The notes under the pieces were generated by a model. It saw only the letters and a list, made by a program, of their open reading frames with translations, was not told the origin of the DNA and did not search any database. DNA of 64,000 nucleotides from contig OZ024740.1 of NCBI GenBank assembly GCA_964016885.1, positions 415,834,001 through 415,898,000 on the forward strand, in the 5' to 3' direction. This DNA is from Eledone cirrhosa. Taxonomy: Eukaryota. Within the stretch, counting starts at the first letter, position 1, and the number at the start of each line of letters is the position of its first letter. This document shows, in pieces, positions 1-64,000 of this stretch. The translations under genes and the position numbers were made by a program.

Positions 1-694
1 ATGTTGTGTATGGAGGATGACAGTGAATCAGATATAGTGTGTAAGAGACAACACTGTGGGTATGGACATATGTTGTGTATGGTGATTGACAGTGAATCAG
101 ATATAGTGTGTAAGAGAGAACACTGTGGCTATGGACATATGTTGTGTCAGGTGGTTGACAGTGAATCCGATATAGTGTGTATGAGAGAACACTGTGGGTA
201 TGGACATATGTTGTGTATGGGGGAAGACAGTGAATCAGATATAGAGTGTATTAGAGAACACTGTGGGTATGGACATATTTTGTGTATGGGGGAAGACAGT
301 GAATCAGATATAGAGTGTAAGAGAGAACACTGTGGGTATGGACATATGTTGTGTATGGGGCATGGCAGTGAATCAGATATAGTGTGTAAGAGAGAACACT
401 GTGGGTATGGACATATGTTGTGTATGGGGGATGACAGTGAATCAGATACAGTGTGTAAGAGAGAACACTGTGGGTATGGATATATGTTGTGTATGGGGGA
501 TGACAGTGAATCAGATATAGTGTGTAAGAGAGAACACTGTGGGTATGGACATATGTTGTGTATGGGGGATGACAGTGAATAAGATATAGTGTGTAAGACA
601 GAACACTGTGGGTATGGACATATGTTGTGTATGGCGGATGACAGTAAATCAGATATAGTGTGTAAGAGAGAACACTGTGGGTATGGACATATGT
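1..694. repeat. 69-bp minisatellite, 10 full copies (truncated by left window edge)
   Basis: Unit ATGTTGTGTATGGGGGATGACAGTGAATCAGATATAGTGTGTAAGAGAGAACACTGTGGGTATGGACAT restarts at 1, 70, 139, 208, 277, 346, 415, 484, 553 and 622, ending at 690 (+ATGT). Most variation lies in unit positions ~10-18. Confidence 0.97.
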
Positions 695-935
695 ACTGGC
701 ATAATAACAGCAACAGCAACAAACTGAATTGTAACTAATTCATACTTGTGGGCAAAGGTGTAGAGTGAGACATGTCAGTGTTTTGTATTAAAATTATTTT
801 AGTGTTGTATAAAGTGACTGACCTAGATCACATTTACAGACTGACTGAGTGACAGCCTATACTGTTGATAACTGTAAAGAAACAATGCAGTTGTTGTTAC
901 TAGTGTGAATCACATCTTTGATATAATGTTTTCAC

Positions 936-1310
936 ATTATCATCATCATCTTTTACGTATGTTTTTTTCATGCTCACGTGAGTAGGATGGGTCTTTTTCT
1001 GCGCAGCATCTCTCCAATCTTTGCATTCTTTTGTCATCTCCTCTGTGAGTCTCAGTGATTTGCAATCAACTTTCACGAACTCTGCTCAGGTCTTCCTTGG
1101 TCTACCTCTACTGTGGCTTCCTACCACAGGGATTTCCTGGCACTTCTTCACCCAGCGCTCATCTTCCAGATGCATCATATATTTGAACCAATGCAGTCTT
1201 CTCTCCTTCACACTACTTCAGATTCCTCTTAAATCCAGTTTCTCTCCCAGTTCATCCAAGCTATGCCTTTCTCTCCCATTTACATTGTACATCCATCAGA
1301 GCATGGTTGC
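936..1310 (-). mobile_element. RTE-clade LINE, 3' end fragment (decayed)
   Basis: Minus-strand translation: ML*WMYNVNGRERHSLDELGEKLDLRGI*SSVKERRLHWFKYMMHLEDERWVKKCQEIPVVGSHSRGRPRKT*AEFVKVDCKSLRLTEEMTKECKDWRDAAQKKTHP. This is the typical RTE ORF C-terminus (RRL.W..H, GRPRKTW, D...WR), followed by a (GAT)n tail at 936-950. It has three in-frame stops. Confidence 0.88.
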
Positions 1311-1439
1311 ATGTGCTACAGTAATTCGAATTCACTTTTAATCATTGTAAACAAAGGAAGAAATGGTTGTACAAGTAATATTTTTCAGTTTAGGTTACCC
1401 ACAGAAAAGCTAATTAGATATTCATGAAGCTTTAAGATC

Positions 1440-1498
1440 TTGTTTGGATAATTTGAGATTCAGATAATTGATGTTCGGATAACTGAGGTTTGACTGTA
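1440..1498. mobile_element. Tc1/pogo (Tigger-like) DNA transposon/MITE terminus
   Basis: Ends CGGATAACTGAGGTTTGACTG|TA (reverse complement TA|CAGTCAAACCTCAGTTATCCG), a CAGT-type TIR next to TA, preceded by three GGATAA-like subterminal repeats. The other end is uncertain (possibly TACAGTAA at ~1317). Confidence 0.55.
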
Positions 1499-1689
1499 TG
1501 TTTAAGCATATAATTTCTCTTTTCATAAGCAATGTAAGATACACAAAAGAAAGTAAAGTGGGGAAACACTAGACTCCTGTGTTTATGTGTACTACCATCT
1601 TGTAATTGGGTTGAACAGATGTTTTAAGAATTCTCAAAAATGGAAGTGGGTGCTTTAAAGGAGACTGTAGTGACCTACATTCCGAGGGC

Positions 1690-1800
1690 TCATGGATACA
1701 TTCTCCGTGCATTGTTTGACTCAGCTCAGCCAATCGCCGCCAACATAGGAGAATGTATCTCAACTTCCACCCCAGAGGGAAAAATTCCCGCGGCGATTCA
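1690..1800. promoter_or_regulatory. Candidate cis-regulatory segment (AP-1, CCAAT/NF-Y, Rel-like, E2F-like motifs; CpGs retained)
   Basis: TGACTCA 1717-1723, AGCCAATCG ~1728-1736, and GGGAAAAATTCCC 1777-1789 overlapping TTCCCGCG. The segment is locally richer in GC and CpG than its flanks. Motif matches only. Confidence 0.25.
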
Positions 1801-2331
1801 TAAATCTCTCTCTTGCAGCTTGACCTTGCTAAGGTAAACACCAATTCTTCTTTTGCTCCGCAAGCATGAACAATATGTAACGACAAAACATTACTACGGG
1901 CCTGGCCAATGCCTCAGCCAGTTGACCGTACCTTCTCTTACAATATTAATTGGTTTATTTCATTTCTTTTGGCATGCCAGCTTAATCCACCCCTTAACCT
2001 TTGTTAATAAATTATGTAAAAACATGCTAAAGTCTTGTGATGCTATTTACCACAGCCATTGCCTTTAAATGTGATATAGAAATATTCTTTCTAGAGTTAT
2101 ATTCACAGCAACAACAGCTTGAGACTTACAGCCGTCCTCAATTCAACTTACATGTATTGATATAACAAACCACACCTTTCCTGTTACAACAAATACAGTT
2201 CATTATAATTCTTCTTGGTGATATTCCTATTATTAACTGATTGCTAAAAGACATTTGATATGCAGAGTCTGTTATAAAGGAATATAACCTTAGGCTGGAA
2301 TAAAAGAAATAAAACTGATGAAGTTCAATTG

Positions 2332-2712
2332 TTAATCTCCTTCAAAGTAAACCCTTTGAGTCTCTAAACACTCTCCCAGCAATCCTTCCTCAGTTCAAAA
2401 TGGGTCTGGGAGCCTGGCAAATGAGCAAAATACTTTCCTTTGCCAAGAAACCAAGATCAACTGCAGGGAATGAGCTTCAGCATTGTCATAATGCAGTTGC
2501 CAGTATTGTGAGGTGCACAGATGCAGTTTATTGCACTGAACTGCATTGTGAAACCATTGAAAAATTTCCTGATATTACTCCTTGACAACTGTTTGTTTTT
2601 CGGGTGTGTATTAAGGATGCATGATGCCTTGATCATCAAAGAAAAAAGTCATCATCACCTTGATTTTACCCTGCATCTGCTGTACTTTTGGGGGCCTTGT
2701 CAACATTAGATG
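2332..2712 (-). pseudogene. Mariner transposase pseudogene, catalytic/C-terminal part
   Basis: LTRPPKVQQMQGKIKVMMTFFFDDQGIMHP*YTPEKQTVVKE*YQEIFQWFHNAVQCNKLHLCTSQYWQLHYDNAEAHSLQLI..FLAKESILLICQAP, then a deletion of the YSPD..D region, then ..WE..CLETQRVYFEGD*. Matches the mariner KVM..FFD..G, HHDNAPAH and G.YFEGD motifs, with stops and frameshifts. Confidence 0.88.
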
Positions 2713-2908
2713 TTTAGCAGAAATGTACTTTAGGCGTATAAAATATTGTTGAAATGTAAAGTTGATGAGTGAGTGACTTGTTGGCAAGTGAGTAATTGAA
2801 GTTGGTCTCAGTGAAGTGAGAGAAGCTATGCCATATTCAAGGAAACAAAAAAAATGTACTCACTCGTGGTGTGAAGTGATATTACCATGAGGAAGATGAT
2901 TTTCTCAT

Positions 2909-2926
2909 ATCACGTCGGGGTCACCA
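2909..2926 (-). other. Primer-binding site complementary to tRNA-Trp 3' end
   Basis: Plus strand ATCACGTCGGGGTCACCA matches the last 18 nt, including CCA, of eukaryotic tRNA-Trp as I recall it. On the minus strand it reads TGGTGACCCCGACGTGAT, 1 nt from the LTR end. Confidence 0.88.
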
Positions 2927-2927
2927 C

Positions 2928-3580
2928 TTTAGCAGAAATGTTTTAATTAGGATCCTTGGTTGCTGAAAGGATCCTTAAAGAAGATTAGGTTATAAGGCTG
3001 CGTGTTCATGTTTCCATAGATGAGGAAAAGGATCAAATCAGAAAACACACATTAAAATATAACAAAGGTTTATTTTCTTACAAACAAATTAATACAAGCA
3101 CTAAAACAGTGAAAAGCTTCAAATATTCCACATAATTAAGTTGAACGGAAAAATGTGCTTCTCCTAAGAAAATCCAGAATGTTAGTTACGTTTTTTCGCT
3201 CAGTAATAATCTGGGACGTAACTATGTTAGTAATAAGTCTTTATATGTTGTATCAAATATTGGTAGCACAAAGGCATAGTCAGGTTGAACGATAACGTGT
3301 GTGAAATATATTTAGGTAGGAAGAATGTTGCTGGTCCTTTGCCAAAAGGGCCAAAGTTTCTTGTTAAGTGCTGCATCTTGCTAGTTGTTTACAAGGAACA
3401 TAATTTGGAAGTTCTGGTCTCGACGAAGTGAAAAACTGCAACTGATGGGTAGAAGTGAAAAAAGGCGCAAAGCAACTGCTGGACGGAAGTCGTCCTCTGT
3501 ATTCATACGCCGCCAATCCCAAATTACAAAGCACGACCAAATTATTCCGCAGCTATGAAATAGTGCCATTGCTTGCTACA
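2928..3580 (-). repeat. 5' LTR (~653 bp)
   Basis: Termini TGTAGCA...TGCTAAA form an imperfect inverted repeat. Minus-strand TATAAA at 3245-3240 and AATAAA at 3074-3069 fall in U3-R-U5 order upstream of the PBS. Confidence 0.78.
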
Positions 3581-3680
3581 GATGCTGCTACTGTGGTGAC
3601 TGATCTGGGTTTCCAGGTTGTACCCCTAAACCCACACCTCAATTATCACAGTTTTCAGGAACCGAATATTTGTTTAGAAT
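3581..3680 (-). pseudogene. Mariner transposase pseudogene, upstream part (first catalytic Asp region)
   Basis: FLKTVIIEVWV*GYNLETQ(fs)QSPQ*QH is a degenerate FL..VITGDESWVYGYDPETK.QS.QW motif. It continues directly into LMLTRPPK on the other side of the LTR once one TSD copy is removed. Confidence 0.82.
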
Positions 3681-4731
3681 GGCTCCTTGTTGGTAGAATT
3701 AGGTGAAATCAAAATGTGACTTGTAAGATGTACAGTACTTCACATACTAGCTGCTTCATAACGAGGGACACATCCAGCAAGCTCACCAAAAGCCATACAT
3801 GTACATAAATGTATGTGACTCCCCTCTGTTCACTTTTGTCTCGTTAACATCATTACTTCCCACTGGAAATAATAAAGTTGGATACTTTTTCAACAGATCT
3901 TGTATACCATTGCACTATTGACCAATAGACCAGTGTCTTTACTATTTAATCAGTTTATATTAGACCAATTTGCCAATGATATTTTAAAAATAACCCCACA
4001 ACTTTCTCAGGAATAAGTGGGTGAAGAAGAAGATATTTTTTTAAATAGTGTTTCATATTATTAATTTTGACCTTTGAAAGTATAATTTTAATTAGTTCTA
4101 TGTTTTTGAAATGTTAGTTTTGTTATCGAAATCAATAAATATATTTTCATACCTATATAAACTTGTTTCAAATCTCTGTCTATAAAAGTAATTGAAATTA
4201 TAAGTTTCTTTTTTTCTTTTTTAGTTTCCTAGAAATGAGGAAATCTGTGAGAAGTTTCCTACCTAAATACTTGAATATAACCCAACCTCTATTTTATGTC
4301 TGAGAAATGAGCAAAAATCAAAACCCCGTTTATAAGCCAAGGCAGCTAATCAACACATTATATTTAGATAGTGTATATAAACCCAAATTTTACCAGGAAT
4401 TTTTTGTTCACATATTCCTTGCCTTATATTGAAGTATTTATGCTAAGTCATTAATTATGCAATCTTTGTGGATTTTCACAGTTGTTACTAATAGAATAAT
4501 ATATTATATTGATTATGCAATGGCCTTTTAGATAATTCTGTCATAAGTAAGAGTATTTTGTAAAGCATATTCACAATATGATATTCTTGTTATTAAATAG
4601 TATCAGTTAATATTAAACAGATAAGAAGCAAATCCCTCCCTGGAAAGGATGCTAGTCTTTCACAAGTAGATCTTTTTGTAAGACTGATTTTTTTTGTTTT
4701 ATTCTCTATCAGTGAAATAATTGAAAGAATA

Positions 4732-4926
4732 TATGAGGGTCGGCAGTTCATAGGCTGACCAAGATACTCTCATGAAATGACCAAATGAGGTTTATTTTTC
4801 AACATAATCCCTGGAAAGAAACAATGCAGTTATTATTAAGAAAAGTTGAAATTAATGCATGCAAGATTTCACAGCTCTAGCATCACTCCTTCAAAATCGG
4901 CCTATTCTTTTCAGCCTACCCTCATA
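4732..4926. mobile_element. Mariner-derived MITE (~195 bp)
   Basis: TA|TATGAGGGTCGGC..AGTTCATAGGCTGA ... TCGGCCTATTCTTTTCAGCCTACCCTCATA|TA inverted termini. Internal minus-strand GATTATGTTGAAAAATAA encodes DYVEK*, a mariner C-terminal motif from a different family than the 2261-3904 element. Confidence 0.8.
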
Positions 4927-4943
4927 TATCTACTCAACCACAC

Positions 4944-5060
4944 AAGAAGAAGTGCCAGGAAATGCCAGTAAATGGAAGCTGCAGTAGAGGTAGACCATGA
5001 AAGACCTGGGAAGAGGTGGTGTAATTGACCAGAGTTGTGTTAGATTGCAATGCTAGGCTC
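4944..5060 (+). mobile_element. RTE-clade LINE short fragment
   Basis: KKKCQEMPVNGSCSRGRP*KTWEEVV. Clearly homologous at the nucleotide level to the 936-1310 copy, in the opposite orientation. Confidence 0.75.
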
Positions 5061-5379
5061 AATATTTACATAGGCAGCATAACCTGTAATAGATATGTGT
5101 TTTATTTAAACCCTGAAAATTGGGTTAACTTCTTGCACTCCTTGATATCTTTTGATGATAAAAGTAAACAAAAAAGGCAAAACAAAATAGAAATGAGATG
5201 ATGTAATATCATTTACCTGATTGAATGTGTAACCTTGAGAATCTATAGCCATGAAACTGAAATGTTAGGCAACTGATCAGTCGTATCAAGTCATGAAAAC
5301 CTATATGTATTTACTTGACCTGCTTGAAATAGCATCTCAATTTTCCTGACATAGCAAAGTTACATTGGATATGTCATTG

Positions 5380-5580
5380 TCATCACTGTTTAATGTTTAT
5401 TTTCATGCTTGCCTGGGTTAGATGGGTTGTCATGTACTGAGGCTAGATTGGTCAGGTGACCATGTCTTGCTTGTACATTTTTTTTTCACCTTGGTTTATA
5501 TGGCTGGATGGATGCCCTTCCTAATGAGAAACACTTTATATCATGTACTGGGAGCATTTTATCATAACACCAGCACTACC
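5380..5580 (-). mobile_element. SINE-like element with RTE-related 3' tail (decayed)
   Basis: CATCACTGTTTAATGTTTATTTTCATGCTTGCCTGGGTTAGATG resembles the tails at ~941-990 and ~6352-6403. It is followed by GGCTGGATG..GCCCTTCCTAATG..ACTGGGAGCATTTT, a SINE body I recall from octopus repeats (from memory, unverified). Confidence 0.55.
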
Positions 5581-5713
5581 TTACAGGGTGGACTGGATAC
5601 TTTTGTTTCTATGACAGCACTATTACCTTACATACTAGATATAATAATGATATCTATGAATCTTCTGAATATTGTTGTTTTAAAATCATCTAACAGGGAT
5701 CTTGCTACAAATT

Positions 5714-5785
5714 TTAACCCTTTTGACACCAAACTCTCTTAAACTGCCCTTGGTTCTATGATATAGAGCTATTTATTTTAAAGGG
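5714..5785 (+). mobile_element. piggyBac-like non-autonomous element terminus
   Basis: TTAA|CCCTTTTGACACCAA (TTAA target plus CCC terminus). The partner end is not clearly seen. Confidence 0.35.
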
Positions 5786-5807
5786 TTTATATTTATCTAA
5801 AAAGCTT

Positions 5808-6061
5808 ATAATAATAATAATGAAATTATTGTGTACAGTGCTCAGATGCACTACAACTCATCAAAAGTGCATCAAAAGTGTATGCATAGCACACAGGGCA
5901 ATGTACAAACGTCAGGAAAATGAACAGTGCATGAGTCATGAGTGTATGTGTATGGAAGGGGGACATCAGGTGTAGTTTTGGCGAATTTTGGGAAGCATGA
6001 GGGTTTTAAAGGATGCAGTGTCTCGGCAGCTAACAACTGACGCAGGTAGTTTGTTCCATGC
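5808..6061 (-). mobile_element. CR1/L2-type LINE 3' end
   Basis: Minus-strand AWNKLPASVVSCRDTASFKTLMLPKIRQNYT* (the WN.LP..VV.....FK C-terminal motif), followed by a ~150-bp 3' UTR and an (ATT)n tail at ~5808-5821. Confidence 0.78.
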
Positions 6062-6351
6062 TAGTATCTATTGTCTGATGGAGGGTATGTGCTTGGTTGC
6101 TTCAATCATAATTTTATGTAAGAACCTTTGTTTCAAATGAGAGAGTTATTTTACTAAATCAAAATTTTCAAAAGAATTTGAAAATCATTAACAGTCTCTT
6201 TCAATTTACATATACATAAAAAACAAATTTGAGAGACAAACTGGGTATAAGAGGAATTAGATATAGTGAGTAAAAGAGAAAATTACACTAGTATAGAAAA
6301 AGAGACACAAAATTCATGATGCCATTATATAATATATATATATTATATATA

Positions 6352-6639
6352 TCAGCAGAAGCTCTGTTTAATGTCCATTCTTCACGCTAGTATGGGTTAG
6401 ATGAGTTGCCCCATTGTGAGACAAGCCTAGTCCAATGTTAGAGGTGCCTACTGACTGTAGGTTTCGCTTTGTACTTAGGCAAGGTGGGTCTTCTGTATGA
6501 CTGTGTACCGCCAAAGATCTCAGTCCAGTGACATTGTCTTGGAGAGGTGTAAGTGTGTGAGGTCGGAATTTATCAAGTCGTCCCAGGTTTTTCTGGGTCT
6601 GCCTACTCCGTGACTACCGTCTATTTTTATCGCCCTGCA

Positions 6640-6644
<5 letters not shown>
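6352..6644 (-). mobile_element. RTE-clade LINE 3' end fragment
   Basis: Minus-strand KCRAIKIDGSHGVGRPRKTWDDLINSDLTHLHLSKTMSLD*DLWRYTVIQKTHLA*, then a 3' UTR and the same tail motif as at 5380. Confidence 0.83.

Positions 6645-6688
<44 letters not shown>
6644..6688. repeat. (TA)n microsatellite, ~22 units
   Basis: Seen directly. Confidence 0.97.
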
Positions 6689-6694
<6 letters not shown>

Positions 6695-6806
6695 GTGAAC
6701 AACACAAAATATAACTACTCCATTACCAAATGTTTCTGGATCAGAGACGATAATAATATACGTCTGGATCGTTGTTCAGACCGTATATTTTGGTAGATTT
6801 TTCTAC

Positions 6807-6817
6807 ATATATATATA

Positions 6818-6876
<59 letters not shown>
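6807..6876. repeat. (AT)n microsatellite, ~35 units, one phase slip near 6824
   Basis: Seen directly. Confidence 0.97.
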
Positions 6877-6877
<1 letters not shown>

Positions 6878-6878
<1 letters not shown>

Positions 6879-7010
6879 GGGAGAAAGACAGTCTCCCCCA
6901 CATCGACCCAATAGAGGGACCAGCAGTGTTAGTCGAGGGTAGTATAATAAGTAAGGCAATCAAAGATATGAAGATGGGTAAGGTGGTTGGGCCTTCGGAA
7001 ATTGCTAAAT
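6878..7010 (+). mobile_element. RTE-clade LINE internal ORF fragment, just upstream of the RT domain; runs into the satellite
   Basis: Stop-free frame WEKDSLPHIDPIEGPAVLVEGSIISKAIKDMKMGKVVGPSEIA. Matches the non-LTR pre-RT motif 'AI..MK.GKA.GP.GI.AE.LK'. Confidence 0.8.
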
Positions 7011-10000
7011 GTATTTACTACACACACCTTTAGAATTGCTAAATTTATTTGCTAATCAAACCTTTAGAATTGCTAAATTAATTAACTATTCAAACCTTTA
7101 GAATTGCTAAATGTATTTACTAGTCACACCTTTAGAATTGCTAAATGTATTTACTACTCATACCTTTAGAATTGCTAAATTTATTTACTACTCAACCTTT
7201 AGAATTGCTAAATTTATTTACTACTCAAACCTTTAGAATTGCTAAATTTATTTACTATTCAAACCTTTAGAATTGCTAAATTTATTAACTACTCAAACCT
7301 TTAGAATCGCTAAATGTATTTACTACTAAAACCTTTGGTATTGCTAAATTTATTACTACTCAAACCTTTAGAATTGCTAAATTTATTAACTACTCAAACC
7401 TTTAGAATTGCTAAATTTATTTACTACTCAAACCTTTAGAATTGGTAAATTTATTCACTACTCAAACCTTTAGAATTGCTAAATTTATTTACTACTCAAA
7501 CCTTTAGAATTGCTAAATTTATTCACTACTCAAACCTTTAGAATTGCTAAATTTATTCACTACTCAAACTTTTAGAATTGCTCAAATTATTTACTACTCA
7601 AACCTTTAGAATTGCTAAATTTATTTACTATTCAAACCTTTAGAATTGCTAAATTTATTTACTACTCAAACCTTTAGAATTGCTAAATTTATTTAATACT
7701 CAAACCTTTAGAATTGCTAATTTATTAACTATTCAAACCTTTAGAATTGATAAATTTATTTACTACTCAAACCTTTAGAATTGCTAAATTTATTTACTAT
7801 TCAATCCTTTAGAATTGCTAAATTTATTTACTACTCAAACCTTTAGAATTGCTAAATTTATTTACTACTCAAACCTTTAGAATTGCTAAATTCATTAACT
7901 ACTCAAACCTTTAGAATTGCTAAATTTATTTACTACTCAAACCTTTAGAATTGCTAAATGTATTTACTACTAACACCTTTAGAATTGCTAAATTTATTTA
8001 CTACTCAAACCTTTATAATTGCTAAATTTATTTACTACTCAAACCTTTAGAATTGCTAAATTTATTAACTGCTCAAACCTTTAGAATTGCTAAACGTATT
8101 TACTACTCAAACCTTTGGAATTGCTAAATTTATTTACTACTCAAACCTTTAGAATTGATAAATTTATTTACTACTCAAACCTTTAGAATTGCTAAATTTA
8201 TTTACTATTCAAACCTTTAGAATTGCTAAATTTATTCACTACTCAAACCTTTAGAATTGCTAAATTTATTTACTACTCAAACCATTAGAATTGATGAATT
8301 TATTTACTACTCAAACCTTTAGAATTGCTAAATTTATTACTAGTCAAACCTTTAGAATTGCTAAATTTATTAACTACTCAAACCTTTAGAATTGCTAAAT
8401 TTATTACTACTCAAACCTTTAGAATTGCTAAATTTATTAACTACTCAAACCTTTAGAATTGCTAAATTTATTTACTACTCAAACCTTTAGAATTGCTAAA
8501 TTTATTTACTATTCAAACCTTTAGAATTGCTAAATTTATTCACTACTCAAACCTTTAGAATTGCTAAATTTATTTACTACTCAAACCATTAGAATTGATG
8601 AATTTATTTACTACTCAAACCTTTAGAATTGCTAAATTTATTACTAGTCAAACCTTTAGAATTGCTAAATTTATTAACTACTCAAACCTTTAGAATTGCT
8701 AAATTTATTACTACTCAAACCTTTAGAATTGCTAAATTTATTAACTACTCAAACCTTTAGAATTGCTAAATTTATTTACTACTCAAACCTTTAGAATTGC
8801 TAAATTTATTTACTATTCAAACCTTTAGAATTGATGAATTTATTTACTACTCAAACCTTTAGAATTGCTAAATTTATTTATTACTCAAACCTTTAGAATT
8901 GCTAAATTTATTACTACTCAAACCTTTAGAATTGCTAAATTTATTAACTACTCAAACCTTTAGAATTGCTAAATTTATTTACTACCCAAACCTTTAGTAT
9001 TGCTAAATTTATTCACTACTCAAACCTTTAGAATTGCTAAATTTATTCACTACTCAAACCTTTTGAATTGCTAAATTTATTTACTACTCAAACTTTTAGA
9101 ATTGCTAAATTTATTTACTATTCAAACCTTTAGAATTGCTTAATTTATTTACTAGTCACAACTTTAGAATTGCTAAATGTATTTACTACTCACACCTTTA
9201 GAATTGCTAAATTTATTTACTAATCAAACCTTTAGAATTGCTAAATTAATTTACTATTCAAACCTTTAGAATTGCTAAATTTATTTACTAGTCACACCTT
9301 TAGAATTGCTAAATGTATTTACTACTCATACCTTTAGAATTGCTAAATTTATTTACTACTCAAACCTTTAGAATTGCTAAATTTATTTACTACTCAAACC
9401 TTTAGAATTGCTAAATTTATTTACTATTCAAACCTTTAGAATTGCTAAATTTATTAACTACTCAAACCTTTAGAATCGCTAAATCTATTTACTACTCAAA
9501 CCTTTGGTATTGCTAAATTTATTAACTACTCAAACCTTTAGAATTGCTAAATTTATTTACTACTCAAACCTTTAGAATTGCTAAATTTATTCACTACTCA
9601 AACCTTTAGAATTGCTAAATTTATTCACTACTCAAACTTTTAGAATTGCTCAAATTATTTACTACTCAAACCTTTAGAATTGCTAAATTTATTTACTATT
9701 CAAACCTTTAGAATTGCTAAATTTATATACTACTCAAACCTTTAGAATTTCTAAATGTATTTACTACTCACAACTTTAGAATTGCTAAATTTATTTACTA
9801 CTCAAACCTTTAGTATTGCTAAATTTATTTACTACTCAAACCTTTAGAATTGCTAAATTTATTAACTATTCAAACCTTTAGAATTGATAAATTTATTTAC
9901 TACTCAAACCTTTAGAATTGCTAAATTTATGAACTACTCAAACCTTTAGAATTGCTAAATATATTCACTACTCAAACCTTTAGAATTGCTAAATTAATTT

Positions 10001-13000
10001 ACTACTCAAACCTTTAGAATTGCTAAATTTATTAACTATTCAAACCTATAGAATTGCTAAAATAATTTACTACTCAAACCTTTAGAATTGCTAAATTTAT
10101 TTACTATTCAAACCTTTAGAATTGATGAATTTATTTACTACTCAAACCTTTAGAATTGCTAAATTTATTTATTACTCAAACCTTTAGAATTGCTAAATTT
10201 ATTACTACTCAAACCTTTAGAATTGCTAAATTTATTTACTATTCAAACCTTTAGAATTGATGAATTTATTTACTACTCAAACCTTTAGAATTGCTAAATT
10301 TATTTATTACTCAAACCTTTAGAATTGCTAAATTTATTACTACTCAAACCTTTAGAATTACTAAATTTATTAACTACTCAAACCTTTAGAATTGCTAAAT
10401 TTATTTACTACTCAAACCTTTAGAATTGCTCAATTTATTCACTACTCAAACCTTTAGAATTGCTAAATTTATTCACTACTCAAACCTTTTGAATTGCTAA
10501 ATTTATTTACTACTCAAACCTTTAGAATTGCTAAATTTATTTACTATTCAAACCTTTAGAATTGCTAAATTTATTTTCTAGTCACACCTTTAGAATTGCT
10601 AAATGTATTTACTACTCACACCTTTAGAATTGCTAAATTTATTTACTAATCAAACCTTTAGTATTGCTAAATTAATTTACTATTCAAACCTTTAGAATTG
10701 CTAAATTTATTTACTAGTCACACCTTTAGAATTGCTAAATGTATTTACTACTCATACCTTTAGAATTGCTAAATTTATTTACTACTCAACCTTTAGAATT
10801 GCTAAATTTATTTACTACTCAAACCTTTAGAATTGCTAAATTTATTTACTATTCAAACCTTTAGAATTGCTAAATTTATTAACTACTCAAACCTTTAGAA
10901 TCGCTAAATGTATTTACTACTCAAACCTTTGGTATTGCTAAATTTATTACTACTCAAACCTTTAGAATTGCTAAATTTATTAACTACTCAAACCTTTAGA
11001 ATTGCTAAATTTATTTACTACTCAAACCTTTAGAATTGGTAAATTTATTCACTACTCAAACCTTTAGAATTGCTAAATTTATTTACTACTCAAACCTTTA
11101 GAATTGCTAAATTTATTCACTACTCAAACCTTTAGAATTGCTAAATTTATTCACTACTCAAACTTTTAGAATTGCTCAAATTATTTACTACTCAAACCTT
11201 TAGAATTGCTAAATTTATTTACTATTCAAACCTTTAGAATTGCTAAATTTATTTACTACTCAAACCTTTAGAATTGCTAAATGTATTTACTACTCACACC
11301 TTTAGAATTGCTAAATTTATTTACTACTCAAACCTTTAGAATTGCTAAATTTATTTACTACTCAAACCTTTAGAATTGCTAAATTTATTTACTACTCAAA
11401 CCTTTAGAATTGCTAAATTTATTTACTACTCAAACCTTTAGAATTGCTAAATTTATTTACTATTCAAACCTTTAGAATTGCTAAATTTATTAACTACTCA
11501 AACCTTTAGAATCGCTAAATCTATTTACTACTCAAACCTTTGGTATTGCTAAATTTATTAACTACTCAAACCTTTAGAATTGCTAAATTTATTTACTACT
11601 CAAACCTTTAGAATTGCTAAATTTATTCACTACTCAAACCTTTAGAATTGCTAAATTTATTCACTACTCAAACTTTTAGAATTGCTCAAATTATTTACTA
11701 CTCAAACCTTTAGAATTGCTAAATTTATTTACTATTCAAACCTTTAGAATTGCTAAATTTATATACTACTCAAACCTTTAGAATTTCTAAATGTATTTAC
11801 TACTCACAACTTTAGAATTGCTAAATTTATTTACTACTCAAACCTTTAGTATTGCTAAATTTATTTACTACTCAAACCTTTAGAATTGCTAAATTTATTA
11901 ACTATTCAAACCTTTAGAATTGATAAATTTATTTACTACTCAAACCTTTAGAATTGCTAAATTTATGAACTACTCAAACCTTTAGAATTGCTAAATATAT
12001 TCACTACTCAAACCTTTAGAATTGCTAAATTAATTTACTACTCAAACCTTTAGAATTGCTAAATTTATTAACTATTCAAACCTATAGAATTGCTAAAATA
12101 ATTTACTACTCAAACCTTTAGAATTGCTAAATTTATTTACTATTCAAACCTTTAGAATTGATGAATTTATTTACTACTCAAACCTTTAGAATTGCTAAAT
12201 TTATTTATTACTCAAACCTTTAGAATTGCTAAATTTATTACTACTCAAACCTTTAGAATTGCTAAATTTATTTACTATTCAAACCTTTAGAATTGATGAA
12301 TTTATTTACTACTCAAACCTTTAGAATTGCTAAATTTATTTATTACTCAAACCTTTAGAATTGCTAAATTTATTACTACTCAAACCTTTAGAATTACTAA
12401 ATTTATTAACTACTCAAACCTTTAGAATTGCTAAATTTATTTACTACTCAAACCTTTAGAATTGCTCAATTTATTCACTACTCAAACCTTTAGAATTGCT
12501 AAATTTATTCACTACTCAAACCTTTTGAATTGCTAAATTTATTTACTACTCAAACCTTTAGAATTGCTAAATTTATTTACTATTCAAACCTTTAGAATTG
12601 CTAAATTTATTTTCTAGTCACACCTTTAGAATTGCTAAATGTATTTACTACTCACACCTTTAGAATTGCTAAATTTATTTACTAATCAAACCTTTAGTAT
12701 TGCTAAATTAATTTACTATTCAAACCTTTAGAATTGCTAAATTTATTTACTAGTCACACCTTTAGAATTGCTAAATGTATTTACTACTCATACCTTTAGA
12801 ATTGCTAAATTTATTTACTACTCAACCTTTAGAATTGCTAAATTTATTTACTACTCAAACCTTTAGAATTGCTAAATTTATTTACTATTCAAACCTTTAG
12901 AATTGCTAAATTTATTAACTACTCAAACCTTTAGAATCGCTAAATGTATTTACTACTCAAACCTTTGGTATTGCTAAATTTATTACTACTCAAACCTTTA

Positions 13001-16000
13001 GAATTGCTAAATTTATTAACTACTCAAACCTTTAGAATTGCTAAATTTATTTACTACTCAAACCTTTAGAATTGGTAAATTTATTCACTACTCAAACCTT
13101 TAGAATTGCTAAATTTATTTACTACTCAAACCTTTAGAATTGCTAAATTTATTCACTACTCAAACCTTTAGAATTGCTAAATTTATTCACTACTCAAACT
13201 TTTAGAATTGCTCAAATTATTTACTACTCAAACCTTTAGAATTGCTAAATTTATTTACTATTCAAACCTTTAGAATTGCTAAATTTATTTACTACTCAAA
13301 CCTTTAGAATTGCTAAATGTATTTACTACTCACACCTTTAGAATTGCTAAATTTATTTACTACTCAAACCTTTAGAATTGCTAAATTTATTTACTACTCA
13401 AACCTTTAGAATTGCTAAATTTATTCACTACTCAAACTTTTAGAATTGCTCAAATTATTTACTACTCACACCTTTAGAATTGCTAAATTTATTTACTATT
13501 CAAACCTTTAGAATTGCTAAATTTATTTACTACTCAAACCTTTAGAATTGCTAAATGTATTTACTACTCATACCTTTAGAATTGCTAAATTTATTTACTA
13601 CTCAAACCTTTAGAATTGCTAAATTTATTTACTACTCAAACCTTTAGAATTGCTAAATTTATTCACTACTCAAACCTTTAGAATTGCTAAATTTATTCAC
13701 TACTCAAACTTTTAGAATTGCTCAAATTATTTACTACTCAAACCTTTAGAATTGCTAAATTTATTTACTATTCAAATCTTTAGAATTGCTAAATTTATTT
13801 ACTACTCAAACCTTTAGAATTTCTAAATGTATTTACTACTCACAACTTTAGAATTGCTAAATTTATTTACTACTCAAACCTTTAGAATTGCTAAATTTAT
13901 TAACTATTCAAACCTTTAGAATTGATAAATTTATTTACTACTCAAACCTTTAGAATTGCTAAATTTATGAACTACTCAAACCTTTAGAATTGCTAAATTT
14001 ATTAACTACTCAAACCTTTAGAATTGCTAAATTTATTCACTACTCAAACCTTTAGAATTGCTAAATTTATTCACTACTCAAACCTTTAGAATTGCTAAAT
14101 TTATTTACTACTCAAACCTTTAGAATTGCTAAATGTATTTACTACTCACACCTTTAGAATTGCTAAATTTATTTACTACTCAAACCTTTAGAATTGCTAA
14201 ATTTATTTACTACTCAAACCTTTAGAATTGCTAAATTTATTCACTACTCAAACTTTTAGAATTGCTCAAATTATTTACTACTCACACCTTTAGAATTGCT
14301 AAATTTATTTACTATTCAAACCTTTAGAATTGCTAAATTTATTTACTACTCAAACCTTTAGAATTGCTAAATGTATTTACTACTCATACCTTTAGAATTG
14401 CTAAATTTATTTACTACTCAAACCTTTAGAATTGCTAAATTTATTTACTACTCAAACCTTTAGAATTGCTAAATTTATTCACTACACAAACCTTTAGAAT
14501 TGCTAAATTTATTCACTACTCAAACTTTTAGAATTGCTCAAATTATTTACTACTCAAACCTTTAGAATTGCTAAATTTATTTACTATTCAAATCTTTAGA
14601 ATTGCTAAATTTATTTACTACTCACAACTTTAGAATTGCTAAATGTATTTACTACTCACAACTTTAGAATTGCTAAATTTATTTACTACTCAAACCTTTA
14701 GAATTGCTAAATTTATTAACTATTCAAACCTTTAGAATTGATAAATTTATTTACTACTCAAACCTTTAGAATTGCTAAATTTATGAACTACTCAAACCTT
14801 TAGAATTGCTAAATTTATTAACAACACAAACCTTTAGAATTGCTAAATTTATTCACTACTCAAACCTTTAGAATTGCTAAATTTATTCACTACTCAAACC
14901 TTTAGAATTGATAAATTAATTTACTACTCAAACCTTTAGAATTGCTAAATTTATTAACTATTCAAACCTATAGAATTGCTAAAATTATTTACTACTCTAA
15001 CCTTTAGAATTGCTAAATTTATTTACTATTCAAACCTTTAGAATTGATGAATTTATTTACTACTCAAACCTTTAGAATTGCTAAATTTATTTATTACTCA
15101 AACCTTTAGAATTGCTAAATTTATTACTACTCAAACCTTTAGAATTGCTAAATTTATTAACTACTCAAACCTTTAGAATTGCTACATTTATTCACTACTC
15201 AAACCTTTAGAATTGCTAAATTTATTCACTACTCAAACTTTTAGAATTGCTCAAATTATTTACTACTCAAACCTTTAGAATTGCTAAATTTATTTACTAT
15301 TCAAACCTTTAGAATTGCTAAATTTATTTACTACTCAAACCTTTAGAATTACTAAATTTATTTACTACTCAAACCTTTAGAATTGCTAATTTATTAACTA
15401 TTCAAACCTTTAGAATTGATAAATTTATTTACTACTCAAACCTTTAGAATTGCTAAATTTATTTACTATTCAATCCTTTAGAATTGCTAAATTTATTTAC
15501 TACTCAAACCTTTAGAATTGCTAAATTTATTTACTACTCAAACCTTTAGAATTGCTAAATTCATTAACTACTCAAACCTTTAGAATTGCTAAATTTATTT
15601 ACTACTCAAACCTTTAGAATTGCTAAATGTATTTACTACTAACACCTTTAGAATTGCTAAATTTATTTACTACTCAAACCTTTATAATTGCTAAATTTAT
15701 TTACTACTCAAACCTTTAGAATTGCTAAATTTATTAACTGCTCAAACCTTTAGAATTGCTAAACGTATTTACTACTCAAACCTTTGGAATTGCTAAATTT
15801 ATTTACTACTCAAACCTTTAGAATTGATAAATTTATTTACTACTCAAACCTTTAGAATTGCTAAATTTATTTACTATTCAAACCTTTAGAATTGCTAAAT
15901 TTATTCACTACTCAAACCTTTAGAATTGCTAAATTTATTTACTACTCAAACCATTAGAATTGATGAATTTATTTACTACTCAAACCTTTAGAATTGCTAA

Positions 16001-19000
16001 ATTTATTACTAGTCAAACCTTTAGAATTGCTAAATTTATTAACTACTCAAACCTTTAGAATTGCTAAATTTATTACTACTCAAACCTTTAGAATTGCTAA
16101 ATTTATTAACTACTCAAACCTTTAGAATTGCTAAATTTATTTACTACTCAAACCTTTAGAATTGCTAAATTTATTTACTATTCAAACCTTTAGAATTGAT
16201 GAATTTATTTACTACTCAAACCTTTAGAATTGCTAAATTTATTTATTACTCAAACCTTTAGAATTGCTAAATTAATTACTACTCAAACCTTTAGAATTGC
16301 TAAATTTATTAACTACTCAAACCTTTAAAATTGCTAAATTTATTTACTACCCAAACCTTTAGTATTGCTAAATTTATTCACTACTCAAACCTTTAGAATT
16401 GCTAAATTTATTCACTACTCAAACCTTTTGAATTGCTAAATTTATTTACTACTCAAACCTTTAGAATTGCTAAATTTATTTACTATTCAAACCTTTAGAA
16501 TTGCTTAATTTATTTACTAGTCACACCTTTAGAATTGCTAAATGTATTTACTACTCACACCTTTAGAATTGCTAAATTTATTTACTAATCAAACCTTTAG
16601 AATTGCTAAATTAATTTACTATTCAAACCTTTAGAATTGCTAAATTTATTTACTAGTCACACCTTTAGAATTGCTAAATGTATTTACTACTCATACCTTT
16701 AGAATTGCTAAATTTATTTACTACTCAAACCTTTAGAATTGCTAAATTTATTTACTACTCAAACCTTTAGAATTGCTAAATTTATTTACTATTCAAACCT
16801 TTAGAATTGCTAAATTTATTAACTACTCAAACCTTTAGAATCGCTAAATCTATTTACTACTCAAACCTTTGGTATTGCTAAATTTATTAACTACTCAAAC
16901 CTTTAGAATTGCTAAATTTATTTACTACTCAAACCTTTAGAATTGCTAAATTTATTCACTACTCAAACCTTTAGAATTGCTAAATTTATTCACTACTCAA
17001 ACTTTTAGAATTGCTCAAATTATTTACTACTCAAACCTTTAGAATTGCTAAATTTATTTACTATTCAAACCTTTAGAATTGCTAAATTTATATACTACTC
17101 AAACCTTTAGAATTTCTAAATGTATTTACTACTCACAGCTTTAGAATTGCTAAATTTATTTACTACTCAAACCTTTAGTATTGCTAAATTTATTTACTAC
17201 TCAAACCTTTAGAATTGCTAAATTTATTAACTATTCAAACCTTTAGAATTGATAAATTTATTTACTACTCAAACCTTTAGAATTGCTAAATTTATGAACT
17301 ACTCAAACCTTTAGAATTGCTAAATATATTCACTACTCAAACCTTTAGAATTGCTAAATTAATTTACTACTCAAACCTTTAGAATTGCTAAATTTATTAA
17401 CTATTCAAACCTATAGAATTGCTAAAATAATTTACTACTCAAACCTTTAGAATTGCTAAATTTATTTACTATTCAAACCTTTAGAGTTGATGAATTTATT
17501 TACTACTCAAACCTTTAGAATTGCTAAATTTATTTATTACTCAAACCTTTAGAATTGCTAAATTTATTACTACTCAAACCTTTAGAATTGCTAAATTTAT
17601 TAACTACTCAAACCTTTAGAATTGCTAAATTTATTTACTACTCAAAGCTTTAGAATTGCTCAATTTATTCACTACTCAAACCTTTAGAATTGCTAAATTT
17701 ATTCACTACTCAAACCTTTTGAATTGCTAAATTTATTTACTACTCAAACCTTTAGAATTGCTAAATTTATTTACTATTCAAACCTTTAGAATTGCTAAAT
17801 TTATTTTCTAGTCACACCTTTAGAATTGCTAAATGTATTTACTACTCACACCTTTAGAATTGCTAAATTTATTTACTAATCAAACCTTTAGTATTGCTAA
17901 ATTAATTTACTATTCAAACCTTTAGAATTGCTAAATTTATTTACTAGTCACACCTTTAGAATTGCTAAATGTATTTACTACTCATACCTTTAGAATTGCT
18001 AAATTTATTTACTACTCAACCTTTAGAATTGCTAAATTTATTTACTACTCAAACCTTTAGAATTGCTAAATTTATTTACTATTCAAACCTTTAGAATTGC
18101 TAAATTTATTAACTACTCAAACCTTTAGAATCGCTAAATGTATTTACTACTCAAACCTTTGGTATTGCTAAATTTATTACTACTCAAACCTTTAGAATTG
18201 CTAAATTTATTAACTACTCAAACCTTTAGAATTGCTAAATTTATTTACTACTCAAACCTTTAGAATTGGTAAATTTATTCACTACTCAAACCTTTAGAAT
18301 TGCTAAATTTATTTACTACTCAAACCTTTAGAATTGCTAAATTTATTCACTACTCAAACCTTTAGAATTGCTAAATTTATTCACTACTCAAACTTTTAGA
18401 ATTGCTCAAATTATTTACTACTCAAACCTTTAGAATTGCTAAATTTATTTACTATTCAAACCTTTAGAATTGCTAAATTTATTTACTACTCAAACCTTTA
18501 GAATTGCTAAATGTATTTACTACTCACACCTTTAGAATTGCTAAATTTATTTACTACTCAAACCTTTAGAATTGCTAAATTTATTTACTACTCAAACCTT
18601 TAGAATTGCTAAATTTATTCACTACTCAAACTTTTAGAATTGCTCAAATTATTTACTACTCACACCTTTAGAATTGCTAAATTTATTTACTATTCAAACC
18701 TTTAGAATTGCTAAATTTATTTACTACTCAAACCTTTAGAATTGCTAAATGTATTTACTACTCATACCTTTAGAATTGCTAAATTTATTTACTACTCAAA
18801 CCTTTAGAATTGCTAAATTTATTTACTACTCAAACCTTTAGAATTGCTAAATTTATTCACTACTCAAACCTTCAGAATTGCTAAATTTATTCACTACTCA
18901 AACTTTTAGAATTGCTCAAATTATTTACTACTCAAACTTTTAGAATTGCTAAATTTATTTACTATTCAAATCTTTAGAATTGCTAAATTTATTTACTACT

Positions 19001-22000
19001 CAAACCTTTAGAATTTCTAAATGTATTTACTACTCACAACTTTAGAATTGCTAAATTTATTTACTACTCAAACCTTTAGAATTGCTAAATTTATTAACTA
19101 TTCAAACCTTTAGAATTGATAAATTTATTTACTACTCAAACCTTTAGAATTGCTAAATTTATGAACTACTCAAACCTTTAGAATTGCTAAATTTATTAAC
19201 TACTCAAACCTTTAGAATTGCTAAATTTATTCACTACTCAAACCTTTAGAATTGCTAAATTTATTCACTACTCAAACCTTTAGAATTGCTAAATTTATTT
19301 ACTACTCAAACCTTTAGAATTGCTAAATGTATTTACTACTCACACCTTTAGAATTGCTAAATTTATTTACTACTCAAACCTTTAGAATTGCTAAATTTAT
19401 TTACTACTCAAACCTTTAGAATTGCTAAATTTATTCACTACTCAAACTTTTAGAATTGCTCAAATTATTTACTACTCACACCTTTAGAATTGCTAAATTT
19501 ATTTACTATTCAAACCTTTAGAATTGCTAAATTTATTTACTACTCAAACCTTTAGAATTGCTAAATGTATTTACTACTCATACCTTTAGAATTGCTAAAT
19601 TTATTTACTACTCAAACCTTTAGAATTGCTAAATTTATTTACTACTCAAACCTTTAGAATTGCTAAATTTATTCACTACACAAACCTTTAGAATTGCTAA
19701 ATTTATTCACTACTCAAACTTTTAGAATTGCTCAAATTATTTACTACTCAAACCTTTAGAATTGCTAAATTTATTTACTATTCAAATCTTTAGAATTGCT
19801 AAATTTATTTACTACTCACAACTTTAGAATTGCTAAATGTATTTACTACTCACAACTTTAGAATTGCTAAATTTATTTACTACTCAAACCTTTAGAATTG
19901 CTAAATTTATTAACTATTCAAACCTTTAGAATTGATAAATTTATTTACTACTCAAACCTTTAGAATTGCTAAATTTATGAACTACTCAAACCTTTAGAAT
20001 TGCTAAATTTATTAACTACACAAACCTTTAGAATTGCTAAATTTATTCACTACTCAAACCTTTAGAATTGCTAAATTTATTCACTACTCAAACCTTTAGA
20101 ATTGATAAATTAATTTACTACTCAAACCTTTAGAATTGCTAAATTTATTAACTATTCAAACCTATAGAATTGCTAAAATTATTTACTACTCAAACCTTTA
20201 GAATTGCTAAATTTATTTACTACTCAAACCTTTAGAATTGCTAAATTTATTTACTATTCAAACCTTTAGAATTGCTAAATTTATTAACTACTCAAACCTT
20301 TAGAATCGCTAAATCTATTTACTACTCAAACCTTTGGTATTGCTAAATTTATTAACTACTCAAACCTTTAGAATTGCTAAATTTATTTACTACTCAAACC
20401 TTTAGAATTGCTAAATTTATTCACTACTCAAACCTTTAGAATTGCTAAATTTATTCACTACTCAAACTTTTAGAATTGCTCAAATTATTTACTACTCAAA
20501 CCTTTAGAATTGCTAAATTTATTTACTATTCAAACCTTTAGAATTGCTAAATTTATATACTACTCAAACCTTTAGAATTTCTAAATGTATTTACTACTCA
20601 CAACTTTAGAATTGCTAAATTTATTTACTACTCAAACCTTTAGTATTGCTAAATTTATTTACTACTCAAACCTTTAGAATTGCTAAATTTATTAACTATT
20701 CAAACCTTTAGAATTGATAAATTTATTTACTACTCAAACCTTTAGAATTGCTAAATTTATGAACTACTCAAACCTTTAGAATTGCTAAATATATTCACTA
20801 CTCAAACCTTTAGAATTGCTAAATTAATTTACTACTCAAACCTTTAGAATTGCTAAATTTATTAACTATTCAAACCTATAGAATTGCTAAAATAATTTAC
20901 TACTCAAACCTTTAGAATTGCTAAATTTATTTACTATTCAAACCTTTAGAATTGATGAATTTATTTACTACTCAAACCTTTAGAATTGCTAAATTTATTT
21001 ATTACTCAAACCTTTAGAATTGCTAAATTTATTACTACTCAAACCTTTAGAATTGCTAAATTTATTAACTACTCAAACCTTTAGAATTGCTAAATTTATT
21101 TACTACTCAAACCTTTAGAATTGCTCAATTTATTCACTACTCAAACCTTTAGAATTGCTAAATTTATTCACTACTCAAACCTTTTGAATTGCTAAATTTA
21201 TTTACTACTCAAACCTTTAGAATTGCTAAATTTATTTACTATTCAAACCTTTAGAATTGCTAAATTTATTTTCTAGTCACACCTTTAGAATTGCTAAATG
21301 TATTTACTACTCACACCTTTAGAATTGCTAAATTTATTTACTAATCAAACCTTTAGTATTGCTAAATTAATTTACTATTCAAACCTTTAGAATTGCTAAA
21401 TTTATTTACTAGTCACACCTTTAGAATTGCTAAATGTATTTACTACTCATACCTTTAGAATTGCTAAATTTATTTACTACTCAACCTTTAGAATTGCTAA
21501 ATTTATTTACTACTCAAACCTTTAGAATTGCTAAATTTATTTACTATTCAAACCTTTAGAATTGCTAAATTTATTAACTACTCAAACCTTTAGAATCGCT
21601 AAATGTATTTACTACTCAAACCTTTGGTATTGCTAAATTTATTACTACTCAAACCTTTAGAATTGCTAAATTTATTAACTACTCAAACCTTTAGAATTGC
21701 TAAATTTATTTACTACTCAAACCTTTAGAATTGGTAAATTTATTCACTACTCAAACCTTTAGAATTGCTAAATTTATTTACTACTCAAACCTTTAGAATT
21801 GCTAAATTTATTCACTACTCAAACCTTTAGAATTGCTAAATTTATTCACTACTCAAACTTTTAGAATTGCTCAAATTATTTACTACTCAAACCTTTAGAA
21901 TTGCTAAATTTATTTACTATTCAAACCTTTAGAATTGCTAAATTTATTTACTACTCAAACCTTTAGAATTGCTAAATGTATTTACTACTCACACCTTTAG

Positions 22001-25000
22001 AATTGCTAAATTTATTTACTACTCAAACCTTTAGAATTGCTAAATTTATTTACTACTCAAACCTTTAGAATTGCTAAATTTATTCACTACTCAAACTTTT
22101 AGAATTGCTCAAATTATTTACTACTCACACCTTTAGAATTGCTAAATTTATTTACTATTCAAACCTTTAGAATTGCTAAATTTATTTACTACTCAAAACT
22201 TTAGAATTGCTAAATGTATTTACTACTCATACCTTTAGAATTGCTAAATTTATTTACTACTCAAACCTTTAGAATTGCTAAATTTATTTACTACTCAAAC
22301 CTTTAGAATTGCTAAATTTATTCACTACTCAAACCTTTAGAATTGCTAAATTTATTCACTACTCAAACTTTTAGAATTGCTCAAATTATTTACTACTCAA
22401 ACCTTTAGAATTGCTAAATTTATTTACTATTCAAATCTTTAGAATTGCTAAATTTATTTACTACTCAAACCTTTAGAATTTCTAAATGTATTTACTACTC
22501 ACAACTTTAGAATTGCTAAATTTATTTACTACTCAAACCTTTAGAATTGCTAAATTTATTAACTATTCAAACCTTTAGAATTGATAAATTTATTTACTAC
22601 TCAAACCTTTAGAATTGCTAAATTTATGAACTACTCAAACCTTTAGAATTGCTAAATTTATTAACTACTCAAACCTTTAGAATTGCTAAATTTATTCACT
22701 ACTCAAACCTTTAGAATTGCTAAATTTATTCACTACTCAAACCTTTAGAATTGCTAAATTTATTTACTACTCAAACCTTTAGAATTGCTAAATGTATTTA
22801 CTACTCACACCTTTAGAATTGCTAAATTTATTTACTACTCAAACCTTTAGAATTGCTAAATTTATTTACTACTCAAACCTTTAGAATTGCTAAATTTATT
22901 CACTACTCAAACCTTTAGAATTGCTAAATTTATTCACTACTCAAACTTTTAGAATTGCTCAAATTATTTACTACTCAAACCTTTAGAATTGCTAAATTTA
23001 TTTACTATTCAAACCTTTAGAATTGCTAAATTTATTTACTACTCAAACCTTTAGAATTGCTAAATGTATTTACTACTCACACCTTTAGAATTGCTAAATT
23101 TATTTACTACTCAAACCTTTAGAATTGCTAAATTTATTTACTACTCAAACCTTTAGAATTGCTAAATTTATTCACTACTCAAACTTTTAGAATTGCTCAA
23201 ATTATTTACTACTCACACCTTTAGAATTGCTAAATTTATTTACTATTCAAACCTTTAGAATTGATGAATTTATTTACTACTCAAACCTTTAGAATTGCTA
23301 AATTTATTTATTACTCAAACCTTTAGAATTGCTAAATTTATTACTACTCAAACCTTTAGAATTGCTAAATTTATTAACTACTCAAACCTTTAGAATTGCT
23401 AAATTTATTTACTACTCAAACCTTTAGAATTGCTCAATTTATTCACTACTCAAACCTTTAGAATTGCTAAATTTATTCACTACTCAAACCTTTTGAATTG
23501 CTAAATTTATTTACTACTCAAACCTTTAGAATTGCTAAATTTATTTACTATTCAAACCTTTAGAATTGCTAAATTTATTTTCTAGTCACACCTTTAGAAT
23601 TGCTAAATGTATTTACTACTCACACCTTTAGAATTGCTAAATTTATTTACTAATCAAACCTTTAGTATTGCTAAATTAATTTACTATTCAAACCTTTAGA
23701 ATTGCTAAATTTATTTACTAGTCACACCTTTAGAATTGCTAAATGTATTTACTACTCATACCTTTAGAATTGCTAAATTTATTTACTACTCAACCTTTAG
23801 AATTGCTAAATTTATTTACTACTCAAACCTTTAGAATTGCTAAATTTATTTACTATTCAAACCTTTAGAATTGCTAAATTTATTAACTACTCAAACCTTT
23901 AGAATCGCTAAATGTATTTACTACTCAAACCTTTGGTATTGCTAAATTTATTACTACTCAAACCTTTAGAATTGCTAAATTTATTAACTACTCAAACCTT
24001 TAGAATTGCTAAATTTATTTACTACTCAAACCTTTAGAATTGGTAAATTTATTCACTACTCAAACCTTTAGAATTGCTAAATTTATTTACTACTCAAACC
24101 TTTAGAATTGCTAAATTTATTCACTACTCAAACCTTTAGAATTGCTAAATTTATTCACTACTCAAACTTTTAGAATTGCTCAAATTATTTACTACTCAAA
24201 CCTTTAGAATTGCTAAATTTATTTACTATTCAAACCTTTAGAATTGCTAAATTTATTTACTACTCAAACCTTTAGAATTGCTAAATGTATTTACTACTCA
24301 CACCTTTAGAATTGCTAAATTTATTTACTACTCAAACCTTTAGAATTGCTAAATTTATTTACTACTCAAACCTTTAGAATTGCTAAATTTATTCACTACT
24401 CAAACTTTTAGAATTGCTCAAATTATTTACTACTCACACCTTTAGAATTGCTAAATTTATTTACTATTCAAACCTTTAGAATTGCTAAATTTATTTACTA
24501 CTCAAAACTTTAGAATTGCTAAATGTATTTACTACTCATACCTTTAGAATTGCTAAATTTATTTACTACTCAAACCTTTAGAATTGCTAAATTTATTTAC
24601 TACTCAAACCTTTAGAATTGCTAAATTTATTCACTACTCAAACCTTTAGAATTGCTAAATTTATTCACTACTCAAACTTTTAGAATTGCTCAAATTATTT
24701 ACTACTCAAACCTTTAGAATTGCTAAATTTATTTACTATTCAAATCTTTAGAATTGCTAAATTTATTTACTACTCAAACCTTTAGAATTTCTAAATGTAT
24801 TTACTACTCACAACTTTAGAATTGCTAAATTTATTTACTACTCAAACCTTTAGAATTGCTAAATTTATTAACTATTCAAACCTTTAGAATTGATAAATTT
24901 ATTTACTACTCAAACCTTTAGAATTGCTAAATTTATGAACTACTCAAACCTTTAGAATTGCTAAATTTATTAACTACTCAAACCTTTAGAATTGCTAAAT

Positions 25001-28000
25001 TTATTCACTACTCAAACCTTTAGAATTGCTAAATTTATTCACTACTCAAACCTTTAGAATTGCTAAATTTATTTACTACTCAAACCTTTAGAATTGCTAA
25101 ATGTATTTACTACTCACACCTTTAGAATTGCTAAATTTATTTACTACTCAAACCTTTAGAATTGCTAAATTTATTTACTACTCAAACCTTTAGAATTGCT
25201 AAATTTATTCACTACTCAAACCTTTAGAATTGCTAAATTTATTCACTACTCAAACTTTTAGAATTGCTCAAATTATTTACTACTCAAACCTTTAGAATTG
25301 CTAAATTTATTTACTATTCAAACCTTTAGAATTGCTAAATTTATTTACTACTCAAACCTTTAGAATTGCTAAATGTATTTACTACTCACACCTTTAGAAT
25401 TGCTAAATTTATTTACTACTCAAACCTTTAGAATTGCTAAATTTATTTACTACTCAAACCTTTAGAATTGCTAAATTTATTCACTACTCAAACTTTTAGA
25501 ATTGCTCAAATTATTTACTACTCACACCTTTAGAATTGCTAAATTTATTTACTATTCAAACCTTTAGAATTGCTAAATTTATTTACTACTCAAACCTTTA
25601 GAATTGCTAAATGTATTTACTACTCATACCTTTAGAATTGCTAAATTTATTTACTACTCAAACCTTTAGAATTGCTAAATTTATTTACTACTCAAACCTT
25701 TAGAATTGCTAAATTTATTCACTACTCAAACCTTTAGAATTGCTAAATTTATTCACTACTCAAACTTTTAGAATTGCTCAAATTATTTACTACTCAAACC
25801 TTTAGAATTGCTAAATTTATTTACTATTCAAATCTTTAGAATTGCTAAATTTATTTACTACTCAAACCTTTAGAATTTCTAAATGTATTTACTACTCAAA
25901 CCTTTAGAATTGCTAAATTTATTAACTATTCAAACCTTTAGAATTGATAAATTTATTTACTACTCAAACCTTTAGAATTGCTAAATTTATGAACTACTCA
26001 AACCTTTAGAATTGCTAAATTTATTAACTACTCAAACCTTTAGAATTGCTAAATTTATTCACTACTCAAACCTTTAGAATTGCTAAATTTATTCACTACT
26101 CAAACCTTTAGAATTGCTAAATTTATTTACTACTCAAACCTTTAGAATTGCTAAATGTATTTACTACTCACACCTTTAGAATTGCTAAATTTATTTACTA
26201 CTCAAACCTTTAGAATTGCTAAATTTATTTACTACTCAAACCTTTAGAATTGCTAAATTTATTCACTACTCAAACTTTTAGAATTGCTCAAATTATTTAC
26301 TACTCACACCTTTAGAATTGCTAAATTTATTTACTATTCAAACCTTTAGAATTGCTAAATTTATTTACTACTCAAACCTTTAGAATTGCTAAATGTATTT
26401 ACTACTCATACCTTTAGAATTGCTAAATTTATTTACTACTCAAACCTTTAGAATTGCTAAATTTATTTACTACTCAAACCTTTAGAATTGCTAAATTTAT
26501 TCAATACACAAACCTTTAGAATTGCTAAATTTATTCACTACTCAAACTTTTAGAATTGCTCAAATTATTTACTACTCAAACCTTTAGAATTGCTAAATTT
26601 ATTTACTATTCAAACCTTTAGAATTGCTAAATGTATTTACTACTCACACCTTTAGAATTGCTAAATTTATTTACTACTTAAACCTTTAGAATTGCTAAAT
26701 TTATTTACTACTCAAACCTTTAGAATTGCTAAATTTATTCACCACTCAAACTTTTAGAATTGCTCAAATTATTTACTACTCACACCTTTAGAATTGCTAA
26801 ATTTATTTACTATTCAAACCTTTAGAATTGCTAAATTTATTTACTACTCAAACCTTTAGAATTGCTAAATGTATTTACTACTCATACCTTTAGAATTGCT
26901 AAATTTATTTACTACTCAAACCTTTAGAATTGCTAAATTTATTAACTATTCAAACCTATAGAATTGCTAAAATTATTTACTACTCAAACCTTTAGAATTG
27001 CTAAATTTATTTACTACTCAAACCTTTAGAATTGCTAAATTTATTTACTATTCAAACCTTTAGAATTGCTAAATTTATTAACTACTCAAACCTTTAGAAT
27101 TGCTAAATTTATTTACTATTCAAACCTTTAGAATTGCTAAATTTATTAACTACTCAAACCTTTAGAATCGCTAAATCTATTTACTACTCAAACCTTTGGT
27201 ATTGCTAAATTTATTAACTACTCAAACCTTTAGAATTGCTAAATTTATTTACTACTCAAACCTTTAGAATTGCTAAATTTATTCACTACTCAAACCTTTA
27301 GAATTGCTAAATTTATTCACTACTCAAACTTTTAGAATTGCTCAAATTATTTACTACTCAAACCTTTAGAATTGCTAAATTTATTTACTATTCAAACCTT
27401 TAGAATTGCTAAATTTATATACTACTCAAACCTTTAGAATTTCTAAATGTATTTACTACTCACAACTTTAGAATTGCTAAATTTATTTACTACTCAAACC
27501 TTTAGTATTGCTAAATTTATTTACTACTCAAACCTTTAGAATTGCTAAATTTATTAACTATTCAAACCTTTAGAATTGATAAATTTATTTACTACTCAAA
27601 CCTTTAGAATTGCTAAATTTATGAACTACTCAAACCTTTAGAATTGCTAAATATATTCACTACTCAAACCTTTAGAATTGCTAAATTAATTTACTACTCA
27701 AACCTTTAGAATTGCTAAATTTATTAACTATTCAAACCTATAGAATTGCTAAAATAATTTACTACTCAAACCTTTAGAATTGCTAAATTTATTTACTATT
27801 CAAACCTTTAGAATTGATGAATTTATTTACTACTCAAACCTTTAGAATTGCTAAATTTATTTATTACTCAAACCTTTAGAATTGCTAAATTTATTACTAC
27901 TCAAACCTTTAGAATTGCTAAATTTATTAACTACTCAAACCTTTAGAATTGCTAAATTTATTTACTACTCAAACCTTTAGAATTGCTCAATTTATTCACT

Positions 28001-31000
28001 ACTCAAACCTTTAGAATTGCTAAATTTATTCACTACTCAAACCTTTTGAATTGCTAAATTTATTTACTACTCAAACCTTTAGAATTGCTAAATTTATTTA
28101 ATATTCAAACCTTTAGAATTGCTAAATTTATTTTCTAGTCACACCTTTAGAATTGCTAAATGTATTTACTACTCACACCTTTAGAATTGCTAAATTTATT
28201 TACTAATCAAACCTTTAGTATTGCTAAATTAATTTACTATTCAAACCTTTAGAATTGCTAAATTTATTTACTAGTCACACCTTTAGAATTGCTAAATGTA
28301 TTTACTACTCATACCTTTAGAATTGCTAAATTTATTTACTACTCAACCTTTAGAATTGCTAAATTTATTTACTACTCAAACCTTTAGAATTGCTAAATTT
28401 ATTTACTATTCAAACCTTTAGAATTGCTAAATTTATTAACTACTCAAACCTTTAGAATCGCTAAATGTATTTACTACTCAAACCTTTGGTATTGCTAAAT
28501 TTATTACTACTCAAACCTTTAGAATTGCTAAATTTATTAACTACTCAAACCTTTAGAATTGCTAAATTTATTTACTACTCAAACCTTTAGAATTGGTAAA
28601 TTTATTCACTACTCAAACCTTTAGAATTGCTAAATTTATTTACTACTCAAACCTTTAGAATTGCTAAATTTATTCACTACTCAAACCTTTAGAATTGCTA
28701 AATTTATTCACTACTCAAACTTTTAGAATTGCTCAAATTATTTACTACTCAAACCTTTAGAATTGCTAAATTTATTTACTATTCAAACCTTTAGAATTGC
28801 TAAATTTATTTACTACTCAAACCTTTAGAATTGCTAAATGTATTTACTACTCACACCTTTAGAATTGCTAAATTTATTTACTACTCAAACCTTTAGAATT
28901 GCTAAATTTATTTACTACTCAAACCTTTAGAATTGCTAAATTTATTCACTACTCAAACTTTTAGAATTGCTCAAATTATTTACTACTCACACCTTTAGAA
29001 TTGCTAAATTTATTTACTATTCAAACCTTTAGAATTGCTAAATTTATTTACTACTCAAAACTTTAGAATTGCTAAATGTATTTACTACTCATACCTTTAG
29101 AATTGCTAAATTTATTTACTACTCAAACCTTTAGAATTGCTAAATTTATTTACTACTCAAACCTTTAGAATTGCTAAATTTATTCACTACTCACACCTTT
29201 AGAATTGCTAAATTTATTCACTACTCAAACTTTTAGAATTGCTCAAATTATTTACTACTCAAACCTTTAGAATTGCTAAATTTATTTACTATTCAAATCT
29301 TTAGAATTGCTAAATTTATTTACTACTCAAACCTTTAGAATTTCTAAATGTATTTACTACTCACAACTTTAGAATTGCTAAATTTATTTACTACTCAAAC
29401 CTTTAGAATTGCTAAATTTATTAACTATTCAAACCTTTAGAATTGATAAATTTATTTACTACTCAAACCTTTAGAATTGCTAAATTTATGAACTACTCAA
29501 ACCTTTAGAATTGCTAAATTTATTAACTACTCAAACCTTTAGAATTGCTAAATTTATTCACTACTCAAACCTTTAGAATTGCTAAATTTATTCACTACTC
29601 AAACCTTTAGAATTGCTAAATTTATTTACTACTCAAACCTTTAGAATTGCTAAATGTATTTACTACTCACACCTTTAGAATTGCTAAATTTATTTACTAC
29701 TCAAACCTTTAGAATTGCTAAATTTATTTACTACTCAAACCTTTAGAATTGCTAAATTTATTCACTACTCAAACCTTTAGAATTGCTAAATTTATTCACT
29801 ACTCAAACTTTTAGAATTGCTCAAATTATTTACTACTCAAACCTTTAGAATTGCTAAATTTATTTACTATTCAAACCTTTAGAATTGCTAAATTTATTTA
29901 CTACTCAAACCTTTAGAATTGCTAAATGTATTTACTACTCACACCTTTAGAATTGCTAAATTTATTTACTACTCAAACCTTTAGAATTGCTAAATTTATT
30001 TACTACTCAAACCTTTAGAATTGCTAAATTTATTCACTACTCAAACTTTTAGAATTGCTCAAATTATTTACTACTCACACCTTTAGAATTGCTAAATTTA
30101 TTTACTATTCAAACCTTTAGAATTGCTAAATTTATTTACTACTCAAACCTTTAGAATTGCTAAATGTATTTACTACTCATACCTTTAGAATTGCTAAATT
30201 TATTTACTACTCAAACCTTTAGAATTGCTAAATTTATTTACTACTCAAACCTTTAGAATTGCTAAATTTATTCACTACTCAAACCTTTAGAATTGCTAAA
30301 TTTATTCACTACTCAAACTTTTAGAATTGCTCAAATTATTTACTACTCAAACCTTTAGAATTGCTAAATTTATTTACTATTCAAATCTTTAGAATTGCTA
30401 AATTTATTTACTACTCAAACCTTTAGAATTTCTAAATGTATTTACTACTCAAACCTTTAGAATTGCTAAATTTATTAACTATTCAAACCTTTAGAATTGA
30501 TAAATTTATTTACTACTCAAACCTTTAGAATTGCTAAATTTATGAACTACTCAAACCTTTAGAATTGCTAAATTTATTAACTACTCAAACCTTTAGAATT
30601 GCTAAATTTATTCACTACTCAAACCTTTAGAATTGCTAAATTTATTCACTACTCAAACCTTTAGAATTGCTAAATTTATTTACTACTCAAACCTTTAGAA
30701 TTGCTAAATGTATTTACTACTCACACCTTTAGAATTGCTAAATTTATTTACTACTCAAACCTTTAGAATTGCTAAATTTATTTACTACTCAAACCTTTAG
30801 AATTGCTAAATTTATTCACTACTCAAACTTTTAGAATTGCTCAAATTATTTACTACTCACACCTTTAGAATTGCTAAATTTATTTACTATTCAAACCTTT
30901 AGAATTGCTAAATTTATTTACTACTCAAACCTTTAGAATTGCTAAATGTATTTACTACTCATACCTTTAGAATTGCTAAATTTATTTACTACTCAAACCT

Positions 31001-34000
31001 TTAGAATTGCTAAATTTATTTACTACTCAAACCTTTAGAATTGCTAAATTTATTCAATACACAAACCTTTAGAATTGCTAAATTTATTCACTACTCAAAC
31101 TTTTAGAATTGCTCAAATTATTTACTACTCAAACCTTTAGAATTGCTAAATTTATTTACTATTCAAACCTTTAGAATTGCTAAATGTATTTACTACTCAC
31201 ACCTTTAGAATTGCTAAATTTATTTACTACTCAAACCTTTAGAATTGCTAAATTTATTTACTACTCAAACCTTTAGAATTGCTAAATTTATTCACTACTC
31301 AAACTTTTAGAATTGCTCAAATTATTTACTACTCACACCTTTAGAATTGCTAAATTTATTTACTATTCAAACCTTTAGAATTGCTAAATTTATTTACTAC
31401 TCAAACCTTTAGAATTGCTAAATGTATTTACTACTCATACCTTTAGAATTGCTAAATTTATTTACTACTCAAACCTTTAGAATTGCTAAATTTATTTACT
31501 ACTCAAACCTTTAGAATTGCTAAATTTATTCACTACACAAACCTTTAGAATTGCTAAATTTATTCACTACTCAAACTTTTAGAATTGCTCAAATTATATA
31601 CTACTCAAACCTTTAGAATTGCTAAATTTATTTACTACTCAAACCTTTAGAATTGCTAAATTTATTAACTATTCAAACCTTTAGAATTGATAAATTTATT
31701 TACTACTCAAACCTTTAGAATTGCTAAATTTATGAACTACTCAAACCTTTAGAATTGCTAAATTTATTAACTACACAAACCTTTAGAATTGCTAAATTTA
31801 TTCACTACTCAAACCTTTAGAATTGCTAAATTTATTCACTACTCAAACCTTTAGAATTGATAAATTAATTTACTACTCAAACCTTTAGAATTGCTAAATT
31901 TATTAACTATTCAAACCTATAGAATTGCTAAAATTATTTACTACTCAAACCTTTAGAATTGCTAAATTTATTTACTACTCAAACCTTTAGAATTGCTAAA
32001 TTTATTTACTATTCAAACCTTTAGAATTGCTAAATTTATTAACTACTCAAACCTTTAGAATCGCTAAATCTATTTACTACTCAAACCTTTGGTATTGCTA
32101 AATTTATTAACTACTCAAACCTTTAGAATTGCTAAATTTATTTACTACTCAAACCTTTAGAATTGCTAAATTTATTCACTACTCAAACCTTTAGAATTGC
32201 TAAATTTATTCACTACTCAAACTTTTAGAATTGCTCAAATTATTTACTACTCAAACCTTTAGAATTGCTAAATTTATTTACTATTCAAACCTTTAGAATT
32301 GCTAAATTTATATACTACTCAAACCTTTAGAATTTCTAAATGTATTTACTACTCACAACTTTAGAATTGCTAAATTTATTTACTACTCAAACCTTTAGTA
32401 TTGCTAAATTTATTTACTACTCAAACCTTTAGAATTGCTAAATTTATTAACTATTCAAACCTTTAGAATTGATAAATTTATTTACTACTCAAACCTTTAG
32501 AATTGCTAAATTTATGAACTACTCAAACCTTTAGAATTGCTAAATATATTCACTACTCAAACCTTTAGAATTGCTAAATTAATTTACTACTCAAACCTTT
32601 AGAATTGATAAATTTATTAACTATTCAAACCTATAGAATTGCTAAAATAATTTACTACTCAAACCTTTAGAATTGCTAAATTTATTTACTATTCAAACCT
32701 TTAGAATTGATGAATTTATTTACTACTCAAACCTTTAGAATTGCTAAATTTATTTATTACTCAAACCTTTAGAATTGCTAAATTTATTACTACTCAAACC
32801 TTTAGAATTGCTAAATTTATTAACTACTCAAACCTTTAGTATTGCTAAATTTATTTACTACTCAAACCTTTAGAATTGCTCAATTTATTCACTACTCAAA
32901 CCTTTAGAATTGCTAAATTTATTCACTACTCAAACCTTTTGAATTGCTAAATTTATTTACTACTCAAACCTTTAGAATTGCTAAATTTATTTACTATTCA
33001 AACCTTTAGAATTGCTAAATTTATTTTCTAGTCACACCTTTAGAATTGCTAAATGTATTTACTACTCACACCTTTAGAATTGCTAAATTTATTTACTAAT
33101 CAAACCTTTAGTATTGCTAAATTAATTTACTATTCAAACCTTTAGAATTGCTAAATTTATTTACTAGTCACACCTTTAGAATTGCTAAATGTATTTACTA
33201 CTCATACCTTTAGAATTGCTAAATTTATTTACTACTCAACCTTTAGAATTGCTAAATTTATTTACTACTCAAACCTTTAGAATTGCTAAATTTATTTACT
33301 ATTCAAACCTTTAGAATTGCTAAATTTATTAACTACTCAAACCTTTAGAATCGCTAAATGTATTTACTACTCAAACCTTTGGTATTGCTAAATTTATTAC
33401 TACTCAAACCTTTAGAATTGCTAAATTTATTAACTACTCAAACCTTTAGAATTGCTAAATTTATTTACTACTCAAACCTTTAGAATTGGTAAATTTATTC
33501 ACTACTCAAACCTTTAGAATTGCTAAATTTATTTACTACTCAAACCTTTAGAATTGCTAAATTTATTCACTACTCAAACCTTTAGAATTGCTAAATTTAT
33601 TCACTACTCAAACTTTTAGAATTGCTCAAATTATTTACTACTCAAACCTTTAGAATTGCTAAATTTATTTACTATTCAAACCTTTAGAATTGCTAAATTT
33701 ATTTACTACTCAAACCTTTACAATTGCTAAATGTATTTACTACTCACACCTTTAGAATTGCTAAATTTATTTACTACTCAAACCTTTAGAATTGCTAAAT
33801 TTATTTACTACTCAAACCTTTAGAATTGCTAAATTTATTCACTACTCAAACTTTTAGAATTGCTCAAATTATTTACTACTCACACCTTTAGAATTGCTAA
33901 ATTTATTTACTATTCAAACCTTTAGAATTGCTAAATTTATTTACTACTCAAACCTTTAGAATTGCTAAATGTATTTACTACTCATACCTTTAGAATTGCT

Positions 34001-37000
34001 AAATTTATTTACTACTCAAACCTTTAGAATTGCTAAATTTATTTACTACTCAAACCTTTAGAATTGCTAAATTTATTCACTACTCAAACCTTTAGAATTG
34101 CTAAATTTATTCACTACTCAAACTTTTAGAATTGCTCAAATTATTTACTACTCAAACCTTTAGAATTGCTAAATTTATTTACTATTCAAATCTTTAGAAT
34201 TGCTAAATTTATTTACTACTCAAACCTTTAGAATTTCTAAATGTATTTACTACTCACAACTTTAGAATTGCTAAATTTATTTACTACTCAAACCTTTAGA
34301 ATTGCTAAATTTATTAACTATTCAAACCTTTAGAATTGATAAATTTATTTACTACTCAAACCTTTAGAATTGCTAAATTTATGAACTACTCAAACCTTTA
34401 GAATTGCTAAATTTATTAACTACTCAAACCTTTAGAATTGCTAAATTTATTCACTACTCAAACCTTTAGAATTGCTAAATTTATTCTCTACTCAAACCTT
34501 TAGAATTGCTAAATTTATTTACTACTCAAACCTTTAGAATTGCTAAATGTATTTACTACTCACACCTTTAGAATTGCTAAATTTATTTACTACTCAAACC
34601 TTTAGAATTGCTAAATTTATTTACTACTCAAACCTTTAGAATTGCTAAATTTATTCACTACTCAAACTTTTAGAATTGCTCAAATTATTTACTACTCACA
34701 CCTTTAGAATTGCTAAATTTATTTACTATTCAAACCTTTAGAATTGCTAAATTTATTTACTACTCAAACCTTTAGAATTGCTAAATGTATTTACTACTCA
34801 TACCTTTAGAATTGCTAAATTTATTTACTACTCAAACCTTTAGAATTGCTAAATTTATTTACTACTCAAACCTTTAGAATTGCTAAATTTATTCAATACA
34901 CAAACCTTTAGAATTGCTAAATTTATTCACTACTCAAACTTTTAGAATTGCTCAAATTATTTACTACTCAAACCTTTAGAATTGCTAAATTTATTTACTA
35001 TTCAAATCTTTAGAATTGCTAAATTTATTTACTACTCACAACTTTAGAATTGCTAAATGTATTTACTACTCACAACTTTAGAATTGCTAAATTTATTTAC
35101 TACTCAAACCTTTAGAATTGCTAAATTTATTAACTATTCAAACCTTTAGAATTGATAAATTTATTTACTACTCAAACCTTTAGAATTGCTAAATTTATGA
35201 ACTACTCAAACCTTTAGAATTGCTAAATTTATTAACTACACAAACCTTTAGAATTGCTAAATTTATTCACTACTCAAACCTTTAGAATTGCTAAATTTAT
35301 TCACTACTCAAACCTTTAGAATTGATAAATTAATTTACTACTCAAACCTTTAGAATTGCTAAATTTATTAACTATTCAAACCTATAGAATTGCTAAAATT
35401 ATTTACTACTCAAACCTTTAGAATTGCTAAATTTATTTACTATTCAAACCTTTAGAATTGATGAATTTATTTACTACTCAAACCTTTAGAATTGCTAAAT
35501 TTATTTATTACTCAAACCTTTAGAATTGCTAAATTTATTACTACTCAAACCTTTAGAATTGCTAAATTTATTAACTACTCAAACCTTTAGAATTGCTACA
35601 TTTATTTACTACTCAAACCTTTAGAATTGCTCAATTTATTCACTACTCAAACCTTTAGAATTGCTAAATTTATTCACTACTCAAACCTTTAGAATTGCTA
35701 AATTTATTTACTATTCAAACCTTTAGAATTGCTAAATTTATTTTCTAGTCACACCTTTACAATTGCTAAATGTATTTAATACTCACACCTTTAGAATTGC
35801 TAAATTTATTTACTAATCAAACCTTTAGAATTGATGAATTTATTTACTACTCAAACCTTTAGAATTGCTAAATTTATTTATTACTCAAACCTTTAGAATT
35901 GCTAAATTTATTACTACTCAAACCTTTAGAATTGCTAAATTTATTAACTACTCAAACCTTTAGAATTGCTACATTTATTTACTACTCAAACCTTTAGAAT
36001 TGCTCAATTTATTCACTACTCAAACCTTTAGAATTGCTAAATTTATTCACTACTCAAACCTTTTGAATTGCTAAATTTATTTACTACTCAAACCTTTAGA
36101 ATTGCTAAATTTATTTACTATTCAAACCTTTAGAATTGCTAAATTTATTTTCTAGTCACACCTTTACAATTGCTAAATGTATTTAATACTCACACCTTTA
36201 GAATTGCTAAATTTATTTACTAATCAAACCTTTAGAATTGCTAAATTTATTACTACTCAAACCTTTAGAATTGCTACATTTATTCACTACTCAAACCTTT
36301 AGAATTGCTAAATTTATTTACTACTCAAACCTTTAGAATTGCTAAATTTATTCACTACTCAAACTTTTAGAATTGCTCAAATTATTTACTACTCACACCT
36401 TTAGAATTGCTAAATTTATTTACTATTCAAACCTTTAGAATTGCTAAATTTATTTACTACTCAAACCTTTAGAATTGCTAAATGTATTTACTACTCATAC
36501 CTTTAGAATTGCTAAATTTATTTACTACTCAAACCTTTAGAATTGCTAAATTTATTTACTACTCAAACCTTTAGAATTGCTAAATTTATTCACTACTCAA
36601 ACCTTTAGAATTGCTAAATTTATTCACTACTCAAACTTTTAGAATTGCTCAAATTATTTACTACTCAAACCTTTAGAATTGCTAAATTTATTTACTATTC
36701 AAATCTTTAGAATTGCTAAATTTATTTACTACTCAAACCTTTAGAATTTCTAAATGTATTTACTACTCACAACTTTAGAATTGCTAAATTTATTTACTAC
36801 TCAAACCTTTAGAATTGCTAAATTTATTAACTATTCAAACCTTTAGAATTGATAAATTTATTTACTACTCAAACCTTTAGAATTGCTAAATTTATGAACT
36901 ACTCAAACCTTTAGAATTGCTAAATTTATTAACTACTCAAACCTTTAGAATTGCTAAATTTATTCACTACTCAAACCTTTAGAATTGCTAAATTTATTCA

Positions 37001-40000
37001 CTACTCAAACCTTTAGAATTGCTAAATTTATTTACTACTCAAACCTTTAGAATTGCTAAATGTATTTACTACTCACACCTTTAGAATTGCTAAATTTATT
37101 TACTACTCAAACCTTTAGAATTGCTAAATTTATTTACTACTCAAACCTTTAGAATTGCTAAATTTATTCACTACTCAAACTTTTAGAATTGCTCAAATTA
37201 TTTACTACTCACACCTTTAGAATTGCTAAATTTATTTACTATTCAAACCTTTAGAATTGCTAAATTTATTTACTACTCAAACCTTTAGAATTGCTAAATG
37301 TATTTACTACTCATACCTTTAGAATTGCTAAATTTATTTACTACTCAAACCTTTAGAATTGCTAAATTTATTTACTACTCAAACCTTTAGAATTGCTAAA
37401 TTTATTCAATACACAAACCTTTAGAATTGCTAAATTTATTCACTACTCAAACTTTTAGAATTGCTCAAATTATTTACTACTCAAACCTTTAGAATTGCTA
37501 AATTTATTTACTATTCAAATCTTTAGAATTGCTAAATTTATTTACTACTCACAACTTTAGAATTGCTAAATGTATTTACTACTCACAACTTTAGAATTGC
37601 TAAATTTATTTACTACTCAAACCTTTAGAATTGCTAAATTTATTAACTATTCAAACCTTTAGAATTGATAAATTTATTTACTACTCAAACCTTTAGAATT
37701 GCTAAATTTATGAACTACTCAAACCTTTAGAATTGCTAAATTTATTAACTACACAAACCTTTAGAATTGCTAAATTTATTCACTACTCAAACCTTTAGAA
37801 TTGCTAAATTTATTCACTACTCAAACCTTTAGAATTGATAAATTAATTTACTACTCAAACCTTTAGAATTGCTAAATTTATTAACTATTCAAACCTATAG
37901 AATTGCTAAAATTATTTACTACTCAAACCTTTAGAATTGCTAAATTTATTTACTATTCAAACCTTTAGAATTGATGAATTTATTTACTACTCAAACCTTT
38001 AGAATTGCTAAATTTATTTATTACTCAAACCTTTAGAATTGCTAAATTTATTACTATTCAAACCTTTAGAATTGCTAAATTTATTAACTACTCAAACCTT
38101 TAGAATTGCTACATTTATTTACTACTCAAACCTTTAGAATTGCTCAATTTATTCACTACTCAAACCTTTAGAATTGCTAAATTTATTCACTACTCAAACC
38201 TTTTGAATTGCTAAATTTATTTACTACTCAAACCTTTAGAATTGCTAAATTTATTTACTATTCAAACCTTTAGAATTGCTAAATTTATTTTCTAGTCACA
38301 CCTTTACAATTGCTAAATGTATTTAATACTCACACCTTTAGAATTGCTAAATTTATTTACTAATCAAACCTTTAGAATTGCTAAATTTATTACTACTCAA
38401 ACCTTTAGAATTGCTACATTTATTCACTACTCAAACCTTTAGAATTGCTAAATTTATTCACTACTCAAACTTTTAGAATTGCTCAAATTATTTACTACTC
38501 AAACCTTTAGAATTGCTAAATTTATTTACTATTCAAACCTTTAGAATTGCTAAATTTATTTACTACTCAAACCTTTAGAATTGCTAAATTTATTTACTAC
38601 TCAAACCTTTAGAATTGCTAATTTATTAACTATTCAAACCTTTAGAATTGATAAATTTATTTACTACTCAAACCTTTAGAATTGCTAAATTTATTTACTA
38701 TTCAATCCTTTAGAATTGCTAAATTTATTTACTACTCAAACCTTTAGAATTGCTAAATTTATTTACTACTCAAACCTTTAGAATTGCTAAATTCATTAAC
38801 TACTCAAACCTTTAGAATTGCTAAATTTATTTACTACTCAAACCTTTAGAATTGCTAAATGTATTTACTACTAACACCTTTAGAATTGCTAAATTTATTT
38901 ACTACTCAAACCTTTATAATTGCTAAATTTATTTACTACTCAAACCTTTAGAATTGCTAAATTTATTAACTGCTCAAACCTTTAGAATTGCTAAACGTAT
39001 TTACTACTCAAACCTTTGGAATTGCTAAATTTATTTACTACTCAAACCTTTAGAATTGATAAATTTATTTACTACTCAAACCTTTAGAATTGCTAAATTT
39101 ATTTACTATTCAAACCTTTAGAATTGCTAAATTTATTCACTACTCAAACCTTTAGAATTGCTAAATTTATTTACTACTCAAACCATTAGAATTGATGAAT
39201 TTATTTACTACTCAAACCTTTAGAATTGCTAAATTTATTACTAGTCAAACCTTTAGAATTGCTAAATTTATTAACTACTCAAACCTTTAGCATTGCTAAA
39301 TTTATTACTACTCAAACCTTTAGAATTGCTAAATTTATTAACTACTCAAACTTTTAGAATTGCTAAATTTATTTACTACTCAAACCTTTAGAATTGCTAA
39401 ATTTATTTACTATTCAAACCTTTAGAATTGATGAATTTATTTACTACTCAAACCTTTAGAATTGCTAAATTTATTTATTACTCAAACCTTTAGAATTGCT
39501 AAATTTATTACTACTCAAACCTTTAGAATTGCTAAATTTATTAACTACTCAAACCTTTAGAATTGCTAAATTTATTTACTACCCAAACATTTAGTATTGC
39601 TAAATTTATTCAATACTCAAACCTTTAGAATTGCTAAATTTATTCACTACTCAAACCTTTTGAATTGCTAAATTTATTTACTACTCAAACCTTTAGAATT
39701 GCTAAATTTATTTACTATTCAAACCTTTAGAATTGCTAAATTTATTTACTAGTCACACCTTTAGAATTGCTAAATGTATTTACTACTCACACCTTTAGAA
39801 TTGCTAAATTTATTTACTAATCAAACCTTTAGAATTGCTAAATTAATTTACTATTCAAACCTTTAGAATTGCTAAATTTATTTACTAGTCACACCTTTAG
39901 AATTGCTAAATGTATTTACTACTCATACCTTTAGAATTGCTAAATTTATTTACTACTCAAACCTTTAGAATTGCTAAATTTATTTACTACTCAAACCTTT

Positions 40001-43000
40001 AGAATTGCTAAACTTATTTACTATTCAAACCTTTAGAATTGCTAGATTTATTAACTACTCAAACCTTTAGAATCGCTAAATCTATTTACTACTCAAACCT
40101 TTGGTATTGCTAAATTTATTAACTACTCAAACCTTTAGAATTGCTAAATTTATTTACTACTCAAACCTTTAGAATTGCTAAATTTATTCACTACTCAAAC
40201 CTTTAGAATTGCTAAATTTATTCAATACTCAAACTTTTAGAATTGCTCAAATTATTTACTACTCAAACCTTTAGAATTGCTAAATTTATTTACTATTCAA
40301 ACCTTTAGAATTGCTAAATTTATATACTACTCAAACCTTTAGAATTTCTAAATGTATTTACTACTCACAACTTTAGAATTGCTAAATTTATTTACTACTG
40401 AAACCTTTAGTATTGCTAAATTTATTTACTACTCAAACCTTTAGAATTGCTAAATTTATTAACTATTCAAACCTTTAGAATTGATAAATTTATTTACTAC
40501 TCAAACCTTTAGAATTGCTAAATTTATGAACTACTCAAACCTTTAGAATTGCTAAATATATTCACTACTCAAACCTTTAGAATTGCTAAATTAATTTACT
40601 ACTCAAACCTTTAGAATTGCTAAATTTATTAACTATTCAAACCTATAGAATTGCTAAAATTATTTACTACTCAAACCTTTAGAATTGCTAAATTTATTTA
40701 CTACTCAAACCTTTAGAATTGCTAAATTTATTCACTACTCAAACTTTTAGAATTGCTCAAATTATTTACTACTCACCCCTTTAGAATTGCTAAATTTATT
40801 TACTATTCAAACCTTTAGAATTGCTAAATTTATTTACTACTCAAACCTTTAGAATTGCTAAATTTATTCACTACTCAAACCTTTAGAATTGCTAAATTTA
40901 TTCACTACTCAAACTTTTAGAATTGCTCAAATTATTTACTACTCAAACCTTTAGAATTGCTAAATTTATTTACTATTCAAATATTTAGAATTGCTAAATT
41001 TATTTACTACTCAAACCTTTAGAATTTCTAAATGTATTTACTACTCACAACTTTAGAATTGCTAAATTTATTTACTACTCAAACCTTTAGAATTGCTAAA
41101 TTTATTAACTATTCAAACCTTTAGAATTGATAAATTTATTTACTACTCAAACCTTTAGAATTGCTAAATTTATGAACTACTCAAACCTTTAGAATTGCTA
41201 AATTTATTAACTACTCAAACCTTTAGAATTGCTAAATTTATTCACTACTCAAACCTTTAGAATTGCTAAATTTATTCACTACTCAAACCTTTAGAATTGC
41301 TAAATTAATTTACTACTCAAACCTTTAGAATTGCTACATTTATTAACTATTCAAACCTATAGAATTGCTAAAATTATTTACTACTCAAACCTTTAGAATT
41401 GCTAAATTTATTTACTATTCAAACCTTTAGAATTGATGAATTTATTTACTACTCAAACCTTTAGAATTGCTAAATTTATTTATTACTCAAACCTTTAGAA
41501 TTGCTAAATTTATTACTACTCAAACCTTTAGAATTGCTAAATTTATTAACTACTCAAACCTTTAGAATTGCTACATTTATTTACTACTCAAACCTTTAGA
41601 ATTGCTCAATTTATTCACTACTCAAACCTTTAGAATTGCTAAATTTATTCACTACTCAAACCTTTTGAATTGCTAAATTTATTTACTACTCAAACCTTTA
41701 GAATTGCTAAATTTATTTACTATTCAAACCTTTAGAATTGCTAAATTTATTTTCTAGTCACACCTTTACAATTGCTAAATGTATTTACTACTCACACCTT
41801 TAGAATTGCTAAATTTATTTACTAATCAAACCTTTAGAATTGCTAAATTAATTTACTATTCAAACCTTTCGAATTGCTAAATTTATTTACTACTCAAACC
41901 TTTAGAATTGCTCAATTTAATTACTACTCAAACCTTTAGAATTACTAAATTTATTTCTAATCAATCCTTTAGAATTGCTAAATTTATTTACTACTCCAAC
42001 CTTTAGAATTGCTAAATTTATTTACTATTCAAACCTTTAGAATTGCTAAATTTATTTACTACTCAAACCTTTAGAATTGCTAAATTTATTTACTACTCAA
42101 ACCTTTAGAATTGCTAATTTATTAACTATTCAAACCTTTAGAATTGATAAATTTATTTACTACTCAAACCTTTAGAATTGCTAAATTTATTTACTATTCA
42201 ATCCTTTAGAATTGCTAAATTTATTTACTACTCAAACCTTTAGAATTGCTAAATTTATTAACTACTCAAACCTTTAGAATTGCTAAATTTATTTACTACT
42301 CAAACCTTTAGAATTGGTAAATTTATTCACTACTCAAACCTTTAGAATTGCTAAATTTATTTACTACTCAAACCTTTAGAATTGCTAAATTTATTCACTA
42401 CTCAAACCTTTAGAATTGCTAAATTTATTCACTACTCAAACTTTTAGAATTGCTCAAATTATTTACTACTCAAACCTTTAGAATTGCTAAATTTATTTAC
42501 TATTCAAACCTTTAGAATTGCTAAATTTATTTACTACTCAAACCTTTAGAATTGCTAAATGTATTTACTACTCACACCTTTAGAATTGCTAAATTTATTT
42601 ACTACTCAAACCTTTAGAATTGCTAAATTTATTTACTACTCAAACCTTTAGAATTGCTAAATTTATTCACTACTCAAACTTTTAGAATTGCTCAAATTAT
42701 TTACTACTCACCCCTTTAGAATTGCTAAATTTATTTACTATTCAAACCTTTAGAATTGCTAAATTTATTTACTACTCAAACCTTTAGAATTGCTAAATTT
42801 ATTCACTACTCAAACCTTTAGAATTGCTAAATTTATTCACTACTCAAACTTTTAGAATTGCTCAAATTATTTACTACTCAAACCTTTAGAATTGCTAAAT
42901 TTATTTACTATTCAAATATTTAGAATTGCTAAATTTATTTACTACTCAAACCTTTAGAATTTCTAAATGTATTTACTACTCACAACTTTAGAATTGCTAA

Positions 43001-46000
43001 ATTTATTTACTACTCAAACCTTTAGAATTGCTAAATTTATTAACTATTCAAACCTTTAGAATTGATAAATTTATTTACTACTCAAACCTTTAGAATTGCT
43101 AAATTTATGAACTACTCAAACCTTTAGAATTGCTAAATTTATTAACTACTCAAACCTTTAGAATTGCTAAATTTATTCACTACTCAAACCTTTAGAATTG
43201 CTAAATTTATTCACTACTCAAACCTTTAGAATTGCTAAATTAATTTACTACTCAAACCTTTAGAATTGCTACATTTATTAACTATTCAAACCTATAGAAT
43301 TGCTAAAATTATTTACTACTCAAACCTTTAGAATTGCTAAATTTATTTACTATTCAAACCTTTAGAATTGATGAATTTATTTACTACTCAAACCTTTAGA
43401 ATTGCTAAATTTATTTATTACTCAAACCTTTAGAATTGCTAAATTTATTACTACTCAAACCTTTAGAATTGCTAAATTTATTAACTACTCAAACCTTTAG
43501 AATTGCTACATTTATTTACTACTCAAACCTTTAGAATTGCTCAATTTATTCACTACTCAAACCTTTAGAATTGCTAAATTTATTCACTACTCAAACCTTT
43601 TGAATTGCTAAATTTATTTACTACTCAAACCTTTAGAATTGCTAAATTTATTTACTATTCAAACCTTTAGAATTGCTAAATTTATTTTCTAGTCACACCT
43701 TTACAATTGCTAAATGTATTTACTACTCACACCTTTAGAATTGCTAAATTTATTTACTAATCAAACCTTTAGAATTGCTAAATTAATTTACTATTCAAAC
43801 CTTTCGAATTGCTAAATTTATTTACTACTCAAACCTTTAGAATTGCTCAATTTAATTACTACTCAAACCTTTAGAATTACTAAATTTATTTCTAATCAAT
43901 CCTTTAGAATTGCTAAATTTATTTACTACTCCAACCTTTAGAATTGCTAAATTTATTTACTATTCAAACCTTTAGAATTGCTAAATTTATTTACTACTCA
44001 AACCTTTAGAATTGCTAAATTTATTTACTACTCAAACCTTTAGAATTGCTAATTTATTAACTATTCAAACCTTTAGAATTGATAAATTTATTTACTACTC
44101 AAACCTTTAGAATTGCTAAATTTATTTACTATTCAATCCTTTAGAATTGCTAAATTTATTTACTACTCAAACCTTTAGAATTGCTAAATTTATTTACTAC
44201 TCAAACCTTTAGAATTGCTAAATTCATTAACTACTCAAACCTTTAGAATTGCTAAATTTATTTACTACTCAAACCTTTAGAATTGCTAAATGTATTTACT
44301 ACTAACACCTTTAGAATTGCTAAATTTATTTACTACTCAAACCTTTATAATTGCTAAATTTATTTACTACTCAAACCTTTAGAATTGCTAAATTTATTAA
44401 CTGCTCAAACCTTTAGAATTGCTAAACGTATTTACTACTCAAACCTTTGGAATTGCTAAATTTATTTACTACTCAAACCTTTAGAATTGATAAATTTATT
44501 TACTACTCAAACCTTTAGAATTGCTAAATTTATTTACTACTCAAACCTTTAGAATTGCTAAATTCATTAACTACTCAAACCTTTAGAATTGCTAAATTTA
44601 TTTACTACTCAAACCTTTAGAATTGCTAAATGTATTTACTACTAACACCTTTAGAATTGCTAAATATATTTACTACTCAAACCTTTATAATTGCTAAATT
44701 TATTTACTACTCAAACCTTTAGAATTGCTAAATTTATTAACTGCTCAAACCTTTAGAATTGCTAAACGTATTTACTACTCAAACCTTTGGAATTGCTAAA
44801 TTTATTTACTACTCAAACCTTTAGAATTGATAAATTTATTTACTACTCAAACCTTTAGAATTGCTAAATTTATTTACTATTCAAACCTTTAGAATTGCTA
44901 AATTTATTCACTACTCAAACCTTTAGAATTGCTAAATTTATTTACTACTCAAACCATTAGAATTGATGAATTTTTTTACTACTCAAACCTTTAGAATTGC
45001 TAAATTTATTACTAGTCAAACCTTTAGAATTGCTAAATTTATTAACTACTCAAACCTTTAGAATTGCTAAATTTATTACTACTCAAACCTTTAGAATTGC
45101 TAAATTTATTAACTACTCAAACCTTTAGAATTGCTAAATTTATTTACTACTCAAACCTTTAGAATTGCTAAATTTATTTACTATTCAAACCTTTAGAATT
45201 GATGAATTTATTTACTACTCAAACCTTTAGAATTGCTAAATTTATTTATTACTCAAACCTTTAGAATTGCTAAATTTATTACTACTCAAACCTTTAGAAT
45301 TGCTAAATTTATTAACTACTCAAACCTTTAGAATTGCTAAATTTATTTACTACCCAAACCTTTAGTATTGCTAAATTTATTCACTACTCAAACCTTTAGA
45401 ATTGCTAAATTTATTCACTACTCAAACCTTTTGAATTGCTAAATTTATTTACTACTCAAACCTTTAGAATTGCTAAATTTATTTACTATTCAAACCTTTA
45501 GAATTGCTAAATTTATTTACTAGTCACACCTTTAGAATTGCTAAATGTATTTACTACTCACACCTTTAGAATTGCTAAATTTATTTACTAATCAAACCTT
45601 TAGAATTGCTAAATTAATTTACTATTCAAACCTTTAGAATTGCTAAATTTATTTACTAGTCACACCTTTAGAATTGCTAAATGTATTTACTACTCATACC
45701 TTTAGAATTGCTAAATTTATTTACTACTCAAACCTTTAGAATTGCTAAATTTATTTACTACTCAAACCTTTAGAATTGCTAAATTTATTTACTATTCAAA
45801 CCTTTAGAATTGCTAAATTTATTAACTACTCAAACCTTTAGAATCGCTAAATCTATTTACTACTCAAACCTTTGGTATTGCTAAATTTATTAACTACTCA
45901 AACCTTTAGAATTGCTAAATTTATTTACTACTCAAACCTTTAGAATTGCTAAATTTATTCACTACTCAAACCTTTAGAATTGCTAAATTTATTCACTACT

Positions 46001-49000
46001 CAAAATTTTAAGAATTGCTCAAATTATTTACTACTCAAACCTTTAGAATTGCTAAATTTATTTACTATTCAAACCTTTAGAATTGCTAAATTTATATACT
46101 ACTCAAACCTTTAGAATTTCTAAATGTATTTACTACTCACAACTTTAGAATTGCTAAATTTATTTACTACTCAAACCTTTAGTATTGCTAAATTTATTTA
46201 CTACTCAAACCTTTAGAATTGCTAAATTTATTAACTATTCAAACCTTTAGAATTGATAAATTTATTTACTACTCAAACCTTTAGAATTGCTAAATTTATG
46301 AACTACTCAAACCTTTAGAATTGCTAAATATATTCACTACTCAAACCTTTAGAATTGCTAAATTAATTTACTACTCAAACCTTTAGAATTGCTAAATTTA
46401 TTAACTATTCAAACCTATAGAATTGCTAAAATTATTTACTACTCAAACCTTTAGAATTGCTAAATTTATTTACTATTCAAACCTTTAGAATTGATGAATT
46501 TATTTACTACTCAAACCTTTAGAATTGCTAAATTTATTTATTACTCAAACCTTTAGAATTGCTAAATTTATTACTACTCAAACCTTTAGAATTGCTAAAT
46601 TTATTAAGTACTCAAACCTTTAGAATTGCTCAATTTATTCACTACTCAAACCTTTAGAATTGCTAAATTTATTCACTACTCAAACCTTTTGAATTGCTAA
46701 ATTTATTTACTACTCAAACCTTTAGAATTGCTAAATTTATTTACTATTCAAACCTTTAGAATTGCTAAATTTATTTTCTAGTCACACCTTTAGAATTGCT
46801 AAATGTATTTACTACTCACACCTTTAGAATTGCTAAATTTATTTACTAATCAAACCTTTAGTATTGCTAAATTAATTTACTATTCAAACCTTTAGAATTG
46901 CTAAATTTATTTACTAGTCACACCTTTAGAATTGCTAAATGTATTTACTACTCATACCTTTAGAATTGCTAAATTTATTTACTACTCAACCTTTAGAATT
47001 GCTAAATTTATTTACTACTCAAACCTTTAGAATTGCTAAATTTATTTACTATTCAAACCTTTAGAATTGCTAAATTTATTAACTACTCAAACCTTTAGAA
47101 TCGCTAAATGTATTTACTACTCAAACCTTTGGTATTGCTAAATTTATTACTACTCAAACCTTTAGAATTGCTAAATTTATTAACTACTCAAACCTTTAGA
47201 ATTGCTAAATTTATTTACTACTCAAACCTTTAGAATTGGTAAATTTATTCACTACTCAAACCTTTAGAATTGCTAAATTTATTTACTACTCAAACCTTTA
47301 GAATTGCTAAATTTATTCACTACTCAAACCTTTAGAATTGCTAAATTTATTCACTACTCAAACTTTTAGAATTGCTCAAATTATTTACTACTCACCCCTT
47401 TAGAATTGCTAAATTTATTTACTATTCCAACCTTTAGAATTGCTAAATTTATTTACTACTCAAACCTTTAGAATTGCTAAATTTATTTACTACTCAAACC
47501 TTTAGAATTGCTAAATTTATTCACTACTCAAACCTTTAGAATTGCTAAATTTATTCACTACTCAAACTTTTAGAATTGCTCAAATTATTTACTACTCAAA
47601 CCTTTAGAATTGCTAAATTTATTTACTATTCAAATCTTTAGAATTGCTAAATTTATTTACTACTCAAACCTTTAGAATTTCTAAATGTATTTACTACTCA
47701 CAACTTTAGAATTGCTAAATTTATTTACTACTCAAACCTTTAGAATTGCTAAATTTATTAACTATTCAAACCTTTAGAATTGATAAATTTATTTACTACT
47801 CAAACCTTTAGAATTGCTAAATTTATGAACTACTCAAACCTTTAGAATTGCTAAATTTATTAACTACTCAAACCTTTAGAATTGCTAAATTTATTCACTA
47901 CTCAAACCTTTAGAATTGCTAAATTTATTCACTACTCAAACCTTTAGAATTGCTAAATTAATTTACTACTCAAACCTTTAGAATTGCTACATTTATTAAC
48001 TATTCAAACCTATAGAATTGCTAAAATTATTTACTACTCAAACCTTTAGAATTGCTAAATTTATTTACTATTCAAACCTTTAGAATTGATGAATTTATTT
48101 ACTACTCAAACCTTTAGAATTGCTAAATTTATTTATTACTCAAACCTTTAGAATTGCTAAATTTATTACTACTCAAACCTTTAGAATTGCTAAATTTATT
48201 AACTACTCAAACCTTTAGAATTGCTACATTTATTTACTACTCAAACCTTTAGAATTGCTCAATTTATTCACTACTCAAACCTTTAGAATTGCTAAATTTA
48301 TTCACTACTCAAACCTTTTGAATTGCTAAATTTATTTACTACTCAAACCTTTAGAATTGCTAAATTTATTTACTATTCAAACCTTTAGAATTGCTAAATT
48401 TATTTTCTAGTCACACCTTTACAATTGCTAAATGTATTTACTACTCACACCTTTAGAATTGCTAAATTTATTTACTAATCAAACCTTTAGAATTGCTAAA
48501 TTAATTTACTATTCAAACCTTTCGAATTGCTAAATTTATTTACTACTCAAACCTTTAGAATTGCTCAATTTAATTACTACTCAAACCTTTAGAATTGCTA
48601 AATTTATTTCTAATCAATCCTTTAGAATTGCTAAATTTATTTACTACTCCAACCTTTAGAATTGCTAAATTTATTTACTACTCAAACCTTTAGAATTGCT
48701 AAATTTATTAACTACTCAAACCTTTAGAATTGCTAAATTTATTTACTACTCAAACCTTTAGAATTGCTAAATGTATTTACTACTAACACCTTTAGAATTG
48801 CTAAATTTATTTACTACTCAAACCTTTAGAATTGCTAAATTTATTTACTATTCAAACCTTTAGAATTGCTAAATTTATTTTCTAGTCACACCTTTACAAT
48901 TGGTAAATGTATTTACTACTCACACCTTTAGAATTGCTAAATTTATTTACTAATCAAACCTTTAGAATTGCTAAATTAATTTACTATTCAAACCTTTCGA

Positions 49001-52000
49001 ATTGCTAAATTTATTTACTACTCAAACCTTTAGAATTGCTCAATTTAATTACTACTCAAACCTTTAGAATTGCTAAATTTATTTCTAATCAATCCTTTAG
49101 AATTGCTAAATTTATTTACTACTCAAACCTTTAGAATTGCTAAATTTATTTACTACTCAAACCTTTAGAATTGCTAATTTATTAACTATTCAAACCTTTA
49201 GAATTGATAAATTTATTTACTACTCAAACCTTTAGAATTGCTAAATTTATTTACTATTCAATCCTTTAGAATTGCTAAATTTATTTACTACTCAAACCTT
49301 TAGAATTGCTAAATTTATTTACTACTCAAACCTTTAGAATTGCTAAATTCATTAACTACTCAAACCTTTAGAATTGCTAAATTTATTTACTACTGAAACC
49401 TTTAGAATTGCTAAATGTATTTACTACTAACACCTTTAGAATTGCTAAATTTATTTACTACTCAAACCTTTATAATTGCTAAATTTATTTACTACTCAAA
49501 CCTTTAGAATTGCTAAATTTATTAACTGCTCAAACCTTTAGAATTGCTAAACGTATTTACTACTCAAACCTTTGGAATTGCTAAATTTATTTACTACTCA
49601 AACCTTTAGAATTGATAAATTTATTTACTACTCAAACCTTTAGAATTGCTAAATTTATTTACTATTCAAACCTTTAGAATTGCTAAATTTATTCACTACT
49701 CAAACCTTTAGAATTGCTAAATTTATTTACTACTCAAACCATTAGAATTGATGAATTTATTTACTACTCAAACCTTTAGAATTGCTAAATTTATTACTAG
49801 TCAAACCTTTAGAATTGCTAAATTTATTTACTACTCAAACCTTTAGAATTGCTAAATTTATTTACTATTCAAACCTTTAGAATTGATGAATTTATTTACT
49901 ACTCAAACCTTTAGAATTGCTAAATTTATTTATTACTCAAACCTTTAGAATTGCTAAATTTATTACTACTCAAACCTTTAGAATTGCTAAATTTATTAAC
50001 TACTCAAACCTTTAGAATTGCTAAATTTATTTACTACCCAAACCTTTAGTATTGCTAAATTTATTCACTACTCAAACCTTTAGAATTGCTAAATTTATTC
50101 ACTACTCAAACCTTTTGAATTGCTAAATTTATTTACTACTCAAACCTTTAGAATTGCTAAATTTATTTACTATTCAAACCTTTAGAATTGCTAAATTTAT
50201 TTACTAGTCACACCTTTAGAATTGCTAAATGTATTTACTACTCACACCTTTAGAATTGCTAAATTTATTTACTAATCAAACCTTTAGAATTGCTAAATTA
50301 ATTTACTATTCAAACCTTTAGAATTGCTAAATTTATTTACTAGTCACACCTTTAGAATTGCTAAATGTATTTACTACTCATACCTTTAGAATTGCTAAAT
50401 TTATTTACTACTCAAACCTTTAGAATTGCTAAATTTATTTACTACTCAAACCTTTAGAATTGCTAAATTTATTTACTATTCAAACCTTTAGAATTGCTAA
50501 ATTTATTAACTACTCAAACCTTTAGAATCGCTAAATCTATTTACTACTCAAACCTTTGGTATTGCTAAATTTATTAACTACTCAAACCTTTAGAATTGCT
50601 AAATTTATTTACTACTCAAACCTTTAGAATTGCTAAATTTATTCACTACTCAAACCTTTAGAATTGCTAAATTTATTCACTACTCAAACTTTTAGAATTG
50701 CTCAAATTATTTACTACTCAAACCTTTAGAATTGCTAAATTTATTTACTATTCAAACCTTTAGAATTGCTAAATTTATATACTACTCAAACCTTTAGAAT
50801 TTCTAAATGTATTTACTACTCACAACTTTAGAATTGCTAAATTTATTTACTACTCAAACCTTTAGTATTGCTAAATTTATTTACTACTCAAACCTTTAGA
50901 ATTGCTAAATTTATTAACTATTCAAACCTTTAGAATTGATAAATTTATTTACTACTCAAACCTTTAGAATTGCTAAATTTATGAACTACTCAAACCTTTA
51001 GAATTGCTAAATATATTCACTACTCAAACCTTTAGAATTGCTAAATTAATTTACTACTCAAACCTTTAGAATTGCTAAATTTATTAACTATTCAAACCTA
51101 TAGAATTGCTAAAATTATTTACTACTCAAACCTTTAGAATTGCTAAATTTATTTACTATTCAAACCTTTAGAATTGATGAATTTATTTACTACTCAAACC
51201 TTTAGAATTGCTAAATTTATTTATTACTCAAACCTTTAGAATTGCTAAATTTATTACTACTCAAACCTTTAGAATTGCTAAATTTATTAAGTACTCAAAC
51301 CTTTAGAATTGCTCAATTTATTCACTACTCAAACCTTTAGAATTGCTAAATTTATTCACTACTCAAACCTTTTGAATTGCTAAATTTATTTACTACTCAA
51401 ACCTTTAGAATTGCTAAATTTATTTACTATTCAAACCTTTAGAATTGCTAAATTTATTTTCTAGTCACACCTTTAGAATTGCTAAATGTATTTACTACTC
51501 ACACCTTTAGAATTGCTAAATTTATTTACTAATCAAACCTTTAGTATTGCTAAATTAATTTACTATTCAAACCTTTAGAATTGCTAAATTTATTTACTAG
51601 TCACACCTTTAGAATTGCTAAATGTATTTACTACTCATACCTTTAGAATTGCTAAATTTATTTACTACTCAACCTTTAGAATTGCTAAATTTATTTACTA
51701 CTCAAACCTTTCGAATTGCTAAATTTATTTACTATTCAAACCTTTAGAATTGCTAAATTTATTAACTACTCAAACCTTTATAATTGCTAAATTTATTTAC
51801 TACTGAAACCTTTAGAATTGCTAAATGTATTTACTACTAACACCTTTAGAATTGCTAAATTTATTTACTACTCAAACCTTTATAATTGCTAAATTTATTT
51901 ACTACTCAAACCTTTAGAATTGCTAAATTTATTAACTGCTCAAACCTTTAGAATTGCTAAACGTATTTACTACTCAAACCTTTGGAATTGCTAAATTTAT

Positions 52001-55000
52001 TTACTACTCAAACCTTTAGAATTGATAAATTTATTTACTACTCAAACCTTTAGAATTGCTAAATTTATTTACTATTCAAACCTTTAGAATTGCTAAATTT
52101 ATTCACTACTCAAACCTTTAGAATTGCTAAATTTATTTACTACTCAAACCATTAGAATTGATGAATTTATTTACTACTCAAACCTTTAGAATTGCTAAAT
52201 TTATTACTAGTCAAACCTTTAGAATTGCTAAATTTATTAACTACTCAAACCTTTAGAATTGCTAAATTTATTACTACTCAAACCTTTAGAATTGCTAAAT
52301 TTATTAACTACTCAAACCTTTAGAATTGCTAAATTTATTTACTACTCAAACCTTTAGAATTGCTAAATTTATTTACTATTCAAACCTTTAGAATTGATGA
52401 ATTTATTTACTACTCAAACCTTTAGAATTGCTAAATTTATTTATTACTCAAACCTTTAGAATTGCTAAATTTATTACTACTCAAACCTTTAGAATTGCTA
52501 AATTTATTAACTACTCAAACCTTTAGAATTGCTAAATTTATTTACTACCCAAACCTTTAGTATTGCTAAATTTATTCACTACTCAAACCTTTAGAATTGC
52601 TAAATTTATTCACTACTCAAACCTTTTGAATTGCTAAATTTATTTACTACTCAAACCTTTAGAATTGCTAAATTTATTTACTATTCAAACCTTTAGAATT
52701 GCTAAATTTATTTACTAGTCACACCTTTAGAATTGCTAAATGTATTTACTACTCACACCTTTAGAATTGCTAAATTTATTTACTAATCAAACCTTTAGAA
52801 TTGCTAAATTAATTTACTATTCAAACCTTTAGAATTGCTAAATTTATTTACTAGTCACACCTTTAGAATTGCTAAATGTATTTACTACTCATACCTTTAG
52901 AATTGCTAAATTTATTTACTACTCAAACCTTTAGAATTGCTAAATTTATTTACTACTCAAACCTTTAGAATTGCTAAATTTATTTACTATTCAAACCTTT
53001 AGAATTGCTAAATTTATTAACTACTCAAACCTTTAGAATCGCTAAATCTATTTACTACTCAAACCTTTGGTATTGCTAAATTTATTAACTACTCAAACCT
53101 TTAGAATTGCTAAATTTATTTACTACTCAAACCTTTAGAATTGCTAAATTTATTCACTACTCAAACCTTTAGAATTGCTAAATTTATTCACTACTCAAAC
53201 TTTTAGAATTGCTCAAATTATTTACTACTCAAACCTTTAGAATTGCTAAATTTATTTACTATTCAAACCTTTAGAATTGCTAAATTTATATACTACTCAA
53301 ACCTTTAGAATTTCTAAATGTATTTACTACTCAAACCTTTAGTATTGCTAAATATATTTACTACTCAAACCTTTAGAATTGCTAAATTTATTAACTATTC
53401 AAACCTTTAGAATTGATAAATTTATTTACTACTCAAACCTTTAGAATTGCTAAATTTATGAACTACTCAAACCTTTAGAATTGCTAAATATATTCACTAC
53501 TCAAACCTTTAGAATTGCTAAATTAATTTACTACTCAAACCTTTAGAATTGCTAAATTTATTAACTATTCAAACCTATAGAATTGCTAAAATTATTTACT
53601 ACTCAAACCTTTAGAATTGCTAAATTTATTTACTATTCAAACCTTTAGAATTGATGAATTTATTTACTACTCAAACCTTTAGAATTGCTAAATTTATTTA
53701 TTACTCAAACCTTTAGAATTGCTAAATTTATTACTACTCAAACCTTTAGAATTGCTAAATTTATTAAGTACTCAAACCTTTAGAATTGCTCAATTTATTC
53801 ACTACTCAAACCTTTAGAATTGCTAAATTTATTCACTACTCAAACCTTTTGAATTGCTAAATTTATTTACTACTCAAACCTTTAGAATTGCTAAATTTAT
53901 TTACTATTCAAACCTTTAGAATTGCTAAATTTATTTTCTAGTCACACCTTTAGAATTGCTAAATGTATTTACTACTCACACCTTTAGAATTGCTAAATTT
54001 ATTTACTAATCAAACCTTTAGTATTGCTAAATTAATTTACTATTCAAACCTTTAGAATTGCTAAATTTATTTACTAGTCACACCTTTAGAATTGCTAAAT
54101 GTATTTACTACTCATACCTTTAGAATTGCTAAATTTATTTACTACTCAACCTTTAGAATTGCTAAATTTATTTACTACTCAAACCTTTAGAATTGCTAAA
54201 TTTATTTACTATTCAAACCTTTAGAATTGCTAAATTTATTAACTACTCAAACCTTTAGAATCGCTAAATGTATTTACTACTCAAACCTTTGGTATTGCTA
54301 AATTTATTAACTACTCAAACCTTTAGAATTGCTAAATTTATTAACTACTCAAACCTTTAGAATTGCTAAATTTATTTACTACTCAAACCTTTAGAATTGG
54401 TAAATTTATTTACTACTCAAACCTTTAGAATTGCTAAATTTATTTACTATTCAAACCTTTAGAATTGCTAAATTTATTTACTACTCAAACCTTTAGAATT
54501 GCTAAATGTATTTACTACTCACACCTTTAGAATTGCTAAATTTATTTACTACTCAAACCTTTAGAATTGCTAAATTTATTTACTACTCAAACCTTTAGAA
54601 TTGCTAAATTTATTCACTAATCAAACTTTTAGAATTGCTCAAATTATTTACTACTCACCCCTTTAGAATTGCTAAATTTATTTACTATTCAAACCTTTAG
54701 AATTGCTAAATTTATTTACTACTCAAACCTTTAGAATTGCTAAATTTATTTACTACTCAAACCTTTAGAATTGCTAAATTTATTCACTACTCAAACCTTT
54801 AGAATTGCTAAATTTATTCACTACTCAAACTTTTAGAATTGCTCAAATTATTTACTACTCAAACCTTTAGAATTGCTAAATTTATTTACTATTCAAATCT
54901 TTAGAATTGCTAAATTTATTTACTACTCAAACCTTTAGAATTTCTAAATGTATTTACTACTCACAACTTTAGAATTGCTAAATTTATTTACTACTCAAAC

Positions 55001-58000
55001 CTTTAGAATTGCTAAATTTATTAACTATTCAAACCTTTAGAATTGATAAATTTATTTACTACTCAAACCTTTAGAATTGCTAAATTTATGAACTACTCAA
55101 ACCTTTAGAATTGCTAAATTTATTAACTACTCAAACCTTTAGAATTGCTAAATTTATTCACTACTCAAACCTTTAGAATTGCTAAATTTATTCACTACTC
55201 AAACCTTTAGAATTGCTAAATTAATTTACTACTCAAACCTTTAGAATTGCTACATTTATTAACTATTCAAACCTATAGAATTGCTAAAATTATTTACTAC
55301 TCAAACCTTTAGAATTGCTAAATTTATTTACTATTCAAACCTTTAGAATTGATGAATTTATTTACTACTCAAACCTTTAGAATTGCTAAATTTATTTATT
55401 ACTCAAACCTTTAGAATTGCTAAATTTATTACTACTCAAACCTTTAGAATTGCTAAATTTATTAACTACTCAAACCTTTAGAATTGCTACATTTATTTAC
55501 TACTCAAACCTTTAGAATTGCTCAATTTATTCACTACTCAAACCTTTAGAATTGCTAAATTTATTCACTACTCAAACCTTTTGAATTGCTAAATTTATTT
55601 ACTACTCAAACCTTTAGAATTGCTAAATTTATTTACTATTCAAACCTTTAGAATTGCTAAATTTATTTTCTAGTCACACCTTTACAATTGCTAAATGTAT
55701 TTACTACTCACACCTTTAGAATTGCTAAATTTATTTACTAATCAAACCTTTAGAATTGCTAAATTAATTTACTATTCTAACCTTTCGAATTGCTAAATTT
55801 ATTTCCTACTCAAACCTTTAGAATTGCTCAATTTAATTACTACTCAAACCTTTAGAATTGCTAAATTTATTTCTATTCAATCCTTTAGAATTGCTAAATT
55901 TATTTACTACTCCAACCTTTAGAATTGCTAAATTTATTTACTACTCAAACCTTTAGAATTGCTAAATTTATTAACTACTCAAACCTTTAGAATTGCTAAA
56001 TTTATTTACTACTCAAACCTTTAGAATTGCTAAATGTATTTACTACTAACACCTTTAGAATTGCTAAATTTATTTACTACTCAAACCTTTAGAATTGATA
56101 AATTTATTTACTACTCAAACCTTTAGAATTGCTAAATTTATGAACTACTCAAACCTTTTGAATTGCTAAATTTATTAACTACTCAAACCTTTAGAATTGC
56201 TAAATTTATTCACTACTCAAACCTTTAGAATTGCTAAATTTATTCACTACTCAAACCTTTAGAATTGCTAAATTAATTTACTACTCAAACCTTTAGAATT
56301 GCTAAATTTATTTACTAATCAAACCTTTAGAATTGCTAAATTAATTTACTATTCAAACCTTTAGAATTGCTAAATTTATTCACTACTCAAACTTTTAGTA
56401 TTGCTCAAATTATTTACTACTCAAACCTTTAGAATTGCTAAATTTATTTACTATTCAAACCTTTAGAATTGCTAAATTTATTTACTACTCAAACCTTTAG
56501 AATTTCTAAATGTATTTACTACTCACAACTTTAGAATTGCTAAATTTATTTACTACTCAAACCTTTAGTATTGCTAAATTTATTTACTACTCAAACCTTT
56601 AGAATTGCTAAATTTATTAACTATTCAAACCTTTAGAATTGATAAATTTATTTACTACGCAAACCTTTAGAATTGCTAAATTTATGAACTACTCAAACCT
56701 TTAGAATTGCTAAATTTATTAACTACTCAAACCTTTAGAATTGCTAAATTTATTCACTACTCAAACCTTTAGAATTGCTAAATTTATTCACTACTCAAAC
56801 CTTTAGAATTGCTAAATTAATTTACTACTCAAACCTTTAGAATTGCTAAATTTATTAACTATTCAAACCTATAGAATTGCTAAAATTATTTACTACTCAA
56901 ACCTTTAGAATTGCTAAATTTATTTACTATTCAAACCTTTAGAATTGATGAATTTATTTACTACTCAAACCTTTAGAATTGCTAAATTTATTTATTACTC
57001 AAACCTTTAGAATTGCTAAATTTATTACTACTCAAACCTTTAGAATTGCTAAATTTATTAACTACTCAAACCTTTAGAATTGCTAAATTTATTTACTACT
57101 CAAACCTTTAGAATTGCTCAATTTATTCACTACTCAAACCTTTAGAATTGCTAAATTTATTCACTACTCAAACCTTTAGAATTGATAAATTTATTTACTA
57201 CTCAAACCTTTAGAATTGCTAAATTTATTTACTATTCAAACCTTTAGAATTGCTAAATTTATTTTCTAGTCACACCTTTAGAATTGCTAAATGTATTTAC
57301 TACTCACACCTTTAGAATTGCTAAATTTATTTACTAATCAAACCTTTAGAATTGCTAAATTAATTTACTATTCAAACCTTTAGAATTGCTAAATTTATTT
57401 ACTACTCAAACCTTTAGAATTGCTCAATTTAATTACTACTCAAACCTTTAGAATTGCTAAATTTATTTACTATTCAATCCTTTAGAATTGCTAAATTTAT
57501 TTACTACTCAAACCTTTAGAATTGCTAAATTTATTTACTACTCAAACCTTTAGAATTGCTAAATTTATTAACTACTCAAACCTTTAGAATTGCTAAATTT
57601 ATTTACTACTCAAACCTTTAGAATTGCTAATTGTATTTACTACTAACACCTTTAGAATTGCTAAATTTATTTACTACTGAAACCTTTAGAATTGCTAAAT
57701 TTATTTACTACTCAAACCTTTAGAATTGCTAAATGTATTAACTGCTCAAACCTTTAGAATTGCTAAACGTATTTACTACTCAAACCTTTGGAATTGCTAA
57801 ATTTATTTACTACTCAAACCTTTAGAATTGATAAATTTATTTACTACTCAAACCTTTAGAATTGCTAAATTTATTTACTATTCAAACCTTTAGAATTGCT
57901 AAATTTATTCACTACTCAAACCTTTAGAATTGCTAAATTTATTTACTACTCAAACCATTAGAATTGATGAATTTATTTACTACTCAAACCTTTAGAATTG

Positions 58001-61000
58001 CTAAATTTATTTACTATTCAAACCTTTAGAATTGCTAAATTTATTACCTACTCAAACCTTTAGAATCGCTAAATCTATTTACTACTCAAACCTTTGGTAT
58101 TGCTAAATTTATTACTACTCAAACCTTTAGAATTGCTAAATTTATTAACTACTCAAACCTTTAGAATTGCTAAATTTATTTACTACTCAAACCTTTAGAA
58201 TTGCTAAATTTATTCACTACTCAAACCTTTAGAATTGCTAAATTTATTCACTAATCAAACTTTTAGAATTGCTCAAATTATATACTACTCAAACCTTTAG
58301 AATTGCTAAATTTATTTACTATTCAAACCTTTAGAATTGCTAAATTTATTTACTACTCAAACCTTTAGAATTTCTAAATGTATTTACTACTCACAACTTT
58401 AGAATTGCTAAATTTATTTACTACTCAAACCTTTAGTATTGCTAAATTTATTTACTACTCAAACCTTTAGAATTGCTAAATTTATTAACTATTCAAACCT
58501 TTAGAATTGCTAAATTTATTTACTACTCAAACCTTTAGAATTGCTAAATTTATGAACTACTCAAACCTTTAGAATTGCTAAATTTATTAACTACTCAAAC
58601 CTTTAGAATTGCTAAATTTATTCACTACTCAAACCTTTAGAATTGCTAAATTTATTCACTACTCAAACCTTTAGAATTGCTAAATTAATTTACTACTCAA
58701 ACCTTTAGAATTGCTAAATTTATTAACTATTCAAACCTATAGAATTGCTAAAATTATTTACTACTCAAACCTTTAGAATTGCTAAATTTATTTACTATTC
58801 AAACCTTTAGAATTGATGAATTTATTTACTACTCAAACGTTTAGAATTGCTAAATTTATTTATTACTCAAACCTTTAGAATTGCTAAATTTATTACTACT
58901 CAAACCTTTAGAATTGCTAAATTTATTAACTACTCAAACCTTTAGAATTGCTAAATTTATTTACTACTCAAACCTTTAGAATTGCTCAATTTATTCACTA
59001 CTCAAACCTTTAGAATTGCTAAATTTATTCACTACTCAAACCTTTTGAATTGCTAAATTTATTTACTACTCAAACCTTTAGAATTGCTAAATTTATTTAC
59101 TATTCAAACCTTTAGAATTGCTAAATTTATTTTCTAGACACACCTTTAGAATTGCTAAATTTATTTACTAGTCACACCTTTAGAATTGCTAAATGTATTT
59201 ACTACTCACACCTTTAGAATTGCTAAATTTATTTACTAATCAAACCTTTAGAATTGCTAAATTAATTTACTATTCAAACCTTTAGAATTGCTAAATTTAT
59301 TTACTAGTTACACCTTTAGAATTGCTAAATGTATTTACTACTCATACCTTTAGAATTGCTAAATTTATTTACTACTCAAACCTTTAGAATTGCTAAATTT
59401 ATTTACTACTCAAACCTTTAGAATTGCTAAATTTATTTACTATTCAAACCTTTAGAATTGCTAAATTTATTAACTACTCAAACCTTTAGAATCGCTAAAT
59501 CTATTTACTACTCAAACCTTTGGTATTGCTAAATTTATTACTACTCAAACCTTTAGAATTGCTAAATTTATTAACTACTCAAACCTTTAGAATTGCTAAA
59601 TTTATTTACTACTCAAACCTTTAGAATTGCTAAATTGATTCACTACTCAAACATTTAGAATTGCTAAATTTATTCACTACTCAAACTTTTAGAATTGCTC
59701 AAATTATTTACTACTCAAACCTTTAGAATTGCTAAATTTATTTACTATTCAAACCTTTAGAATTGCTAAATTTATTTACTACTCAAACCTTTAGAATTTC
59801 TAAATGTATTTACTACTCACAACTTTAGAATTGCTAAATTTATTTACTACTCAAACCTTTAGTATTGCTAAATTTATTTACTACTCAAACCTTTAGAATT
59901 GCTAAATTTATTAACTATTCAAACCTTTAGAATTGATAAATTTATTTACTACTCAAACCTTTAGAATTGCTAAATTTATGAACTACTCAAACCTTTAGAA
60001 TTGCTAAATTTATTAACTACTCAAACCTTTAGAATTGCTAAATTTATTCACTACTCAAACCTTTAGAATTGCTAAATTTATTCACTACTCAAACCTTTAG
60101 AATTGCTAAATTTATTAACTATTCAAACCTATAGAATTGCTAAAATTATTTACTACTCAAACCTTTAGAATTGCTAAATTTATTTACTATTCAAACCATT
60201 AGAATTTATGAATTTATTTACTACTCAAACCTTTAGAATTGCTAAATTTATTTATTACTCAAACCTTTAGAATTGCTAAATTTATTACTACTCAAACCTT
60301 TAGAATTGCTAAATTTATTAACTACTCAAACCTTTAGAATTGCTAAATTTATTTACTACTCAAACCTTTAGAATTGCTCAATTTATTCACTACTCAAACC
60401 TTTAGAATTGCTAAATTTATTCACTACTCAAACCTTTTGAATTGCTAAATTTATTTACTACTCAAACCTTTAGAATTGCTAAATTTATTTACTATTCAAA
60501 CCTTTAGAATTGCTAAATTTATTTTCTAGTCACACCTTTAGAATTGCTAATTGTATTTACTACTCACACCTTTAGAATTGCTAAATTTATTTACTAATCA
60601 AACCTTTAGAATTGCTAAATTAATTTACTATTCAAACCTTTAGAATTGCTAAATTTATTTTCTAGTCACACCTTTAGAATTGCTAAATGTATTTACTACT
60701 CATACCTTTAGAATCGCTAAATGTATTTACTACTCAAACCTTTGGTATTGCTAAATTTATTACTACTCAAACCTTTAGAATTGCTAAATTTATTTACTAC
60801 TCAAACCTTTAGAATTGGTAAATTTATTTACTACTCAATCCTTTAGAATTGCTAAATTTATTTACTACTAACACCTTTAGAATTGCTAAATTTATTTACT
60901 ACTCAAACCTTTAGAATTGCTAAATTTATTTACTACTCAAACCTTTAGAATTGCTAAATTTATTAACTGCTCAAACCTTTAGAATTGCTAAACGTATTTA

Positions 61001-64000
61001 CTACTCAAACCTTTGGAATTGCTAAATTTATTTACTACTCAAACCTTTAGAATTGATAAATTTATTTACTACTCAAACCTTTAGAATTGCTAAATTTATT
61101 TACTATTCAAACCTTTAGAATTGCTAAATTTATTCACTACTCAAACCTTTAGAATTGCTAAATTTATTTACTACTCAAACCATTAGAATTGATGAATTTA
61201 TTTACTACTCAAACCTTTAGAATTGCTAAATTTATTCACTACTCAAACTTTTAGAATTGCTCAAATTATTTACTACTCAAACCTTTAGAATTGCTAAATT
61301 TATTTACTATTCAAACCTTTAGAATTGCTAAATTTATTTACTACTCAAACCTTTAGAATTTCTAAATGTATTTACTACTCACAACTTTAGAATTGCTAAA
61401 TTTATTTACTACTCAAACCTTTAGTATTGCTAAATTTATTTACTACTCAAACCTTTAGAATTGCTAAATTTATTAACTATTCAAACCTTTAGAATTGATA
61501 AATTTATTTACTACTCACACCTTTAGAATTGCTAAATTTATTTACTACTCAAACCTTTAGAATTGCTAAATTTATTCACTACTCAAACCTTTAGAATTGC
61601 TAAATTTATTCACTACTCAAACTTTTAGAATTGCTAAATTTATTTACTACTCAAACCTTTAGAATTTCTAAATGTATTTACTACTCACAACTTTAGAATT
61701 GCTAAATTTATTTACTACTCAAACCTTTAGTATTGCTAAATTTATTTACTACTCAAACCTTTAGAATTGCTAAATTTATTTACTATTCAAACCATTAGAA
61801 TTGATGAATTTATTTACTACTCAAACCTTTAGAATTGCTAAATTTATTTATTACTCAAACCTTTAGAATTGCTAAATTTATTACTACTCAAACCTTTAGA
61901 ATTGCTAAATTTATTAACTACTCAAACCTTTAGAATTGCTAAATTTATTTACTACTCAAACCTTTAGAATTGCTCAATTTATTCACTACTCAAACCTTTA
62001 GAATTGCTAAATTTATTCACTACTCAAACCTTTTGAATTGCTAAATTTATTTACTACTCAAACCTTTAGAATTGCTAAATTTATTTACTATTCAAACCTT
62101 TAGAATTGCTAAATTTATTTTCTAGTCACACCTTTAGAATTGCTAAATGTATTTACTACTCACACCTTTAGAATTGCTAAATTTATTTACTAATCAAACC
62201 TTTAGAATTGCTAAATTAATTTACTATTCAAACCTTTAGAATTGCTAAATTTATTTTCTAGTCACACCTTTAGAATTGCTAAATGTATTTACTACTCATA
62301 CCTTTAGAATTGCTAAATTTATTTACTACTCAACCTTTAGAATTGCTAAATTTATTTATTACTAAAACCTTTAGAATTGCTAAATTTATTTACTATTCAA
62401 ACCTTTAGAATTGCTAAATTTATTAACTACTCAAACGTTTAGAATCGCTAAATGTATTTACTACTCAAACCTTTGGTATTGCTAAATTTATTACTAATCA
62501 AACCTTTAGAATTGCTAAATTTATTAACTACTCAAACCTTTAGAATTGCTAAATTTATTTACTACTCAAACCTTTAGAATTGGTAAATTTATTTACTACT
62601 CAAACCTTTAGAATTGCTAAATTTATTAACTACTCAAACCTTTAGAATTGCTAAATTTATTTACTACTCAAACCTTTAGAATTGCTAAATGTATTTACTA
62701 CTAACACCTTTAGAATTGCTAAATTTATTTACTACTCAAACCTTTAGAATTGCTAAATTTATTTACTACTCAAACCTTTAGAATTGCTAAATTTATTAAC
62801 TGCTCAAACCTTTAGAATTGCTAAAAGTATTTACTACTCAAACCTTTGGAATTGCTAAATTTATTTACTACTCAAACCTTTAGAATTGATAAATTTATTT
62901 ACTACTCAAACCTTTAGAATTGCTAAATTTATTTACTATTCAAACCTTTAGAATTGCTAAATTTATTTACTACTCAAACCATTAGAATTGATGAATTTAT
63001 TTACTACTCAAACCTTTAGAATTGCTAAATTTATTCACTACTCAAACTTTTAGAATTGCTCAAATTATTTACTACTCAAACCTTTAGAGTTGCTAAATTT
63101 ATTTACTATTCAAACCTTTAGAATTGCTAAATTTATTTACTACTCAAACCTTTAGAATTGCTAAATTTATGAACTACTCAAACCTTTAGAATTGCTAAAT
63201 TTATTAACTACTCAAACCTTTAGAATTGCTAAATTTATTCACTACTCAAACCTTTAGAATTGCTAAATTTATTCACTACTCAAACCTTTAGAATTGCTAA
63301 ATTTATTAACTACTCAAACCTTTCGAATTGCTAAATTAATTTACTATTCAAACCTTTAGAATTGCTAAATTTATTAACTATTCAAACCTATAGAATTGCT
63401 AAAATTATTTACTACTCAAACCTTTAGAATTGCTAAATTTATTTACTATTCAAACCTTTAGAATTGATGAATTTATTTACTACTCAAACCTTTAGAATTG
63501 CTAAATTTATTTATTACTCAAACCTTTAGAATTGCTAAATTTATTACTACTCAAACCTTTAGAATTGCTAAATTTATTAACTACTCAAACCTTTAGAATT
63601 GCTAAATTTATTTACTACTCAAACCTTTAGAATTGCTCAATTTATTCACTACTCAAACCTTTAGAATTGCTAAATTTATTCACTACTCAAACCTTTTGAA
63701 TTGCTAAATTTATTTACTACTCAAACCTTTAGAATTGCTAAATTTATTTACTATTCAAACCTTTAGAATTGCTAAATTTATTTTCTAGTCACACCTTTAG
63801 AATTGCTAAATGTATTTACTACTCACACCTTTAGAATTGATAAATTTATTTACTACTCAAACCTTTAGGATTGCTAAATTTATTTACTATTCAAACCTTT
63901 AGAATTGCTAAATTTATTCACTACTCAAACCTTTAGAATTGCTAAATTTATTTACTACTCAAACCATTAGAATTGATGAATTTATTTACTACTCAAACCT
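6992..64000. repeat. 34-bp AT-rich tandem satellite array with higher-order structure (~1,680 monomers; continues beyond the window)
   Basis: Consensus CCTTTAGAATTGCTAAATTTATTTACTACTCAAA (8/34 GC), head-to-tail in a single orientation. Most monomers differ from consensus by 0-3 bases, with occasional 33-bp monomers. No insertions were seen across 57 kb. Confidence 0.99.

What the first reader, a model, noticed from the sequence alone, without database searches (positions are those of the whole stretch)
6878..7330. A 57-kb satellite begins inside an RTE LINE reading frame, where LINE and monomer sequences coincide
Seen: the LINE frame ...GGT AAG GTG GTT GGG CCT TCG GAA ATT GCT AAA TG... passes without a seam into the array. 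The first unit (6992-7026, CCTTCGGAAATTGCTAAATGTATTTACTACACACA, 35 bp) serves both as LINE codons P-S-E-I-A and as a variant of CCTTTAGAATTGCTAAAT. Established: RTE ORFs read GP(S)GI.AEMLK here, so the expected LINE DNA (CC. TC. GGA AT. .. GC. GA. ATG) resembles the monomer's first ~19 nt. Inference: either (a) the satellite was seeded from this LINE segment and amplified in place, or (b) a pre-existing array joined the LINE by microhomology. Favouring (b): the first ten monomers already follow the mature higher-order variant order (TGT..CAC, AATC, TAAT..ATTC, AGTCAC, TGT..CAT, CAAC, .., TCG, TGGTA) that recurs at e.g. 10590-10940.
Basis: partly seen in the sequence, partly recalled or inferred. 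Interest (0 to 1): 0.72.

Follow-up and report, generated by a model that had tools for sequence, protein, structure and literature searches.

The report
Satellite born from dead hAT transposase
This 289,000-base block of satellite DNA is built from a 34-base piece of a dead DNA-transposon (hAT) gene whose remains still sit at its far end, not from the LINE at its near end; a related animal has only single-copy depth at this spot, so the array likely grew here in one lineage and was likely joined to the LINE later, when a deletion removed its left edge.

Summary
The RTE piece is 127 bp (6876-7002) and overlaps the array by only 3 bases. The monomer matches the LINE no better than shuffles do (11/34 in register), and the LINE does not resume at the far end. 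The array is one locus of 289 kb (about 8,500 units; 4,970 of 4,972 genome-wide motif hits). At its right end it runs in register into the fossil C-terminus of a hAT transposase. The monomer matches 21 scattered, non-tandem copies of that hAT family at a median of 28/34. In a related organism's contigs the orthologous spot appears to hold at least three diverged units at single-copy depth, with ancestral hAT bases, so the large expansion is likely lineage-specific. The left edge lies in phase with interior higher-order blocks and the hAT's upstream part is missing, so a deletion with end-joining likely fused it to a truncated LINE. Reads did not confirm that junction. TE-born satellites are known (CACTA tnp2 in Chenopodium). 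The scan noted others elsewhere in this genome, but not this array.

The parts
7000..64000 (+). 34-bp satellite array. It continues beyond the window to G000:C1:416,130,163 (289,164 bp in all, about 8,500 units, one orientation, no N, no foreign insertion seen). Outside the window, at G000:C1:416,130,129-416,130,733, its last unit is the first 34 bp of the fossil C-terminal part of a hAT transposase gene (frameshifted, with a stop, and interrupted by an inserted repeat of about 230 bp with inverted ends).
   Evidence: array; hAT fossil:
7000..7364 (+). Left-edge block, in phase with a higher-order block that recurs inside the array. It carries 6 substitutions not shared with the 8 best interior copies, 5 of them in the first 114 bp.
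   Evidence: the 8 best interior copies are identical to each other and each differs from the edge at the same 6 sites
7000..7002 (+). 3-base overlap between LINE and monomer: the junction
   Evidence: chance of 3 or more is 5.3%
6876..7002 (+). 127-bp internal fragment of a young RTE-type LINE ORF, upstream of the RT domain. Its 5' end abuts (TA)n and its 3' part is missing.
   Evidence: 2-3 differences from each of 29 siblings; RVT_1 in a sibling
6807..6876 (.). (TA)n run at the 5' end of the RTE fragment
   Evidence: 10 of 18 siblings with a visible 5' end also start at (TA)n (counted by eye)
6687..6806 (.). Piece of another high-copy dispersed repeat between two (TA)n runs; its class was not tested
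6436..6649 (-). Second fragment of the same RTE family (end of ORF, start of 3' UTR, tail missing). It is joined with a 2-base overlap to the tail of an older repeat at about 6364-6437.

Best explanation
The 34-bp monomer is a slice of a dead hAT transposase gene whose downstream remainder still forms the array's right edge, and it likely began as a short tandem duplication that was later amplified in place in this lineage, after which a deletion likely removed the left edge and joined it to a truncated LINE. Step 1 (shown): the unit equals 11 codons plus one base at the start of the hAT dimerisation region (L-K-P-L-E-L-L-N-L-x-T). Step 2 (shown indirectly, from one contig): a related organism has at least three diverged units at this spot, at single-copy depth and with the ancestral bases, so the first duplications predate the split. 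Step 3 (inferred): unequal exchange or block re-replication raised the array to about 8,500 units with higher-order blocks, some copied so recently that they are identical over 365 bp. Step 4 (inferred): after those blocks existed, end-joining across a deletion fused an interior unit to a 5'-truncated RTE copy at a 3-base overlap. This removed the LINE's 3' part, the hAT's upstream part and the original left edge. The new edge then dropped out of homogenisation and gathered private changes. No function is implied.
For: Single locus: 4,970 of 4,972 exact 23-mer hits lie in the array; the other two are solo copies on C3 and C12. The right edge aligns in register with dispersed copies across the monomer and beyond. 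One such copy hits PF05699 Dimer_Tnp_hAT above the curated cut-off (22.8 vs 21.4 bits) and matches a 249-aa hAT ORF at E=2e-16 (that ORF hits PF05699 at 1.1e-11). The array's own edge was hit by that protein at E=1.8e-4. Of 29 loci examined, 22 covered the monomer (one is the array itself); the 21 paralogs match at 18-31 of 34, median 28, against 11 of 34 for the LINE, and none has a second unit upstream. In run X1 (organism A) a 925-base contig spans two extra units, the fossil and the start of the inserted repeat, at depth 18.9 (another contig in the flank: 17), whereas summed depth on the monomers in organism B is 39,000-140,000 against about 9 in the flank. X1 has G at unit column 4 and A at column 31, as in 17 and 18 of 21 paralogs. 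A profile of the hAT's upstream 150 bp finds nothing in 37 kb left or 78 kb right of the array, while detecting 15 of 21 planted paralogs. Edge phase and private changes.
Against: No read or contig was shown to bridge the LINE/array junction (only 16 of 1,288 pieces were listed, none bridging; the two RAD runs had no reads on the monomers). The 3-base overlap is near chance (5.3%), so microhomology-mediated joining is not demonstrated over plain end-joining. The array's own fossil gave no Pfam hAT hit and no tblastn hit from three hAT ORFs; it is assigned through paralogs. The ortholog rests on one contig whose letters I could not see in full (40 of 186 difference rows shown); the number of units there is unknown, and contraction in organism A is not excluded. 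The paralogs' own short direct repeat would favour a 31-bp period, not 34, so how the first 34-bp unit was cut is unexplained. The upstream-profile control missed 6 of 21.
Confidence: 0.8

Rival explanations
1. The satellite was seeded from the RTE segment at the junction and amplified in place.
For: The frame runs on without a stop, and a gapped alignment gives 16 matches in 24 columns with the matched variant (17 with one LINE copy, L178). Earlier scan notes report LINE-born satellites elsewhere in this genome (unchecked).
Against: 11/34 in register; score not above other LINE windows or shuffles (46% of 300 shuffles do as well against the whole LINE). The LINE does not resume at the far end. 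hAT paralogs explain all 34 positions.
Confidence: 0.01
2. The hAT origin holds, but the RTE piece is a patch copied in during repair of the break that removed the left edge (internal priming on LINE RNA or templated insertion), not a pre-existing insertion that was cut.
For: The piece is short, lacks its tail, points the way cDNA primed from the array end would point, and ends in a small overlap. A second tail-less RTE piece lies head to head 230 bp away.
Against: A (TA)n-abutting 5' end is usual for ordinary copies of this family (10 of 18), and 4 of 29 siblings are 3'-cut or internally deleted within 1.5 kb. The second piece belongs to a block that also exists at C1:101.87 Mb with an intact tail and without the first piece, which argues against one twin-priming event.
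Confidence: 0.14
3. The LINE/array junction is an assembly join between two repeats.
For: It sits 127 bp from a long (TA)n run and between two high-copy repeats; no bridging record was listed.
Against: The first units carry substitutions not found in the matching interior copies (4 of the first 10 units are unique against 189 of 8,512 overall), and the (TA)n/LINE join is unique in the genome (1 hit). Both suggest a real, aged edge. No N lies in 374 kb.
Confidence: 0.05

Closest known systems
CficCl-61-40 satellite of Chenopodium, from the tnp2 domain of the CACTA-like element Jozin (Belyayev et al. 2020, PMC7320549; abstract and section 5 read)
   Same: A roughly 40-bp piece of a broken DNA-transposase coding region is the terminal monomer of the array, in the same orientation, at 82-95% identity to the satellite consensus.
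   Different: Here the parent is a hAT transposase in an animal. The satellite is confined to one 289-kb locus instead of being the major multi-locus family. None of 21 paralogs has spawned an array. A low-copy state appears visible at the orthologous site in a relative.
TE-derived satellites in general (Zattera and Bruschi 2022 review, PMC9659126; passages and part of its table seen; author names recalled)
   Same: ORF pieces of TEs (CR1, L1, gag, Tnp2) are listed as satellite sources.
   Different: The whole word 'hAT' occurs twice in that text, both times in reference titles; I saw no hAT-transposase case in the passages shown.
TE/array junctions of rye pSc200 and pSc250 (PMC4857426; passages read)
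   Same: TEs abut arrays directly or through 1-10 nt, attributed to end-joining or microhomology-driven repair, with no monomer origin implied.
   Different: There many junctions were surveyed, mostly at LTR termini. Here there is one junction, inside a LINE ORF.

Membership tests
TE-derived satellite DNA (parent: hAT transposase) | Monomer matches a segment of a dispersed TE far above chance | tested here: met
   18-31 of 34, median 28, in 21 paralogs
TE-derived satellite DNA (parent: hAT transposase) | Array edge continuous and in register with the parent element | tested here: met
   Right edge:
TE-derived satellite DNA (parent: hAT transposase) | Direction: the segment is single and part of the ORF in other copies (not a captured satellite) | tested here: met
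   No upstream second unit in 21 of 21 paralogs; the segment reads in frame into the dimerisation region
hAT superfamily (parent fossil) | C-terminal dimerisation region PF05699 | tested here: met
   Met through paralog L127 and related ORFs. The array's own frameshifted fossil did not hit Pfam directly.
hAT superfamily (parent fossil) | Terminal inverted repeats and 8-bp target-site duplication | not tested
   The left part of the element is absent; the right terminus was not mapped.
LINE-derived satellite (RTE) | Monomer matches the LINE above chance | tested here: not met
LINE-derived satellite (RTE) | LINE resumes beyond the array | tested here: not met
   RTE matches to the right are about 68% identical, on the opposite strand, and 8.5 kb or more away.
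RTE-type LINE (fragment 6876-7002) | Piece of a single endonuclease-RT ORF family with a short-repeat tail | tested here: met
Siblings carry RVT_1, a 955-aa ORF and a (GAT)n tail.
Twin-priming 5' inversion | Inverted upstream piece plus tailed 3' piece from one event, bracketed by a target duplication | tested here: not met
   The 3' piece has no tail, the two pieces lie 1.4 kb apart in the LINE, and the 3' block exists elsewhere without the inverted piece.
Microhomology-mediated end joining | Junction overlap of 2 or more bases, enriched over chance | tested here: inconclusive
   3 bases; chance 5.3%; one junction only

The most novel reading that the evidence does not exclude
One locus preserves the whole life of a satellite: the dead hAT transposase that supplied the 34-mer, a few-unit seed still standing at the orthologous site in a related organism, a 289-kb higher-order array in this lineage, and a deletion scar that erased one edge. 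With the other TE-born arrays noted in this genome, it would let one test directly what decides whether a seed tandem explodes: position rather than sequence, since 21 paralogous copies of the same segment stayed single.
Probability: 0.6. Interest if true: 0.55.

Novelty: new member of a known kind. Interest (0 to 1): 0.4.

Why it matters
Satellite origins are usually inferred from resemblance alone. Here the parent is still attached, unexpanded paralogs give the ancestral sequence, and a relative seems to hold the seed stage, so order and rate of amplification can be measured. The case is also a caution: the TE that abuts an array, even with an apparently seamless frame, need not be its source. 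The phenomenon itself is known and no function is shown.

Tried and rejected
LINE origin of the monomer: rejected. LINE resuming at the far end: not found. Other arrays of this monomer: none by exact 23-mer; the two outside hits are solo; diverged arrays lacking that exact motif were not searched genome-wide, beyond the 40 candidates scored in each. Twin priming: rejected. A donor locus for the (TA)n/LINE join: none, 1 hit, the window itself. hAT upstream sequence in the left flank: not found; a 71% match at window 5714-6062 to a paralog's flank is in the wrong orientation and was set aside as another repeat. tblastn with three hAT ORFs missed even the right-edge fossil, so it was not used as evidence of absence. 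Read support for the left junction: inconclusive. Literature searches for a hAT-transposase-derived satellite and for octopus satellites listed nothing that describes this case; I saw these only as listings, and the library lacks most subscription journals. No supplements were opened; those of PMC7320549 and PMC9659126 could hold further cases. Scan look-ups near this place and by sequence found nothing relevant.

Full report
Observation. The window holds a 34-bp tandem array from 7000 to its end. A frame WEKDSL...VVGPSEIAKC runs from 6878 into it. A genome search with 6876-7012 scored 40 of 1,366 candidates; apart from the window itself, all 39 match only to query base 127, window 7002. In the 29 sibling loci fetched, the fragment differs at 2-3 of 127 sites and every copy continues as PSEIVAE(M/L)LK. 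Siblings carry RVT_1, a 955-aa ORF and a (GAT)n tail. So the LINE piece is real, young and 127 bp long, and only 7000-7002 fit both LINE and monomer.

Is the LINE/monomer likeness more than chance? No. In register the monomer matches the LINE at 11 of 34. Local alignment at the junction scores 13 (consensus) or 15 (matched variant); 41% and 24% of 3,526 windows of one LINE copy score as well, and 258 and 118 of 2,000 shuffles reach it. Against the whole LINE, 46% of 300 shuffles do as well as the real monomer. A random LINE/array join has 3 or more overlapping bases in 5.3% of 200,000 trials.

Extent. Contiguous stretches show one uninterrupted, single-orientation array ending at G000:C1:416,130,163: 289,164 bp, about 8,500 units, 481 variants, no N. 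It holds 4,970 of the genome's 4,972 exact matches to a 23-base motif. The other two are solo, on C3 and C12. The LINE does not resume: RTE matches to the right are about 68% identical, on the other strand, and at least 8.5 kb away.

The far end gives the source. The last unit and the 120 bases after it align with dispersed loci at 74-80%. They translate as PLELLNLFTNYKFSEII, then after a frameshift LRIFLTIPA...FSKL. The C3 paralog reads through openly and hits PF05699, the hAT dimerisation region, at 22.8 bits (cut-off 21.4). It matches a 249-aa ORF at E=2e-16 that hits PF05699 at 1.1e-11, and as a query it finds 146 places including the array's edge (E=1.8e-4). The edge fossil itself gave no Pfam hAT hit. 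Of 29 loci from a DNA search, 22 covered the monomer, one being the array. The 21 paralogs match it at 18-31 of 34 (median 28; the two lowest carry a one-base shift), and none has a second unit upstream. All 34 bases are accounted for: the unit is the codons L-K-P-L-E-L-L-N-L-x-T plus one base. Two columns are derived in the array: column 4 (G in 17 of 21 paralogs, C in none) and column 31 (A in 18 of 21). The array keeps the ancestral letters as minor variants (61 and 1,159 motif counts).

A relative. Run X1 (organism A) shared 0.10 of the flank's words. Laid at 80% likeness, one 925-base contig covers the two preceding units, the fossil and the start of the inserted repeat (L050:2068-2350; 31 other letters, 3 gaps) at depth 18.9, with 641 more bases upstream. 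At least 9 of those differences lie outside the two units, leaving at most 25, whereas non-tandem paralogs need 32-42 edits over the same 68 bases. The depth profile suggests the other X1 contigs join only near the last unit. Depth over the monomers is 18-22 in X1, like its flank, but 39,000-140,000 summed in organism B (X2, X4), whose flank contigs have 0 differences and depth near 9 in X2. The tool warns that summed depth is no copy number, so I read this only qualitatively. X1 shows the ancestral G and A. I infer a short seed array older than the split and a lineage-specific expansion. This rests on one contig, partly displayed (40 of 186 difference rows), and contraction in organism A is not excluded.

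The left edge. Bases 7000-7364 match eight interior places (10594 to 46794) at 6 mismatches. Those eight are identical to each other, and 5 of the 6 edge-specific changes lie in the first 114 bp. The paralogs share about 180 bp upstream of the monomer; a profile of 150 bp of it finds nothing in 37 kb to the left or 78 kb to the right, while it detects 15 of 21 planted paralogs. So the hAT's left part is gone, as is the LINE's 3' part. A (TA)n-abutting 5' end is normal for this LINE (10 of 18 siblings with a visible 5' end, by eye), and 4 of 29 siblings are cut or deleted within 1.5 kb downstream. The simplest reading is a deletion between a truncated LINE copy and the array, sealed at a 3-base overlap. 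A repair patch copied from LINE RNA would look the same and remains a rival. Twin priming with the head-to-head piece at 6436-6649 is unlikely: that piece has no tail, and its block also stands at C1:101.87 Mb with the same 5' break, an intact tail and no second piece. Reads did not settle whether the junction is real: none of the 16 listed pieces (of 1,288) bridges it, and two RAD runs had no reads on the monomers. The private edge substitutions argue against misassembly.

Comparison. The closest case is the Chenopodium satellite whose start monomer is a ~40-bp piece of CACTA tnp2 (PMC7320549, abstract and section 5). A review lists ORF-derived satellites from CR1, L1, gag and Tnp2 (PMC9659126, passages). 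Direct TE/array joins without shared origin are described in rye (PMC4857426, passages). Searches listed no hAT-transposase case; that is a limited library seen as listings. Earlier scan notes (unchecked) report satellites born in hAT MITEs, a Helitron transposase and LINE ends elsewhere in this genome, and call the organism octopus-like; I did not test that.

Verdict. The real finding lies 289 kb away: a single-locus satellite with its hAT parent attached and a probable seed stage in a relative. It is a clean new member of a known kind. Interest 0.40.

Noticed in passing
window 1-694 and at least 30 kb upstream (L181, L180, L047): A second satellite, 69-bp unit, at least 445 copies, ends 6.3 kb left of this array. 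Its unit aligns best to the RTE ORF near the W-Y-G-H-V motif (score 44; 300 shuffles mean 28, maximum 46), so it may itself derive from an older LINE. This is suggestive only.
   Followed up: partly
window 6438-6876 and L198 (G000:C1:101,874,438-101,874,550 and flanks): The composite block RTE 3' piece / (TA)n / other repeat piece / (TA)n occurs at a second locus 314 Mb away with the same breakpoints (RTE part 199 of 207 identical; another RTE copy, L179, is 201 of 207). There the tail is intact and an inverted copy of the piece's end follows. How it was duplicated is unexplained.
   Followed up: partly
L050:2282-2511 (G000:C1:416,130,282-416,130,511): An abundant repeat of about 230 bp with inverted ends (MITE-like) is inserted in the hAT fossil; its start is also on the organism A contig, so it predates the split.
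   Followed up: partly
hAT paralogs, for example L127 around 1613-1650: The paralogs carry a short direct repeat 31 bp apart around the monomer, which would favour a 31-bp unit; the satellite's period is 34.
   Followed up: no
L166 (G000:C28, about 45.34 Mb) and L167 (G000:C4, about 219.4 Mb): Two nearly identical open hAT transposase frames of 885 and 870 aa (L166: DUF4371 and PF05699), a distant and apparently young family.
   Followed up: no
G000:C211 (four places about 130-175 kb apart) and C5:12.49-13.06 Mb (four places about 170-220 kb apart): Identically scoring hAT matches recur at wide, regular spacing, suggesting very large tandem segmental repeats.
   Followed up: no
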